DNA from: Tardiphaga sp.
GTDB lineage: Bacteria; Pseudomonadota; Alphaproteobacteria; Rhizobiales; Xanthobacteraceae
Assembly: GCF_044340795.1 (NCBI RefSeq)
Contig: NZ_JBIISY010000003.1
Location: forward strand, 1,471-65,470
Direction: 5' to 3'
Length of the DNA stretch: 64,000 bases
The position numbers were made by a program, and so were the translations under genes. The notes under the pieces were generated by a model. That model saw nothing but the letters and a program-made list of their open reading frames with translations. It was not told where the DNA came from and ran no database searches. Below are positions 1 to 64,000 of this stretch, piece after piece (position 1 is the stretch's first letter; every line of letters begins with the position of its first letter).

Positions 1-869
1 ATCCCATCTATCCCGCGGGGGTCCGGATCGGGATCACCCCATCGGTGGGGCTGGAGCCGTCCAAGACCTTCACCGGCTTCCAGACCTCGGACCAGGGCGT
101 GAAAATGCTGATGACCGAATTGCCGGCATCCGCCTTCACCGAGGTCGACACCGCCTTCAAGACCAATCCGGCCAGCATGGCGCTGAAACCGGAGACCATC
201 GAGACCGGAGCCGGCCAGGCCTTCTACACTGTCGAGCCGACCAAGGACGCTGCGGGCGTTCCGGTGCGGCGCTATTCGATGATCGTCAATGGCGGCACCT
301 TCTCAGGCTACGTCGCCGTCCAAGTCCCGGAAAACGCGCAGAAAATTTATACCGACGATGCCGTCCGCCAGATGTTCGCCAGCGTCACCGTCCGCAAGGA
401 AGTGCCGCTGGACGAGCAGCTCGGCATGATGCCGTTCAAGATCGCCGAACTCAGCGCATTCAAGACCGTCCGCATGCTGGCGCCGGGCGCGGCGATCCTG
501 CTGGCGGACTCCGCCGACGAGGCTGGCATCGAGCAGAGCCCGTTCATGATTCTCGGCAGCGTCGGCTCGGCGCCGGAGCGCGCCGACGACCGCGGTCGCT
601 TCGCCCAGCAGGCCGCTGCCCAGATCCCCGGCCTGCGCGAGGCCCGCATCACCCTGTCCGAACCGCAGCGCATCGACGGCATGCCCGGCTATGAGACCCG
701 CATCGACGCCATCAGCGGCAAGGGCAACACGCCGGTCACGGTGGTGCAGTGGCTGCGTTTCGGCACCGGCAAGACCGCCATGCGCATCATCGCCAGCGCG
801 CCCCGCGATGACTGGTCGAAAGCCTTCCCGCGCTTCCGCGCCGTCCGCGACGGTATCGAGCCGAAGTGA
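1..869 (+). CDS. Hypothetical protein, probably 5'-truncated by the window edge
   Basis: 274-aa ORF (45..869) with host-like codon usage; frame appears open from the window start; no family recognised. Confidence 0.6.
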   Translation, partial: PIYPAGVRIGITPSVGLEPSKTFTGFQTSDQGVKMLMTELPASAFTEVDTAFKTNPASMALKPETIETGAGQAFYTVEPTKDAAGVPVRRYSMIVNGGTFSGYVAVQVPENAQKIYTDDAVRQMFASVTVRKEVPLDEQLGMMPFKIAELSAFKTVRMLAPGAAILLADSADEAGIEQSPFMILGSVGSAPERADDRGRFAQQAAAQIPGLREARITLSEPQRIDGMPGYETRIDAISGKGNTPVTVVQWLRFGTGKTAMRIIASAPRDDWSKAFPRFRAVRDGIEPK

Positions 870-983
870 TCGTTTTACCTCTCCCTGCAAGAGCGGGGCG
901 AGGGAGCGAGAGGGCGAATCACACCTCTTTACGTCCATCTCCCGGCCTGATTTGCTGATGCCATTCCGGCGGGAGATGTTGCG

Positions 984-1700
984 ATGGTCGACCGACGTCA
1001 GCTTCTTGTGGGATTTGGTGCGATGGCAGCGACCGGCATGATGCCGAAAGCACTCGAGGCCGCCGGCAAAGTGACGGTCGACCGCAATTCGGTGCTGCTC
1101 GTGGTGGACGTGCAGAACTGCTTCCTGCCCGGCGGCAGCCTCGCGGTGAAAGATGGCGACAAGGTCATCCCTGTCATCAACAGTCTCGCGAAACAATTCG
1201 CCCATGTGGTTCTGACCCAGGACTGGCACACGCCTGGCCATATCTCGTTCGCCTCCAGCCACAGCGGCAAGAAGCCGTTTGAGACCACCGACCTTGCCTA
1301 TGGCAAGCAGGTGCTGTGGCCCGATCACTGCGTGCAGGGCACCGAAGGTGCGGCGCTGTCCAAGGACCTCGCCATCCCGCATGCCCAGCTCGTTCTGCGC
1401 AAAGGCTACGACAGGGCCGTCGACAGCTATTCGGCCTTCACCGAAGCCGATGGCAAGACGACCACCGGCCTTGCCGGCTATCTGAAATCACGGAAACTGC
1501 AGCGTGTTTTCCTGGTCGGACTGGCCACGGATTTCTGCGTGGCATGGTCGGCACTGGATGCGCGCAAGGCGGGCCTCGAAACCTATGTGATCGAGGATGC
1601 CTGTCGTGGCATCGACACCCAGGGTTCGCTGGCGAAGGCCTGGGCCGACATGGCCAAGGCCGGCGTGAAGCGCATCACGTCGGGCGACCTAGCCGCCTGA
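984..1700 (+). CDS. pncA: Nicotinamidase/pyrazinamidase (isochorismatase family) with Tat-like N-terminus
   Basis: VVDVQNxF, QDWH, LWPDHC, RKG and ATDFCV motifs; N-terminal DRRQLL. Confidence 0.9.
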   Translation: MVDRRQLLVGFGAMAATGMMPKALEAAGKVTVDRNSVLLVVDVQNCFLPGGSLAVKDGDKVIPVINSLAKQFAHVVLTQDWHTPGHISFASSHSGKKPFETTDLAYGKQVLWPDHCVQGTEGAALSKDLAIPHAQLVLRKGYDRAVDSYSAFTEADGKTTTGLAGYLKSRKLQRVFLVGLATDFCVAWSALDARKAGLETYVIEDACRGIDTQGSLAKAWADMAKAGVKRITSGDLAA

Positions 1701-3209
1701 TGCCCGCCGCGTAAAGATCCCGACTTTGTCCACCGTATCGACCAGCTCGAAATCGCTTAGCAGGCCGGCGACATCGGGATGCGCCTTCAACCAATCGCCG
1801 CCGCTACCGGTGGGATCATCGACGATCAGGATCGTCGGCGGCAGGCGGAGGATGTCCTCGATCAATCGCTTCCGTTCGCGCTCCGCATGCGCTTCGGCTG
1901 CCGCGGCGCGGACATTGTCCAACATGCCCGTGCGGAGCATGAAAGTGTAATAAGTATCGATCCATAGACCCTGCTGGCGCGACGCCCAGCTGCCGCCAAC
2001 CATGCGGGTGAGCGGATGACCGATGGCCGGCTCGGCCGTGATCGCAAGAATGGCCGGATGTTTCTGGCCGAGTTGCGCAACGCGCTCCTGCAGTGGTCGC
2101 GCATCGAAGGCCAGATAGAACCACAGCATCGACCGTATGAAGAGCGCGAGCAGCAAGACGCCCGCGCCAAGCAGCCAGCCGCGGGAGGCGCCGTTGTCCC
2201 GTGTCAGCGTGAAGCCGAGGGCAAACAGGGCCAGCGCGATGGCCGGGTATGACTGATAGGGCCAGCCCTTGCCTTGAAGCACGAACGCTGCGGCGAAGCT
2301 TGCCGATGTTGCCATCAGCAGGATCAGAGCAGGCGACAGGCGCTGTTTTCGATGCAGGGCAAAGATCGCGAGCAGAGCGACGGCCCAAAGCGCTGTGGCC
2401 GGGGCTTCAAGCAGCGCCGTCATCGGCAGCTTGACCGGGACATAGATGTCTCGCAGCAGCGGCAGGACTTCCGTGAAGAATTGCGGCCACATGATTGCGG
2501 TAACCGCGACATAGACAATGCCGCCAGCTGCAGCGACAAGGTGCTCTAGCAACCACAGCACCCGCCATGACGAGCGCGTCACGCTGGCCAGCACGAAGAG
2601 CGGCACATAGACGGTCAGCGCGAAATGCGGCTTGAAGGCCAATGTCACGGCCGCGCCAAGGCCCGCGACGATTGCGAACCATCGCGGCGGCTGGCCGCCC
2701 GCAATGCGATCGATCAAGGCCGCCAGGAAAGGCAGCAAGGCGATCAGGGCGATGTGCTCGCGCTGGCCAAAAACCTGGGTTGGCAGGATGGCAAGCACGG
2801 CGAAGGCGAGCAGCGTCAGCGGCCAGCCTCGCGCCTCGGTGAAATCAGCATTTCGCCGCAGCAGAAACGCGCAACAGGCCAGCGATGCGAAAATTCCGAG
2901 AAAGACCAGCGCATCGACAACGACTTCCGCCATCATCCCGGTCAACCGCGAGAGCGTGATGGCCGGCAGATAAGCGAGCACCGACATCGGCGGGTTGGTT
3001 TCGAGGACATCGACGTAAAGCCGCGCACCGTCGAGCACCCGTTCGCCCGCAGTGAGCAGCCAGCTCACGTCGGTGTTCGTACCGAACACATGTCGCAGCC
3101 CGATCGCGATTCCGAAAAGGCCCGCCAATGCGAGCCAACCGGCGAAAGATCGATAGTCATCAGATATCGCCGGCGCCGCAGGCCTGCCGACTTCGAGATT
3201 GATGGTCAT
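1689..3209 (-). CDS. Polytopic membrane protein, possibly GT-C glycosyltransferase-like
   Basis: 506 aa, many hydrophobic helices; LYVDVLETNPP and FGQREH loops; next to uppP. Function inferred only. Confidence 0.6.
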   Translation of the reverse strand: MTINLEVGRPAAPAISDDYRSFAGWLALAGLFGIAIGLRHVFGTNTDVSWLLTAGERVLDGARLYVDVLETNPPMSVLAYLPAITLSRLTGMMAEVVVDALVFLGIFASLACCAFLLRRNADFTEARGWPLTLLAFAVLAILPTQVFGQREHIALIALLPFLAALIDRIAGGQPPRWFAIVAGLGAAVTLAFKPHFALTVYVPLFVLASVTRSSWRVLWLLEHLVAAAGGIVYVAVTAIMWPQFFTEVLPLLRDIYVPVKLPMTALLEAPATALWAVALLAIFALHRKQRLSPALILLMATSASFAAAFVLQGKGWPYQSYPAIALALFALGFTLTRDNGASRGWLLGAGVLLLALFIRSMLWFYLAFDARPLQERVAQLGQKHPAILAITAEPAIGHPLTRMVGGSWASRQQGLWIDTYYTFMLRTGMLDNVRAAAAEAHAERERKRLIEDILRLPPTILIVDDPTGSGGDWLKAHPDVAGLLSDFELVDTVDKVGIFTRRASGG

Positions 3210-3277
3210 TGCGATCGTCCGCTGATCGCGGCGACCCTAGACGGCAGGCTTTAACAAGTTGTTTACCGACCCGGTCG

Positions 3278-4087
3278 TTACGCGCCGAGCGCGAGCGCGA
3301 TCAGGCCGAACGTGCCAACGATCACACGCCACCAGGCAAACAGCGCGAAGCCGTGGCGGGTGACGTAATTCAGCAGCGTCTTCACGACGAACAGCGCCGT
3401 GATGAACGACACGGCGAAGCCGATGGCGATGATCACCGCCCCATCCGACGTAATGTCGTTGCGGCTCTTGAACAGATCATAGGCAAAGGCGCCGACCATG
3501 GTGGGGATCGCCAGGAAGAACGAGAACTCCGCCGCAGCGCGCTTGTCGGCACCCATCAGCATGGCGCCGACAATGGTGGCGCCCGAGCGTGACACGCCGG
3601 GAATCATCGCCACGCACTGGCAGCACCCGATCTTCAGATAGGTCATCAGCGGAAATTCGGTGGCATCGTGATGCACCGGCCGCAGATCGAGCTGATCAAC
3701 CCAGAGCAGAATCGCGCCGCCCACGATCAATGTGAAACAGACGACCCACGGATTGAACAGGTAACCTTTGATGAAGCCGCCAAAGGCCGCCCCGAGCACG
3801 GCAGCGGGCAGGAAGGCGACGAGCACGCCGATCACGAAACGGCGAGCAGCAGCATCGCCCTTGAACATGTCGAGCGCGATTCGCCACAGCTTGCCGAAAT
3901 AGATCGAGAGAATGGCGAGAATGGCGCCGAGCTGGATCAGGATCGCGAAGCTCTTCCAGAGGCCGACCTCGTCGACTCCCAGGATACGCTGGACGAGAAG
4001 AACATGGCCCGTGGAGGAAACCGGGAGGAATTCGGTGGCGCCCTCGACGATACCGAGAATTACCGCCCTCAACGTATCAGACATCAT
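3278..4087 (-). CDS. uppP: Undecaprenyl-diphosphate phosphatase
   Basis: [17 protein letters not shown] and [10 protein letters not shown] BacA motifs. Confidence 0.95.
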
Positions 4088-4283
4088 TGACTTGTCGTCC
4101 CCACTGGCGGCCTCAAAAAGCCGGGTTCTTCTCGCCTATTCGTTGCACTGCTGCAATCGCAAAAAGCCTGCAATCGCGCCTTGCCTCTCATGCGCGCTTC
4201 GCTAGTTTGACGCGCTTCGCGCGCCAGTTATACCGCCGCCGCCGAGACGCTTTGTTAACGTCGATTTACTAACCAAGGCCCGC

Positions 4284-4976
4284 ATGTACACGCTCTATCA
4301 TCACGCCTTCTGTCCGCATTCGCGCTTCGTGCGTCTTGTTCTCGGCGAATATGGCCTTGACTTGACGCTGGTCGACGAGCGTCCGTGGGATCGGCGTGAG
4401 GATTTCCTGAAGCTCAATCCGGCCGGAACCACTCCGGTGCTTGTTGCCGAGGACACGCCGCCGATCCCCGGCGCCAGCATCATCGCCGAATATCTCGACG
4501 AGATGCATGGACACGAGGCGAAGGATCGACGCCTGTTGCCGACCTCCATGGCCGAGCGCATCGAAGTGCGCCGCCTGATGGCCTGGTTCAACGAGAAATT
4601 TTTTGAAGAGGCCTCTGGCCCTTTGGTCACCGAACGCATCTATAAGCGTTTCATGAGCGAGGATATCGGCGGCGGCGCGCCATCGATGGATGTGATTCGC
4701 GCAGCCAATGCCAATGTGCGCTATCATCTGGCCTATATCGGCTGGCTGGCGCGGACGCGAAATTTTCTGGCCGGTGATCGGCTGAGCTATGCGGATCTGG
4801 TCGCGGCGGCACATCTGTCGGCGATCGATTACCTGGGCGATGTGCCATGGAGCGAGGACGACGCAGCGAAGGCGTGGTACGCACGGATCAAGTCGCGTCC
4901 GTCGTTCCGACCGCTGCTGAGCGAGTGGCTGGCGGGCGTGCCGGCCTCGCGGACCTATGTGGATCTCGATTTCTAA
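4284..4976 (+). CDS. fzlA: GST-family protein, FtsZ-binding FzlA-like
   Basis: [29 protein letters not shown]; upstream of queG as in other alphaproteobacteria. Confidence 0.8.
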
Positions 4977-6112
4977 GCCCTGACGGCGCAACGCCTCTCC
5001 CTGCCGATCTGAAGGACAGGCTTGCGCGCGAAGCGCGGGTGCTCGGCTTCGATTCCATTGGCATCACAGATCCCGCCGCCATCGACGGCGTGCAAGAAAA
5101 GCTCGAGGCTTTCCTGCAAGCCGGCGCCCATGGCGAGATGGAATGGCTTGCCGACAATCCCAGCCGCCGCGCCGATCCGAAAGTGATGTGGCAGGACGTC
5201 CGCTCCGTGATCATGCTCGGCATGAATTACGGACCGGACGAGAATCCGATAGCGATCCTGGCCGAACGATCGCGTGCCGCGATCTCGGTCTATGCCCGCG
5301 GCGACGATTATCATGACCTGATCAAGAAGCGTCTGAAGCAGCTCGCCCGCTGGCTGATTGCCGAGGCCGGCGGCGAGGTGAAAGTCTTCGTCGATACGGC
5401 CGCCGTGATGGAAAAGCCGCTGGCGTCGGCGGCCGGTCTCGGCTGGCAGGGCAAGCACACCAATATGGTGTCACGCGAATTCGGCTCATGGCTGTTTCTC
5501 GGCGCGATCTTCACGACGCTGGAGCTGCCGCGCGACGAGCCGATCACCGATCGCTGCGGCTCGTGTCGCGCGTGCCTCGACAGCTGCCCCACATCGGCTT
5601 TCATCGCGCCCTATCGCCTCGATGCTCGGCGCTGCATTTCCTATCTCACCATTGAGCACAAGGGCCCGATCCCGCACGAATTCCGCAAGGCCATGGGCAA
5701 CCGCATCTATGGCTGCGACGATTGCCTGGCGGCCTGCCCGTGGAACAAGTTCGCGCAGGAAGGCCGAGAGACGAAGCTTGCGGCACGCGACGAACTGCGC
5801 GCGCCGACGCTCGCCGAATTATCGAAGCTCGATGACGCTGCGTTTCGCACGCTGTTCACGAAGTCGCCGGTCAAGCGCATCGGTCGCAACCGATTCTTGC
5901 GAAACGTGCTGATCGCGATCGGGAATTCAGGCGATGCGACGCTGATCGATGATGCGAAGCGGTTGTTGAGCGATGAGAGCGCATTGGTGCGTGGGGCCGC
6001 GGTTTGGGCACTGGGACAGTTGATGTCGGGCGATGCGTTTGCGCAGCTCGCGATCACCAACGATGAAGATGAAACTGTGCGCGCCGAATGGCGAGACGCA
6101 CGCACATCGTAG
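4847..6112 (+). CDS. queG: Epoxyqueuosine reductase (start uncertain, probably near 4980-5010)
   Basis: [54 protein letters not shown]. Confidence 0.93.
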
Positions 6113-6229
6113 GGTGGGCAAAGCGACTTGTCCGCCATAGCGCGAAGCGCGACGGCGGAAGCGTGCCCACCTTCACCAGCCGAGCACTTGAAGGTGGGCA
6201 CGGCACAATGGCGCCTTTGCCCACCCTAC
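6109..6229. repeat. GTAG-family REP doublet (REPIN-like) with nested hairpin insert
   Basis: GTAGGGTGGGCAAAGCG...GTGCCCACC ... GGTGGGCACG...TTTGCCCACCCTAC, terminal inverted repeats. Confidence 0.85.
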
Positions 6230-6690
6230 AGATGCCGCTTCATCTCTTCCCGCACCTTCAACGCTGCGCCCTGCTTTCCGACGATCTTCGCGATCCGCTC
6301 CGGTGCGAAATTCAGATCGACGAAGGCCGGCGCCGTGTTTGCGACTTCCTGATAGCTCGCGATCAATCCGTCGCGCAGCGTCATGATCGCAACGCCCTCG
6401 AACATCGCGCGCTTGCCGCCCGCTTCCGGCAGTTTTGAGCGATAGCTGAACGTGTAGCGCGCATAGAGCGTGCGCCCATTGCTGACGGGATCATGCATGT
6501 CCCAGCGAAATTCCTCGGCGGTCTCGTAGAAATGATGATCGATCATGTCGGCGATTTTCGCCCGCCCTGCGAAGGCGCCGTAGAACACGTCGTGATAGAC
6601 GCCGTCTTCGGTGAAGAGGTCGGCAAAGCTCTTGCCATCGCGCGTCTCGACGGATGTGCAGAACGTCCGCAGCAGGGCGGTCGTATTCAT
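6226..6690 (-). CDS. NTF2/SnoaL-like protein
   Basis: 154 aa; LFTEDGVYHD...GRAKI, FEGVAIMTLRDGLIASYQE pattern. Confidence 0.8.
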   Translation of the reverse strand: MNTTALLRTFCTSVETRDGKSFADLFTEDGVYHDVFYGAFAGRAKIADMIDHHFYETAEEFRWDMHDPVSNGRTLYARYTFSYRSKLPEAGGKRAMFEGVAIMTLRDGLIASYQEVANTAPAFVDLNFAPERIAKIVGKQGAALKVREEMKRHL

Positions 6691-6724
6691 GGCTTTGCTC
6701 CCTGATTTTATCGTTTGTGTTTTT

Positions 6725-6791
6725 GTAGCCCGGATGGAGCGCAGCGCAATCCGGGATTCAGAGCCTCGGCAATTCGCCGGCCCCGGGTTAC
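6725..6791. repeat. GTAG-family REP element
   Basis: GTAGCCCGGATGGAGCGCAGCGCAATCCGGG ... CCGGGTTAC. Confidence 0.7.
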
Positions 6792-6798
6792 GACTCCA

Positions 6799-7581
6799 TC
6801 AAAACTCCGCCACCGTCGCCAGTAGCCGCCCGATATCCTGCGGCCGCGACAGGCGGTGATCGCCGTCCTGGATCATGGTCAGGACCACATCCTCAGCTGG
6901 CAACCGTTCGGCCAACCGGAACGCATGCTGCCATGGCACGTCGGGATCCTGCCGTCCCTGCAGGATGCGGACGGGACAACCGACATCAATGGAGCCGCCG
7001 AGCAGCAGATGATTGCGCCCCTCCTCGATCAGCCGCTTGGTGATCGGATAGGGCTCGCCATAGTCCGACGGCCGCAGCCATTGCCCGGTGGTCTCGATCT
7101 CCGCGCGGATCTCCGGCGAAAACTGCTTCCACATCAGCTCTTCGGTAAAATCCGGCGCCGGCGCGATCAGTACCAGCGCACGCAGCGAGGCACGGCCCGC
7201 TTTGCCGCGCCTGGCAATCGCACGCGCCAGCAGCAGCGCCATCCAGCCGCCCATGGAGGAGCCGACCACGATCTGCGGGCCCTGACAGGCGGCGTCGAAG
7301 GCGGCGAGACCGTCCGCGAGCCAGTCGCCGATGGTGCCATCCTCGAACTTGCCGCCGGATTCGCCGTGGCCCGAATAATCGAAGCGCACGCAGGCGCGGC
7401 CGTGTTGCGCAGCCCATTCGTCCAGCGCGACGGCCTTGCCGCCCTGCATGTCGGATTTGAAGCCGCTCATCCAGAACACGCCCGGCGTCGCGCCTTCGCG
7501 GACGCGCATGGCGATCTGTCGGGAGGCCGCGCCGCTGCCGACGGTGATGAAACTGGGATCGGGCGCCGCCGCCGTGCTCAT
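6799..7581 (-). CDS. Alpha/beta hydrolase
   Basis: GFKSDMxGxKA, [16 protein letters not shown] nucleophile elbow, GDHRLSR; ATG at 7581 with GGAG RBS. Confidence 0.9.
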
Positions 7582-7856
7582 GGACGATCTCCATCCTGCT
7601 GGAACTGCGTGGTGTTTGCTGGACCGAGGCTGGAACGTCAACGCCGGTGCGGCGTTTCCGAATGGAACTGGCGCTTGCGGAACAGGCCGCGGCGCTCTAT
7701 GTGGGCTGCGTCCGGTTGGCGGACGATTGTCGGGTCCGGCGTGGCGCAAATGCCGCTGACTTGAGCGATCTGGCGCCGCGTAGCGTGAGTTTGCTTGCTC
7801 GAAACGCCTTATTCCGACAAAATGCCGCCTTCCATCACAACCTTGGAGAATATCCC

Positions 7857-8396
<540 letters not shown>

Positions 8397-8421
8397 CGCG
8401 ATCAGACCTATCAAGAGTTTC

Positions 8422-8450
8422 GGCCCGTCAATTTGGCGGGCCTTTTCTTT
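8422..8450 (+). terminator. Intrinsic terminator after infC
   Basis: GGCCCG-TCAATTTGG-CGGGCC then TTTTCTTT. Confidence 0.7.
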
Positions 8451-8480
8451 TGGCAATCAGCGGAAGGTTGGCCGGGCGGC

Positions 8481-8627
8481 TCAGCCCAGAACGAAGGACA
8501 GCGCCCCGGCCAGTGCTGTCACGGCGGCGAGGCCAGCGGCCACGAACAGCCACCCTGCGGCAGCTTGCGCGGCGGATTCTTGCTGGATAGCAACCGCGCG
8601 GGCGGCGGTGCGTCGATTGCGGACCAT
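8481..8627 (-). CDS. Small membrane protein, 48 aa (not in the ORF track)
   Basis: MVRNRRTAARAVAIQQESAAQAAAGWLFVAAGLAAVTALAGALSFVLG; GAAGGA RBS; one C-terminal TM helix. Confidence 0.55.
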   Translation of the reverse strand: MVRNRRTAARAVAIQQESAAQAAAGWLFVAAGLAAVTALAGALSFVLG

Positions 8628-8925
8628 TATTGGTGTCCTTTCAATGAGCGAGTGCTTGGCAGCAGATAGGCATGCATAGCCGAGTCGGCCAGACCAGAAC
8701 CATCTTTTCGGCTAAAAGTTGCGACGGGTTAAACGTTGCCAAGCTGTCGCATCTCTGCCATAAGCCCGGCTTCGTCGACCGGCTGATCAAGGGCTGCCGT
8801 GGCGACGACCGTGCAGGCTTCATTTCATTTCGGAAATTAGCTGAGCACAATCAACGCTCTAACGAGCATTTTCGGCCGATGCAGCGCCCTCCGGGGCGTT
8901 TTCTGCGTGGCTAGAGGAGAGCAAA

Positions 8926-9126
8926 ATGCCCAAGTTGAAGACCAAGTCGGGCGCTAAAAAGCGCTTCAAAGTCACCGGCACCGGCAAAGTTGTGTCGGCC
9001 CATGCCGGTAAGCGCCACGGTATGATCAAGCGGACGAAGAAGCAGATTCGTCAGCTCCGCGGTACCCGCGTGCTGTTCAAGACCGACGGCGACAATATCA
9101 AGCAGTACTTCCTGCCAAACGCCTGA
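8926..9126 (+). CDS. rpmI: 50S ribosomal protein L35
   Basis: [15 protein letters not shown]. Confidence 0.98.
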
Positions 9127-9195
9127 TCCCCTGCCACTGCGCGAACAGCGCGGTGCATTCACCCCTTTTGTTATTTCAGATGAAGGAGATCAGTC

Positions 9196-9555
9196 ATGGC
9201 TCGCGTTAAACGCGGTGTGACGGCTCATGCCAAGCACAAGAAAGTCTACAAGGCCGCCAAGGGTTTCCGCGGTCGTCGCAAGAACACCATCCGCGCCGCA
9301 AAGGCTGCCGTCGACAAGGCCGGCCAATATGCGTTCCGCGATCGCAAGCGCAAGAAGCGTACGTTCCGCGCCCTCTGGATCCAGCGCCTCAACGCTGCCG
9401 TCCGTCCGCTCGGCATGACCTACAGCGTGTTTATCAACGGTCTTGCCAAGTCCGGCATCACTGTCGACCGCAAGGTTCTGTCTGATCTCGCGATCAACGA
9501 GCCGGCGGCGTTCAACGCGATCGCTGAGAAGGCCAAGGCTGCTCTCGCAGCCTAA
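9196..9555 (+). CDS. rplT: 50S ribosomal protein L20
   Basis: MARVKRG...[11 protein letters not shown]. Confidence 0.98.
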
Positions 9556-9737
9556 ACCTCTCCGCTCCCGCGGATCTATCGACATTGTCATGGCCGGGCA
9601 GAAGCGCTCTTAGGAGCGCTCCTGTTCCGGCCATTGGCGTCTTAAATCCCTGCAAACCGTGCTGTAGAACGGCGCACCCGAACTGTTTCGGGGACGACGA
9701 CAGCAAGAGGCGCCCGCCTCTTCAATCGAGGTTGCCG

Positions 9738-10820
9738 ATGTCCGACCTGACGACGCTCCAACAACAGATTCTTGCTGATATCGCCGGTGCCAGCGATGAA
9801 GCCGCACTGGAAGCCGTGCGCGTCGCAGCACTCGGCAAGAAGGGCTCGATCTCCGCACTGCTCGCGACCCTCGGCAAGATGACGCCGGAGGAGCGCAAGA
9901 CCGAAGGCGCCGCGATCAATCTCGCCAAGGATGCCGTCTCGCAGGCGCTGACCGCGCGCCGCGACGTGCTGAAGAGCGCCGCGCTCGATGCGCGCCTCGC
10001 CTCCGAGACCATCGACGTCACCCTGCCGCTGCGTGAAAACCCTGCCGAGCTTGGCCGCGTGCATCCGCTGAGCCAGACCTGGGACGAGCTGACAACCATC
10101 TTCGCCGATATGGGCTTTGCCGTCGCCGAAGGCCCGGACATCGAGACCGACGACTACAATTTCACAAAGCTGAACTTCCCCGAGGGTCATCCGGCCCGCG
10201 AGATGCACGACACCTTCTACTTCAATCCGAAGGAAGACGGCTCGCGCCTGCTGCTGCGTACGCATACGTCGCCGGTGCAGGTGCGCACCATGCTGAGCCA
10301 GAAGCCGCCGATCCGCGTGATCTGTCCGGGCCGCACCTATCGCAGCGACTCGGACCAGACACACACGCCGATGTTCCATCAGGTCGAAGGCCTCGTCATC
10401 GACAAGACCTCGCATCTCGGCCACCTCAAATGGATCCTGCAGGAATTCTGCAAGGCGTTCTTCGAGGTCGATCACGTCAATATGCGTTTCCGCCCGTCCT
10501 TCTTCCCGTTCACCGAGCCGTCGCTGGAAGTCGATATCCAGTGCCGCCGCGACAAGAACGAGATCCGCTTCGGCGAAGGCGAGGATTGGCTGGAAATTCT
10601 CGGCTGCGGCATGGTGCATCCGAATGTGCTGCGCGCCTGCGACATCGATCCCGATGTGTATCAGGGCTTTGCCTGGGGCATGGGCATCGATCGCATCGCG
10701 ATGCTGAAATACGGCATGGCCGACCTGCGCCAGCTGTTCGAAGGCGATGTGCGCTGGCTGAATCACTACGGCTTCAAGCCGCTTGAAATGCCGACTCTGG
10801 CCGGAGGACTGAGCACGTGA
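9738..10820 (+). CDS. pheS: Phenylalanine-tRNA ligase alpha subunit
   Basis: [39 protein letters not shown]; likely ATG at 9738. Confidence 0.97.
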
Positions 10821-13222
10821 AATTCTCCCTCTCCTGGCTGAAGGATCATCTCGACACCGACGCCACACTCGATCAGTTGAGCGAAAAGCTCACCATGATC
10901 GGGCTCGAGGTCGAGCATATCGAGGACAAGGCAAAACTGCTGGCGCCGTTCACGATCGCCGAGATCGTGGAAGCCGTGCAGCACCCCAATGCTGATCGCC
11001 TGCGCGTCTGCACCGTCAATGCCGGTGAAGACAAGCCGCTGCAGATTGTCTGCGGTGCGCCGAATGCGCGTGCGGGGCTGAAGACGGTGTTGGCTCGTCC
11101 CGGCACCTATATTCCGGGCAAGGATTTCACCATTGGCCTCGGCAATATCCGCGGTGTCGAAAGCCAGGGCATGCTGTGCTCGGCCGGTGAACTCGGCCTG
11201 CCCGATGCGATCGATGGCATCATCGAGCTGCCGGCCGATGCGCCGGTTGGCGCGGTGTATCCGGACTGGGCCAAGCTTGGCGATCCCGTCATCGAGATCA
11301 ACCTGACGCCGAACCGCCAGGATTGCACCGGCGTCGCCGGCATCGCGCGCGATCTTGCGGCGGCCGATACGGGCACCTTCAAGAATCCCGGCATCAAGCC
11401 GATCAAGGGTGAATTCCCCTGCCCGGTGAAAGTGACGGTCGAAGACAGCAAGCTGTGTCCGGGTTTTGCGCTGCGCCTCGTGCGTGGCGTCAAGAACGGC
11501 CCGTCGCCGGAATGGCTGCAGAAGAAGCTGACCTCCATCGGCCTGCGTCCGATCAATGCGCTGGTCGACATCACCAACTACCTGACCTTCGACCGCGCGC
11601 GCCCGCTGCATGTGTTCGACGCCGCCAAGGTGAAAGGCGACCTCGTCGTCCGTCGTGCGAAGGATGGCGAGACGCTGACCGCGCTCGATGGCAAAACCTA
11701 CAAGCTCGACGACAAGATCTGCGTCATTGCCGATGAGCATGGCGTCGAATCGCTGGCCGGCATCATGGGCGGCGAGGCCTCGGGTTGCTCCGACGACACC
11801 ACCGATGTGCTGATCGAATCCGCGCTGTGGAACGAGATCAACATCGCCCACACCGGCCGCAAGCTCGGCATCAATTCGGACGCACGCTATCGCTTCGAGC
11901 GCGGCGTCGATCCCGTCTTCATGGTGCCCGGCCTCGAACTCGCCACCAAGCTGGTGATGGAGCTCTGTGGCGGCACGCCGTCGGAAAGCATCGTGGTCGG
12001 CAAGACCTATGGCGACGATCGCCTGATCGATTTTCCGATCGCGGAAGTGAAGCGCCTCGCGGCCATCGACGTCCCATTCCCGGAAATGCGGATGATCCTC
12101 AACCGGCTCGGCTTCTCCGTCGCCGGCAATGGTCCCGTGGTGAAGGTCGCTGTACCGTCATGGCGCATGGACGTCACGGGGAAAGCCGACATCGTCGAGG
12201 AAATCATGCGCATTGTCGGCGTCGACAAGGTGCCGCTGACGCCGTTCCCGCGCGGCGATGCGCAGCGCAAGCCTGTGCTGACCCAGATCCAGCAGCGGAC
12301 CCGTCGCGCCAAGCGCGGCCTGGCCGCGCGCGGCCTCGTCGAGGCTGTCACCTGGTCGTTCATCTCCAAGCCGCACGCCGAAGTGTTCGGTGGCGGCAAG
12401 CCCGAACTCGCGCTCGCCAATCCGATCGCAGCCGATCTCTCCGACATGCGGCCAAGCCTGCTGCCGGGCCTGATCGCGGTGGCGCAGGCCAATGCGCATC
12501 GCGGCTCGTCCGATATCGCGCTGTTCGAAGTCGGCCAGGTCTTCAAGGGCGATCGTCCGCAGGATCAGTTCATGGCCGCCGCGGGCGTGCGTCGTGGCCT
12601 CGCTTCTTCAAATGGCACCGGCCGTCACTGGACCGGCGCCAGCGCCGCCAACGCGCTTGATGCCAAGGCCGACGCATTCGCGGTGCTCGCGGCTGCGGGC
12701 GCGCCGATGCAAGCGCTGCAAATCGTTCCCGGCGGCGCCGACTGGCTGCATCCCGGCCGTTCAGGCACCATCCAGATCGGGCCGCAGAACATTCTCGGCT
12801 ATTTCGGCGAATTGCATCCGCGCACGCTGGAAGCACTCGGGGCCGATGGTCCGCTGCTGGCCTTCGAAGTGATCCTCGATCGCATTCCGGATGCCAAGCA
12901 GAAGGCAACCCGCGCAAAACCGCTGCTGGAGCTCTCCGCGTTCCAGCCGGTGTCGCGCGATTTCGCCTTCATCGTGGATCGCAAGGTGAAGTCCGGCGAT
13001 ATCGTCAAGGCTGCGGCTGGCATCGACAAGAAGCTGGTCACCGGGGTCACCGTGTTCGACGTCTACGAAGGCAAGGGCATCGACGACGACAAGAAGTCGG
13101 TGGCCATCGCCGTGACCATCCAGCCGCGCGAAAAGACGCTCACCGATCAGGAGATCGAGGCAGTGGCGGCGAAAATCGTGGCTGAAGTGACCAAGAAGAC
13201 GAGCGGCATGTTGCGCGCATGA
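10817..13222 (+). CDS. pheT: Phenylalanine-tRNA ligase beta subunit
   Basis: [36 protein letters not shown]-terminus. Confidence 0.97.
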
Positions 13223-13986
13223 TCGAGACTCTCGGTCTCGCGCAATATTCCACGACCTCGCTCGTCATTCTCATCGTCACTGCTTTCATCGCCGGCCTCG
13301 CACGCGGATTTTCCGGGTTCGGGTCGGCGCTGATCTTCATGCCGCTGGCTTCCAGCGTGATCGGCGCACAACTGGCTTCACCCTTATTGTTGCTGATCGA
13401 CTTTCTGACCACGCTGACCCTGATCCCCAACGCGGCGAAACGCGCCGACAAGCGCGATGTCAGCATCATCTCCATCGGCGCACTGATCGGGATTCCGCTC
13501 GGCACTATGGTGCTCGCGCTCGCCGATCCGCTTCTCGTGCGGTGGATCATCGCGTTGCTGATCATCTCGCTGCTGGTGCTGCTGATGTCCGGCTGGCGTT
13601 TTCACGGCCAGCCAACGGTGCCGCTCACCATCTCCGTTGGCTTCACCGGCGGTTTCTTCGGCGGCCTTGCGCAGGCCGGCGGACCGCCTGTCGTCCTGTA
13701 CTGGCTGCGCGAAGCCGCGGTCGCTGCCGTCACGCGCGCCAACATCATCCTCTATTTCGCCATCGGTGATGTGCTGATCGTGATCAGCTACTTCTTCGGC
13801 GGCCTCTGGACGACGACGGTCGTCGGCCTCGCCGTCATCACCGGGCCGCTATTCGGGCTTGGCCTGTCGATCGGCTCGAAATTGTTCGGCGTCGCGAGCG
13901 ACGAGACATTCCGGCGGATCTGTTATGCGTTGATCGCCGTTTCGGCGGTGGTCGGCTTGCCGCTGTTCGACGGCCTGTTCCGCTAA
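13219..13986 (+). CDS. TauE/SafE sulfite exporter family protein
   Basis: [17 protein letters not shown] motif, about 8 TM helices. Confidence 0.85.
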
Positions 13987-15416
13987 TTCGCGCCAAACCC
14001 GCTTGCATTGCTCGATTGTGGAGCCGTGCGGCGCTTTTGCTTCTTCACCGGCTTCGGTTCCGTTTCAGGCTCCTTGACCGCGCCGATCTTCTTCAGCGCG
14101 GCGTCCGCAGCGCGCTCACCGGTTTCCCAGGCGCCATCGACGGTGCCCCACAGGGTCTCATGCGTCGCTTCGCCGGCCATGAAGAGACTGCCCATGGGCT
14201 CCGCCAGCACGCGACGCGAAGTCTGGCCGCCCGGTGCTGCCGCCGACATCGCGCCGAGGATGAAGGGCGATGTATCCCAGCGCGTCACCTTGCTGCGCTG
14301 GATCGCATTCTTCACGTCGCTGCCGAACAGCTTTGTCAGCCACTCCGTCGCAAAGCCTGTCATCGCGGCTTCGCCCTGGGCCGCAAGGCTGCGGCCGAAC
14401 GAGCCTGCCACATCGATCGTGCAGAGCGAGGAGCCACCGATATTGGCGAACAATGCGCCGGTGCGCGTCGTCATGCTCTGCTCGATCATCAATTCATCAC
14501 GGCCAAGCCCGAGCGGATTGCCCTTCAGCTCGAGCGCGATGCGGTCGTAACTGCCAAGCGTGAGTTTGGCCGCCGCATCGAGCTGTCGCTTCGGCAGCTC
14601 CGGCGAGAACTTGATCGCCCCGGAATTCAGCACATTGCTCGACACCGTCACGATCACCGCACGCGCCGCCACGCGACCTGCCGGCGTCTCGACGCCGACA
14701 TCGCGGCCGCTCCATGTCACGCGTGTTGCCGGTGTCGACAGCACGACCGGCACGCCTTCACCAAGCTTGCCCATCAGTGCGCCGAGGCCCTGCCGAGTTG
14801 CGACCGAAATCGCGCGATCCTCCGAGCGTGACTGATCGAGCGCTGAGAGGTCCTTCAAATCCTTGCCGGTCGCGTAGGCGCCGAGCGCGAAATCGACCGT
14901 GCCGGACCAGTCGCCGAGGTCCTTCGGCAGAACGGACGCGCAGGACATATCGCCGCGGCGCGCAGCCTCATCGATGGCGCGGGTGGCGCGCACAAAAGTG
15001 GCGAGCAGCTCTTCGGTTTCCGCAGCGCGCGCGTTGCGGCGGCCGATGCGCAGTTTCTGGCTCGGTGAGGGTGCGACATCAATGCCGGCGCCGCGCGCGA
15101 GCTTGACCAACACATTGGACTCGGGCGTATGCAGCCAGCGCGCACCGAGATCGAGCGGCACATCGAAGGTTGCGCTATCCGTCGCACAGCGACCGCCGAT
15201 TTGCGCGGATGCCTCCAGCACGATGACTTTGCGCCCCGCAGCCTGAACGCGCCGCGCCGCTGCGATACCCGCAGCACCCGCGCCAATCACCACCACATCG
15301 GCATCGCGCGGCAATGCCGCAGCCCTCGCCCTTGCGCCGGGCCATGATGCAAACGTGAATGGCACAAGCGTCAATCCAGCCGACGCCGATAGAAATGCGC
15401 GGCGTGAGAAAGTCAT
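13983..15416 (-). CDS. Flavin-containing amine oxidoreductase with Tat signal
   Basis: SRRAFL; VVVIGAGAAG dinucleotide fold; DLGARW; FMAGEAT. Confidence 0.88.
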   Translation of the reverse strand: MTFSRRAFLSASAGLTLVPFTFASWPGARARAAALPRDADVVVIGAGAAGIAAARRVQAAGRKVIVLEASAQIGGRCATDSATFDVPLDLGARWLHTPESNVLVKLARGAGIDVAPSPSQKLRIGRRNARAAETEELLATFVRATRAIDEAARRGDMSCASVLPKDLGDWSGTVDFALGAYATGKDLKDLSALDQSRSEDRAISVATRQGLGALMGKLGEGVPVVLSTPATRVTWSGRDVGVETPAGRVAARAVIVTVSSNVLNSGAIKFSPELPKRQLDAAAKLTLGSYDRIALELKGNPLGLGRDELMIEQSMTTRTGALFANIGGSSLCTIDVAGSFGRSLAAQGEAAMTGFATEWLTKLFGSDVKNAIQRSKVTRWDTSPFILGAMSAAAPGGQTSRRVLAEPMGSLFMAGEATHETLWGTVDGAWETGERAADAALKKIGAVKEPETEPKPVKKQKRRTAPQSSNASGFGAN

Positions 15417-15610
15417 GGCATGGTTTCCGAAAGTGTACTGAGCATGAGAACGTCCCGCGAACCTTGCAGCATTCGCCTGCCTGCAGCAACCCTCATGGTG
15501 AATCGCACGTTTATGCCGGAGCTCACCCATGAACCAAATTGCAATGGCTGGCGTCCATGATGGAGACAGGGACAAAGCGGTCGATACGAACCGCAACCGG
15601 GGTCAACGTC

Positions 15611-16501
15611 ATGGGCATCATGCTCGATACGGTCGGGAAACTGATCGCAAAATATCTGCAGAAGGAAGTGCCGGGCTACGAGCCGTTCACGCCCAGCGAC
15701 CCCGAACGCCTGCATGACATTATCCGGGAAGGCGATGTGCTGCTGGTCGAAGGCAACAACCGCGTGTCCGGCATCATCAAATATCTTACCCAGTCGACCT
15801 GGTCACATGCCGCGCTCTATGTCGGGCCGATCGATGGCGCGGTGGAGCCGAATGGCGAACCGCATGTATTGATCGAGGCCAATATCGGCGAGGGCGTCAC
15901 GACCGCGCCGCTGTCGAAATATTTCTCGTTTCATACGCGGCTTTGTCGGCCGGTCGGCCTTTCCTATGAAGATCGCACCACGGTGTGCCGCTATGCGATC
16001 AATCGCGTCGGCTTCGGCTACGACACCAAGAACATCATCGATCTGATGCGCTTTCTCATTCCGCTGCCGATTCCGCAGCGCTGGCGCCGGCGCATGATCG
16101 CGATTGGCTCCGGCGATCCGACAAAAATCATCTGCTCTGCGCTGATCGCGCAGGCCTTCGAGGCGGTGCGCTATCCGATCCTGCCGAAGATCACGCGCGC
16201 CGGCAGTCGGCAGGCACGGCGCGAGATCCTGCATATCCGGCATTCGTCACTCTACATGCCGCGTGACTTCGATATCTCGCCTTATTTCGAAGTCGTGAAG
16301 CCGACCATCGAGCTCGGCTTCGACTACACATCATTGCATTGGGCCGACAAGCCGAAGCCGCTCCGGGAGGTGGCGGGCTCCACTGACCCATTTCCAGGGC
16401 GGGTCGATTTTCCCGGACAAACCGCGCCCGCGCAGTTCGCGGCTGAAACCGCTGGGCAAGCGACGACGCTGGATCAGGAAGGGTTGAGGGCGGTTGCGTA
16501 G
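15611..16501 (+). CDS. Permuted papain-like NlpC/P60 (YiiX/YebB-like) hydrolase
   Basis: GDVLL, WSHAALY, IICSALIAQAF. Confidence 0.8.
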   Translation: MGIMLDTVGKLIAKYLQKEVPGYEPFTPSDPERLHDIIREGDVLLVEGNNRVSGIIKYLTQSTWSHAALYVGPIDGAVEPNGEPHVLIEANIGEGVTTAPLSKYFSFHTRLCRPVGLSYEDRTTVCRYAINRVGFGYDTKNIIDLMRFLIPLPIPQRWRRRMIAIGSGDPTKIICSALIAQAFEAVRYPILPKITRAGSRQARREILHIRHSSLYMPRDFDISPYFEVVKPTIELGFDYTSLHWADKPKPLREVAGSTDPFPGRVDFPGQTAPAQFAAETAGQATTLDQEGLRAVA

Positions 16502-16507
16502 CTATTC

Positions 16508-17389
16508 CTACGACTTCACCGCTCCCGCCGTCAGTCCACCCACCATGTAACGCCGGAAGGCGTAGTAAACCGCAGCCGGCGGCAGCGCATAGATGAAGCC
16601 GGTGGTCATCAGCAATTCCCATGGCGAGTCGTCAGCGGCGAGGAAATTGCCGAGCGCCACCGGCAGCGTGATCTCGGTGTCCTTCGACAGCAGCAGGAAT
16701 GCATAGAGATATTCGTTCCAGGCCAGCAGCAGCGCGTATGTGCCCACGGCCACCAGCGAGGGCAGCATCAAGGGCACATAGACCATGCGAAACAGCTGCA
16801 GCGGCGTGGCGCCATCCATGATCGCGGCTTCATCCAGCTCTACAGGCAGCTTGTCGGACGCCTGTTTCAGCACCCAGATCGCGTAAGGCGAGGCGATAGT
16901 GACCATCGCCAGGATCAGCGACCAGTGATTGTTGAGCAGGCCGTAATTGCCCATGGTGCGATACATAGGCACCGCAAGGAATGCCGCGGGGATGAAGTAG
17001 GTGAACAAGGCCAGATTCATCACTGTGCGACCGCCGCGGATGCGCAGGCGGGAGATGGCAAAGGCCGCCAGCGTCGCGATAATCAGCGTAATCACGCCGG
17101 CAGCGATGGCGATCACCACCGAATTGCCGAACTGCACCCAGAAATCACGCAGAAAGTAATGCTGCTGATTGAAGACAATGCGAAAGTTCTGCAGCGTCGG
17201 ATGATCGGGCCACAGCTTGCCGGCAAAGGCATCCTGCTTCGGCGAGATCGCGAACAGGAACATGTGGTAGATCGGGATCAGCGTCCAGATCAGCACGGGA
17301 ATGCCGATCAGCAGGAGCTTTGCTTCATTTCCGATCTCGCGCAGCGTGGGCATGCGCAGGGTCGAGGCCTTGACCGCTTCGGCCTTCAT
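16508..17389 (-). CDS. Carbohydrate ABC transporter permease
   Basis: ELDEAAIMDGAT EAA loop, LLAWNEY; ATG overlaps the stop of the upstream permease. Confidence 0.9.
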   Translation of the reverse strand: MKAEAVKASTLRMPTLREIGNEAKLLLIGIPVLIWTLIPIYHMFLFAISPKQDAFAGKLWPDHPTLQNFRIVFNQQHYFLRDFWVQFGNSVVIAIAAGVITLIIATLAAFAISRLRIRGGRTVMNLALFTYFIPAAFLAVPMYRTMGNYGLLNNHWSLILAMVTIASPYAIWVLKQASDKLPVELDEAAIMDGATPLQLFRMVYVPLMLPSLVAVGTYALLLAWNEYLYAFLLLSKDTEITLPVALGNFLAADDSPWELLMTTGFIYALPPAAVYYAFRRYMVGGLTAGAVKS

Positions 17390-18258
17390 CGCGACAGCCT
17401 CTTCATCATGAAATAGACCAGCGGCAACACCAGCGGCATCGCGCAGACGATGGAGGCCATGGCCAGGTCGAGCTGGTCGAGACGGAGATAGCGGATGCCG
17501 AGCGTCGACAGCACATGGGTGAGATCGGCCGGGCCGCCGCCGGTGAGCAGATAGACGCTGTTGAAATCGCCGAGCGTCCAGATCATCGAGAGCAGGGTGC
17601 AGGTGAGATACAGCGTCTGCATCGACGGCCAGGTGATGAAACGGAATTTCTGCCACCAGCTGGCGCCGTCCACATCGGCGGCCTCGAACATGTCGTTGGA
17701 TATCGCAAGACGGCCGGTCATCAGGATCAGCGTCCAGAACGGCAGCGACTTCCAGATATGGACCAGTATCGCCAGCGTCAGGCCCATGGCGGGATCGTTG
17801 AGCCAGTTTGGCCCATCCTCGGCCGTGAACTTGAAGATCAGATTGTTGATCACACCCCATTCCGGATTGAACATGAAGCGGACCGACAGGATGGTCGGGA
17901 TCGACGGCACCGCCCAGGGCAGGATGAACAACACCGACAGCCAGCGAATCCAGGCGCGCGTCTGCACGAAGAAGCCGGACAGGAAGAGGGCGATCAGCAT
18001 CTTCACGTTGATGCCGATGATCAGGAAGATAAGCGTGTTGACGACGGCGCGGGCGAAGACGGGATCGTTGTAGAGCGCGACATAGCTGGCGGGATGCCGT
18101 GCCAGCCAGAGGCCATAGCTGATCGGATAGACGACGAAAGCGAGGAAGACGAGGAAATAGGGCGCGAGCATCACGATGCCCCAGACCTGCGGCGTGGAGA
18201 GCCGCGCGGAGAGGGGGCGAGAGGTGGTGGAGGGTGTGGTGTAGGTGATCGCCGTCAT
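17386..18258 (-). CDS. Carbohydrate ABC transporter permease
   Basis: MFEAADVDGASWWQKFRFITWP EAA loop. Confidence 0.9.
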   Translation of the reverse strand: MTAITYTTPSTTSRPLSARLSTPQVWGIVMLAPYFLVFLAFVVYPISYGLWLARHPASYVALYNDPVFARAVVNTLIFLIIGINVKMLIALFLSGFFVQTRAWIRWLSVLFILPWAVPSIPTILSVRFMFNPEWGVINNLIFKFTAEDGPNWLNDPAMGLTLAILVHIWKSLPFWTLILMTGRLAISNDMFEAADVDGASWWQKFRFITWPSMQTLYLTCTLLSMIWTLGDFNSVYLLTGGGPADLTHVLSTLGIRYLRLDQLDLAMASIVCAMPLVLPLVYFMMKRLSR

Positions 18259-18268
18259 GGGATTTGCC

Positions 18269-18410
18269 TGTCATTCCGGGGCGGGATCGACGCCGGAGGC
18301 GTCGGGGCCGAACCCGGAATCTCGAAGTGACGGAGCTCTGTTGAAAGCCCCCGCAGGTGATAGAGCCGAATGGGATTCCGGGTTCGCGCTACGCGCGCCC
18401 CGGAATGACG
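18269..18410. repeat. CGTC/TGTC-type REP doublet
   Basis: TGTCATTCCGGGGCG...CCCGGAATC ... GATTCCGGGTTCGCG...CCCCGGAATGACG. Confidence 0.8.
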
Positions 18411-18411
18411 G

Positions 18412-19794
18412 TCAGCCCGCGATCTCCTTGATACGCGCGATCAGCTCGTCCACGGCCTTCTCCACCGGCACCTTCTCGCTGACCACGCGGTTCATCGCCT
18501 TGGCCCAGACATTCTCGTTGTTGAGAATGGTGAACTTGTAGTTCTTGGTGAAATCGAACGGCGTCGTGCCGCCCATGAACTGGGTGTAGACCGCCTTGCG
18601 GTGCTTGTCGGCCTGCCAGAAGGCCGAGGCCTGGCCCGCTTTGGTCACCGGGAACCAGCGGCCCAGCGCGCCTTCCACATAAGGCTGCAGGTTTGCTTCC
18701 TCGAGCAGGAACTTGACGAATTCCCGCGCGCCCGCCTTGTTCTTCGATTGCGAGAAGATCATGCCGGTCTTCACATCCGAGCGATATTTGATCGGCGTGC
18801 CGTCGGGCTTCAGCGGGAAGGACGCGGTGATGATCGTGTCTTCATACGCCTTCTTGCCGGCGGCACGCTGCTCCGGCGTCAGCGTCTGGTTCTGCGAATC
18901 CTCATACCACTTCGCCGCGATCGAGATCGTGAAGTTATGGGTCATGATGATCGACCGGTTGTGGAAGGCGACATTGTTGTCGGGGTCCTTCCACGTGGTC
19001 GAGGAGGGTGGCGTGCAGCCTTTGATATACGTATCCGTATAGTCTTTCAGAGCGCCGACCAGGCCTTCCTTGACCTTCGGATCGTCCACCGTGAGCTTGC
19101 CATCGTCATCCACCAGCTTGACGTTATAGGCATCGATGAAGGTGTAAAACGACTGCAGCGAGTCCGTGGATTCCACGCCCATCGGCTGGCCGACGCCATA
19201 GGCACGGCTGCCCGACGCCTTGCGATAGGCGGGCTGTACCTTGTCGCACCAGAACGACCAATAGCCCTTCCAGTCCTTCGGAATGTCCTCGACCTTGAAG
19301 CCGGCCTGCTGGAGCATGTCGCTCCAGATCTCCACATGCATGGATTGCTGCTTCAGCGGGAAGCCGTAATAGCCCTTCTTCTTGGTCTGGCCGTTCATCA
19401 GAAAAGCCGTTTCGACCGTGTTGGGCGCGAACTTGTCCATCATCGGCTTGAGGATGTCAGTGATGTCCTCGAGCTTGCCTTCAAACGCCCATTTGCCGGA
19501 GGCCTGCACGTCATAGGTGTCGGCATAGGCAACATCGGGCGGCGTGCCGGAATCCAGCGCGGCCACCGTCTTCGGGATCATGTCCTGAATGGCGTATTGC
19601 GAGAGCTCGACCTTGATCTTGGTCTTCTCCTCGAACTTCTTGATCGCCGCCAGCAGCGACTCGTCTTCGGATTTATAGAATCCCTTGCTGAACCAGACGG
19701 TGATGCTCTGCTGCGCCAAGGCAGGCGCCGCGCTCAGAAACAGACCGGAAGCGGCAGTGGCAATCAAAAGCGCACGGGTACCCTTGCTGATCAA
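18412..19794 (-). CDS. ABC transporter sugar-binding protein
   Basis: Signal peptide; family-1 SBP pattern (GTPPDV, GKLEDITD); TTG start with GGAGG. Confidence 0.88.
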   Translation of the reverse strand: MISKGTRALLIATAASGLFLSAAPALAQQSITVWFSKGFYKSEDESLLAAIKKFEEKTKIKVELSQYAIQDMIPKTVAALDSGTPPDVAYADTYDVQASGKWAFEGKLEDITDILKPMMDKFAPNTVETAFLMNGQTKKKGYYGFPLKQQSMHVEIWSDMLQQAGFKVEDIPKDWKGYWSFWCDKVQPAYRKASGSRAYGVGQPMGVESTDSLQSFYTFIDAYNVKLVDDDGKLTVDDPKVKEGLVGALKDYTDTYIKGCTPPSSTTWKDPDNNVAFHNRSIIMTHNFTISIAAKWYEDSQNQTLTPEQRAAGKKAYEDTIITASFPLKPDGTPIKYRSDVKTGMIFSQSKNKAGAREFVKFLLEEANLQPYVEGALGRWFPVTKAGQASAFWQADKHRKAVYTQFMGGTTPFDFTKNYKFTILNNENVWAKAMNRVVSEKVPVEKAVDELIARIKEIAG

Positions 19795-19930
19795 GACGTC
19801 GTCCTCCCTGATGATTGTTTTTTGGGGAGACTAGCGCTTTCTATTTATCCGTCCAGTGAAGAAGTCGATGCTGCGCTGCACTTGTCTGACAACTTTCGAC
19901 TTGTTACGTGTTCGTGATCGCAAGGAGAGA

Positions 19931-20686
19931 ATGGGAATGCTCGCTGCTGCCGCCAAGGCGCTTTCGCAAATTCTGTCGCCACCGATGCGCAGCATCCTCT
20001 GGAAATCGATCGGCATGGCGCTGGTGTTCATCACCGTGCTGGCGATCGGCATGCAGCGCCTTCTGAACTGGGCGGCGACGGCCGGCGGCATCTGGGCCGA
20101 AGGCATGGTCGGCTCGGACTATCACAGCATGGTCACGGTGCTGACATGGATCCTGTCCATCGCGGCAGGCCTCAGCGTCGTTGCCGGCGCGATCTTCCTG
20201 ATGCCGGCGATCACGTCGCTGGTGGCAAGCTTCTTCGTCGACGATGTCGCTGACATCGTCGAGCGCGAACATTATCCGGCGGAGCGCCCGGGCACGGCAT
20301 TGCCGCTCGGCCAAGCGGTGTGGGAGGGCGGCAAGACGGCGCTGCTGACCATCGCGGTCTATCTGATCGCGCTGCCTTTCGTCTTCTTTGCCGGTATCGG
20401 CTTCATCATTTTCTTCATCGCGACGGCATGGCTGCTCGGGCGTGAATATTTCGAGCTCGCGGCGATGCGTTTCCGCTCACCCGCAGAGGCCAAGGCGATG
20501 CGACGGCAGCACGCGCCCACCGTCTTCATGGCGGGCCTGTTCATCGCGGCCTTCGTGTCGATCCCGATCGTCAATCTTGCAACCCCGCTGTTCGGCATGG
20601 CCTTCATGGTTCACATGCACAAGCGGCTGAGCGGGCCACGGCCGGAGCTGATCGAGCCGGGGCGCGCGAAGGCGCCGGTGGTTTAA
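19931..20686 (+). CDS. cysZ: CysZ/EI24-family membrane protein
   Basis: PAITSLVASFFVDDVADIVE, LGREYFEL, SIPIVNLATPLF. Confidence 0.75.
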   Translation: MGMLAAAAKALSQILSPPMRSILWKSIGMALVFITVLAIGMQRLLNWAATAGGIWAEGMVGSDYHSMVTVLTWILSIAAGLSVVAGAIFLMPAITSLVASFFVDDVADIVEREHYPAERPGTALPLGQAVWEGGKTALLTIAVYLIALPFVFFAGIGFIIFFIATAWLLGREYFELAAMRFRSPAEAKAMRRQHAPTVFMAGLFIAAFVSIPIVNLATPLFGMAFMVHMHKRLSGPRPELIEPGRAKAPVV

Positions 20687-20744
20687 TATCTTTCACTCCA
20701 CCCTCATCCTGAGAGCCTGACTGATAATTCGGTCCATACTCCAT

Positions 20745-20885
20745 CCCTCATCCTGAGGAGCCGCGCAGCGGCGTCTCGAAGGATGGCCGCAAGCTCAGAA
20801 TCCGGCCATCTCATGGTTCGAGACGGCGCTTCCGCCTTCGCTCTTCGAGCTACGGCGGACAAGTCGCGCCTCCTCACCATGAGGG
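20745..20885. repeat. CCTCATCCTGAGG-type REP doublet with nested hairpin insert
   Basis: CCCTCATCCTGAGGAG...TCTCGAAGGATGG ... CCATCTCATGGTTCGAGAC...CCTCACCATGAGGG; partial extra copy at 20701. Confidence 0.8.
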
Positions 20886-20895
20886 GTCGGAGGAC

Positions 20896-23061
20896 TTACT
20901 GCTTCGCCGCCACAAAGTAGAAATCCTGCCGCCCCGAGATCGAGCCGTAGCTGAACGGTTTCTGCTTGCGTTTCGTCAGATCCATCACATCGTCGCGCAC
21001 ATAGTCGAACAGCCGCCGCACCTCGAGACCGGGCGTCGGCAGGTTCTTCACCAGGGCCGTTGCGAACGGGCTGTTGGCGCCGGCGCCATCGAGCGCGACC
21101 TCGCCATCCTTGGCCGCATAGACCACCATGGTGCCGGCTTCCGGCTCGACAGCCGCCAGTCCCTGCGCTGTGGAGCGCGAGGCCACTTCGAGAGTCCGTT
21201 TCATCTTGTTGGCGAACGGATTGTTGCGGCAGGCATCGAGGATGACGAGACGGAGTTTCCTGGCGCGCTCGGCGGCGTTGAGGATCTGGCCGAGCGGCAC
21301 CGCCTCGAATTCGATGTCGCGATCGACCGCAATGCGCGCATCCACCGGGATCAGGTAATTGACGCCGCCGACCTCCATGCCGTGGCCGGCATAATAGACC
21401 ACCGCCCAATCGGCCGCTTCCGCCTGCGCCGCGAATTCGCGCAGCGCCGTCATCAGCGCATCCTTGCGCAGATCGGTGAGCACGGTGACGGTCGAGAAGC
21501 CGGTCTTCTTCAGCGTATCGGCCACCAGCGCGGCATCGCGCCGGGGATTGGTGAGCGCCGAGACAGTCGTATAGGCGGAGTTGCCGATCACCAGCGCGAT
21601 CCGTCGATCACCCGTCGTGATCGGCGCCGGGGTGAGCGCCGCCGCGGCCACGGGCGGCTTCGGCGGCGGAGGCGGGGCGGCGACAACCGCCGGCGCACTG
21701 ATCGAAGGGATCGCGATATCCGCGGGCTTCGGGGCGGGCGCCGGAGGCGGCATGGCAGGCTTCGCGGTGGAGGCGCTCACGCCTTGCAGAGCCGCGAGCC
21801 GTTCGCGCGCCTTCTCATAAGGCCATTTGCCGCTGCCGAGCTTTTCCGGCAGCGAAAGTGCCTTGTTGTAGTCCGCGCGTGCCGCCGCGATATCGCCAGC
21901 CTTCTCCCATGCGAGACCGCGATTGGTGAAAGCGAGAGGAAATTGCGGATCGCGCCGGATCGATTCATCGAATTCGCCGATGGCCCGTTCGATCAGATTG
22001 CGACCGAGAAAGATCGTGCCGCGATTGTTGTAGGCGACGACGTCATTGGCATCGAGACGCAGCGCCTCGTTATATTCGACAAGGGCGCGGCCGGGATCGC
22101 CTTTCTGGCTGTAGGCGAAACCGCGATTGCGAAAGGCGGGGCCGTTCTTCGGATCGATCCGGATGGCCTCGGAGAAATCCGCGATGGCCCGGTCATGCTC
22201 GCCTTTCTCGCGATAGGCATTACCGCGATCGATATAGGCGGTCGCCGAACGCGGATTGGCGCGGATTGCGTCGCTGAAATCGGCGATGGCGCGGTCGAAC
22301 TCGCCCTTGCTGCGATAGAGATCGCCGCGGTTTTGGAACGCTTGTCCGTAGTTTGAATCGATCCGAACCGCTTCGCTGAGATCCGCAAGCGCGCGATCGC
22401 TATCGCCTTTTGCACGATAGATCAGCGCGCGGTTGTTATAGGCGAATGCATAGCGCGGATCGACGCGGATGGCCTCGCTGTAATCGGCGATCGCCCGGTC
22501 GTCATCCTTCTTGGCACGCCAGGTAATGCCGCGATTGTTGAGCGCCATCGTATTGCGGGGATCGACGCGCAGCGCCTCGTTGTAGTCGGCGATCGCGCGA
22601 TCCAGCTCGTTCCTGCTGCGCAACACGATGCCGCGGCTGACATAGGCCTCAGCGGATTTCGGATCGATGCGGATGGCTTCGTTGAGATCGGCCAGCGCGA
22701 GATCGCTGTCGCCCTTGGCGCCATGGGCCTTGCCACGGCTGACATAGGCGTCGGCGTAACGCGGATTCATCTCCAGCGCGCGGGTGAAATCGGCGAGGGC
22801 AGACGCGATATCCGCGGGCTGCGCCGTGTTGGCCCAGCGATTCATCAGCTTGATGCCGCGGTTGCGATAGACGATGGCGCGGTTGACGCCGCTGTAGCGG
22901 CCGGAGGCGAGCTGCCGATCGCAGGCGCGGATCTCCTCGTCGAAATCCATGCCGGGCTTCACGCAGGTGCGCTTGTCGCTGTCGAAATCGGCGTAAGCGG
23001 GGGTGATGGTCGGTTCGATCACAACGAGCGAAGCCACCAGCAGCAGAATTGCCTTGAGCAT
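20896..23061 (-). CDS. Secreted TPR-repeat plus caspase-like (peptidase C14) protein
   Basis: Signal peptide, roughly ten TPRs, Pro/Ala linker, RIALVIGNS, YAGHG, LDACRNNP. Confidence 0.9.
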   Translation of the reverse strand: MLKAILLLVASLVVIEPTITPAYADFDSDKRTCVKPGMDFDEEIRACDRQLASGRYSGVNRAIVYRNRGIKLMNRWANTAQPADIASALADFTRALEMNPRYADAYVSRGKAHGAKGDSDLALADLNEAIRIDPKSAEAYVSRGIVLRSRNELDRAIADYNEALRVDPRNTMALNNRGITWRAKKDDDRAIADYSEAIRVDPRYAFAYNNRALIYRAKGDSDRALADLSEAVRIDSNYGQAFQNRGDLYRSKGEFDRAIADFSDAIRANPRSATAYIDRGNAYREKGEHDRAIADFSEAIRIDPKNGPAFRNRGFAYSQKGDPGRALVEYNEALRLDANDVVAYNNRGTIFLGRNLIERAIGEFDESIRRDPQFPLAFTNRGLAWEKAGDIAAARADYNKALSLPEKLGSGKWPYEKARERLAALQGVSASTAKPAMPPPAPAPKPADIAIPSISAPAVVAAPPPPPKPPVAAAALTPAPITTGDRRIALVIGNSAYTTVSALTNPRRDAALVADTLKKTGFSTVTVLTDLRKDALMTALREFAAQAEAADWAVVYYAGHGMEVGGVNYLIPVDARIAVDRDIEFEAVPLGQILNAAERARKLRLVILDACRNNPFANKMKRTLEVASRSTAQGLAAVEPEAGTMVVYAAKDGEVALDGAGANSPFATALVKNLPTPGLEVRRLFDYVRDDVMDLTKRKQKPFSYGSISGRQDFYFVAAKQ

Positions 23062-23149
23062 CAATGTCTCCCAATCCCTCACATTTGTGGTCGGCAATGT
23101 GATGAAAATGGGCCGAAATCAGGCGAGGGCGAGTTCCATTGCTCGTCTC

Positions 23150-23233
23150 CGTCATTGCGAGGAGCGCGGCGACGAAGCAATCCAGACTTTCTTTTCTTGG
23201 CTTCTGGATTGCTTCGCTGCGCTCGCAATGACG
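23150..23233. repeat. CGTC-type REP doublet
   Basis: CGTCATTGCGAGGAG...GAAGCAATCCAG ... CTGGATTGCTTCGC...CTCGCAATGACG. Confidence 0.85.
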
Positions 23234-23236
23234 AGA

Positions 23237-24007
23237 TTAGACGACCGTCTTTTCCGGCCACCGGCACAGATCGCTGATCAAACACACCTCACAGCGCGGC
23301 TTGCGCGCAAGGCAGGTGTAGCGGCCGTGCAGGATCAGCCAGTGATGCGCATGCAGCATGAACTCGTCCGGAATCACGCGCTCGAGTTCGAGCTCGACAT
23401 CGAGCACCGTCTTGCCCGGCGCGAGATTGGTGCGATTGCCGACACGGAACACGTGGGTGTCCACCGCCATCGTGTGTTCGCCAAAAGCCATATTCAGTAC
23501 GACATTGGCGGTCTTGCGCCCGGCACCCGGCAGCGATTCGAGCTCGGTGCGGGTGCGCGGCACCACCCCGCCGAAATCGCGGATTAGTTTTTCCGACAGC
23601 GCGATGACGTTCTTCGCCTTGGTGCGATAGAGGCCGATGGTCTTGATATATTCGCGGACCGTCTCCTCGCCGAGATCGAGCATCTTCTGCGGCGTATCGG
23701 CGATGGGGAACAGCGCCCGCGTCGCCTTGTTGACGCCGGCATCGGTGGCCTGCGCGGACAGCACCACAGCCACCAGCAGCGTATAGGGATTGAGATGTTC
23801 GAGCTCACCCTTGGGCTCGGGATTGGCCTTCTGGAAGCGCGAGAAGGCCTCATGCACCTCGGCCGCGGTCCAACGCTTCAGTTTTGTGGTCTTCGGTTTG
23901 ACCGCCTTCTTGACCACTTTGGCCTTGGCCGGCGCCTTTTTCGCCACGGCGGCTTTTGCAACGGAGGTCTTCGCGCGGGCAGTTGGCTGGCGGGTGATTT
24001 TCGGCAT
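23237..24007 (-). CDS. nth: Endonuclease III with Lys/Ala-rich N-terminal extension
   Basis: VLSAQATD, LPGAGRKTANVV HhH, VDTHVFRV, CLARKPRCEVCLISDLC 4Fe-4S motif. Confidence 0.95.
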   Translation of the reverse strand: MPKITRQPTARAKTSVAKAAVAKKAPAKAKVVKKAVKPKTTKLKRWTAAEVHEAFSRFQKANPEPKGELEHLNPYTLLVAVVLSAQATDAGVNKATRALFPIADTPQKMLDLGEETVREYIKTIGLYRTKAKNVIALSEKLIRDFGGVVPRTRTELESLPGAGRKTANVVLNMAFGEHTMAVDTHVFRVGNRTNLAPGKTVLDVELELERVIPDEFMLHAHHWLILHGRYTCLARKPRCEVCLISDLCRWPEKTVV

Positions 24008-24029
24008 CAGGGGGATATAGTGGGCAGCG

Positions 24030-24548
24030 ATGACACAGGGCAACGACTTTGAAGATGCTGGCGAGCCCAAGCTGTTCACCGCGTTGCTGCGTCCGCATCG
24101 CGCGCTGAGCCGCAAGGGCTTTCTCGTGCTGATGGCCTGCTTCAGCGTCATCTCGTTCGGCGCCGGCATGGTGTTTCTCTGGATGGGCGCCTGGCCGGTG
24201 TTCGGCTTTTTCGGCCTCGACGTGCTGGCCATTTACGCCGCATTCAAGATCTACGACCGCCACGCCAAGGCCACGGAGGAGATCACCGTCACGGCTTCGG
24301 AAATCCGTGTCCGGCGCGTCAGCCCGCGCGGCGACGTGGTCGAATGGGCGTTCAATCCGCTCTGGGTGCAAGTGGATCGGGTCGAGCATGCCGAATTCGG
24401 CATCGAGCAGCTATTCCTGGTCTCGCGCGGCCGCCGGGTGTCGATTGCCCGGTTCCTCGGCGCGGAGGAAAAAGCGAGCTTCCTCAGTGCCTTGCTCGAA
24501 GCGCTGCAGGATGCCAGGCGCGGCCCGACCTATAATCCGGTGACATGA
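24030..24548 (+). CDS. DUF2244-like membrane protein
   Basis: LRPHRALS, GAWPVFGFFGLDV, FNPLWV, FLGAEEK. Confidence 0.8.
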   Translation: MTQGNDFEDAGEPKLFTALLRPHRALSRKGFLVLMACFSVISFGAGMVFLWMGAWPVFGFFGLDVLAIYAAFKIYDRHAKATEEITVTASEIRVRRVSPRGDVVEWAFNPLWVQVDRVEHAEFGIEQLFLVSRGRRVSIARFLGAEEKASFLSALLEALQDARRGPTYNPVT

Positions 24549-24602
24549 TGGCTGATCTGGAATCGGGTGGTTTACCGGGGCTGCCGGGCCTAGATCGGCA
24601 GC

Positions 24603-25514
24603 ATGATGAATCTTGCACGAGACATTGCGATGAATGACCATCGCCCCATCAAGCCGGGCCTGCGAGATGCGGCCCTGCGCGATTACGACAGTGTCCGCCG
24701 CGCTATCGGCTTCATGCATGGCCAGTGGAAGGACCAGCCGAGCATCGAGGATGTCGCCGATGCGGCCAGCGTGACGCCCGACGAGCTGCATCACCTGTTC
24801 CGCCGCTGGGCCGGCCTCACGCCAAAGGCCTTCATGCAGGCGCTGACGCTGGACCACGCCAAAATGCTGCTGCGCGATTCCGCCAGCGTGCTGGATGCCG
24901 CACTCGACTCAGGACTTTCAGGTCCGGGCCGGCTGCACGACCTGTTCGTCACGCACGAAGCGATGTCGCCGGGCGAATGGAAGACCGGCGGCGCCGGCAT
25001 GGAGCTGCGCTACGGTTTTCATCCTTCGCCTTTCGGCACCGCCATCGTGATCGCCAGCGATCGCGGGCTGGCGGGGCTGGCTTTTTCCGATCCAGGTGAG
25101 GAGCAAACCGGCTTTGCCGACATGGCCCGCCGTTGGCCGGCGGCCACGCTGATCGAGGACATGGAAGCGACGGCGCCGCTCGCACGGCGCATCTTCGATA
25201 CGAAACTCTGGCGACCGGACCAGCCGCTGCGCGTGGTGCTGATCGGCACGGATTTCGAAGTGCGTGTCTGGGAAACGCTGCTCAAGATTCCGATGGGCCG
25301 CGCCGTCAGCTATTCGGACATCGCCTGCAAGATCGAGAAGCCGAAAGCCTCGCGTGCCGTCGGCGGCGCGATCGGGCGCAATCCGATCTCCTTCGTGGTG
25401 CCGTGCCACCGCGCCATGGGCAAATCCGGCGCGATCACGGGCTATCACTGGGGCATCACGCGGAAACAGGCGATGATCGGCTGGGAAGCCGGGCAGGTGG
25501 GCTCAGCTAGCTAA
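24603..25514 (+). CDS. ogt: Ada-like AraC-HTH plus methylated-DNA-protein cysteine methyltransferase
   Basis: RLFRRWAGLTPK HTH; RAVGGAIGRNPISFVVPCHR active site. Confidence 0.9.
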   Translation: MMNLARDIAMNDHRPIKPGLRDAALRDYDSVRRAIGFMHGQWKDQPSIEDVADAASVTPDELHHLFRRWAGLTPKAFMQALTLDHAKMLLRDSASVLDAALDSGLSGPGRLHDLFVTHEAMSPGEWKTGGAGMELRYGFHPSPFGTAIVIASDRGLAGLAFSDPGEEQTGFADMARRWPAATLIEDMEATAPLARRIFDTKLWRPDQPLRVVLIGTDFEVRVWETLLKIPMGRAVSYSDIACKIEKPKASRAVGGAIGRNPISFVVPCHRAMGKSGAITGYHWGITRKQAMIGWEAGQVGSAS

Positions 25515-25521
25515 ACTCTCA

Positions 25522-25609
25522 CTGTCGTCACCCGACTTGATCGGGTGACCTAGTAGACACTGTAAGGACTGTGTTTACTGGATCGCCCGGTCGAGCCGGG
25601 CGATGACAG
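25522..25609. repeat. CGTC/TGTC-type REP doublet
   Basis: CTGTCGTCACCCGACTTGATCGGGTGAC ... GATCGCCCGGTCGAGCCGGGCGATGACAG between convergent genes. Confidence 0.75.
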
Positions 25610-25617
25610 ATTGAGTA

Positions 25618-26214
25618 TTATTCCGAAACCGGCGCGACCTTCGCGCCACCTTTCGACACGCCGACCAGCGCCGGACGCAGCACGCGTTCGCCGATGGTGT
25701 AGCCGGCCTGCACAACCTGAACCACGGTGCCCGACGACACCGACGCATCCGGCACTTCGTACATGGCCTGATGGAAGTTCGGATCGAACTTCTCGCCGGT
25801 CGGATCGACCTTCTTCACGCCATGCTTCTCCAGCGCGTTGAGCAGCGAGCGCTCGGTGAGCTCGACGCCCTCGATCAGCGCCTTGAGGCCGGGATCGGCC
25901 GATGCCTTCGCATCCGCCGGAACGGCATCGAGCGCACGCTGCAGATTGTCGGCGATATCGACGATATCACCGGCAAACTTCGACACGCCATAGACCCGCG
26001 CATCGGCGACTTCCTTCTGGGTGCGCTTGCGGAGATTTTCCATCTCGGCCAGCGTGCGCAGCATGCGATCCCGCGAGTCCGCAACTTCCTTCTGCAGCGC
26101 CTCGACGGAATTCGGTTCCGGATCATCGGGCATGACATAAGGCTTCGAGACCACCGGCTCGGCGGCCTCTGCCGTCTTGTCGTGGTTATCGTTCTGCCCG
26201 TTGGACTCAGTCAT
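25618..26214 (-). CDS. grpE: Nucleotide exchange factor GrpE
   Basis: [32 protein letters not shown]. Confidence 0.97.
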
Positions 26215-26263
26215 GACACTGCCTTCTCGAAACACGCTAAATTGGTGGGATTGCTGACCCCGC

Positions 26264-26292
26264 ATATGTTGGTTTGCAGCCGAAAAATCAAG
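26264..26292 (-). promoter_or_regulatory. Putative sigma32 (RpoH) promoter of grpE
   Basis: Minus strand CTTGAT-ttttcggctgcaaac-CAACATAT resembles the alphaproteobacterial RpoH consensus. Confidence 0.5.
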
Positions 26293-26368
26293 CCAATCCA
26301 AGCCTTTTCGGTTGTCTGCGCATGACCTTGCCCGAGAACCGGTCCCCTCTTTTCGAGGTCATGCGCGT

Positions 26369-27457
26369 TCAGCCGCCCAGCATGCGGCTGACGATACGGG
26401 CTGCGTAATCCACCATGGGGATCACGCGGGCATAATTCAGCCGGGTCGGCCCGATCACGCCGAGAACACCGACGATATGGCCGGCGCCGTCGCTATAGGG
26501 CGCGATGATGGTGGAGGAACCGGACAGCGAGAACAGCTTGTTCTCCGAGCCGATGAAGATCCGCACGCCCTCCGCGCTTTCGGCGCGGCCGAGCAGATCG
26601 ACCACCTCGCGCTTGCTCTCCAGATCCTCGAACAGCAGGCGGACGCGTTCGAGGTCCTCGAGCGCATGCAGGTCTTCCAGCAGGTTGGCCTGTCCGCGCA
26701 CGATGAGCTGGCGATCATCGCCATTACCGCCGGACCAGCTCGCGAGACCAGCCGCGATCACCTTCTGCGTGAGCTGATCAAGCTCGGCCTGATTCTGCTT
26801 CAGCGTGGTTTCGAGTTCGAGCCGCGCCTCGGCCAAGGTACGGCCACGGATGCGCGCATTGAGGAAATTCGAGGCCTCGGTGAGCGCAGACGAGGGCACG
26901 CCCGGCTGCAGCGTCAGCACGCGGTTCTCGACCTGGCCGTCTTCGGCAACCAGCACTACCAGTGCCTTTTCGGGCTCCAGGCGGACGAATTCGATATGTT
27001 TCAGCCGCGCATTCGATTTGGCGGTCAGCACCACCGCAGCGGCGCGGCTCAGGCCGGAGAGATGCGTCAACGCCTCGCCGATGGCGGCCTCGACCGATTG
27101 CGAACGGCCGACGGATGAGAGCTGCTGCTGGATTGACTGCCGCTCCGGCTCGGTGAGATCGCCGACCTGCATCAGGGCATCGACGAAGAAGCGCAAGCCG
27201 AGTTCGGTCGGCAAACGTCCGGCCGAGGTGTGCGGGGCATAGATCAGGCCGAGCTGCTCCAGATCCGACATCACATTGCGGACCGAGGCCGGGGACAGCG
27301 GCACGGTGATCAGGCGGGAAATGTTGCGCGAGCCCACCGGCTCGCCGGTGGCCAGATAGGATTCGACGATCTGCCGGAAAATCTCGCGCGACCGCTCATT
27401 GAGCTGGGCAAGCCCGGCTCGCGGCGAAATCAGGCCAATCGGATCGTGATGCGCCAC
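26369..27457 (-). CDS. hrcA: Heat-inducible transcriptional repressor
   Basis: [40 protein letters not shown]; GTG start with AAGGAG. Confidence 0.96.
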
Positions 27458-27612
27458 TCGGACACTCCTTGTCGGGCCTAATCTGTCGTCGCGGGCCGCC
27501 GGATACAAGCACCTTCGCAACGGTGGAACCGGGCCGCCCTTGCCGCTGCCGCCGCGCGCCCCTAAAAGGCGCGCAAACACACTCTATCGGACCATTTGGA
27601 AGGATTTTTCTC

Positions 27613-28338
27613 ATGCGGCCAAGCCGTCGTGCGCCCGATGAATTGCGCGCTGTCTCGCTGGAACGCGGCGTCGTCAAATACGCCGAAGGCTCCTGCATGG
27701 TGAAGTTCGGCGACACCCATGTGCTGGTCACCGCGACGCTGGAAGAGCGCCTGCCGCCATGGCTGAAGGGCCAGGGCCGTGGCTGGGTCACCGCCGAATA
27801 TGGCATGCTGCCGCGCGCCACGCTGGAACGCACCCGCCGCGAGGCCGCCGCCGGCAAGCAGGGCGGCCGCACGGTCGAGATCCAGCGCCTGATCGGCCGC
27901 TCGCTGCGCGCCGCGGTGGACCTCGAAGCCCTTGGCGAGCGCCAGATCACCATCGATTGCGACGTGATCCAGGCCGATGGCGGCACCCGCACCGCCTCGA
28001 TCACCGGTGCCTGGGTGGCGCTGGCCGACTGCATCGCCTGGATGAAGAGCCGCAACATGTTCAAGAAGGACGTGGCGGACAAGGTGCTGCGCACCAATAT
28101 CGCTGCGATTTCCTGCGGTATCTATCAGGGCACCCCGGTGCTCGATCTCGATTATGCCGAGGATTCCGAGGCGGATACCGACGCCAATTTCGTCATGACC
28201 GGCGACGGCCGCATCATCGAGATCCAGGGAACCGCGGAAAAGGAGCCGTTCACCCAGGACGAGCTGATGAAGCTGATGGCGCTGGCACAGCAGGGCGTCG
28301 GCAAGCTGGTCGAATTGCAGAAGATGGCGGTGGCGTAA
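27613..28338 (+). CDS. rph: Ribonuclease PH
   Basis: [47 protein letters not shown]. Confidence 0.97.
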
Positions 28339-28348
28339 GCCACACACG

Positions 28349-28446
28349 CGTCGTTCCGGGGCGCGCAAGGCGCGAACCCGGAATCTCCTGATGAGACTCA
28401 CTACTTCAAGATTCCGGGTTCGCGCGATGCGCGCCCCGGAATGACG
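28349..28446. repeat. CGTC-type REP doublet, same family as 18269
   Basis: CGTCGTTCCGGGGCGCGC...CCCGGAATC ... GATTCCGGGTTCGCG...CCCCGGAATGACG. Confidence 0.8.
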
Positions 28447-28467
28447 GTTTCTGGGCTATAAGACTCC

Positions 28468-29109
28468 ATGACTCAACATCGTCGAATCACCGGCAAGCTC
28501 GTGATCGCTACCCACAATCCCGGCAAGCTCGCCGAGATGCGCGACCTGCTGGCGCCCTATGGCATCGAGGCGGTGTCGGCCGGCGAACTCGGTCTCGCAG
28601 AGCCCGACGAGACCGGCGACACCTTCAAGGCCAATGCCGCGATCAAGGCGATCGCTGCGGCCAATGTCGCGCAGCTCCCTGCTTTTGCTGATGACTCCGG
28701 CCTAGTCGTCGATGCGCTCGACGGTGCACCCGGTATCTATTCGGCGCGCTGGGCCGGCGAATCCAAGGACTTCAATGCGGCTATGACGCGCATCGAGCGC
28801 CTGCTTCAGGAGCGCGGTGCGACCACACCGCACAAGCGCACCGCGCATTTCGTGTCGGCACTTTGCGTGGCATGGCCTGATGGCCATCTCGAGGAAGTCG
28901 AAGCGCATGCCCATGGCACGCTGGTCTGGCCGCCGCGCGGCACCGCCGGCTTTGGCTATGATCCGACATTTCTCCCCGATGGCCATGAGCGCACCTATGG
29001 CGAGATGACTGCTGTCGAAAAACACGGCCTGCCGCCGCTCGGCCAGGGCCTGTCGCATCGTGCAAAAGCCTTTGTGAAGCTCGCGGAGATCTGCCTTGAG
29101 CAACGCTAA
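28468..29109 (+). CDS. rdgB: dITP/XTP pyrophosphatase
   Basis: ATHNPGKL, ADDSGL, PGIYSARW, GFGYDP, SHRA. Confidence 0.96.
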   Translation: MTQHRRITGKLVIATHNPGKLAEMRDLLAPYGIEAVSAGELGLAEPDETGDTFKANAAIKAIAAANVAQLPAFADDSGLVVDALDGAPGIYSARWAGESKDFNAAMTRIERLLQERGATTPHKRTAHFVSALCVAWPDGHLEEVEAHAHGTLVWPPRGTAGFGYDPTFLPDGHERTYGEMTAVEKHGLPPLGQGLSHRAKAFVKLAEICLEQR

Positions 29110-30256
29110 CGCACAGCAGGACGCTTTCGGCGTTTATGTGCATTGGCCGTTCTGCCTGTCGAAGTGCCCGTATTGCGACTTCAACAGCCATGTGCGGCAT
29201 CAGCAGATCGATGAAGAACGTTTTGCCCGCGCCTTTGCGCGCGAGATCGAAACCACCGCAGCGCGGATTCCCGGCCGCACGGTAACGTCGATCTTTCTCG
29301 GCGGCGGCACGCCGTCGCTGATGCAGCCGCAGACCGTCGGCTCGATCCTCGATTCGATCGCAAAATACTGGAACGTCGATTCCGCCGTCGAAGTTTCGAT
29401 GGAAGCCAATCCGACATCGGTGGATGCAACACGGTTCCATGGTTATCGCGCTGCCGGCGTCAATCGCGTCTCGCTCGGTGTCCAGGCGCTCGACGACGCC
29501 TCGCTGAAATCGCTGGGCCGTTTGCATTCAGCGCGTGAAGCGCTCGATGCCGTCGCCATCGCGCGCAGCGCATTCGATCGCTACTCCTTCGATCTCATCT
29601 ATGCACGGCCGGACCAGACGCCGGAGATGTGGACCAGCGAGTTGAAGCTTGCGATCTCCGAAGCCGCCGAACATCTGTCGCTGTATCAGCTGACAATCGA
29701 GGAAGGCACGCCGTTCTTCGGCCTGCATGCCGCGGGCAAACTGAAGACGCCGGAAGAAGGCCTCTCGCGCGTGCTCTACGATGTGACGCAGGAGGTCTGT
29801 GCGCAACAAGGTCTGCCGACCTACGAGATCTCCAATCACGCGCGGCCCGGCGCCGAGTGCAAACACAATCTCGTTTATTGGCGCGGTCAGGAATATGCCG
29901 GCATCGGGCCGGGCGCGCATGGCCGCATCGATATCGATGGCATCCGTCATGCGACCTCAACCGAGAAGCGTCCGGAGACCTGGCTGATGCGTGTCGAGGC
30001 CACCGGTCACGGCGTCACGCTGGATGAAAGCCTCAACAGCGAAGAACGCGCCGATGAATATCTCTTGATGGGACTGCGGTTGGTCGAAGGCATCGATCCC
30101 GCGCGCTATGAGGCACTGTCTGGCCGGCCGTTCGATCCGGTGCGCGTGCAGAATCTCTGTGAAGAAGGCGCGATTGTCATCGAGAACGGCCGCCTGCGCG
30201 TCACGCAGGAAGGGTTCCCGGTGCTGGATGCTGTCGTCGCTGACCTGGCCGCCTGA
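29096..30256 (+). CDS. hemW: Radical SAM heme chaperone
   Basis: YVHWPFCLSKCPYCDF, GGGTPS, YEISN, HNLVYW; follows rdgB. Confidence 0.94.
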   Translation: MSNANAQQDAFGVYVHWPFCLSKCPYCDFNSHVRHQQIDEERFARAFAREIETTAARIPGRTVTSIFLGGGTPSLMQPQTVGSILDSIAKYWNVDSAVEVSMEANPTSVDATRFHGYRAAGVNRVSLGVQALDDASLKSLGRLHSAREALDAVAIARSAFDRYSFDLIYARPDQTPEMWTSELKLAISEAAEHLSLYQLTIEEGTPFFGLHAAGKLKTPEEGLSRVLYDVTQEVCAQQGLPTYEISNHARPGAECKHNLVYWRGQEYAGIGPGAHGRIDIDGIRHATSTEKRPETWLMRVEATGHGVTLDESLNSEERADEYLLMGLRLVEGIDPARYEALSGRPFDPVRVQNLCEEGAIVIENGRLRVTQEGFPVLDAVVADLAA

Positions 30257-30258
30257 CG

Positions 30259-31476
30259 CTAAGTCCCAAAACTCTTCGGCGAGCCTGCCACCGGCTGGCC
30301 GCCACCCGACGCCACCTTCATCACGGCGAGTCCGCGGTCATTGCCGCCGTCCTGACGGAAGCGGAACAGGCCGTCGATGCCGGCGAAGCCGGACTGATTG
30401 GTGAGCACTTCCGGCGTGAAACGCTGACCGCCTTGCGTGCGCGCGAGCGCAGCGACGAGGGCGACAGCATCATAGGCGAGCGTCGCCGTGCGCACGGGAT
30501 CATTGCCGAACTTGGTGCGATAGCGGCCGGAAAAGGCGCGGAAACCCGCGGGATCGGGAGCGGCATAGAGGCCGCCCTGCATCGACGCACTGCCGAAGAC
30601 GCGTGGATTGTCCCACAAACCGGTGCCGAGCAGCTGAACATTGCGGAGATTGGCGCCCGCCGTGGTCAGGGCATCGGCCGTCGCCACCACCGCTTCGCCA
30701 TCATCGGCAAGCAGCAAGGCATCAGCACCCGTGAGCTGGGCCGCAATGTTCTTCGCGGCGGTCGACCGATCGGCGCCATAGCGTTCGAAGGCAACCACCC
30801 GGCCACCCTTGCGCGCCACCGCCTGCTTGAAGGCGACCTCGACCACATTGCCATAGGCATTTTGCGGCAGCAGTGCCGCGAAGGAGCGCTTGCCGGTGCC
30901 ATAGGCGTAATCGATGATGCGATTGACGTCGGACTCAGGCAGGAAGCTGAGCAGATAGACACCGCGACCCGCCACGCTCGAATCCGTCGAGAAGGCGATC
31001 ACCGGAATGTTGCGCGCCCGCGTGAGCTGCGCCACCGCAGGCACCGACACGGCGAACAGGGGCCCGATGATGATCTCGGCGCCTTCGTTCAACGCCTGTT
31101 GCGCCGCCTGCTGCGCGCCGGCAGCGCTGCCGGCATCATCCTTCACCAGCAGCTGGATGTTCGGGTTCTGGAATTCGGAATAGGCCATCTCGGCCGCATT
31201 CTTCATCGACTGCGCGGCGAGGCCGGCATTGCCCGACGCCGATTGCGGCAGGATGAGACCGACCTTCACGGCACCGGAGCCGATCGCCTGCGGCGACTGC
31301 GCCGGACCGGCCGGGCCCGGCGGCTGTTCGTTGGCGGGGCCGGTGCTGTAATTATTGGTCAGGGTCTGCTGGATGCCAGAACAGGCCGACAGCAGGGGCG
31401 CTCCGAGCAGGAGGCCCAACGCCGTTCGCCGGGTGGCGCCCGGAGATGTCATTTTCGGATCGAACGGATCGGCCAT
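30259..31476 (-). CDS. Penicillin-binding protein activator (LppC/LpoA-like) lipoprotein
   Basis: RRTAL...LLSAC lipobox; VGLILPQS; LAYDA; FAGIDGLFRF; divergent from rsmI. Confidence 0.85.
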   Translation of the reverse strand: MADPFDPKMTSPGATRRTALGLLLGAPLLSACSGIQQTLTNNYSTGPANEQPPGPAGPAQSPQAIGSGAVKVGLILPQSASGNAGLAAQSMKNAAEMAYSEFQNPNIQLLVKDDAGSAAGAQQAAQQALNEGAEIIIGPLFAVSVPAVAQLTRARNIPVIAFSTDSSVAGRGVYLLSFLPESDVNRIIDYAYGTGKRSFAALLPQNAYGNVVEVAFKQAVARKGGRVVAFERYGADRSTAAKNIAAQLTGADALLLADDGEAVVATADALTTAGANLRNVQLLGTGLWDNPRVFGSASMQGGLYAAPDPAGFRAFSGRYRTKFGNDPVRTATLAYDAVALVAALARTQGGQRFTPEVLTNQSGFAGIDGLFRFRQDGGNDRGLAVMKVASGGGQPVAGSPKSFGT

Positions 31477-31678
31477 TGCTTCTCTTCTTCTCGGCCGGCA
31501 AGCCGGCGCCCTCCCAGTGTATAGCGGGAGGATGGATTCAGACATACTGTTCGGGATTAGTTAACCGAAACAAAAGGTTTATATTTGGCGGCGCCGCCAG
31601 CCGCGCTCTCCGGTAACGGGGAACGACGGCCGAAAAACGACTGTCCCTCTTTGGCGTGATTCCCTCTAGATTGCCCCC

Positions 31679-32597
<919 letters not shown>

Positions 32598-32605
<8 letters not shown>

Positions 32606-33008
32606 GCCCAGGGAGGTTTCGGCGCCCGGCCGCAGCAAGGCACCATCGCCGCAGCGCGTCGCCGCCTTTGCCACCGGCCTGTCCGCGGAAAGCCGCGCCA
32701 GTGCCATGCTGCTCGCAAAAGGCTATCGCATCCTCGCCCGCCGCTTCCGCACGCCCCATGGCGAGATCGACATTGTGGCGCGCAAGCGCAACCTGATCGC
32801 CTTTGTCGAGGTGAAGGCGCGCGAGACGCTCGACGATGCCGCCTATGCCGTCACCCCGCAGCAGCAGGTGCGCATCAGCAATGCCGCGCAGGGCTGGCTG
32901 ATGGCACATCCCGAACATGCGGATTTCGACATGCGCTTCGACGTCATTCTCATTGCGCCGAAACATCTGCCACGCCATCTGTTAGCAGCATTCGACGCCG
33001 CCTCCTGA
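32598..33008 (+). CDS. yraN: YraN family putative endonuclease
   Basis: [19 protein letters not shown]. Confidence 0.92.
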
Positions 33009-33030
33009 CGCTTCACTTCGGAATGATCTC

Positions 33031-33972
33031 ATGACCCTGAACATCGCCGTCCAGATGGACCCCATCGCCCGCATCAATCACAAGGGCGATTCCACCTTCG
33101 CGATGCTGCTCGAAGCGCAGAAGCGCGGCCATCGGCTGTCCTATTACACCCCGGACAAGCTCTCGCTGCGCGGCAATGACGTGGTGGCGCCGGTGCAGCC
33201 GCTGGATGTTCGCGATATCGAGGGCGACTACTTCACATTGGGCGAGCCCGAGCGCGTCAATATGGAGAGCTTTGATGTGGTGCTGCTGCGGCAGGACCCG
33301 CCGTTCGATCTTGCCTACATCACCTCGACGCATCTGCTGGAGCGCATCCATCCGAAGACGCTGGTGGTGAACGATCCGGCCTCGGTGCGCAACGCGCCGG
33401 AAAAAATCTTCGTGATGGGCTTCAACGACCTGATGCCGCCAACGCTGATCTCGCGCGACAAGGACGAGATCAACGCCTTTCGCGCGGAGCATGGTGCGGT
33501 GGTGATGAAGCCGCTGCATGGCCATGGCGGCGCCGCCGTCTTCCGCGTGCTGCCGCAGGACATGAATTTCGGCTCACTCTACGATCTGTTCTCCGTGACC
33601 TTCAAGGAACAATGGGTGATCCAGCGCTTCCTTCCCGAGGTGAAGCATGGCGACAAGCGCATTATCCTGGTGGACGGCGAATTCGCCGGCGCCGTGAACC
33701 GCGTGCCCGCGGACGACGACCTGCGCTCCAACATGGTGCGGGGAGGGGCTGCGAAATCGACCGAGCTTTCGCCGCGCGAGCGCGAGATCTGCGAACGCGT
33801 CGGCCCGGAGCTGCGCAAGCGCGGATTGCTGTTTGTCGGCATCGACGTGATCGACGGCAATCTCACCGAGATCAATGTGACGTCACCCACGGGCATCCGC
33901 GCCATTTCTAAGCTTGGCGGGCCGGATGTGGCGGCGCGGATTTGGGATGTGATCGAGGCGAAGCGGAAGTAG
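33031..33972 (+). CDS. gshB: Glutathione synthetase
   Basis: [34 protein letters not shown]. Confidence 0.97.
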
Positions 33973-34147
33973 CCGGCGCTTCGTTGCGCTGCATTGCATC
34001 GCAACAGATTGAATAATTCTACGGCGCTTCTCTCACGTGCTTTCGCTTGCCAGTTCGTATCGGCAGGCGCAGCATGATGCTGCACGCTCACTCAATCGAG
34101 CGGCCCGCTGTTTGGCGGCTAACAAAAGCACAGTGTTGGAGGAACGC

Positions 34148-35140
34148 ATGACTTCAAACGTCTCGCGACGTTCGCTGCTCGCTCTCGGTGCCGGATTGGG
34201 CGCAGGGCTCGGCGCAAACCTCATCGCTCCCGGCCTGATCGGCAGTGCATCGGCGAAAGCGCCGAAGCTCGGCACACAGGCACCCTACTTCCATCGCTTT
34301 ACCTTTGGCGACGCTGAAGTCTCCGTGGTCTCCGATGGACCGCTACCGCTTGGCGATCCTTCCGGCACCTTTGTCGGCGTGCCCAAGGAAGACGTGCAAA
34401 AAATGCTGACGGACAATTTCCTGTCCCCCAGCAATGTCATCCTCGAACAGAACGTGCCGATCATCAACATGAACGACAAGCTCATCATGTTCGACACCGG
34501 CATGGGTACGTCGAAGCTGTTTGGTCCCACCACCGGCCGGTTGATGAAGAGCATCTCGGAGGCGGGCATCAAGCCCGAGCAGATCGATGCCATCGTCTGC
34601 TCGCATGCGCATATCGATCATATCGGCGGCATCGTCGGCGCCGACGACAAGCCTCTCTTCCCGAATGCGCAGGTCTATATCAGCGAGGAAGACTTCAAGT
34701 TCTGGACCGACGAAGGCAAGATGGGCTCGCCGCTGAAGGATTTCATCGTCCATGCGCGCAAGAACCTGATGCCGGTGAAGGATCGCCTGGTCTTCTTCAA
34801 GGACAATCAGGAATTCCTGCCCGGCGTGACCGCCATGCATGCGCCCGGCCACACCTTCGGCCACCACATGTTCATGATCACCTCGGCCGGGAAGTCGTTC
34901 GCCTTCCTCGGCGATCTCACGCATCATCAGGTGCTTCTGCTCGAGAAGCCACGGATGGAATTCTCCTACGATTCCGATCCGAAAATGGCAGCGGCTTCGC
35001 GGGTCAAGATGCTGGACATGCTGGCTGCGAACAAGACCGCTGTGATGTCCTATCACTTCGCCTGGCCGGGCTATGGTCATGTGGTGAAGGCTGGCGATGG
35101 CTTCCGCTATATCGCCGAGCCGATGATCATGAACCTGTAA
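34148..35140 (+). CDS. MBL-fold metallo-hydrolase with Tat signal
   Basis: SRRSLL; HAHIDHIGG; PGHTFGH; GDL; YHFAWPG. Confidence 0.9.
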   Translation: MTSNVSRRSLLALGAGLGAGLGANLIAPGLIGSASAKAPKLGTQAPYFHRFTFGDAEVSVVSDGPLPLGDPSGTFVGVPKEDVQKMLTDNFLSPSNVILEQNVPIINMNDKLIMFDTGMGTSKLFGPTTGRLMKSISEAGIKPEQIDAIVCSHAHIDHIGGIVGADDKPLFPNAQVYISEEDFKFWTDEGKMGSPLKDFIVHARKNLMPVKDRLVFFKDNQEFLPGVTAMHAPGHTFGHHMFMITSAGKSFAFLGDLTHHQVLLLEKPRMEFSYDSDPKMAAASRVKMLDMLAANKTAVMSYHFAWPGYGHVVKAGDGFRYIAEPMIMNL

Positions 35141-36242
35141 GCGCCCGGAACGCCGGCGACAGTCCTGCGGCAGAGGATGCCGCAGGATGCGCATCGCCCG
35201 ACCGATCCGTGCTCGCAAGCGAACCATTGGTCAATGCGGAGAGGCCGGCCTTATGGATGCGGAAGGTGTTGCGGCCAGCTTTCTTGGCCGCATAGAGCGC
35301 CGCATCTGCCATCACATTGAGCTGGACTGACGGCGTGTGACTGTCCGCGAGTGCGATGCCCACCGACGCGCCGATCTTCAGCTGATGGCCGCGATACTTC
35401 ATGGGATAGCCGAGCTGGGCGATGATCGCGCGGGCCGTATCGGACGCTTCCGCGAGCCTGGCGTCGGAGCCGAGCAGCACAGCAAATTCGTCGCCGCCAA
35501 TACGCGCGACCAGATCGGCATCGGCGCAGACATCGCGGATCCGCTCGGCGGCCTGTTTCAGGCATTCATCGCCGGCAGCGTGACCGAGACTGTCGTTGAC
35601 CGGCTTGAATTCATCGAGATCGATCAGCAACAGCGCGCCGAACGGCTTTGCTATCTGCGGTGACGAAAGATCGAGCGCCGAGAGCCTCGTCTGAAACTGG
35701 CTGCGATTGGCGAGACCGGTCAGAACGTCGAATTCGGCGAGATAGCGGGTGCGGTCGGAGAGAATCTTTTCTTCCGTGATGTCCTGCTTGATGCCGAAGA
35801 TGCGAACGGCCACGCCGTCAACGGATTCCACCGTGGCCGTGATCCTGATCCAGCGCCTGTTGCCCTTGAAGCTGATGATTTCCGCATCGAGCGTGAAGCC
35901 GGTGCAATCTTCGATCGCCTTGCTGCGCCGCTTGGTCAGCTCTCTGGCGGACTCTTCGGGATAACATCTGAAGGTGGCGCCGCGGTCCAGCGCGGAGCCC
36001 CGCGGCAGATCGAAAATGTCATAGACCACGTCGGTCCAGGTCAGCGCTTCACTCGGCAATTCACATTCCCACACGCCGATGCGTGCAGCCGCCGACGCGC
36101 GATCGAAAATCTTCTGGCTATGGGCGAGCCTGGTCGCCTGGTGTTCGAGTTCGGCCTGCTGTACGGCGACCTGCGCCCGCAAGGCGGCTATCAGTTCGGC
36201 GTCGTCGGAAACAACGGTTTGCCTGGATGGGCAATCTGACAT
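35127..36242 (-). CDS. Diguanylate cyclase (PAS-like plus GGDEF)
   Basis: DVLTGLANR, DLDEFKPVNDSLGHAAGD, ARIGGDEF. Confidence 0.92.
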   Translation of the reverse strand: MSDCPSRQTVVSDDAELIAALRAQVAVQQAELEHQATRLAHSQKIFDRASAAARIGVWECELPSEALTWTDVVYDIFDLPRGSALDRGATFRCYPEESARELTKRRSKAIEDCTGFTLDAEIISFKGNRRWIRITATVESVDGVAVRIFGIKQDITEEKILSDRTRYLAEFDVLTGLANRSQFQTRLSALDLSSPQIAKPFGALLLIDLDEFKPVNDSLGHAAGDECLKQAAERIRDVCADADLVARIGGDEFAVLLGSDARLAEASDTARAIIAQLGYPMKYRGHQLKIGASVGIALADSHTPSVQLNVMADAALYAAKKAGRNTFRIHKAGLSALTNGSLASTDRSGDAHPAASSAAGLSPAFRALTGS

Positions 36243-36419
36243 GCGGCGTGGGCCCGGACTTCGTCGTCACTCGATGATCGTCGTTCTTCGCATGGCCGAG
36301 TTTATGATTTGCTGCAAGCGGATCGATGTCGGTCGCGACGATCTGCACCATGCAGCGCTAACGTTCTTGTCGACATTAAAATACACTGCTACCTTTGATT
36401 GAATGTCAGAGGTTGCCTG

Positions 36420-36521
36420 ATGCAGCATGTCGCGACGGTCGCATTCGAGGGGATCGAGGCCCGCGCGGTGGACGTGCAGGTGCAGGTCGTGCCGGGCCTT
36501 CCGAATTTCATAATAAGGTAG
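36420..36521 (+). pseudogene. comM: 5' fragment of comM/yifB (Mg-chelatase-like AAA+ ATPase), interrupted by an insertion
   Basis: MQHVATVAFEGIEARAVDVQVQVVPGLPNF matches the YifB/ComM N-terminus; it then reads ATA ATA AGG TAG where the family continues with IVGLPD. Confidence 0.85.
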
Positions 36522-36538
36522 ACAATTAACCCCGCTTC

Positions 36539-36829
36539 TCAGAGTTCCGTTTTGCGATTTTGACCTTCGGCGATGCTGCGATGAAGCAGTTCTTCGTTGA
36601 ATGCGAGCTGGTGGTGGCTCAGGGCCTCTTTGAACGCTTCTGCAAAAGCAGGGAAATCGACCCAAGAGTTTTCGGCGACGTGAAGCGGCCACTCGTACAA
36701 CCAGCCGTCGGAGACAACGCGCTTCCGCAGCAGCTCCGCTGCCGGAATATAGACCGTCGGGACGTCTGATTTGGCCTCGAGCCCACTGTGCGTCACCCGC
36801 CATTGCTGATTCTCAAAAAGTTGCGCCAT
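36539..36829 (-). CDS. Hypothetical protein, 96 aa
   Basis: GGAG RBS; YEWPLHVAENSWVDFPAFAEAF segment looks globular; divergent from rep. Confidence 0.7.
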   Translation of the reverse strand: MAQLFENQQWRVTHSGLEAKSDVPTVYIPAAELLRKRVVSDGWLYEWPLHVAENSWVDFPAFAEAFKEALSHHQLAFNEELLHRSIAEGQNRKTEL

Positions 36830-36934
36830 TTGCTCTCCACTCTGGTTTCGCCGCGCCCCCAGTCCGGGGATAACAGGGTCAGATTTTCTGGGATTCTATA
36901 AAAATCGGGGCGCTATCCCCACTGCGAGTCTTGC

Positions 36935-39928
36935 GTGCCACAGCCGAGTGTTCTCGACCAAAAATTGCGTCTATCGGTGAATCGTGCCCTCATCAACAAG
37001 AACGAGGCCGGCAACGAGAGCCTGTTCAAGCAGGGCTGGGAGAACGTCGAGCTGACGCCCCGGGAGCTCGCCGACGAAGTCGATCAGGGCCATGCCTATG
37101 CCTGCCAGCTCTCGGGAACCCGCAGCGCTGCAAATTTCGTTAGGTCAGACATCCTGTCCGTGGACATCGACCAGGATCTTTCGATCTCCGAAGCGAAGAA
37201 GCTGCCCTTCGCCCAGCAACACCTGACGATCCTCTACACCACACCAAGCCACAGCGAGAGTCGCCACCGCTTTCGCCTCATCTTTGCGCTGCCGAGGTCC
37301 ATTGAGACACCGCAAGAGATGCGGGCCGCGCTGCGGAGCCTTGCTCTCCGCTTTGGCGGCGATCGATCGGCAACCGATCCGGCCCGCCTGTTCTATGGCT
37401 CCCGAGGCTCCAATCCGCAGGTCTTTGAAAGAGCGATCACTGCCGACGTCCTCGATGAGCTTATCGCGCAGGGACTGGAAGCTGATCAACGCGAAAGCCC
37501 CAAGAGCGGACGGACCACCACCGTTTCGAAGCAGCGGATCTCCCCCGATCGAATCATCACCCTTGAGGACGGGCGGACACAGCTGTTCCGCGAACTGGAG
37601 CCGAAGACGCGCATCTGCTGCCCGTTTCACTACGATCGAAACGCCAGCGCGTTCGTCACCACCTCGCAGGCCGGTGTGAACGGAATCCATTGCATGACGT
37701 GCCGACAATCGTTCTGGCCGCCCTCTGCGACACAGTTTGACGACTTCTCCGACTTTGATGAACGAGTGAAGGAAGCCGAACACTACTTCGCTGGCAATGT
37801 GGATATTGGACCGTTCCAGAAACTCCTGACTGGTGTGATCCATCATCCCGGCTTGGCCCACTCACGCATCTATCGCACCGAAGGCCAATTCCTGAAACTA
37901 CCGGAAAAGCTTCCCGAAGGCCTTGTCTTCATCAAAAGCCCCAAAGGCACCGGAAAGACCGCTGAGCTTGCGCGCGCTATGCAGCAGAGAACAGCCGCAA
38001 AGGAAGCTTCGAGTCACGATCTGCTCGACTTGCTCGATGACGGGCCTGACACCCCCGACTCGCGGCTCCGCACACACCGTGGGTCGACACTGCTGATTGG
38101 ACACCGGATAGCGCTTATCAGGCAGACCTGCAGTCGACTTGGGCTCGAGTGCTATCTCGACTTCGAAGGCCCCCTGACGAGCAAAGCGCTCGGTGTTTGC
38201 CTCGACAGCCTCGAGCGACTTACCTGGACTGAGCAGGTCAGCACTTACAAGTCTGAGTCACGCGAGAATTTGTTTGAGACGGTCGTAATTGACGAGTCGG
38301 AGCAGGTTCTCTCTCATTTTTTGTCTCCGCTCATCGATAACAGTTCGCGCAACGCGATCTTCATGATCTTCTGTCGGCTTCTCCGTCGAGCAAAGCGCAT
38401 TATCACGCTTGATGCTGACCTTGGCTGGCTCACGTTCGAAACGATCACCAAGCTCGCGCAACGGATGGACGATAGCACGAGAAAGCCAAGTTCACTGTAT
38501 CTCAATGAACGCAAGATCGGTTCAAAGCTGCAGGTCTTCGCGTCAAAGGATCACCTGATTGGTGACCTCAAGCAGATGGTCAACGACGGTAAACGCGTGT
38601 TCGTCACATCGAACTCAATGGGACAGATCGACCGGTTGCATCAGGGCCTAATGGAGCAAGCAACCGACGAACTCCGATGCATTCGCATCACCTCGGAGAC
38701 CGTCAAGGCCGATGAGGCGAAAGCTTTCGTCGCTGATCCCCCAGCAGAGGCCTTGAAATACGATGTGATCCTGACGTCGCCTTCACTCGGCACTGGCGTT
38801 GACATTACCTTTCCAGAGCAGGCCGAGCTGATCGATGTTGTGTACGGGATCTTCGAGACGGGCATCACGACACACTTTGACATGGATCAGCAGCTCTGGC
38901 GGGTTCGTCACCCCGGCGAAGTGAAGGTTTGGATCAGTCCGAGAACAGCGTCGTTCGATACGTCTGCGGATGTTGTGCGACGCGAGATCCAGCAGAAGCA
39001 GCTCTTCAAAAGTGTTCTCAGCGATTACGACGATAACCTAAGGCCAGAATATCACACCAACGACGAGTTTATCGATATGGCGGTGCTGGCAACCTCCCAG
39101 CAGCGCATGTCGAAGAACAACCTTAAGCGCAACTTCCTCGCGATGAAACGGCAGCACGGACATGCGATCGAGTTCATCGACCGTGACCAGACCGCGGCAG
39201 GATATGGTCGTGATCTGAACGAGATCGGCAAGCGTCTTGCCGACCGGCAGTATCGGGAAAAACTCAAGGCGGCTCTGAGGCTAACAGAGGAACAAGCGAC
39301 GGAGATAGACGAACGGATCAAGGCTCGCGATGACGTCACAGAGAGTGAGCACGCGGCATATGACAGATATCGAATGGAGCGCTTCTACCGCGAGCCGATC
39401 ACCGACAAGATGATCGACGACGATAATCGAGGGCGCCTCCGTCAACAGGTGATGCGGTTCGAGCAGCTATCAGACCACCAGAGCTTGCGTGACGCACGAA
39501 TTCTTGACCAGGGTAGCGAGTATGCGCTTAAGCTCCGATTTGTCACGGACTGGCGATCTTCCGGCGCATTGCTGGCTGAGCTGCTCACGCTTGCCGGCGT
39601 CTATGCCGACGGCAGATTCCTGGCCAATGTCGCTTACGACCGGCTGTCGCTAGTCTCGATGATGCGGCGCGCGATTAAGCTGAAACCGATCATTGAGGGC
39701 CAACTAGGCGTCGAGGTGCGGATGGACGACAGCAGGGGGTGTGATCAGCTCCGCGAGCTCCTGAAGCTGGTCGGGTTGGACCAGCTAGCTGCCGGCAAAA
39801 CCAAGGCTAAAGCAGTCGCGGGAGGCAAGACGATATATCGCTATCAGCTGGACGAAATCGCGCTGAACAGAATGCAGGCGATCGCTGATCACAGAGCATC
39901 ACAAAGCGCCCGTTCGATGATGCGCTAA
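36935..39928 (+). CDS. Replication protein: AEP-like primase + Zn ribbon + SF2 (UL9/CyRepA1-like) helicase
   Basis: SVDID, YTTPSH...RFRLIF, DPARLFYG; CPFH...CMTC; KSPKGTGKT, VIDESEQ, LDADL, SPSLGTGVDI, QQLWRVR. Confidence 0.8.
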   Translation: MPQPSVLDQKLRLSVNRALINKNEAGNESLFKQGWENVELTPRELADEVDQGHAYACQLSGTRSAANFVRSDILSVDIDQDLSISEAKKLPFAQQHLTILYTTPSHSESRHRFRLIFALPRSIETPQEMRAALRSLALRFGGDRSATDPARLFYGSRGSNPQVFERAITADVLDELIAQGLEADQRESPKSGRTTTVSKQRISPDRIITLEDGRTQLFRELEPKTRICCPFHYDRNASAFVTTSQAGVNGIHCMTCRQSFWPPSATQFDDFSDFDERVKEAEHYFAGNVDIGPFQKLLTGVIHHPGLAHSRIYRTEGQFLKLPEKLPEGLVFIKSPKGTGKTAELARAMQQRTAAKEASSHDLLDLLDDGPDTPDSRLRTHRGSTLLIGHRIALIRQTCSRLGLECYLDFEGPLTSKALGVCLDSLERLTWTEQVSTYKSESRENLFETVVIDESEQVLSHFLSPLIDNSSRNAIFMIFCRLLRRAKRIITLDADLGWLTFETITKLAQRMDDSTRKPSSLYLNERKIGSKLQVFASKDHLIGDLKQMVNDGKRVFVTSNSMGQIDRLHQGLMEQATDELRCIRITSETVKADEAKAFVADPPAEALKYDVILTSPSLGTGVDITFPEQAELIDVVYGIFETGITTHFDMDQQLWRVRHPGEVKVWISPRTASFDTSADVVRREIQQKQLFKSVLSDYDDNLRPEYHTNDEFIDMAVLATSQQRMSKNNLKRNFLAMKRQHGHAIEFIDRDQTAAGYGRDLNEIGKRLADRQYREKLKAALRLTEEQATEIDERIKARDDVTESEHAAYDRYRMERFYREPITDKMIDDDNRGRLRQQVMRFEQLSDHQSLRDARILDQGSEYALKLRFVTDWRSSGALLAELLTLAGVYADGRFLANVAYDRLSLVSMMRRAIKLKPIIEGQLGVEVRMDDSRGCDQLRELLKLVGLDQLAAGKTKAKAVAGGKTIYRYQLDEIALNRMQAIADHRASQSARSMMR

Positions 39929-39940
39929 GATCACAAATAA

Positions 39941-39968
39941 GAAGAGCGCGGTCAGAACCGCGCTCTTC
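39941..39968. terminator. Hairpin between convergent rep and paralogue A
   Basis: GAAGAGCGCGGT-CAGA-ACCGCGCTCTTC. Confidence 0.75.
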
Positions 39969-39992
39969 TGCCTCGTGAGATCCCCTGTCGCC

Positions 39993-40517
39993 CTACCCGT
40001 TGTTACCGGTCAAACGACGCACCGGGCCTCCAATGTTGCGCTGAAACGCGGGATGCTTATGGAGGAAGACAATCATGGTTGCGACGAATGTGCCGCACAA
40101 CGTCGCTGCCGGATCTCGCGTACAATGGTCGAATTGGCGGATGGAGGCGAGCAATGCCTCTTCGAGGTCGTTGTCCAACATGGAAACGCCAAAGAGCCGC
40201 TTACAGGCCTCCACATCTTCAAAACCGTCCACCAGATCATCGAACGTAACGCGGCTTACAGCGCCCGGGTAGTCCAGCGCCTCCGTGGAGTGACGATCTT
40301 CGCGCGTGTGGTAGTCCAAAGGCATGCTCGTGTGTTGCGGCGTGTCGTCATCCCCGTCGTGCAGATCGTAATAGTCTGCCTCCCCTTGCATCCATGCGGG
40401 CTGCGCTTTGGGGAAAGGAATGATTTGCGCACTCTCGCGATTTGGCGTCTGTGCGCGCCCGTCCTCATCCTCCGCTGAGCCGGCATGGTCCGGCACCTCA
40501 AACGTCGTGTTCTTCAT
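39993..40517 (-). CDS. Paralogue A of an unrecognised acidic family, 174 aa
   Basis: Shares LFGVxxLDxD...FLxxHP C-terminal domain with B and C; CAGGA RBS. Confidence 0.75.
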   Translation of the reverse strand: MKNTTFEVPDHAGSAEDEDGRAQTPNRESAQIIPFPKAQPAWMQGEADYYDLHDGDDDTPQHTSMPLDYHTREDRHSTEALDYPGAVSRVTFDDLVDGFEDVEACKRLFGVSMLDNDLEEALLASIRQFDHCTRDPAATLCGTFVATMIVFLHKHPAFQRNIGGPVRRLTGNNG

Positions 40518-40588
40518 ATTGATCGTTCCTGCATTATCTTTCGCCAGCCATTCTGGCTGGACTGATATCGCCGCCTGTCGCTCGCACT

Positions 40589-40602
40589 AATACGGAAACC
40601 TA
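40589..40602 (-). promoter_or_regulatory. Conserved upstream repeat, copy 1 (TAGGTTTCCGTATT)
   Basis: 72 bp upstream of the A start; identical to the copy at 41682. Confidence 0.75.
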
Positions 40603-40621
40603 AATGTGCGAATGGCGAAAT

Positions 40622-40648
40622 AAAAAAAGCCACCGCACTAGCGGTGGC
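40622..40648 (-). terminator. Intrinsic terminator after paralogue B
   Basis: Minus strand GCCACCGC-TAGT-GCGGTGGC then TTTTTT. Confidence 0.8.
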
Positions 40649-40668
40649 CTCTTGAAGCAGTGCATCGC

Positions 40669-41073
40669 TTACCCGATTGCGACGATTTTTTTGTCCGTTC
40701 CGCTCTTGTCGAAAAAGGCGGCATGTGCTGGATGGGACCGCAAGAAGAGCGCCATTGCGAGGAATGTCCGGTCAAGGTCAGGACTCTCCCGGTACTCTCC
40801 ATCCGGAACGGACGCCTCGACAGATGCCTTCAAAGCTTCAAACGTGACGTCATCAATGGATCTCATGAAAAACAGATTGGCCATCGAAGACGATTTGCGC
40901 ATCGCTTGGTGAACAATCTCGCTCAGATTTTGCGCTTGAAAGTCAGCGTAGTCGTGGTCGTATTGCAACGACTTCACAATACCTTCGTCTTGGAGATCTT
41001 CGAAAGCCTCCATTTCTGCGTTACAGATCATGCTCATTGTCGAATCGACAATTATGCGGGTCTTGGACTTCAT
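40669..41073 (-). CDS. Paralogue B, 134 aa
   Basis: Aligns without gaps to C over 115 aa (36 identities by hand); CAGGAG RBS. Confidence 0.85.
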   Translation of the reverse strand: MKSKTRIIVDSTMSMICNAEMEAFEDLQDEGIVKSLQYDHDYADFQAQNLSEIVHQAMRKSSSMANLFFMRSIDDVTFEALKASVEASVPDGEYRESPDLDRTFLAMALFLRSHPAHAAFFDKSGTDKKIVAIG

Positions 41074-41147
41074 TGTAATGCTCCTGTTGTCATCGCGGTC
41101 ACGGCGACCGTCGACTGTTAACGGGATACGGGGACCCTACTCGCGGT

Positions 41148-41161
41148 AATACCGAAACTTG
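41148..41161 (-). promoter_or_regulatory. Conserved upstream repeat, copy 2 (CAAGTTTCGGTATT)
   Basis: 75 bp upstream of the B start. Confidence 0.7.
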
Positions 41162-41183
41162 ATTTCGCGAATCGGAAAGCATG

Positions 41184-41215
41184 AAAAAGGCTACCGCTGT
41201 GAAGCGGTAGCCTTT
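41184..41215 (-). terminator. Intrinsic terminator after paralogue C
   Basis: AAAGGCTACCGCT-4 nt-AGCGGTAGCCTTT with a U-tract on the minus strand. Confidence 0.8.
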
Positions 41216-41245
41216 CGGTTTTCTTCAATGACTTGCCCAGCTGAC

Positions 41246-41608
41246 CTATGTTGAACTGTATGACGGATGGTGAGCAATGAAGGCACCGATGGCCTTGAAC
41301 GCTCGATCCAGCTCTGCGATCTCGGTGTGCGGGAGATCGCGAGTGACGCCGTTGATAGCGATCTTTGCTGAGGCGAATGTATCATGGTCGATGTAATCGA
41401 CACCCAACATCTTCGCCATTACGGTTCTTTTGCGGAGGGCGATGTGAGCCTGTTCGAGAAACTCTCGAGTTCTCAGGTCTTCGCTCTCATGGTCGTAGTC
41501 CAGCTCGTCTTTGACCTCCGAGCCACGTAACTCTTCATACTCCTCTTCGCATTGATAGCGAATTCGGTTCAGAACGTGGTCGATGCGAATTTGTTTAATC
41601 GACTTCAA
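41246..41608 (-). CDS. Paralogue C, 120 aa, TTG start
   Basis: GGAG RBS then TTG AAG TCG gives MKSIKQIRID, matching B's MKSKTRIIVD; ends FIAHHPSYSST. Confidence 0.85.
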   Translation of the reverse strand: MKSIKQIRIDHVLNRIRYQCEEEYEELRGSEVKDELDYDHESEDLRTREFLEQAHIALRKRTVMAKMLGVDYIDHDTFASAKIAINGVTRDLPHTEIAELDRAFKAIGAFIAHHPSYSST

Positions 41609-41681
41609 GGTGCGTGCTCCAAAATGCCGACCAGGCACCACGCCTGGTCGTCCATTGGGATACGCTGGTGCGCTGCGCATC

Positions 41682-41695
41682 AATACGGAAACCTA
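41682..41695 (-). promoter_or_regulatory. Conserved upstream repeat, copy 3 (TAGGTTTCCGTATT)
   Basis: 74 bp upstream of the C start; its TAG is the stop codon of the upstream gene. Confidence 0.75.
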
Positions 41696-42193
41696 TTTTT
41701 GCGACCGAGTATTGCGATTTGGCAGAGATTTGACGATCCCACTCTTCCGCAACTGCCCAATAATCCGGGTGATCGTCTTCGGTTCCTGTGTATACTCCTT
41801 AAACTTGCGACGGAGGGACGCCGCAACCTCTTCATCGGTCGCGTATGGGTTGTTGCCAGCTTCCTGATCGAAGCGAGCTCCTAGCGTCTCGCGAAATTCC
41901 GGCGACCACTTCAGCGGTGCTCCAGCTTTCTGTTTCTCATAGTAAAAAACAGAGCCGATGCCATCCATTAAATCGAGCCAATGAAATGGATTTTTAGGAT
42001 CAAGCTTTGCTTCTCGAAACAGCCTGCCAACGATGCTCTCTTCGTTAGTCGCGCTTTCTTGGATACAGAAGAACATATCGACTACTGTCTCATTATCCAG
42101 CTCGCCCGACTCTGATGGATCCAACCAGCTATCGTCTTCTCCGAATGCTGCGAGCATCTTCTCGAAATTTTGTTTGTAAGGATGTATGGGCAT
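41693..42193 (-). CDS. Hypothetical protein D, 166 aa, possibly DNA-binding
   Basis: Acidic N-half; LDPKNPFHW, GAPLKWS, basic helical C-terminus. Function is inference. Confidence 0.7.
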   Translation of the reverse strand: MPIHPYKQNFEKMLAAFGEDDSWLDPSESGELDNETVVDMFFCIQESATNEESIVGRLFREAKLDPKNPFHWLDLMDGIGSVFYYEKQKAGAPLKWSPEFRETLGARFDQEAGNNPYATDEEVAASLRRKFKEYTQEPKTITRIIGQLRKSGIVKSLPNRNTRSQK

Positions 42194-42376
42194 TGTCTAA
42201 ATCTTGGTTTCACCAGTTGTGACTGTGTACTCACGATTTCTCACCCTCACTTCGTTCGGGTGAGCCTTCGGCACTTCAGATTTTCTTGTTCAATCCGATC
42301 CAAACCGCACGGTAGGGTAGCGCCCGTCAGTGGATATAGCTTTGCTATCGGAGAGTAGCCATTTTTGACGTTACGG

Positions 42377-42622
42377 CTACTGTTCTCTAGCAAAGCCATG
42401 CCGAAGTCTGTGAGCGACATCGGCATCGATGAAATAGAGGAACCAATTGGTAAGACCGGGTCTTGCGGATCGATCTTTCACCCTCTGCTTGTGACGCTCA
42501 AACCTGCGGACCATTTCATCGATCATCGCGGTTCTAGATGGACCAAAGCTTTCCCATCTCTCTTGCCGGCTTCGTTTTGCGACCATTGCCAGCTTTAGTC
42601 GTTCGTGCGTCGTACGGCTCAC
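42377..42622 (-). CDS. Hypothetical basic protein E, 81 aa
   Basis: Co-oriented with A-D; no motif recognised; start uncertain. Confidence 0.45.
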   Translation of the reverse strand: MSRTTHERLKLAMVAKRSRQERWESFGPSRTAMIDEMVRRFERHKQRVKDRSARPGLTNWFLYFIDADVAHRLRHGFAREQ

Positions 42623-42861
42623 GACCGTCCGGTGTCTCAGGCCACCGTGTTTTTCCTTCGCGATAAGTCCGTGAGTTTCAGACCGTCGCGGGGACGCTCA
42701 AATGCATCCATAACTGAGATTTCAATTGTATTTATCGCGCGCAGAAAGCCCGATTGAAGATCCAAAGAAATTTAATCATCGCTGAATTTTTTTTGGCGTA
42801 CTCGGGTCACGCAAACGTCCCCATTGCTGTGATCTTAGTCCGATACCCCGCTGGAGCGACA

Positions 42862-44028
42862 CTAGCGCGCAGTAAAGAAGAAATCTTCGCTCCCAGACAA
42901 CGACCCGTAGCTATAAGGCTGCTGTTTTTTGTTGGTTGCCGACAGAACATCGTCGCGCACCAGATCGAACAGTCGCCGAATTTCTAGGTTGGGTGTCTTG
43001 AGGCGGCGTAGCAGCGCGAGCGCGAAGGGGCTATTGTCACCGTCGCCATCGAGCGCCAGCTCGCCGTGCTTGGCCGAATACACGATAAGCGTACCGGCAT
43101 CTGGCTCAGTGCGTGCCAGTCCGCGAGTCAGCGCGCGAGTTGCCACAGTACGCTTCATCTGATCAAGGAATGGATTGTTCCGACAAGCATCTAACACCAC
43201 CAGACGGAGGCGACGCGCCGACTCGGCAGCGCTTAGCACCTTCCCGATATCGATCGACTCAAGATCGATATCGCGGTCGACGCGCAACCTCGCATCTATT
43301 GGGATAAGATAGTTGTTACCTTTGTATTCGATCCCATGGCCCGAGTAGTAAATCACCGCCCAGTCTGCGTTGTCCGCTACCTGGGCAAACTCGCTCAGTG
43401 CAACTACGAGATCTTCCCGCCTTAGATCGAGCTTTAGGGTGACTGATTGAAAGCCGGCCTCCATGAGTTCGCGGTGTAGAGCTCTAGCATCATTTGCGGC
43501 ATTTGGCAGCACTGGGACGTGGCCATAGTTGCTATTTCCGATCACCAGCGCGACACGTCGTCCACCCGTCACAGCAACTCGATCGTTGGTCGGCGGCGTA
43601 ATCGCCGCTGGCGCAATTGCAGGCACGGCTGGAGGAGCCGCCGCAACGGCGGTCTTCGAAGGCTTTGCCGCGTCGCGTCGCTTTGGGGCTTCAGCAACGC
43701 GAGCGGTCCGTGCTCGTCCGCTAGCGGCGGCTTCCTGTAAGCGGCCACCGCCGCCACCTAAACCGCCGCCGCCAAACGTGTTCATCATACATTGGCGCAC
43801 TGCAGGGGTAGCGCGTGCACGGCACGATTCGAGATCGCCACCAGCGCGCATGCAAGGGCCGACGATCGGCCGTCCAACCCGCGCGCGGCAGGCTTCGAGC
43901 GCGGCTTCGCGCGACTGCGCCTTGGCGTGCGGCGCGCTCTCCAGCAGCGCCATGAACAGAAGTAGCAAGGTGGCCAGCACACGCCCGAAGGCGCGACAGT
44001 CCACTGTCGCGCCTGAGGAAGATCGCAT
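42862..44028 (-). CDS. Exported caspase-like peptidase C14 with a 4-Cys N-terminal domain
   Basis: Signal/TM segment, four Cys, Gly-rich linker, RVALVIGNS, YSGHG, LDACRNNP; start uncertain. Confidence 0.88.
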   Translation of the reverse strand: MRSSSGATVDCRAFGRVLATLLLLFMALLESAPHAKAQSREAALEACRARVGRPIVGPCMRAGGDLESCRARATPAVRQCMMNTFGGGGLGGGGGRLQEAAASGRARTARVAEAPKRRDAAKPSKTAVAAAPPAVPAIAPAAITPPTNDRVAVTGGRRVALVIGNSNYGHVPVLPNAANDARALHRELMEAGFQSVTLKLDLRREDLVVALSEFAQVADNADWAVIYYSGHGIEYKGNNYLIPIDARLRVDRDIDLESIDIGKVLSAAESARRLRLVVLDACRNNPFLDQMKRTVATRALTRGLARTEPDAGTLIVYSAKHGELALDGDGDNSPFALALLRRLKTPNLEIRRLFDLVRDDVLSATNKKQQPYSYGSLSGSEDFFFTAR

Positions 44029-44158
44029 GGGGAAAAGGGCGGGCGTGCTGCGTATAGAACAACCGGTCAATAACGACATCTCGGGACAAAGCCTGTGGGG
44101 TCAAAAATGACTAAGCTTAAGCGCGCAATGTCCCAAGCCTACAACAAAGCGCCTCCCA

Positions 44159-44635
44159 TTAAAACCAGCCGCGGGCCAGCATCCGCAGGTCGGCCGTGCG
44201 CAGGTGCTGGATGTGGTGGATGTGGTGGAAGTGGTTGTGGCTGCGGCGCTGTTCCGTGCGGCGCGGCTGCGGCTTGGCGGCTTCGGCCGGGATCGGCTTC
44301 TTGTTGAAGAAGTCGAAGCAGCCGCCCTGCACGCCGATGCCGGCGACGCACTTGGCGATCTCGCGCTTCATGGCGACGTCGCCGCAGGCATCCTTGTCGT
44401 TCTTCTTGTCGATCAGGCACGACATGCCTTCCTGCGCGGCGGGGGCGATCTTCTGGCCGCCGATCTGGGCCGGAACCGGCAGCAGCACCGGCAGCGGGGC
44501 AGGGGCCGGGGCGACAATGGCGGTGTCCGTTGCCGCATTGGCGGTCGCGGTGGCGGGAACCATGTTGCGGACTTCGACGAGGGCGAAGGTGGAGACGGCG
44601 ATGGCGAGACCGGCGGCGATGAGGGAGAGTTTCAT
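44159..44635 (-). CDS. Secreted hypothetical protein with 4 Cys and a His-rich tail
   Basis: CAGGAG RBS, signal peptide, Pro/Ala linker, HNHFHHIHHIQH. Confidence 0.75.
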   Translation of the reverse strand: MKLSLIAAGLAIAVSTFALVEVRNMVPATATANAATDTAIVAPAPAPLPVLLPVPAQIGGQKIAPAAQEGMSCLIDKKNDKDACGDVAMKREIAKCVAGIGVQGGCFDFFNKKPIPAEAAKPQPRRTEQRRSHNHFHHIHHIQHLRTADLRMLARGWF

Positions 44636-44711
44636 GGGGTAGCTCCTGTGTCCTGGTTGGTTTTGAATGAGCCAGCTCGTTGCTGACGGTTCATGTGTAG
44701 GACGCCGGTCT

Positions 44712-44788
44712 TTCCGCGAATATCATCGACAATTTCCGCATTTCCCAATATCCTTCCAAAACCTTCCGATATTTCCGGAGCACTTTCC
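44712..44788. promoter_or_regulatory. Array of seven TTCC boxes in a divergent intergenic region
   Basis: TTCC at 44712, 44734, 44742, 44754, 44764, 44773, 44785. Confidence 0.5.
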
Positions 44789-44789
44789 G

Positions 44790-45530
44790 ATGGCTGAGGA
44801 TGACGACAAGCGCCGCGTGGGCCGGGACATCAAGCGCTATCTGGCGGTGAACCGGATCTCGCGCGAGGAATTCAGCTTCCAGACCAAGCTCGGCAAGAGC
44901 ACCATCGACAAGCTGATGACCGGCATCTATTCGGACGCCACGCTGCAGATCGTGCTCGAGCGCACCGGCTTCGTGCGCAACAACAGCTACGCCGCGAAGC
45001 ATCTCGGCGGCTATTCCCGCGCCGCCTGGACCGGCTATCTGCAGACCTATCGCCTGGTGCTACCCTCGATCGCCGAGGCCGGCCATGTAGATGCGCTCTG
45101 CGTCGCCATCGAGTGGGACGAGAGCGTGCCGGGCATGGTGCTGGTGCAGAAGTCCGGCCGCAAATTCACCAAGGGCCAGGTCATTGGCCATCTCGCGATC
45201 CCGCATGAGCGCTCGCCGCTGGTGCATATCCAGGCGCCCGAAGGCCATGGCCGCAATTTCGTGCTGTCCACGATGCTGGGCGAGCCTGTCATGCGGGGCC
45301 TACTGCTGACGGTGAGCAACCTCGTCGCCAATGCCTTCATTCCGGTGGCGCTGCCGGTAGCAATGCGACGTCTTGCGGAGGCGAGCCCAGATGCCGCAGA
45401 TTTTGGTCATATCGCCCCGACCGATGCACGCTATGATGCAGTCCTCGGCGAATTACGTCAGGTGGTCGAGCGGCAGTATGGCCGCCTGATCGATCCTCTA
45501 TTTTTCGCCGCGGCGAAGCCCGACCGATAG
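44790..45530 (+). CDS. XRE-like HTH protein with uncharacterised C-terminal domain
   Basis: ISREEFSFQTKLGKSTIDKLMTG is HTH-like; GGAG RBS. Confidence 0.7.
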   Translation: MAEDDDKRRVGRDIKRYLAVNRISREEFSFQTKLGKSTIDKLMTGIYSDATLQIVLERTGFVRNNSYAAKHLGGYSRAAWTGYLQTYRLVLPSIAEAGHVDALCVAIEWDESVPGMVLVQKSGRKFTKGQVIGHLAIPHERSPLVHIQAPEGHGRNFVLSTMLGEPVMRGLLLTVSNLVANAFIPVALPVAMRRLAEASPDAADFGHIAPTDARYDAVLGELRQVVERQYGRLIDPLFFAAAKPDR

Positions 45531-45533
45531 CTG

Positions 45534-46001
45534 GTGATAGAGATTTGTATGACACAGCACCTCGCCTTCAGCCTTGCGACTGTAGTTCTCCTCTTTGGAT
45601 CAGCGGCGCCCGCCGAAGAGGCCGACAGCACGGAACGCAGCGTGCTTGGCGGCAGCCCGCCGATCTACGCAAGTGAAATACAGGGTCCGGTGGCGAGCGA
45701 TTACGTGCGACACCGCAATCTCCCCGCAGGAGATGAGCAGCAACCAGGTTCAGCTGTAGGAAAACTCTGCGCTACGCGGGTCGGCCTTTTTGGACCTGGC
45801 GAGGTGCGCCCGATTAACAGCGCATGTATAGGACGAGACCCTACCGGGAAACTGTACCGTGGCCGTGTGGTGCCTGACGGGATTGGGAAGTATTGCGCGA
45901 CTGATAAAGGCCTGTTTGGTCCGGGTACTGAGCAACCGATTGGCATGCCGTGTACCGTAAACTTGAAGCAAGGTACGATCTCAGGCCGCATTCGCTCTTA
46001 A
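45534..46001 (+). CDS. Secreted protein with two tandem Cys-containing repeats
   Basis: Signal peptide; GKLCATRVGLFGPGEVRPINSAC and GKYCATDKGLFGPGTEQPIGMPC. Confidence 0.7.
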   Translation: MIEICMTQHLAFSLATVVLLFGSAAPAEEADSTERSVLGGSPPIYASEIQGPVASDYVRHRNLPAGDEQQPGSAVGKLCATRVGLFGPGEVRPINSACIGRDPTGKLYRGRVVPDGIGKYCATDKGLFGPGTEQPIGMPCTVNLKQGTISGRIRS

Positions 46002-46332
46002 CGACTTCACTGGTGTCATCGTCGGAGAAGGTCGGGTCGGACAGTGGTGGCACATACTCAAAGATGGCACGAAGAGACCTCAGGCTTACAGTAAGGCGCT
46101 TTGCCGGGCGGCAGACGCGCAGCAAAATCCCATCGTTACCGAATAATCATTGAGGACAATCCGCAGAAGTGTCCGCTAGCGGCCCGACAGTAGGGCCAGT
46201 GTTCGTATGATTTTCGGGCAATGTCGGCCGAGACAACATTTCCCCGCAAAGTAGTTTCATCTAGCCATTTTCCATTGCCAGCCCTCAGTCGCTTGAGGGC
46301 TGTTTTTTAACCGGTTTCATTGTTGAGGCGCC

Positions 46333-46554
46333 ATGCCGAGTCCAGAAGAGCAGGACAAACAACTAGCCATGGATATCTATGCCCTCGGCAGTTCCATTCG
46401 CGTGGCGGTGGACGCTGCGCTGAACCCATTCAAACGATTGGAAGACCTCGGCTGGGCCAAGGGGCGCTCGACCAAAAAGGCCATTCACTACAGCCTGACA
46501 GGCGCAGGAGTTCAGGCAGCCAAGAGGCTTCGAGAAAAGCGTCGTTTGGCTTAG
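46333..46554 (+). CDS. Small hypothetical protein, winged-helix-like
   Basis: RLEDLGW...YSLTGAG pattern; overlapped by a competing minus-strand ORF. Confidence 0.5.
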   Translation: MPSPEEQDKQLAMDIYALGSSIRVAVDAALNPFKRLEDLGWAKGRSTKKAIHYSLTGAGVQAAKRLREKRRLA

Positions 46555-46760
46555 TATCAACTGGCTTCGGTCGCTTACGCGCCTGTTTTTGCTTGTGCCG
46601 AACCGCCTTGCCCTGCGACAAATTGCGGGATGAGAAGCGTCGCGCAATCGCTCAAAAAGCAAGCTACGCAGACTTGGCTGCCCCCACTCAGCCTTGGCGC
46701 GCGCGGGGTCGCCGATGATTGCAGCCGGCGACCCCGCCTCGCCGCCGCGCGGGTTCGGCA

Positions 46761-47015
46761 ATGACGACATTCATATTTCTAATGAGCCCTAGGGCAACAA
46801 GCGCTCAGCAAACGCGGATGATGTCCGAACTTGAAGATCGCTTTCCACAACACGACTTTCTCATAGGCGACGGGTACTTCGTCGAGTACGAACGTAATAT
46901 CCTGGCTCTTCTGGACGATACGGGCGGGGCGCCGCCCAACCCCAAAGACGTTACAGAGGTGATCGATTATTTTCGGACGGCGCTAGACCGGATCGAAAAG
47001 TGGAAGCCATCCTAG
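46761..47015 (+). CDS. Hypothetical protein, 84 aa
   Basis: Globular composition (ELEDRFPQHDF, VIDYF). Confidence 0.55.
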   Translation: MTTFIFLMSPRATSAQQTRMMSELEDRFPQHDFLIGDGYFVEYERNILALLDDTGGAPPNPKDVTEVIDYFRTALDRIEKWKPS

Positions 47016-47057
47016 TAGCCGTCACGCGGCCGGTGAGTCCCCAACATTGGATACTGC

Positions 47058-47237
47058 ATGACTGAAATTATGGATGAGATCGCTCTTCGCTGGGTGCTCC
47101 GAGATATCATTGCGGGACGGCAAGACTTCTTGAAGGTCAGCGACGCGAAGATCCAGCGTCTCCGAGAGCTCGGATGGGTCGAAGATCGGGACGGCCAGCT
47201 CGTCGCGACTGAGGCTGGCAGGAGGGCACTTCCCTGA
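47058..47237 (+). CDS. Small hypothetical protein, 59 aa (not in the ORF track)
   Basis: MTEIMDEIALRWVLRDIIAGRQDFLKVSDAKIQRLRELGWVEDRDGQLVATEAGRRALP. Confidence 0.6.
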   Translation: MTEIMDEIALRWVLRDIIAGRQDFLKVSDAKIQRLRELGWVEDRDGQLVATEAGRRALP

Positions 47238-47344
47238 TGATCGACGACCACCTTCACGACGTCATTACATTGATCATATTCTTCACTTTGGTCGCGACGG
47301 TGATCGCGACCGGCAGCCGATCTCGCAAGCCGTCCTCGTGGTGA
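47237..47344 (+). CDS. Small hydrophobic peptide, 35 aa, translationally coupled (not in the ORF track)
   Basis: TGATG overlap with GGAGGG upstream; MIDDHLHDVITLIIFFTLVATVIATGSRSRKPSSW. Confidence 0.45.
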   Translation: MIDDHLHDVITLIIFFTLVATVIATGSRSRKPSSW

Positions 47345-47468
47345 ACAATGAGACGAGCTGAGCCCTGCGTGCACGCGCAGTATAGCCAGTCCCGCCCTCG
47401 GTTTTTCTGGCGACGAATAGCTGTCACTCGCGGGGTTCATCGGCGCCGGGCGGAGAGCTTGCCCCTGA

Positions 47469-47873
47469 CTACGGACCATGCCTGAATTTGCTGTAGGCTT
47501 CCGTCGTGCAGAGGATGACGTGGTCCTCGCATCCGTTAAGGCGATGCGGATCACATTGCAGCTCGTAATCCGGAGATGTCATCATTTCGATGAATGTACG
47601 CACCGTCGGATAGTAAACCAACGCTATATAGTCCCAGCGATGCGCGTCAGGAATGCCCAATGCGACGGCCTGTGCGTTGCCAGTCCAGAGCAACGTGCCG
47701 CCACGGGCCTTTATCATCGGAACGGTTAGAGCGCTGTATCGTAGGTAGGCGTCCCAACCAGAACCATCCCCATCCAACGATGTCTTTCGGAAGCGCATGA
47801 AATTAATCATGACGACAGGATCGTCCTGCTTCGGTGTCGACAGCCCCTCGATATTCAAGAGATCGACGCCCAT
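47469..47873 (-). CDS. DUF1330-like protein
   Basis: GAGGA RBS; AYLRY...RGGTLLW, WDYIALVYYPT. Confidence 0.75.
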   Translation of the reverse strand: MGVDLLNIEGLSTPKQDDPVVMINFMRFRKTSLDGDGSGWDAYLRYSALTVPMIKARGGTLLWTGNAQAVALGIPDAHRWDYIALVYYPTVRTFIEMMTSPDYELQCDPHRLNGCEDHVILCTTEAYSKFRHGP

Positions 47874-48092
47874 AATTCCTCGCATCCTTATCGACCATGA
47901 CCCAACAAGCACGGTGCGCGCACTTGACGCACAAGAGCGAATTACCACTCACGACTGAATCCGACAGCAGGATACCAGAGACGCACCCAGCGTAGCCATA
48001 GCTCCGGATCGGCTGCGATAAATCCGCCACACCTGAATCTTCCCGCCTCACCTATGGTTTCTCGCCGCAATGGCTTGGGAATGAGGAACGTT

Positions 48093-48917
48093 ATGAAGAA
48101 GATCTTGCTGGGTTCTGTTGCAGTAGTCGCGTTGACCGCGCCTGCTCTCGCCGCTGACATGGCACCGCGCATGTACACCAAGGCCGCGCCTGTTGTTGCT
48201 CCAATCTACAATTGGTCGGGCTTTTATGCTGGTCTTCACGCGGGCTACACGTTCGGTGATCGCACTGGCGTCGAAACGTCGGGCATCCTTGCCGGCAACA
48301 TCGCCAACGTAGCCGCTGGCGCTCGCGCTCCGTCAGTGGGCGTCAACCGTGACGGCTTTATCGGCGGCGGCCAAATGGGTTGGAACTGGCAGTCCAATAC
48401 CCCTTGGGTGTGGGGCTTTGAGACTGACATCTCGTATACCGACGTCAACTCGACGACGAATTTTGTGACGATCCTGCCGCCCGCCCTCGGCGGTGCTGCG
48501 CCGGCTGGTTCGCCACTAAACAATTCTTTGTCGTCGCGCATGGATTACTTCGGCACGGTGCGTGGTCGCGTCGGCTACTCTTGGGATCGCACCCTCGTGT
48601 ACGCCACCGGCGGTTTCGCTTATGGCCGCGTCGAGAACACGGCGGTCTTCAACAACGCCGCCAACGTCGCGCAATTCGCTGGCAGCAGCCGCGACACCCG
48701 CACCGGCTACACGGTCGGCGGCGGCATCGAGCATGCATGGACCGGAAATTGGACCGTCAAGGCAGAGTATCTCTACTACGATCTCGGCCGTAACGACGTG
48801 ACTGTTCCGGTATTGCCAGGCGTTGCGGGCGCTGGCGGTTACATCTCTAGCTTCAGGAACGATGGCCATATTGTCCGCGCCGGTTTGAACTACAAATTCG
48901 GCGGAATGGGCTGGTAA
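48093..48917 (+). CDS. Omp25/RopB-family outer membrane protein
   Basis: AADMAPRMYTKA, NWSGFYAG, RGRVGY, VKAEYLYYDLG, RAGLNYKF. Confidence 0.92.
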   Translation: MKKILLGSVAVVALTAPALAADMAPRMYTKAAPVVAPIYNWSGFYAGLHAGYTFGDRTGVETSGILAGNIANVAAGARAPSVGVNRDGFIGGGQMGWNWQSNTPWVWGFETDISYTDVNSTTNFVTILPPALGGAAPAGSPLNNSLSSRMDYFGTVRGRVGYSWDRTLVYATGGFAYGRVENTAVFNNAANVAQFAGSSRDTRTGYTVGGGIEHAWTGNWTVKAEYLYYDLGRNDVTVPVLPGVAGAGGYISSFRNDGHIVRAGLNYKFGGMGW

Positions 48918-48947
48918 GGCTTACTGCGAAGCGACTATTGACGACGA

Positions 48948-48976
48948 AGGCCCGGTCTTGCGACCGGGCTTTTTCA
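48948..48976 (+). terminator. Terminator after the omp gene
   Basis: GGCCCGGTC-TTGC-GACCGGGCT then TTTTC. Confidence 0.75.
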
Positions 48977-49156
48977 TGGTGAGCAATAACGATGGGAGCT
49001 GAGCCGCAGGACGCCACGACGTACATTGAGCAAGCAACGTAGAGCACAAATGTGCTCTACGGGATCACCTACTCTCCGTAAACCGAAAAATTGGAACGTC
49101 GGGCCGCACGTGCTCATCTGGCTGACTCGAATGCAACAATCGTGAGCGCTGCCGTC

Positions 49157-49741
49157 TTATAGCATCTGAACGACTTTTCGCTGCGCGTCTGCATCGACGT
49201 CGATGTAACGCTGCGTGGTGCGAAGATTCGTGTGGCCAGCCAGCTCCTGAACGTCACGGATTGATCCGCCCACCGCCGAGATCCTCCGAGCAGCATTAGT
49301 GATGAACGTTCTTCGGCCGCTGTGGCTTGAACAGCCGGTGAAGCCCAGCACCTCGTACCAGCGAGAAAACATGTTCACGATTGTCTGGGGGCTGACTCGA
49401 TCTGACCTCTCAGTTGAAATGACGTGTTTCCCGACTTTGGGTCCAAGATGATCCTTCAGATCCTGAAGGGCCGACTTGAGCTCACCGTTCATAGGGATGA
49501 TCCGGCCTGACCTGCCTTTACTCGCCTTGTTCTGAAGGTGGATGGCCTGACCGACTTGCCCGTCCGCATCGGTGATCATCTCCCAGGACAGGAGGGCAAT
49601 CTCCTTGGCCCTCAGTCCAGCTTTGAGGGACAAGAGGAAGATGGCTCGGTTTCGAATGGGGTATCGAGACTTTAGGAGAAAGCCGAGAATAGCTTCGGCT
49701 TGACCTTTGGTTAGGGTCTTCGCTTGTCTTCCAAGAGACAT
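49157..49741 (-). CDS. Short tyrosine recombinase, catalytic domain only, 194 aa
   Basis: GLRAKE (R), SKG (K), SHSGRR (HxxR), LAGH, TQRY (Y). Confidence 0.9.
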   Translation of the reverse strand: MSLGRQAKTLTKGQAEAILGFLLKSRYPIRNRAIFLLSLKAGLRAKEIALLSWEMITDADGQVGQAIHLQNKASKGRSGRIIPMNGELKSALQDLKDHLGPKVGKHVISTERSDRVSPQTIVNMFSRWYEVLGFTGCSSHSGRRTFITNAARRISAVGGSIRDVQELAGHTNLRTTQRYIDVDADAQRKVVQML

Positions 49742-50022
49742 AGTAGGGCGCTCCGTTAATATGAGCACCATATTCAGCCTCGCATATTCGAACAGGGTTG
49801 ACCGCGACGTCAGCTTTGCGCCAGTTGCGACGGTGAAGACACAGCTACCGGCGATCCTATGCGGGACTTCAGCACAGGCTCTACCGATAACCGAAAGCTC
49901 GGCATTTCTGGCGCTGGACAAATAACGCCATTGATGATGGCGCCATCGCCCCTGGCTCGTCGGCATTCGGACAACACCCGACGCCGCCAACCAATTAGTT
50001 TGCTCAGTTCGCTGAAGCGATG

Positions 50023-51345
50023 CTACTTCGCAGGACCAAAGAACAGGTTCGGGAAATACAGCGCGATGTCTGGATACAAGATGATGATGAGAACTCCGAG
50101 CATCGTTACAAGCACATATGGGATGACCGACCAATAAATGTCGCTCATCGTAACTTCGGGCGGCGCAACGCTCTTTAAGTAGAATAAGTTAAAGCCGAAT
50201 GGTGGTGTCATATATCCAATCTCCATCATGATGATGAAGATCACGCCGAACCAGATTGCGTCAAAACCATACGATTGGATCACGGGCAGGAACACCGGCA
50301 ACGTGATCAACATGATGCCGACTGGGTCCAACACCATTCCGAGGATCAGCAGCACGACCAGCATGAACGCCAGTGAGCCCCACTTTCCGCCGGGCACGAG
50401 GGTCATCAGCTGGTTCATGAGTTCATTGGCCCCGAGTGTCGTATAGGCTGTCGAGAAGGCATGCGCCGCGAACAGGATCCACATCACCAGCGCGGTGAGA
50501 CGCAATGTCTGGATCGCAGCGTCACTCAGCACCTCCGCCGTCAATTTGCGGTGGACCGCAGAGGCCACCAGGGCGCCGAAAACACCGAGCGCAGCCGCCT
50601 CGGTAGGCGTCGCAAAACCGCCGAAGATCGCACCAAGCACAAGGACCACGATGAACAACGGCAAAAACACCGCCTTCAGCGACTCCAGCTTCAAGCGCCA
50701 GTCGCCGCGCTCCTCCATCGGCAACGCCGGCGCAAGCGACGGCTGGAGCCAAGCACGAAGGCCGATATAGATCGACACAAGCGCGAACAGCAGAATTCCG
50801 GGCCCGATGCCCGATGCGAAAAGTCGTCCGACCGAGACCTCGGTCAACATCGCATAGAGCACCATTAGAATTGACGGCGGAATGAGAATTCCCCAGCCGC
50901 CACCGCAATTTATCGCCCCCACTGCCAAACGTTTGTCGTAGCCGCGCTCCAGCATCCGCGGTAACGCGATCGTGCCCATAGTAACCACCGCAGCTCCGCT
51001 AATGCCGCTCATCGCAGCGAATACCGCGCAGATTGCGACTGTTCCGATGGCGAGGCCGCCGCGGAACCCACCGAACCAGACATGCATCATCCGGTAGAGG
51101 TTGTTGGCGACGCCGGACTTCTCCAGCAGCATCGCCATGAACACATACATCGGGATGGCGATGAGCGTGAAGCTCATCATCGAGTCCCAGAACTTGGAGG
51201 CGACGATATAGAAGCCCACCGGCCCCATCGTGAAATACAAGAAGATGCAGGAAATGCCGCCCAGGGTGAAGACGAGCGGAGTTCCGACGAAAAGGAAGAA
51301 TAGCAGAGAGCCGAAGAACAGCAGTGTGAGAAGCTCGACTGACAC
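50023..51345 (-). CDS. dctM: TRAP transporter large permease
   Basis: LIAIPMYVFM, GILIPPS, GFATPTEAA, TPPFGFNLF. Confidence 0.93.
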   Translation of the reverse strand: MSVELLTLLFFGSLLFFLFVGTPLVFTLGGISCIFLYFTMGPVGFYIVASKFWDSMMSFTLIAIPMYVFMAMLLEKSGVANNLYRMMHVWFGGFRGGLAIGTVAICAVFAAMSGISGAAVVTMGTIALPRMLERGYDKRLAVGAINCGGGWGILIPPSILMVLYAMLTEVSVGRLFASGIGPGILLFALVSIYIGLRAWLQPSLAPALPMEERGDWRLKLESLKAVFLPLFIVVLVLGAIFGGFATPTEAAALGVFGALVASAVHRKLTAEVLSDAAIQTLRLTALVMWILFAAHAFSTAYTTLGANELMNQLMTLVPGGKWGSLAFMLVVLLILGMVLDPVGIMLITLPVFLPVIQSYGFDAIWFGVIFIIMMEIGYMTPPFGFNLFYLKSVAPPEVTMSDIYWSVIPYVLVTMLGVLIIILYPDIALYFPNLFFGPAK

Positions 51346-51360
51346 GATGGGTCCGTTCGT

Positions 51361-51903
51361 TCAATGAGTGGGTTCGTCGGAGGCCTGCTTGCCGAATGTG
51401 GCCGGATCGTTCTCTGCCCCATTCACGGTGCGGATGTCCGACACCGTTCGCACGATGCCCTGCAAAAGCAGAAGAATGCCGGCCACCGGAATGACCATCT
51501 TGACGGGCCAGATATACGGATCCCAGATACTCGACGACGTCTCGCGCTGCGCCACCGATTCCCAGGCCATATCGATCCCCTGATAGACCAGCACGCCCAT
51601 GAAGATGTAAAACAGGAACGAGGTCGCGAGATCGACGATGGCCTTCTTCACGCGATTAAAGCGGCCATAGATGATGTCGACATTGACATGCGCGCGTTCG
51701 ACCAACAGATAGCCGCCCGCGATGACGGCATAGACGCCGAAAATGAGCTGGGCGAATTCCGCCGTCCAGATCGCGGCCCGACCGACCACATAGCGCATGA
51801 CGACGTCGGCGAGCAGAAGGACGAACATCGGCACGATCAGCCATGAGGCAACCCGTCCGATCACCGCATTAAGCGATGTCACAGCTCTGGCCAGTTTCAG
51901 CAT
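51361..51903 (-). CDS. dctQ: TRAP transporter small permease
   Basis: 4 TM helices; HVNVDI motif. Confidence 0.88.
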   Translation of the reverse strand: MLKLARAVTSLNAVIGRVASWLIVPMFVLLLADVVMRYVVGRAAIWTAEFAQLIFGVYAVIAGGYLLVERAHVNVDIIYGRFNRVKKAIVDLATSFLFYIFMGVLVYQGIDMAWESVAQRETSSSIWDPYIWPVKMVIPVAGILLLLQGIVRTVSDIRTVNGAENDPATFGKQASDEPTH

Positions 51904-52008
51904 CTCGTCATCCGAACCTCTTGAGCGGCAGCGGGGACGCGGATCGAACCCGCCTCCCCCTGCGCGCAGTCGCACATGCTCGTGGTGATCTCACCGGCCG
52001 GTTCGATG

Positions 52009-53052
52009 TCAGACGTAACCGAGGTCGCCCCTCAGCTTGTTCATCGCCTCGGCGCCCGCCGCCGCAATGGGCCCCTTGTCGATCTCTTTCTGCATGATGA
52101 CCTTCGAGGCTTCGGAAAGTTTCTTCAGAACGTCATCGGGAAAACGGACGACCTCGACATTCATCTTTGCCCGGCCCGTGCTCAGGGCCACAGCTTCCTG
52201 CTGTAGGTATTCGATCGTCCGCCGGTAATAGCGCTCCTCAACGAGGGACGTCAGGATGAGCCGAAGATCGGCTGGAAGCTTGTTCAGAGCCGCGAGATTG
52301 AAGACATAGACGTCGTTCGTGAAGCCGAGTGCAGGCTTCATGTGAAATGGCGCGACTTCCCAGAACTTCATCGACAACGCACCGACCGCAGCGCCCCAAT
52401 GGGCACCATCGACCACCCCCGTCGACATCGCCTGATAGATCTCGGGCCCGGCGACTTGCTGCGGCGCCATGCCTGCTGCGGCAAGATATTCAAGCATCGT
52501 CCCCGCAGAGCGAACCTTTAACGAGCCAAGATCCGCGACCGACGTGATCTTTTTCTTCAACACGATCTCTGTCGGATAAGCCTTGTCGCCGAGCATCATC
52601 ACACCTTTCGGCTGCAGCTCGTCATTCACCATCCTCTCGATGCCGAGATTTTTGGTGACATGCATCATTTCCCAGCTCTCGCGCAGCGCACCCGGGACGC
52701 CGTAATATAGGCCCATCGCCTGCGCCTCGCCGAGCACATAGCCGGGCGAGATCGTCCCCATCGGCACGACGCCGCGGCGCACGATATTGTAGATCTCGCG
52801 ATCCTTGGCGATCTCGCCGGCACCGAACAATTCGAGCTTGAAGCGGCCGCCGGTTCGCTGCTCAAGCTCCTTCTGCAACACGACGAGACTGTCGTTGTAA
52901 GACCCCGACGCCTTTGGCCAATGCGCCTGTACCTTCCAGGACACTTTCTCTTGAGCGTTGGCCGAGCTTACAATCGCAGGCATTGCCAATGCCGCTGCCA
53001 GCGATCCCCCCACAAGGTTACGTCGGTTGATCGTCTTGCCATGATCGGGCAT
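52009..53052 (-). CDS. dctP: TRAP substrate-binding protein with Tat-like signal
   Basis: NRRNLV; LKVRSAG; EIYQAMSTGVVDGA. Confidence 0.9.
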   Translation of the reverse strand: MPDHGKTINRRNLVGGSLAAALAMPAIVSSANAQEKVSWKVQAHWPKASGSYNDSLVVLQKELEQRTGGRFKLELFGAGEIAKDREIYNIVRRGVVPMGTISPGYVLGEAQAMGLYYGVPGALRESWEMMHVTKNLGIERMVNDELQPKGVMMLGDKAYPTEIVLKKKITSVADLGSLKVRSAGTMLEYLAAAGMAPQQVAGPEIYQAMSTGVVDGAHWGAAVGALSMKFWEVAPFHMKPALGFTNDVYVFNLAALNKLPADLRLILTSLVEERYYRRTIEYLQQEAVALSTGRAKMNVEVVRFPDDVLKKLSEASKVIMQKEIDKGPIAAAGAEAMNKLRGDLGYV

Positions 53053-53479
53053 CGAGGCGTCCTCCTGAATTTCTCGTCGAGCGAGATATGTTTATTTTTC
53101 GAAATCAGATCATGCGATCCAAGGCGAAGTCAACATATTGACCAATGAGATAACTTCTCTCTCGCTGGCAGGATCGATAATTGCTGCGAGGTTTGGCGTG
53201 CATGCGCTGATACACCGCACCGAACGTCGATCTATGTTGCCTCACCTTGGAAGGATGTGTCGGCTGCGAGTTCATGCTGCGTTGCCAGCAAAATCGCTGC
53301 AGGTCCGGTTCAGCCAGTCACAGATCAACTGAGCCTCTCCTCGCAGGATGGCATCGCCCTGCCCTTGGATAACCGGCACGACCGTGTCGCTTTCCTTGTC
53401 CCGTATCTTCCAGCAATCGGCTTGACGAAGCACCTCAAACCGATCGTGCGGCTGCAGAATGTGCTGATGGTCGACGACT

Positions 53480-56008
53480 CTATCCACTCGCACCCTCGCT
53501 CTTGGAGTCAGGTTTTCCCGCCTGGTGAAAGATCGCCTCGATCCGATCGAGGTCGCGCAGTCGGAGATCGCGCTGCGCGAACGGGATCTCGATGCCTTCG
53601 CGCCGGAATCGTTTCAAGATCTCCAGCCGGACGTCGTTGGCGACGCCCGCATCGGTGCTGATATTGCCGACATGGAAGAACACGGTGAATTCCAGCGCAT
53701 CAGCGCCGAAATTGCCAAGGATGGCGAATGGCTCGGGTATCTTCAGCGCCCGCTCATGCTGGCTGACGATATCAAGCAGAGTTGCAATGACCTGGTCGGG
53801 ATCCGTGTCGTAGGCGGTGCGCACCATGACCGACAGGCGCGCCGTATAGCTGCCGTGCATCCAGTTGACGACCTGGCCGCTGATGAGATCGGCATTGGGG
53901 ACGATGACTGAGACATTGTCATAGGTCGCGATCTCGGTGGCACGGACATTGATGCGTTTGACAACGCCCATGCGGGCACCAACCTCGATCCGGTCCCCAA
54001 CCTTGATCGGTCGCTCGACCAATAGGATCAGTCCCGAGACAAAGTTGTTGATGATGGACTGCAGACCGAACCCGATACCGACAGACAGCGCGCCCGCGAC
54101 GATCGCGATATTCTGCAGGTTGAGGCCGACATATGAAAGCGCGACAATCACGGCCAGGATGATGCCGAGATAGCCGACGCCGGTACGGATCGAGCTGCGG
54201 ACGCCGAGATCCAGATTGGTTTCCGGAAGGAAACGGCCATCGAGCCATCGTTGCAACGCCCTTGTCGCTGCCATGCCGACGATCAGAACGACGATGGCAC
54301 CGAGAATGGCCGAAGGCGAGATGGTGAATTGCCCTATCGAGAAGCCGAAGAACGCCGACGAGACGGAGCCGAGAACATCATCGGAGTTGATTCCCCATGT
54401 GGCCAGCACTGTGAACGCGGCCAGGCCGATCAGGGCCAGTTGCAGAACTCCACTGATGAGCGTGGCGATCTGACGGACCGCCGCATTCCCCAGACCGGCA
54501 GTCTGCCGGAGAAACCGTCCTGTCCGCCCCTGGAAGGCGAAGGTTGCGCTGACGAGCGCATCGCTGAGCTGACTCAGCAGGATCAGGCTCATCAGCACCG
54601 CGCAGATGATCGTCATTTCCCCGGTCACGAAGCGCGCAAAGGCCACATATCCGCTTATGGCGGCCAGGACCGTGGCCATGGCTGCCAGCCATCCGAGCGG
54701 AATGAGTAGCCGCCATGCCGAGCGACCGCGAAGATCCGCAACGGCTGTTTCATCCTCATCGGTCGTGGTCGGCGCAAATGCACGCAACACCGCGATAAAC
54801 AGGACGGCCTTGATCAAAGCAATGCTGGCCTGGCTAAAGGTCAGCAGCGCGGTCGGTGCCGAGATCGTTCGATTGGTCGCGTCGATGAGCACGCCGGCGG
54901 CAGCGGCAAAACCAAGCAGGACGGCCAACGGTACGACTCCCTCGGCGACTGCATCTTCGATTTTGATCAATCGCCATGATGGGCGTCCCGGTGCCAGCAC
55001 GGCGGTCGCAAGACTGGAGAAGAATGCTGCAAACGTCGTTCCCACGAAAAGTGCGCGGACGATCCCCGCAACATCGAGTGGCAGCACAGCAAGCGCAATC
55101 AAGGCGTGATAAAGTACAAGAAGCGCGACACCAGGAATCACAGTGCCAACGAAAACAATTGCCGCCGCACTGCCTGGCTTGCGCAATTCCGGCGGAGCGA
55201 CGACTTGCTGGTCGCGCGACGTCCAGCGCAACTGCCAACGACGGCCGGGCGGAAGGAAAAATCCCAAGACAACAATAGCCGCGATCGCAACGCCCGAGAA
55301 AGCACGCAATGGCTGCGACGCGAGACTGTCGACCCAGCGCGACACAAGCTCGCGCAGTCGCGATACGGTGTCGGGAATGGTCGCGGCGAGGTCCAGCCAG
55401 AATGAGGGGTTTAGAACGCTGGGCGAGCGTTCTGTAACTGAATCTGTGAAAATTGCGCGGCGTCGGTCCGAGATGGCGTCAGCGACTTGCTGCGCGCGCA
55501 CGTTCAGCAGTCTGGCCTGTTGAACGATGCCTTGCTGCGCCACTTTCTGCGCCACAAGCTTGGCGCGCTCCAGCTTGATGTCATCGGACTGCGATGCCGC
55601 ATCCGCAGCGCTCGGCGCCAACTCCGCAGCGCGTTGCGTAACTTCGTCAAGCTTTGGCGTCATTTCACCGATGAGTTCGCGGACACCTGCTTGAACGAGA
55701 CCAGCGCGATCGCGCAGGTCGTCGAGCGTTGTCTCGGAAATCACGCGAAATCGGAGCGCCTGCTCCGCTGTATCCAATGTCTCCTTCCAGAAATTCAACT
55801 TGCCTTGAGCATCGGGAAACACCGGCGCTGGAACTGTCGGAAGATCTTCGTCCCGTTTTGGAGCGACCGCTTCCTCAGCCGAGGTTGTAGGTGCGGCTTG
55901 TGAGTCGCCCGGCGCGGCAGCGGCTGGAGAGACTCTGCCATCTAACCCAAAGGGCGATGGCGATACAATCAGAAGGACCGCAATTACAGCGAGCCGCAAA
56001 AGCTTCAT
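53480..56008 (-). CDS. Large MscS-family mechanosensitive channel (DUF3772-like N-terminus)
   Basis: GALSVGIGFGLQSIINNFVSGLILLVERPIKVGD, IVPNADL. Confidence 0.92.
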   Translation of the reverse strand: MKLLRLAVIAVLLIVSPSPFGLDGRVSPAAAAPGDSQAAPTTSAEEAVAPKRDEDLPTVPAPVFPDAQGKLNFWKETLDTAEQALRFRVISETTLDDLRDRAGLVQAGVRELIGEMTPKLDEVTQRAAELAPSAADAASQSDDIKLERAKLVAQKVAQQGIVQQARLLNVRAQQVADAISDRRRAIFTDSVTERSPSVLNPSFWLDLAATIPDTVSRLRELVSRWVDSLASQPLRAFSGVAIAAIVVLGFFLPPGRRWQLRWTSRDQQVVAPPELRKPGSAAAIVFVGTVIPGVALLVLYHALIALAVLPLDVAGIVRALFVGTTFAAFFSSLATAVLAPGRPSWRLIKIEDAVAEGVVPLAVLLGFAAAAGVLIDATNRTISAPTALLTFSQASIALIKAVLFIAVLRAFAPTTTDEDETAVADLRGRSAWRLLIPLGWLAAMATVLAAISGYVAFARFVTGEMTIICAVLMSLILLSQLSDALVSATFAFQGRTGRFLRQTAGLGNAAVRQIATLISGVLQLALIGLAAFTVLATWGINSDDVLGSVSSAFFGFSIGQFTISPSAILGAIVVLIVGMAATRALQRWLDGRFLPETNLDLGVRSSIRTGVGYLGIILAVIVALSYVGLNLQNIAIVAGALSVGIGFGLQSIINNFVSGLILLVERPIKVGDRIEVGARMGVVKRINVRATEIATYDNVSVIVPNADLISGQVVNWMHGSYTARLSVMVRTAYDTDPDQVIATLLDIVSQHERALKIPEPFAILGNFGADALEFTVFFHVGNISTDAGVANDVRLEILKRFRREGIEIPFAQRDLRLRDLDRIEAIFHQAGKPDSKSEGASG

Positions 56009-56517
56009 GGGTGATCCAAAGGCTTGGAGGTTCTAAATACGCGAGCCGGGATCAACGGAGCATGGCTTTTTGACGATTGATGGGTGCTCGCCCCCGGCGC
56101 GAAGAAGGTTGACGGCGCCTGTTGACGCAAAATGTTCCGCCGGCTGCCTGCCTCGCCACTTGGCGGAATCGCTCAATTATCCCGAATGCAGCGCTTGCGG
56201 TCCGACGTGCCGCCTCCTCGACCATTGCGTCGATAGTTGCCCTGATCTTTGTGGCACTATCCCAAGTCCCTTCAGTCCTTTTCATATTCCCTCCTCATCG
56301 CTTCAAGCTCAAATCAGCAAGAACGGTAACAATGTGATCAGTGTTAAAATTGCGAGCACCACTACAACTGCCTCTCGGTTGCTCTCCTGCTTATTACTCA
56401 TTCGAAGATCATGTACGTTGATGCGATTGTCATTACCCGCCTCGCGAGATGATTCTATTGTCATTGAAGCGAGGGTCTTAGCGGCCGTGTTTCGCTTTGC
56501 ATCACTCATGATTGCAT

Positions 56518-57360
56518 CTAAGCAGGCTCGATCAGCAGGGACGACCTGCGCTTAGTTTGCGAAATTTCAACGGCACGAAGTTCTTCACACCAACTTTGCG
56601 TCTGAGTAGAGATAGGAGATTTTGAGTTTCCGGCTCTCAACAGCCGATGGCAAGCGCAAGAGGTCGCTTCGAGTCCCTTGCGATTTTCAATAAGTATGGC
56701 GCCCCTACTTCGCCGAATGAGACCGACCTGCTCCATACGACCCATCTCAGTGGTGACACCTGCGCGTCGGACTGCAATTGCTCGGCTTAATCCGTCATGG
56801 GTGATGTCGATACGATCTGCTCCTAATCGGGAGCTCGCGACGAGGAGCCAGCGGGCGAGACGCTGTCTAAGGTTATGTTTTGTATTGCATGCGATCAGTT
56901 GCGACGCATGCACGGCCACCTCATGGGAATAACGTAGCAGGAGCTTTTGAAACTCCGGCTGCGCCGCAAGCATCTCCTTAAATATCCTTGCATCGATGCG
57001 AAGTGCGATTCCGGGAGCCCGCACAATACATCGGTGAGGAGACACTTCGACACCGTGTAATAGCGGCAAGCCGACAAAATCGTGGACACCGAGAGTCTGG
57101 ACTTCGACTGTCGAGCGCCCCTCATCGGCCTTGGCCACCATCGAAGCCATGCCGCTCTCGATCAGATAAGCGTTCTGTAGCTGAACATTCCGCTCTTGAA
57201 GCACCTGACGTGTCTCCAGCGGCGTCGGTTCCGCGTGACGTAAGATGATCGCCCGACCGGCCACCGAAAGACGTGCGAGAAGTTTATTGTTACAGAGCGC
57301 CGGGACGCTCTCGTGAGCGACATTCGGCTGGTAGTGACGTGCATCATCGAAAGCGAGCAT
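56518..57360 (-). CDS. Crp/Fnr family transcriptional regulator
   Basis: NKLLARL, YLIESGMAS, QRLARWLL, ITHDGLSRAIAVRRAGVT HTH. Confidence 0.88.
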   Translation of the reverse strand: MLAFDDARHYQPNVAHESVPALCNNKLLARLSVAGRAIILRHAEPTPLETRQVLQERNVQLQNAYLIESGMASMVAKADEGRSTVEVQTLGVHDFVGLPLLHGVEVSPHRCIVRAPGIALRIDARIFKEMLAAQPEFQKLLLRYSHEVAVHASQLIACNTKHNLRQRLARWLLVASSRLGADRIDITHDGLSRAIAVRRAGVTTEMGRMEQVGLIRRSRGAILIENRKGLEATSCACHRLLRAGNSKSPISTQTQSWCEELRAVEISQTKRRSSLLIEPA

Positions 57361-57461
57361 CGGATTCCTTCGCTTCAAGGCAAAGATGGTGATCTAAGCC
57401 TTCAAAACATGAACCTAAGCGCCGAAATGATGCCTGCCAGTCAGGCGCAGCGCGCCTCTGG

Positions 57462-57478
57462 GTCGGGGAAATCCTGAC
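57462..57478. promoter_or_regulatory. Palindromic regulator site GTCGGGGAAATCCTGAC
   Basis: One of three copies sharing GGRAAATCCTGACA; lies between divergent crp and HK. Confidence 0.6.
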
Positions 57479-57563
57479 AATCGAGCGCGGTGACATCTAT
57501 CGCAGCGCGAATTGCTTATCCCAAGCGTATCGCTAACGTCGTCGGGCCGATCAAAGGGACATC

Positions 57564-59588
57564 ATGGCCTCTCACTCACACTTTGCTCGCCATTCATTAA
57601 TTCTGCTCGTCATGGCGGCGGCAATTCCATTGCTGGTGTTTGGGGGCTGGGTGATATTTCTCAGCGCGCGTGAGGAGCGCACGGCGTCGTTGAACGCAGC
57701 GTTCGATACGCTTGATCGTGTTGTGACGCGGGTCTCTTCGGAACTCGTGACGCAGATCGAGGTCGCCGAAACTCTCGCAGCATCCGCTTCACTCGACCAA
57801 CCGGACCTTCCTATGTTCTACCGTGAGGCTAAGCGTCTCAAGGACGCCCGTCCGTTGTGGGAGACCATCGAGCTTGTGGACCGTGATGGCAGCCAGGTAC
57901 TGAACCTCCTTAGACCCATGGGCTCCGAACTTGGTGCGACCGCCGATCGCGACAATTTCGACAAGGTCATGGAAACAAAAAAGGCTGCCATCGGTGGGAT
58001 CGGGCCGCTGGGACCGATTTCAGGAAAGCGACTTATCGCGCTCCGTGCCCCTGTGGAGCGTGGTGGTAAGATCAACTACGTTCTTACCGTTGCGCTCGTG
58101 CCGGACGCTGTCAGTCAGATCCTCCGCAGCGCGGGAGCACCGAAGGGATGGGTTGGCGAAGTCGTGGACGCCAAAGGCAACATCGTCGCACGCACGATGG
58201 CTAAGCATTTTGAGCTCGGGAGCGCTGCCAGCCCTTCAGTCCGAGCCGCTATCGAGCGCGCCCCGGAAGGCTCATATGTAGGCCACTCGCTGGAGGGGAT
58301 CGAGGTGGATACGATCTATCGCACCTTGCCCGGCACCGGTGGTTGGTCAGTCCATTTCGGTATCCCATCCGACGCGTTAAATGCGCCGGTGAAGCGATCA
58401 GGATATCTGCTTGCTGCAGGTGGAACCGTTAGTCTCTGTCTTGCCGTCATACTTGCGTGGCTAACAGGCCGTGATATCGCTCAAAGGAGACGTGATCAGG
58501 AGGCCAAAGCGGCGCTTGAGCTCGGTCTGAGCGAAGAGCGGCGACGACTGGCCATCGACACCGCCGCGATGGGCGTGTTCAATTGGAACACGCAAGGTAG
58601 TCACGTGGTGGCCTCCACGCGATCGCGAGATTTACTCAATCTGCCTGACGCTCCGCAGCTCGGTAGCGATCGACGCTACAGTCGGGAAGCATTTTTGAAC
58701 GGTGTTGCGCCCGCCGATCGAGCTATCGTCGCGGGTGCATTCGACCAATGCTTTACGGACGGATTGGTCGATGTCGAGTTTCGAACAGTCTCGGCTGGCG
58801 GCGAACTCCAATGGCGTCGCGCTACAGGGCGACCATCGCAGATCGACACCACGCGAACCGTCCTCGGCGTCATCATCGATATTGATGCGGGGAAAAGAGC
58901 TGAAGCTGAACGCCAGCAACTGCTGTTGAGGCTGGCCCAGGCAGAGGAAAACGAACGCCGCCGGATCGCGCGTGAACTACATGATCAGATCGGTCAGAGC
59001 GTGACAGGACTACTTCTCGGGCTCAAGAACCTTGAGCAGTCGATCGAAACAGGTGACGGCAAGCCGGGATATGACCGCATCGCTTGGTTGCGGGAACTCG
59101 CCAACGACATTGGCCGCGACATCCATCGCGTTGCGGCAGATCTGAGACCAACTGCGCTCGATGATCTCGGCTTGTATGACGCCTTGCGTGCGCTTGCGGC
59201 GGAATGGAGCACACGTTTCGACATCGTGCTCGATCTGCAGATCTCTGGTGAGGTCTCCAGAGTGCCATCCGACATCGAGATTGTCGTCTACCGGGTGGTT
59301 CAGGAGGCGTTGACCAATATCCTCAAGCATGCGAGGGCCAAGAATGTCAGCCTCTTGATCGACAGGCGGGCGACAGAGCTGCGGATCATCGTCGAGGATG
59401 ACGGGATTGGGTTCAATCCCATCTCCTCGGAGCCTGTAGGTCAACCTCTGCCGGTGAGGCTCGGTCTTTCGGGAATGCGCGAACGTTTGAGCCTGATTTC
59501 GGGAACCATGACCATCGAATCCGAACCAAACGCGGGAACGACCATATTCATCGCAATTTCGCTTATCACTGCAGCAGGTCCGACATGA
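57564..59588 (+). CDS. Sensor histidine kinase (Cache-like, PAS, HisKA_3, HATPase)
   Basis: 2 TM helices; RIARELHDQIGQ; VQEALTN; EDDGIGF; LGLSGMRER. Confidence 0.92.
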   Translation: MASHSHFARHSLILLVMAAAIPLLVFGGWVIFLSAREERTASLNAAFDTLDRVVTRVSSELVTQIEVAETLAASASLDQPDLPMFYREAKRLKDARPLWETIELVDRDGSQVLNLLRPMGSELGATADRDNFDKVMETKKAAIGGIGPLGPISGKRLIALRAPVERGGKINYVLTVALVPDAVSQILRSAGAPKGWVGEVVDAKGNIVARTMAKHFELGSAASPSVRAAIERAPEGSYVGHSLEGIEVDTIYRTLPGTGGWSVHFGIPSDALNAPVKRSGYLLAAGGTVSLCLAVILAWLTGRDIAQRRRDQEAKAALELGLSEERRRLAIDTAAMGVFNWNTQGSHVVASTRSRDLLNLPDAPQLGSDRRYSREAFLNGVAPADRAIVAGAFDQCFTDGLVDVEFRTVSAGGELQWRRATGRPSQIDTTRTVLGVIIDIDAGKRAEAERQQLLLRLAQAEENERRRIARELHDQIGQSVTGLLLGLKNLEQSIETGDGKPGYDRIAWLRELANDIGRDIHRVAADLRPTALDDLGLYDALRALAAEWSTRFDIVLDLQISGEVSRVPSDIEIVVYRVVQEALTNILKHARAKNVSLLIDRRATELRIIVEDDGIGFNPISSEPVGQPLPVRLGLSGMRERLSLISGTMTIESEPNAGTTIFIAISLITAAGPT

Positions 59589-60244
59589 GCGTCATCCGAA
59601 TCACTCTGGCCGATGATCACCCGGTGGTCTTGGCAGGGATCAAGGCTCTCTTGGATAATGTCAGCGATATTGATGTCGTGGGCGAAGCGACAACAGGAAC
59701 CGACGCGCTCCAGCTCATCAGCGACCGCAAGCCCGACATCGCGGTCATCGACATATCGTTGCCAGAGATCAACGGCCTGGAATTGGCAAAGCAAGTTGCG
59801 GAAAAAGTACCGAGCGTCAAATTGCTCGCACTTACCGTTCACGAAGATCGTGCCTATGTCCAGCCGTTGCTCAAGGCCGGAGCTAAGGGATATCTCCTCA
59901 AGCGCTCTGCTGCGGACGAACTGATCCGTGCCATCCGTGCCATCGACGGTGGCGGCGTCTACCTCGATCCAGCAATCGCAGGCAAAGCAATCCCTGATCT
60001 ACCCGGCGACAGCGGCGGTCTTGGTAAGATTGCGGCGGCGGAGCTAAGCCATCGCGAGACCGAAGTCCTTCAGTTGATATCTCAAGGACTCAGCAACAAG
60101 GAGATCGGAGGCCGTCTGGAGATCAGCGTCAAGACCGTAGAGACTCACAAGGCGCGCGCCCTGGAGAAACTTGGCTTGCGCACGCGGGCGGAAATCGTCC
60201 GATACGGGATTGCTCATAGGTGGCTGGACAACCTGAGCGAATAG
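59585..60244 (+). CDS. NarL/LuxR response regulator
   Basis: ADDHPVV, VIDISLP, GYLLK, LSHRETEVL, ISVKTVETH. Confidence 0.95.
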   Translation: MSVIRITLADDHPVVLAGIKALLDNVSDIDVVGEATTGTDALQLISDRKPDIAVIDISLPEINGLELAKQVAEKVPSVKLLALTVHEDRAYVQPLLKAGAKGYLLKRSAADELIRAIRAIDGGGVYLDPAIAGKAIPDLPGDSGGLGKIAAAELSHRETEVLQLISQGLSNKEIGGRLEISVKTVETHKARALEKLGLRTRAEIVRYGIAHRWLDNLSE

Positions 60245-60348
60245 CCAACGCAACATAGTGTACGCCAGCGTACCGGCTTTATCTGAAACTCTTAATGTCT
60301 CCGGGGTTTGTCGTCGCGTCAATCGGCACACAGACAGGAGACATCGGC

Positions 60349-60729
60349 ATGAGATCAACCTTGGTATTCGCAGCCACTTTGCTGGCCGCCTCAAACGCCT
60401 TCCCAAGTGCCGGGCCAGCGTCAGCCGCGCCCCTTCTGGCACAGGCTGCACACGCGGACCGGAACGACAACGTCGTCGATATCCGCTGGAGGGGGCGTGG
60501 ATGGCATCATGGGCATCGTGGGTGGCGCCACGGTTATTACAATCGGGGCCCAGGATGGGGACCGGCCCTCGGCGGCCTTGCTGCAGGAGCGATCATTGGT
60601 GGAGCGATTGCAAATAGCAACGCGCGAGCGGCCAACGACGAGGCTTACTGCATGAACCGCTACAAGTCGTACGATCCGGGCTCTGGCACCTATTTGGGAT
60701 ACGATGGCAACCGGCATCCGTGCCCGTAG
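60349..60729 (+). CDS. BA14K family protein
   Basis: Signal peptide; YCMNRYKSYDPGSGTYLGYDGNRHPCP. Confidence 0.92.
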   Translation: MRSTLVFAATLLAASNAFPSAGPASAAPLLAQAAHADRNDNVVDIRWRGRGWHHGHRGWRHGYYNRGPGWGPALGGLAAGAIIGGAIANSNARAANDEAYCMNRYKSYDPGSGTYLGYDGNRHPCP

Positions 60730-60751
60730 GCAGCATTCGCTTGAGCCGCCC

Positions 60752-60780
60752 GGGGATGTCAGGAAAATCCTGACATCCCC
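60752..60780. promoter_or_regulatory. Perfect 13-bp-arm palindrome containing the regulator site
   Basis: GGGGATGTCAGGA-AAA-TCCTGACATCCCC. Confidence 0.65.
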
Positions 60781-60858
60781 TCGCGCCGCCTGACTGGTGG
60801 TCAGCTCCTCAAAGCATCAACTTGGTCCCGATTGCTGAAGACGCCGATCGAGGGACAG

Positions 60859-61056
60859 ATGCACAATCCGCTGTTGCTGGGACTACTGCTCATGATGTCA
60901 GGCGCTGCGCTCGCCTATAGCGGCCTGCCGAACCGGTACGGACAAAGTCCTTTCTTCATGACGCGGAGCGGCCTTACCCTGATATATCCTGCCATCATTG
61001 CCTCGTTGCTGGCGATTGGGGCTGTCCAGATCGTGGCAGCCGTTGCTGCGCACTAA
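60859..61056 (+). CDS. Small two-TM hypothetical protein, 65 aa
   Basis: GAGGGA RBS; two hydrophobic helices. Confidence 0.55.
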   Translation: MHNPLLLGLLLMMSGAALAYSGLPNRYGQSPFFMTRSGLTLIYPAIIASLLAIGAVQIVAAVAAH

Positions 61057-61149
61057 CGCATCGTTCGCGCAAATATGGAAGGACCCGGACCTTTCAACGC
61101 TGATTTCCGCTCAGCAAGAGATCGGCGTTCGGGCTTTGAGGAAACGCTT

Positions 61150-61998
61150 ATGTCGATCAAATCTTTCATCGTATTTCTCGACGCCACCTCCGGAATGAAT
61201 GCCCGGATGACATATGCGCTCAATCTGGCAGAGCAGCACGAAGCACATCTCATCGGCATTTCCGTATCGCCGCCGCTCTGGACGCGAACCAACGGAGCGA
61301 TTGATTACACGCGAGGGACTTCTGCCGTTGAGGAGATGGTTGAGCGCCGTAGCGCGCAGGAAGCCGCTACTCACGAAACGTCGAAACGCGCTTTCGATGA
61401 GTTGCTCAGGCCAACGGGCCTTAGTCATGAGTTTCGCGCTATTCGCGAGATGGAGGCAGATCAAATCGCGAGACTTCACGCATTACATGCCGATCTTGTC
61501 ATTGTCGGCCACTCCCGACCGGACGGCTTGCCTCATGCGTCTCCGCCCGACGCAATGCTGGTCAAGACCGGCGTGCCCTTCCTAATCGTCCCCGACGACT
61601 GGCATCGGGCCGCGCCGGTTGCACAGAACATCATGATCGCATGGAATGCCAGTCGAGAAGCACGCAGAGCTATTACAGACACGTTGCCGCTTCTGAAAGG
61701 AGCCAAGTCTGTCACCGTTACGGTTGTCGATGCTCATGAGAACACCTCATATGGTGAACAACCAGGGGCGGACGTCGCACAATACCTCTGTCGTCATGGG
61801 GCCAATGTCAGTGTCGAGCAGAGACAATCAGCCGGCCGGCCTATCGCTACCGTATTGCGAGAAACTGCACATGACCTGCAATGTGACCTGATTGCGATCG
61901 GCGCTTACAGCCACAACCGGCTCAAAGAACTGGTTTTCGGCGGCGTGACACGCTCGATCTTATCCCGCGTGGAGGTGCCAACGGTCATTGCACATTGA
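61150..61998 (+). CDS. Universal stress protein with tandem USP domains
   Basis: ADLVIVG, MIAWNASREARRAI, GAYSHNRL, GGVTRSIL. Confidence 0.92.
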   Translation: MSIKSFIVFLDATSGMNARMTYALNLAEQHEAHLIGISVSPPLWTRTNGAIDYTRGTSAVEEMVERRSAQEAATHETSKRAFDELLRPTGLSHEFRAIREMEADQIARLHALHADLVIVGHSRPDGLPHASPPDAMLVKTGVPFLIVPDDWHRAAPVAQNIMIAWNASREARRAITDTLPLLKGAKSVTVTVVDAHENTSYGEQPGADVAQYLCRHGANVSVEQRQSAGRPIATVLRETAHDLQCDLIAIGAYSHNRLKELVFGGVTRSILSRVEVPTVIAH

Positions 61999-62045
61999 TG
62001 GCTGCGTTCGCTCGATGGCGGACACGACCGCTGCCGCGAACCAAC

Positions 62046-62321
62046 TCAAGATTTCCTGCTGAGCAGTCGAAGTTGACGATATTCCACCCAGCCAATACTT
62101 CCACGCCAGATGACCCTGCACCAGCGATTGCTGATGCAGTAACGTGTATCGACACGTGCTCCTCCCGGAATGACGTCGATCACTGCAAAGCTCGCGTCCG
62201 GCGCTGCGCGTAGCTTGACCGGTCCCCGGGAGCGCGCCGGATCAGCTTCGGCTTCGACTATGAATACCGAACCAAACATCACGACAATTGCCGATCTAAC
62301 GATTAAATTCTTCACGTTCAC
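62046..62321 (-). CDS. SH3b-domain secreted protein
   Basis: VKLRAAPD, WCRVIWRGSIGWV. Confidence 0.75.
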   Translation of the reverse strand: MNVKNLIVRSAIVVMFGSVFIVEAEADPARSRGPVKLRAAPDASFAVIDVIPGGARVDTRYCISNRWCRVIWRGSIGWVEYRQLRLLSRKS

Positions 62322-62411
62322 CTGCGGCGGCTCGCTCTCTGCTTCTCACGGGGAGATGATACAGGCTGATCTCGCTGATATGCAGCGCGGTCTGACGCTT
62401 CTCGGGCGTCG

Positions 62412-62636
62412 TTAATCGTCCTTGCCAAGCGTCTGCATAGCGCTGACGACATCGGCACCTGAAAGAGCGTTCGTCGCGCTCGGCAAAAACCTGCCCAGCG
62501 CCGCTGCTTGTCGTCGCACGGAGATCTGCGGTCTGTTGAGGATAGCTGCGGCTCGTATCAGGGTCGCCCCGCTATCGGCGAGTTCGATCAGCTTGGCAAT
62601 TTCGTCCGGTGTCCACGGCGACTGAAACTTTCGCAT
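62412..62636 (-). CDS. Small Myb/HTH-like protein, 74 aa
   Basis: PWTPDEIAKLIELA...AAAILNRPQISVRRQAAALG; GAGG RBS. Confidence 0.65.
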   Translation of the reverse strand: MRKFQSPWTPDEIAKLIELADSGATLIRAAAILNRPQISVRRQAAALGRFLPSATNALSGADVVSAMQTLGKDD

Positions 62637-62692
62637 GACGCCTCTGTGCAATTCATTCCACCGTAATAGAGCGACATCGGCGAGAGGATCAA

Positions 62693-62709
62693 TTGCGGAA
62701 AATCCTGAC
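62693..62709. promoter_or_regulatory. Third copy of the regulator site (TTGCGGAAAATCCTGAC)
   Basis: Between divergent small HTH and PRC-barrel genes. Confidence 0.55.
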
Positions 62710-62788
62710 AAGGCCGCGAGGAACGATAAGCCAGGCGGTCGGTTGCCAAACCATCGATCCTACCTTCTGGATCGAAATGGAGAAGACT

Positions 62789-63190
62789 ATGAATAAACTG
62801 CTTTTGACCGCTGCATCGCTGGCCCTGCTCGCATCTCCCGCTCTCGCACAGACTGCGACGACGACACCAGCCGCCCCGGCAGCTACTGCCGCCAAGTTTG
62901 CCACGGTCACAAAGGACGAGATGTTCACGTCGAAGCTCAAGGGGCTCAACGTCATGAACAATCAAAAGGAGACGATTGGCGAAATCAGCGACATCGCCTT
63001 TAAGGGCAAGGAGATCAGCGCCTTGATTCTCTCTGTTGGCGGCTTCCTTGGGGTAGGAGAGCGCTATGTCGCCGTGGCTCCGGATTCGGTGAAGATGATG
63101 TACGATGCGAAGGCGGAGAAGTGGACCGCCACCATGGATACAAATAAGGACACCCTGAAGAACGCGCCTGAGTTCAAATATCCGAAGTAA
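62789..63190 (+). CDS. PRC-barrel domain protein
   Basis: Signal peptide; TIGEISDI, ILSVGGFLGVGERYVAV. Confidence 0.9.
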   Translation: MNKLLLTAASLALLASPALAQTATTTPAAPAATAAKFATVTKDEMFTSKLKGLNVMNNQKETIGEISDIAFKGKEISALILSVGGFLGVGERYVAVAPDSVKMMYDAKAEKWTATMDTNKDTLKNAPEFKYPK

Positions 63191-63451
63191 GCCTATCGAT
63201 CGACATGGTCGCCGGAATTTCCGTCCGACGGCCATGTCACCCTCGGTGGTCAATCGTTGGCAAGATGCCGCTTTCAATTCATTCCAGCACTCCTGCAACC
63301 GCCCTTCTTTCAACAGTAAACTTTGATGCGCTAACTATTGCATTTCATGTCCCTGATCCATCGCGACATACGAGGAACGAATTGAGCCCTTGGGCAAAGA
63401 AAGGTTTTGCGCCTACAGCGTTGATCTCCTGACTTCGAGACGATGGTGCCG

Positions 63452-64000
63452 TTACGTGTCCCTAGTCAAAGCGCTGCTCAACCGTTGGATGTCAGGAGCA
63501 AAGCTAAGGGCTTGTCTGGCACGAGCAAGAGCCAGTTCCGCATGCGCCGTCGCGGCTTCGGTCATCTCTGCGTTGCCAATATTCGCCAATGCCTGCATCG
63601 CCTTCTGCAGACGCATACCCACCTCCACTAGTCCGGCACCATCCCTGGCAATCGGGGCGACAGCGTCGTCAAGCAAATCACGCGCTGCCACGGCTGGCAC
63701 AAATATCCTCGGATACTTGATCTCATCGCGCGGACAATCAGCTCCATCCGTCCAGTTCGAAAGGACGCGCACCATCGTCCCTATGACGTCGATAGCAGTG
63801 CCGGGATCATTGACTGCCGGTGACAGCGCCCGCGACGCCACCTCTGACAGAACGATCAACCCGAAGCGTGGGTCCTGTTCGTATGATCGCTGGTCGCCGA
63901 TCTGGAAACAATTGGCGACCTCCCGTGCGATCTCGTCGTCGTGACACGCGACCATGACCGCAAGCCTGCGGTCCAATGTCGCAAAGGTTCCTGGAAGCGC
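63452..64000 (-). CDS. DUF2254-like membrane protein, 5' part outside the window
   Basis: RSYEQDPRFGLIVLSEVASRALSPAVNDPGTA. Confidence 0.8.
   Translation of the reverse strand, partial: ALPGTFATLDRRLAVMVACHDDEIAREVANCFQIGDQRSYEQDPRFGLIVLSEVASRALSPAVNDPGTAIDVIGTMVRVLSNWTDGADCPRDEIKYPRIFVPAVAARDLLDDAVAPIARDGAGLVEVGMRLQKAMQALANIGNAEMTEAATAHAELALARARQALSFAPDIQRLSSALTRDT

Follow-up and report, generated by a model that had tools for sequence, protein, structure and literature searches.

The window analysed here (64,000 nucleotides; C104:1471-65470) comes from a Tardiphaga assembly of 448 contigs with 2.57% contamination, in which strains may be mixed. According to the ORF list, the host left flank (32457-36242) consists of a YraN-like ORF, a 313-aa ORF which we take to be gshB, a 367-aa ORF and, on the minus strand, a 371-aa ORF in which a GGDEF-type motif is visible by eye, and this flank is syntenic with that of relatives as far as the junction. 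The comM gene opens with an ATG at 36420 on the plus strand and continues for 30 codons, MQHVATVAFEGIEARAVDVQVQVVPGLPNF, as read from the sequence and the ORF list; past codon 30 the frame reads ATA ATA AGG and closes at a TAG stop (36519-36521). Positions 36380-36514 match the 5' end of the intact comM of a same-genus relative (L011) at 91% identity over 135 nt (E 3e-51), and that of two further same-genus relatives at 87-88%; the match to the intact genes breaks off at 36511-36514. Moreover, GC content, mostly 0.61-0.67 over the first 36 kb, drops to 0.50-0.60 beyond 36.5 kb and stays there until the window ends, apart from a short patch of GC 0.62 at 43-46 kb inside the otherwise lower-GC part. 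The split after about 30 codons, the rare codons, the stop and the composition shift had all been pointed out in a sequence-only reading of the window, and all are seen in the sequence and the GC profile. The comM 5' fragment (36420-36511, plus strand; 91% identical to L011 comM) thus comprises 30 codons and the first two bases of codon 31, and forms the B arm of an attL site. Its last two bases are the crossover dinucleotide AT (36510-36511), common to attL and attR and exactly central in the dyads of attP and attB described below; a crossover near 36510-36515 had been proposed beforehand. The P' arm of attL follows at 36512-36540, with a conserved outer motif, CAATTAACC, at 36523-36531 that six related elements have at an equal distance.

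No 3' part of comM lies on C104, the contig of the window. The sequence-only reading had expected it elsewhere in the genome, with an integrase at the far end of the element, and both are found on contig C66. Searched with the Pfam models Mg_chelatase and ChlI, the complete assembly shows a sole comM-type gene, and it is there: comM from codon 31 onwards occupies C66:5622-7067 and encodes the ChlI (PF13541), Mg_chelatase (PF01078) and Mg_chelatase_C (PF13335) domains, in an open frame that starts within foreign sequence and reads ...NIIIVGLPDKAVSEARERV.... Two other outcomes had been named in advance, a simple truncation with the 3' fragment missing and an intact comM elsewhere in the assembly; the fragment exists on C66, and the assembly holds no second, intact copy. 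The integrase, whose recombinase type had been left unnamed, is encoded 71 bp from the comM 3' part by a 579-aa ORF (C66:3812-5551) on the opposite strand, divergent from comM and reading away from it. The protein has Resolvase (PF00239, E 9.7e-16, residues 5-163), Recombinase (PF07508, E 3.6e-12) and Zn_ribbon_recom (PF13408, E 1.1e-6) domains, all three above the curated Pfam cut-offs; it matches phrog_95 'integrase' (E 7e-68) and, weakly, SPbeta SprA structures. Its catalytic motif YSYLRMSTDLQ, which contains RMST, is conserved across 33 homologues. On this domain evidence the ORF encodes a large serine recombinase (LSR), a phage-type serine integrase. Both junctions, the one in the window and the one on C66, lie well within their contigs.

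Alignment with the intact comM of relatives, which had been suggested as a way to define attB and attL, fixes the exchanged core to the base. The aligned sites read ...CCGAATTTC AT CATCGTCGG... for attB in relatives, ...CCGAATTTC AT AATAAGGTAGACAATTAACC... for attL in the window and ...GGTTATTAGTACATAATATT AT CATCGTCGG... for attR on C66, and AT (window 36510-36511, C66:5622-5623) is the sole dinucleotide that fits all three. When the two flanks are joined in silico at AT, they give a 1536-nt ORF of 511 codons with no internal stop; its product is identical to the ComM of a relative at 495 of 511 positions (97%) and is complete in length and in its ComM/YifB domain set. In the loci of three same-genus relatives whose comM is intact, the last base of the left flank falls at locus position 2942 and the first of the right flank at 2941, so that the two abut with neither gap nor overlap. 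Both flanks match one locus in each of the 11 same-genus loci tested, and in the complete genome G009 the genes to the left of the window stub and those to the right of the C66 comM are likewise neighbours at one locus. Once rebuilt, attP proves to be an imperfect dyad, GGTTATTAG-N24-CAATTAACC, with 17 dyad matches out of 30 and AT exactly central; the attB dyad, CCGGGCCTTCCGA / TCGGCTTGCCGG, has 14 of 30 around the same AT. Dyads of this kind in attP and attB, centred on a shared AT, are the anatomy expected of LSR att sites. The outer motifs GGTTATTAG and CAATTAACC each occur once in the island pieces, at its two ends. No target-site duplication is present at the junctions beyond the 2-bp core, and a search of the assembly for a complete attP, a circle junction or an empty attB found none of them.

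From the core to the end of C104 the island measures 33,094 bp, and from the start of C66 to the core 5,621 bp; these pieces, separated by an assembly gap, set its minimum length at 38.7 kb. A search for overlaps joined the end of C104 neither to the start of C66 nor to any other contig, so that the island is not closed and the size and gene content given here are minimum values. Most of the island DNA is missing from five same-genus genomes; in one of the five (G015) a TRAP transporter stretch is matched at 76%, and no recombinase lies beside that copy.

Next to attL lies a 96-aa ORF (36539-36829, minus strand) with no family match and no match in the G311 element introduced below. It is followed by the gene for a 997-aa replication protein (Rep; 36935-39928, plus strand) of the CyRepA1 family, with a primase-like N-terminus and a helicase (phrog_4913 'replication', E 1e-47), which aligns over 99% of its length, at 44.6% identity, with the CyRepA1-family Rep of the Bradyrhizobium barranii plasmid pBb144S4a. 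On that plasmid (L063, NZ_CP086137.1:202575-223485) the Rep is annotated as two adjacent ORFs and, as in the island, a small divergent ORF lies just upstream of it. Four small minus-strand ORFs beside Rep (39993-42193), in the part of the island with the lowest GC, have no family match; three of them end, by eye, in a similar C-terminal ...HP... sequence. A caspase-like peptidase (Peptidase_C14; 42862-44079, minus strand; Pfam E 1.5e-36) comes next. A reading of the region as a defence island was set aside, PADLOC having given just a weak caspase match. The gene for an outer-membrane beta-barrel protein then separates the peptidase from a tyrosine recombinase, recognised by its catalytic domain (49157-50134, minus strand; Phage_integrase E 1e-21), whose gene overlaps the extended start of dctM.

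The remainder of the window (50023-64000) is cargo, identified by family scans: a TRAP transporter (DctM, DctP), an MscS-type channel, a Crp-type regulator, a histidine kinase with a LuxR-type response regulator, a BA14K protein and a Usp protein. The cargo runs beyond the end of the window, and the rest of C104 adds DUF2254 and NhaA. Taken together (50023-64000 and L009, C104:65000-71075), it is rich in ion, osmotic and stress functions, and the MscS-type channel carries a DUF3772 domain. The right-hand part of the island, on C66 (L008), encodes a KTSC-domain protein (22-366, plus strand), a Tle1-like (DUF2235) lipase of the phospholipase family (409-1656, minus strand; E 1.5e-73) and a DUF4019 protein, besides the LSR; no type VI secretion genes were found near the lipase in the assembled part. 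Neither capsid, terminase or tail genes nor relaxase, coupling protein or type IV secretion genes were found among the scanned ORFs of the 38.7 kb assembled, within which a gap remains. We read the element as probably a plasmid-like integrative element. The island may represent a tandem pair of elements or a single one that acquired insertions later, a second recombinase being encoded at 49157-50134. Since a 63% identical copy of the tyrosine recombinase occupies the equivalent place in the G311 element, however, this gene seems to be part of a shared backbone, and not of a second, later element.

Our interpretation, to which we give a probability of about 90%, is that comM was invaded by a plasmid-like integrative element, 38.7 kb or more in length, whose own LSR inserted it at the AT that opens codon 31. 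That a large integrated element has its left junction, attL, at positions 36420-36540, as had been proposed from the window alone, is borne out by the two junctions and by the comM gene that is restored on joining them. By the established LSR mechanism, the recombinase would have made staggered 2-bp cuts at AT in attP and attB, after which rotation of the subunits and religation would have swapped the half-sites, leaving attL in the window (comM codons 1-30 and the P' arm) and attR on C66 (the P arm and comM from codon 31 to the stop). Insertion would have inactivated comM: what remains at the 5' end is a stub of 33 aa, and the gene is probably inactive because its 3' part has no promoter, no start codon and none of the first 30 codons. 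After excision, which would need a directionality factor, the circle could replicate through the CyRepA1-type Rep.

It is very improbable that no LSR insertion took place here and that we are instead looking at a simple truncation or decay of comM, at a Tn7-like (AbaR-type) transposon or at a chimeric contig. The fragmentation and the contamination of the assembly would allow for a chimera, and Tn7-like elements are the classic invaders of comM in Acinetobacter (PMC11472951). Nevertheless, the comM 3' part starts exactly where the 5' part stops, the flanks abut in relatives, and both junctions lie deep inside their contigs, sharing just the 2-bp core and lacking the 5-bp target duplication of Tn7-like comM islands. 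In addition, Tn7-type (TnsA/B/C) transposition genes are absent among the ORFs scanned against Pfam (most of the large ones and a few small ones), and the same comM-fragment architecture recurs in 28 related loci.

LSR insertion into comM has ample precedent, and the case belongs to a well-documented kind, an LSR island in comM, ordinary in kind and clean in detail. We know of no LSR element in comM of the host's soil alphaproteobacterial family that has been described individually. Genes of the Mg-chelatase family are the commonest LSR target, with a share of 12.4% among predicted site-specific LSRs in the catalogue of Durrant et al. 2022 (PMC10083194). The comM/yifB elements catalogued there share with ours an LSR of the same Resolvase, Recombinase and Zn-ribbon composition and an insertion inside the comM coding sequence; compared with that catalogue, our element has a CyRepA1-type Rep, and its host family is one shared with Bradyrhizobium-sized genomes. 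In Wolbachia, phage WO sr1WO is integrated by an LSR in a magnesium chelatase gene (PMC9203015). As in our case, the host is an alphaproteobacterium, the recombinase is an LSR, gene fragments flank the insertion and attB was obtained by alignment with an intact copy. However, WO is a tailed prophage, whereas no phage structural genes were seen in the assembled 38.7 kb of our element, and the likeness is one at the level of the gene. A large cargo island likewise interrupts comM in the AbaR/AbGRI islands of Acinetobacter baumannii, where loss of ComM lowers transformation (PMC11472951), but those islands enter the Mg-chelatase domain by Tn7-type transposition (TniA/B/C), and ours entered at codon 31, by conservative serine site-specific recombination. 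More generally, comM attracts Tn7-like and other elements as a hotspot, in Acinetobacter as well as in several other Gram-negative bacteria (PMC11472951; PMC12378983), a picture that the present case leaves unchanged. What it adds is an LSR element in comM with both junctions resolved to the base, for attL, attR, attB and attP alike; for annotation, a 30-codon comM stub can serve as a mark of an island boundary.

Whether the element is still mobile bears on two further readings. One holds that the island arrived by LSR integration, has since lost its mobility and is now a stably inherited accessory region. We think this rather unlikely, although the cargo (the TRAP transporter, MscS, NhaA, Usp and the two-component system) is that of ordinary physiology, the assembled 38.7 kb yielded neither transfer nor packaging genes, and decayed remnants are seen at the codon-31 site in two other genomes. 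In one of these, the complete same-genus genome G009 (L036, G009:C1:266000-282000, about 5229-11188), comM codons 5-34 are followed by 5.8 kb of cargo and then by the last 30 codons of the gene. The G009 cargo encodes a GDSL-lipase autotransporter, an outer-membrane protein and an IS4/5 fragment, the recombinase is absent and a P'-type arm lies at the junction; the locus looks like the decayed remnant of an element at the codon-31 site. A 578-aa ORF of G009 that had been a candidate recombinase proved to encode the outer-membrane protein. In the other, G691 (100% complete), just the comM 5' stub is found (G691:C1:1317-1412), beside a truncated LSR gene at a contig end. Against a loss of mobility in our own element, the 579-aa LSR ORF is uninterrupted and has the catalytic RMST motif, both half-site motifs are intact, and the Rep gene is uninterrupted as well. 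A third genome, G594, has an intact comM and a second 5' stub beside an LSR gene at a contig start (G594:C7:108-245 / 137953-139479), perhaps because the population was mixed or the stub was duplicated.

The other reading, a speculative one that had also been raised from the sequence alone and that we consider improbable, is one of regulated gene integrity, in which a cue would drive excision, the element would be maintained as an episome by its Rep, comM would be restored for DNA recombination, and re-integration would follow. Excision at AT would restore the comM frame exactly, as judged in silico, the LSR and both att sites look intact, and the island has a replication protein gene (phrog_4913; CyRepA1 family). 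Furthermore, the host retains ComEC and DprA homologues, and a role of ComM in the processing of incoming DNA is plausible there from gene content; in Rhodobacter capsulatus, ComM is reportedly needed for GTA-borne DNA (review PMC12378983). On the other side, neither the assembly nor the comparison with the G311 element gave excision products or a directionality factor: no small ORF is conserved between the island and the G311 element. The retention of comM remnants in G009, from which the recombinase is gone, and of a stub-only comM in G691 implies that loss of comM is tolerated in the group rather than reversed. Our literature search found no paper that links comM with active lysogeny, and the explanation favoured in print has mobile elements knocking out, in comM, a function by which they might themselves be removed (PMC11472951; PMC12378983). 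The A118-like prophage in comK of Listeria resembles our element in its serine integrase, in its competence-related target and in a precise excision that restores the gene; it differs in the identity of the target and in that its regulated excision has been demonstrated, whereas precise restoration in our case is in silico only. The demonstration in Listeria is reportedly that of Rabinovich and colleagues, from 2012. Recombination directionality factors have no common sequence family.

The LSR of the island has close relatives, most of them beside comM. A search of 400 genomes of the order and 400 of the family gave 33 LSR loci including ours, and a scan of GTDB contigs with the recombinase gave one extra locus. 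Of the 33 loci, 28 directly adjoin a comM fragment, as detected by tblastn with comM. In 22 of these 28 the gene is broken at codons 209-217, in the Walker A region, between HHLLM and IGSPGxGKS; in the other six (G000, G594, G446, G714, G691 and G694, from four genera) the break falls at codons 28-34, the position at which our element interrupts the gene. Thus, comM carries two recurrent LSR landing sites in the bacterial family of the host. At an equal distance from the break, a C(A/T)ATTAA motif recurs in the P' arms of the codon-31 elements and in that of the Walker A element of G311; the P' arms of the related elements are homologous. The complete element of G311 (34.4 kb), a genome of the same family, carries the nearest relative of our LSR, with 60% identity, and the two elements have the same gene order, with Rep (30% identity over 852 aa), the caspase-like protein (39%) and the tyrosine recombinase (63% over 194 aa) in common. 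The G311 attP, GGTTAATTG-N24-CAATTAACC, also has the same form as ours. It differs in its target, however: the G311 element lies at comM codon 213, in the Walker A region, with the core CT, and ours at codon 31, with the core AT.

A quick maximum-likelihood tree was built from the 30 LSRs that reach 400 aa, the short or broken L052, L054 and L057 being left out. In it, our LSR is sister to that of G311 with an SH-aLRT support of 99, and the branches with good support cannot be reconciled with fewer than three changes of the codon-31 label. We propose, tentatively and with some doubt, that related LSRs of the family have switched repeatedly between codon 31 and codon 213 while keeping homologous attP arms, and that the palindromic AT core would permit insertion free of orientation. 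If so, these switches of site would be a natural series for studying how the target choice of LSRs is re-programmed. For recombinase engineering, the pair may be mildly useful in that sister enzymes with 60% identity and different natural targets can be compared. One conceivable route is retargeting to a related sequence. Aligned at their cores, our attB (attB1) and that of G311 (attB2) agree at 20 of 34 positions, compared with a background mean of about 9 (SD 2.6), and with 34- and 42-nt sites this register, the orthologous site aside, ranks between second and fourth among roughly 3000, in both directions. With 26-nt sites the agreement is 14 of 26 and the ranks fall to 5th and 11th. The stronger proposal, that the second site is the best internal look-alike of the first, was rejected, as the best matches to the codon-31 site within the host's own comM do not include the Walker A register. 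The look-alike idea is thereby downgraded from an explanation to a possibility.

Palindromic cores are not known from the well-studied LSRs. The AT core of our element is palindromic and in this departs from the non-palindromic core used as a criterion for LSRs, a feature that bears on orientation control and not on family membership. On the standard LSR model, orientation control would be lost with such a core, and either orientation of insertion would be allowed. Among the codon-31 elements, the LSR gene adjoins the comM 5' fragment in four and the 3' fragment in ours and in that of G694; the elements that differ in this orientation may have different cores. In complete genomes, the elements at the Walker A site measure 10.4, 10.5, 19.4 and 34.4 kb. 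The smallest element seen, that of G694 (G694:C15:56814-62583), occupies the codon-31 site with about 4.15 kb and consists of an LSR gene and little else.

Follow-up and report, generated by a model that had tools for sequence, protein, structure and literature searches.

Three tandem genes of a predicted, very rare all-alpha protein superfamily beside a CyRepA1-type replication gene in a comM-inserted island of Tardiphaga sp.

Organization of the locus

The window analysed here, a stretch of 64,000 nucleotides from Tardiphaga sp. (contig NZ_JBIISY010000003.1), was found to carry three tandem genes on its minus strand, designated A (positions 39993-40517, 174 aa), B (40669-41073, 134 aa) and C (41246-41608, 120 aa). 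Their open reading frames, including a TTG start for C, are those given in the original prediction. For C, the start at 41608 was favoured over a longer ORF beginning at 41683, as it gives back the MKS N-terminus of the family and a distance to an upstream sequence box equal to that of A and B. A fourth gene, D (41693-42193, minus strand, 166 aa), is unrelated to A-C and is co-inherited with A and the replication gene. The three products had been described as acidic, which holds markedly for A (pI 4.65, net charge -16), the N-terminal half of which is acidic, while B (pI 4.86, net charge -8) and C (pI 5.6, net charge -6) are mildly so.

The array abuts a convergent replication gene, as had been noted, with 64 bp separating the stop codon of A from that of Rep (36935-39928, plus strand). 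The Rep product comprises a primase-like N-terminus, a Zn ribbon and a CyRepA1-type helicase/initiator; it matched NCBIfam NF042913 (CyRepA1) with 395.6 bits (E 4.7e-118), above the cut-off of 200, and gave replication and primase matches in PHROG. Plasmid replication proteins of the CyRepA1 type are known from cyanobacteria (PMC10079941, PMC9978351), and the NF042913 match places this likeness with the neighbouring Rep and not with A-C. A small conserved gene of 96 aa (36539-36829, minus strand) always adjoins Rep, being 79% identical in the related element L008 and having homologues beside Rep in L022.

A 5' fragment of comM/yifB (36399-36521, plus strand) marks the left junction of the inserted island, at which GC content falls from 0.63 to 0.55. 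The 40-aa N-terminus of ComM is present in a single copy in the genome, and the 3' part of comM was found on contig C66, adjoining a large serine recombinase. The same element backbone includes a tyrosine recombinase of 194 aa that comprises only the catalytic domain (49157-49741, minus strand), which is 87% identical to the copy of L020 and 68% to that of L007. This recombinase adjoins either D or a conserved non-coding block in L007, L013, L020, L022, L006 and L012. In the window, the non-coding block lies 5' of D (42231-42735, minus strand) and shows 72-80% DNA identity to L020, L009, L006 and L012. It is a candidate structured RNA or cis site, with no Rfam match found across 36-44 kb of the window. 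The best reading of these features is that A-C represent a putative accessory module of a comM-inserting integrative replicon in a soil alphaproteobacterium.

Relationship of A, B and C

Comparison of B and C using BLASTP gave 35 identities over 119 positions with no gaps (E 2e-18), and a MAFFT alignment contained 36 invariant columns, among them MKS, YDH, RK, MA, ID..TF, LDR.F.A and HP. This agrees with the ungapped paralogy of some 36 identities that had been counted by hand. The tree of these sequences places the B/C duplication before the split of this element from its relative L008, in keeping with the diversified array that had been proposed, and B and C are on this evidence paralogues derived from an old duplication.

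The original prediction also had A sharing its C-terminal part with B and C. Pairwise similarity was marginal (E 0.013 for A and B, 0.48 for A and C), while alignment of the A-family and B/C-family profiles with hhalign gave a probability of 86.5% (E 4.6e-6) over 75 C-terminal columns, so that the shared part is real, though the relationship is remote. Further evidence was provided by a natural fusion protein of 318 aa (P0004), in which a B/C-type domain is followed by an A-type domain, its C-terminus matching the A family at 93.8% (hhalign), and by a 175-aa protein of L022 that matched the A family at 93.9%. A is accordingly a distant paralogue of B and C carrying an acidic N-terminal extension. 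The hallmark of the superfamily, found in A, B and C alike, is a C-terminal helical domain of approximately 70-75 residues ending in (F/L)xxxHP(A/S)(F/Y). Invariant polar residues were identified at Y38, D39 (followed by H40 in most members), E52, D74, D101 and H114-P115, several of which are replaced in the A-type domain. No domain common to Rep and either the A or the B/C family was detected with hhalign, nor any relationship between D and the B/C family.

No family could be assigned to these proteins, as had been anticipated. Searches of A, B and C against Pfam-A, NCBIfam, PHROGs and PADLOC returned no match better than E 0.009, all far below the cut-offs, and a PHROG scan of A-D gave nothing at E<=0.1 apart from one weak unnamed match for D; the Pfam, NCBIfam and PADLOC scans yielded no usable match for D either. 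Profile searches of PDB sequences likewise gave no match. The model of B (AF2, pLDDT 73) is all-alpha, and Foldseek found no match for it in the PDB (best E 5.6) and nothing below E 3.5 in a search of the PDB and BFVD. Profile matches to a well-characterised family, which had been named as the result that would remove the novelty claim, were thus sought and none was found. One set of candidates was regarded as uninformative, namely the helical repeats of approximately 70 aa in Gram-positive surface proteins (P0007-P0010). Their whole-protein E values of 1e-6 to 1e-4 were summed from three to seven weak repeat matches, and the likeness is probably compositional or helical; the repeats themselves belong to no Pfam family. 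Taken from sequence and model, A, B and C are predicted to constitute a previously undescribed and very rare all-alpha protein superfamily.

Putative control sequences

A box of 32 nt (TTCGCGnAAWYAGGTTTCCGTATTnnCGCGAG) was identified in one copy ahead of each gene, 70-100 nt 5' of the start codon, on the minus strand at 40581-40612 (A), 41140-41171 (B) and 41674-41705 (C, overlapping the 3' end of D). It was found nowhere else in the 6.6-Mb genome and is retained ahead of five homologous genes in L008 and L007, giving a total of eight genes in three elements. In the copy before A, the arms of the inverted repeat carry a compensatory change (TCGCAC...GTGCGA). Each 5' UTR also contains a stem-loop on the minus strand (40544-40560 for A, approximately 41095-41115 for B and 41629-41649 for C); for A, its position is conserved and its sequence is not.

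RBS-like AGGA/GGAG motifs precede the start codons of A, B and C, and a hairpin was located for each gene, in line with the ribosome binding site and terminator that had been described for each. That of A is a bidirectional terminator hairpin shared with the convergent Rep (39940-39969; 13-bp stem with eight GC pairs), while those of B (40624-40653) and C (41186-41215, followed by TTTTT) lie on the minus strand; in L008 and L007, the hairpins are followed by T-runs. Each gene has the layout of a separate unit, composed of the 32-nt box, a variable 5'-UTR hairpin, a Shine-Dalgarno motif, the ORF and an intrinsic terminator.

The sharing of the box by A, B and C and its retention in L008 and L007 agree with the earlier suggestion of common control, and we infer that the box serves as a promoter or operator that would place the three genes under one regulator. 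A sigma-70 promoter scan found no site and no consensus match at the boxes, and the more distant elements L020 and L022, in which the genes are packed operon-like, have no box; both observations speak against a box-driven reading. Gene D is the best candidate for a regulator acting at the box. Its C-terminus is modelled as three helices at pLDDT 80-90, the best, albeit weak and non-significant, Foldseek matches of the model being to HTH DNA-binding domains (best E 0.26), which weakly suggests an HTH-like domain. A putative recognition helix in D, (S/T)ITR(I/M)IGxLRxxGIVK, is kept in exactly those elements that keep the box.

Distribution and gene neighbourhoods

Relatives of A-C were found to be scarce, with approximately 15 among some 15 billion proteins, all on soil metagenome or Logan contigs. 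When B alone was used as the query of a word-indexed search, no protein other than B itself was returned. No relative was found by a conserved-peptide pattern scan of approximately 185,000 species genomes (GTDB contigs), none was confirmed by pattern scans of metagenome and viral contigs, and 72,556 plasmids gave no tblastn match to A, B or D. The profile of A detected no A-type gene in 400 genomes of the same taxonomic family. A lone match in a six-frame search of 60 relatives was rejected, as its reading frame proved to be antisense to an ABC transporter gene. A literature search on comM islands in Bradyrhizobium yielded nothing relevant. Such a narrow distribution limits the immediate reach of these findings.

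The recurrence of the array beside a primase-helicase Rep was borne out, since each of the six Rep-linked elements has, next to a CyRepA1-type Rep, a tandem composed of A and one or two other family members, and both A and D were seen only in the company of Rep (6/6). Orthologues of A with 46-57% identity occur in L008, L007, L013 and L020/L021, all adjoining a Rep, and a more distant one (47% over the best local match) lies beside Rep in L022. The order D-(C)-B-A, convergent with Rep, is shared by L008, L007 and L013; this order is kept in L020/L021, a weakly B/C-like gene of 215 aa occupying the B/C slot, and in L022 Rep lies on the same strand as the array. Three further elements, also inserted at this comM site, have one B/C-type gene each and lack Rep, A and D; the gene lies beside an orphan N6/N4 methyltransferase. 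Homologues occurring only as unlinked singletons had been named as an outcome that would count against the array as a system; A-type genes are found in tandem beside Rep, and B/C-type genes occur also as singletons in elements without Rep. The position of these singletons beside an orphan methyltransferase is no less compatible with an anti-restriction neighbourhood than with replication control.

The closest plasmid relative of Rep, from Bradyrhizobium barranii plasmid pBb144S4a, is 45% identical, and no A, B or D relative was found anywhere in that plasmid collection; neither this nor the cyanobacterial plasmid relatives of Rep are accompanied by an A, B or D homologue, an observation that runs against a Rep-partner reading. 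Of the partner role that had been suggested, the constant linkage of A to Rep stands, while a strict dependence of the B/C type on Rep is weakened by the singletons of Rep-less elements and by the closest plasmid Rep having no such relatives.

Compared with their L008 counterparts, A, B and C of the window have dN values of 0.32-0.42, against 0.20 for Rep, changing approximately twice as fast, and are under purifying selection (dN/dS 0.07-0.20). The surrounding islands bear cargo of defence type, including a Cap4 nuclease with AAA_15, ApeA-HEPN, Abi_alpha, an Mrr-helicase with Dcm/Vsr and a caspase-like protein.

Possible functions of the module

The reading we favour, tentatively and with something short of even confidence, is that A-C form a co-regulated accessory module which modulates the establishment or replication of the element itself after its excision or entry. 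The box copies would put the three genes under one regulator, for which D is a possible candidate. No catalytic or DNA-binding family is recognisable in A, B and C, which probably function through binding to other proteins; they are likely to do so as hetero-oligomers, given that a natural protein fuses a B/C-type to an A-type domain. A, as the member linked to Rep, would act much as small regulators of copy number do. One of these is Cnr of satellite phage P4, which acts on the alpha primase-helicase by binding it. The resemblance is that, on an integrative element, the gene for a small protein adjoins that for the primase-helicase replication protein. However, there is no sequence relationship to Cnr, A-C have no PHROG match, and two or three paralogues are present here, each with its own putative promoter box and terminator, with the B/C type found also in the absence of Rep.

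A role in anti-defence or host takeover appears rather unlikely. Here the proteins would be expressed early on entry or induction, each paralogue neutralising a different host or competitor system, with A possibly acting as an acidic DNA or protein mimic. Small, cytoplasmic, diversified products of tandem and apparently individually transcribed genes on a mobile element are consistent with such a role, as are the charge of A, the rate of divergence relative to Rep, the defence-type cargo and, in Rep-less elements, the presence of an orphan methyltransferase and a PolB-exonuclease-like gene as neighbours of the B/C-type gene. ArdA and Ocr are comparable as small acidic early-expressed proteins of mobile elements, but A-C have no Pfam ArdA match, and the B model resembles neither solved structures (ArdA and Ocr included) nor viral predicted structures. 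The DNA-mimic idea in the original prediction loses ground for B and C, for which such a role is unlikely owing to their modest charge; the all-alpha model and the Foldseek result for solved structures weaken it further. The strong purifying selection gives no sign of an arms race at the whole-gene level, and the lack of relatives in plasmid, phage-family and viral-contig collections is unusual for genes that tend to spread across mobile elements.

Temperate phages and integrative elements have immunity or early-gene regions in which a repressor, together with repeated operators, governs the early genes. The A-C module is similar in diverging faster than the replication and integration genes, in having an operator-like box repeated before each gene and in being encoded alongside a candidate HTH protein. 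It differs in that the pairing of D with the box is putative, the box is no recognisable sigma-70 promoter and the regulated genes form one paralogous family. We consider it unlikely that A-C, D and the box constitute a heteroimmunity-style early-gene switch, in which inhibitors of new fold would each have a separate target, be it a host defence or a competing comM element, forming an anti-defence family confined to the comM islands of Bradyrhizobium-like bacteria.

Still less probable is a function in site-specific recombination, in which A-C would assist the tyrosine recombinase, or the comM-targeting large serine recombinase, as directionality or architectural factors. The D-BC-A block comes immediately after the short recombinase in L007 and L013, both element types combine that recombinase with B/C-type genes, and the small proteins that serve serine recombinases as directionality factors are notoriously diverse. 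However, the recombinase of the window is 7 kb away, beyond cargo genes, the short contigs recovered for L009-L011 bear a B/C-type gene and no recombinase, two or three paralogues would be unexpected for a directionality factor, and B has no predicted DNA-binding fold. A small metal-binding or enzymatic helical bundle of metabolic or nucleotide-related function, carried as plain cargo unrelated to the element life cycle, is equally improbable, for although the invariant polar residues could make a metal or active site and a terminator for each gene recalls moron-type cargo, no enzyme family was matched by fold or by profile, several of these residues differ in the A-type domain and the genes hold a fixed place in the element backbone beside Rep or the methyltransferase and not among variable cargo.

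Significance

The locus presents a predicted new superfamily with a testable regulatory layout, namely one box, three putatively monocistronic genes and a candidate regulator, and its carriers appear to be a poorly known class of comM-inserting replicons with defence cargo in soil alphaproteobacteria. Should A-C counter host defences, a new family would be added to those known to do so. Modulation of the CyRepA1-type Rep, as in the reading favoured here, would make A-C the first known accessory factors of a replication system of this kind.

Organization and proposed regulation of the A-D gene array

Four minus-strand ORFs were found head to tail directly after the convergent CyRepA1-type replication gene Rep (36935-39928, plus strand), namely A (39993-40517, 174 aa), B (40669-41073, 134 aa), C (41246-41608, 120 aa, with a TTG start and a longer frame reaching 41683) and D (41693-42193, 166 aa). 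AGGA or GGAG precedes each start codon, and A, B and C each possess a G+C-rich hairpin (39940-39969, 40624-40653 and 41186-41215) followed by a T-run on the minus strand. This confirmed the original prediction of a paralogue array in which every gene has its own ribosome binding site and terminator. The gapless alignment described for B and C was reproduced, with 35 of 119 positions identical (BLASTP, E 2e-18) and 36 invariant columns (MAFFT). The designation of the family as acidic held for A (pI 4.65, net charge -16), which alone among the three is clearly acidic, and not for B (net charge -8) or C (net charge -6).

In addition to their separate terminators, A, B and C share a 32-nt box located 70-100 nt upstream of their starts (consensus TTCGCGnAAWYAGGTTTCCGTATTnnCGCGAG), in which inverted arms (TCGCG/CGCGA) surround a conserved core of 19-20 nt. 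The arms of the box before A carry a compensatory change (TCGCAC...GTGCGA). This box also stands before the three homologous genes of the related element L008 and the two of L007, elements whose proteins are 41-59% identical to those of the window across A-D; this supports the proposal of an array under common control. No further copy of the box with its flanks was found in the 6.6-Mb genome, none precedes D, and the box gave no sigma-70 promoter score. Each leader contains a hairpin between the box and the SD sequence, conserved in position and not in sequence. In the more distant elements L013, L020 and L022 the box is degenerate or absent, the genes of the latter two being packed like an operon.

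The AlphaFold model of D was confident in the last three helices alone (pLDDT 80-90), and its best Foldseek matches were HTH DNA-binding domains, at non-significant values (E >= 0.26). A segment of D, (S/T)ITR(I/M)IGxLRxxGIVK, is conserved among the three elements retaining the box and differs in those lacking it. D is thus a candidate regulator that may act on the box, through which A, B and C would be co-regulated.

Relationships of the A and B/C families

Scans of A-D against Pfam, NCBIfam, PHROGs and PADLOC gave no match, in agreement with the earlier statement that the family could not be assigned. A profile built from B and C identified five true relatives among 1.84 billion cluster representatives, together with weak summed matches to helical repeats of Gram-positive surface proteins, which themselves match no recognised family. 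A few further B/C-type proteins and six A-type proteins came from profile searches of a 5.8-billion-cluster collection. No relatives were found when GTDB species genomes were scanned for conserved peptide patterns, nor in metagenome or viral contig collections, in 72,556 plasmids or, using the A profile, in 400 genomes of the same taxonomic family. The sole match of the B/C profile among 60 relatives lay in an antisense frame and was rejected. On the evidence of these searches, A, B and C constitute a new and very rare superfamily.

The claimed kinship of A was borne out at the level of families, pairwise similarity being marginal (E 0.013 to B and 0.48 to C). The A and B/C families matched over their C-terminal 75 columns (hhalign probability 86.5%, E 4.6e-6), and in a 318-aa protein from the representatives search (P0004) a B/C-type domain at the N-terminus (E 2e-23) precedes a C-terminal domain of A type (hhalign 93.8%). 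A is therefore a distant paralogue related through a shared C-terminal domain, and both domain types can occur in one polypeptide. Profile comparison showed D to be unrelated to the B/C family, and neither family has a domain in common with Rep. In a maximum-likelihood tree, B of the window grouped with B of L008 (support 99/97) and C with C (100/99), which places the B/C duplication before the split of these elements and marks the tandem array as old.

The comM island and related elements

Ordinary chromosome (hrcA, rdgB, hemN, gshB and a GGDEF gene) makes up the left part of the window, as far as a 40-codon 5' fragment of comM/yifB (36399-36521), after which G+C falls from approximately 0.63 to 0.55. 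The remaining 3' 477 codons of comM lie on another contig of the same genome (C66), adjoining a large serine recombinase gene, so the left end of an island of more than 35 kb, inserted in comM, falls within the window. This island is probably composite.

Rep passes the NCBIfam CyRepA1 model, and its best relative on a plasmid, at 45% identity, is that of Bradyrhizobium barranii pBb144S4a, which has no A, B or D relative. The plasmid gene (211581-214569) is annotated as two ORFs of 707 and 281 aa with no A-D relatives nearby, and may be disrupted. A 96-aa protein matching no family (36539-36829, minus strand) always occurs with Rep, of which it is likely a partner. Its L008 counterpart shows 79% identity, and homologues exist in L022 and next to the B. 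barranii Rep.

The original prediction had raised the question of recurrence beside Rep, and all six Rep-linked elements were found to carry A in tandem with one or more other family members. In L008, D-C-B-A is convergent with Rep and followed by a small 97-aa gene and a comM fragment. In L007 and L013 a short (catalytic-domain-only) integrase is followed by D, a single B/C-type gene and A, again convergent with Rep. L020/L021 occupies the same gshB-GGDEF-comM site as the window, on a 433-kb contig; here the short integrase and a conserved non-coding block are followed by D, a weakly B/C-like protein of 215 aa and A, with Rep once more convergent. In L022 the short integrase and D are followed by a 175-aa protein whose C-terminal domain is of A type (hhalign 93.9%), then by A and by Rep on the same strand. 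A second, Rep-less type (L006, L012 and L009-L011) has a single gene of the B/C type, neighboured by an N6/N4 methyltransferase and unknown genes; L006 lies at the same comM junction. The A/B/C genes occupy a fixed place in the backbone of comM-inserting elements, in which A and D always accompany Rep.

In the Rep-less type, the methyltransferase and unknown proteins of 274-383 aa stand in place of Rep, A and D, the conserved block and short recombinase being retained. A different conserved sequence containing TTGACA lies upstream of the B/C gene, and L009 also has a PolB-exonuclease-like gene. The catalytic-domain-only tyrosine recombinase of the window (49157-49741, minus strand, 194 aa) is 68-87% identical across related elements and usually adjoins D or the block; here approximately 7 kb of cargo intervenes. 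Inserted between block and recombinase is a gene (42862-44079, minus strand) for a 405-aa protein with a Peptidase_C14 caspase domain (Pfam E 1.5e-36; PADLOC 'caspase', E 1e-7), possibly defence cargo.

The block itself (42231-42735, minus strand, approximately 500 nt) lies upstream of D and had no Rfam match. Its DNA is 72-80% identical in L020, L009, L006 and L012 and partly conserved in L008, L021 and L022, with flanking proteins just 20-40% identical. It lies just downstream of the short recombinase in L020, L006 and L012. RNAalifold predicted 137 pairs (90% of cells paired), with compensatory changes in 22 pairs versus 12 in shuffles and 2-6 with partners slid, and many G-U pairs favour the minus strand. 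The covariation supports a putative RNA structure; the block may represent a structured RNA, or instead an ori or att site. L020 (7767-8120) and a same-genus genome (L024, G003:C56) encode nearly identical copies of a 117-aa protein (MPIANGLYSIRISMDGEDRR...), the gene for which adjoins a 182-bp remnant of the block in L024.

Structure, selection and possible role

The AlphaFold model of B (9-sequence alignment) was all-alpha (mean pLDDT 73, pTM 0.55) and had no match in PDB or BFVD. dN/dS was 0.07 (L006 versus L012) and 0.11 (L006 versus L009) for B/C-type genes and 0.14-0.20 for A-type pairs. Between the window and L008, dN was 0.32-0.42 for A, B and C and 0.20 for Rep, and protein identity was 72% for Rep, 79% for the small gene, 50% for A, 52% for B, 58% for C and 41% for D. 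By these measures A, B and C are real, constrained genes that change at about twice the rate of the backbone.

The A/B/C proteins may bind other proteins, possibly as hetero-oligomers, as the natural fusion P0004 suggests, and in the preferred reading the Rep-linked members would act in establishment or replication control. The main alternative is an anti-defence role, which is favoured by the methyltransferase found next to the B/C-type gene in Rep-less elements and by the defence cargo of the islands. Against it stand the strongly purifying selection, the failure to find the family in phage and plasmid collections or to match any fold, and the fact that B and C are only modestly charged. A recombination-accessory or an enzymatic role is less likely. 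A, B and C are a new family of very narrow distribution in a familiar setting, namely an accessory module that evolves rapidly within a mobile element.
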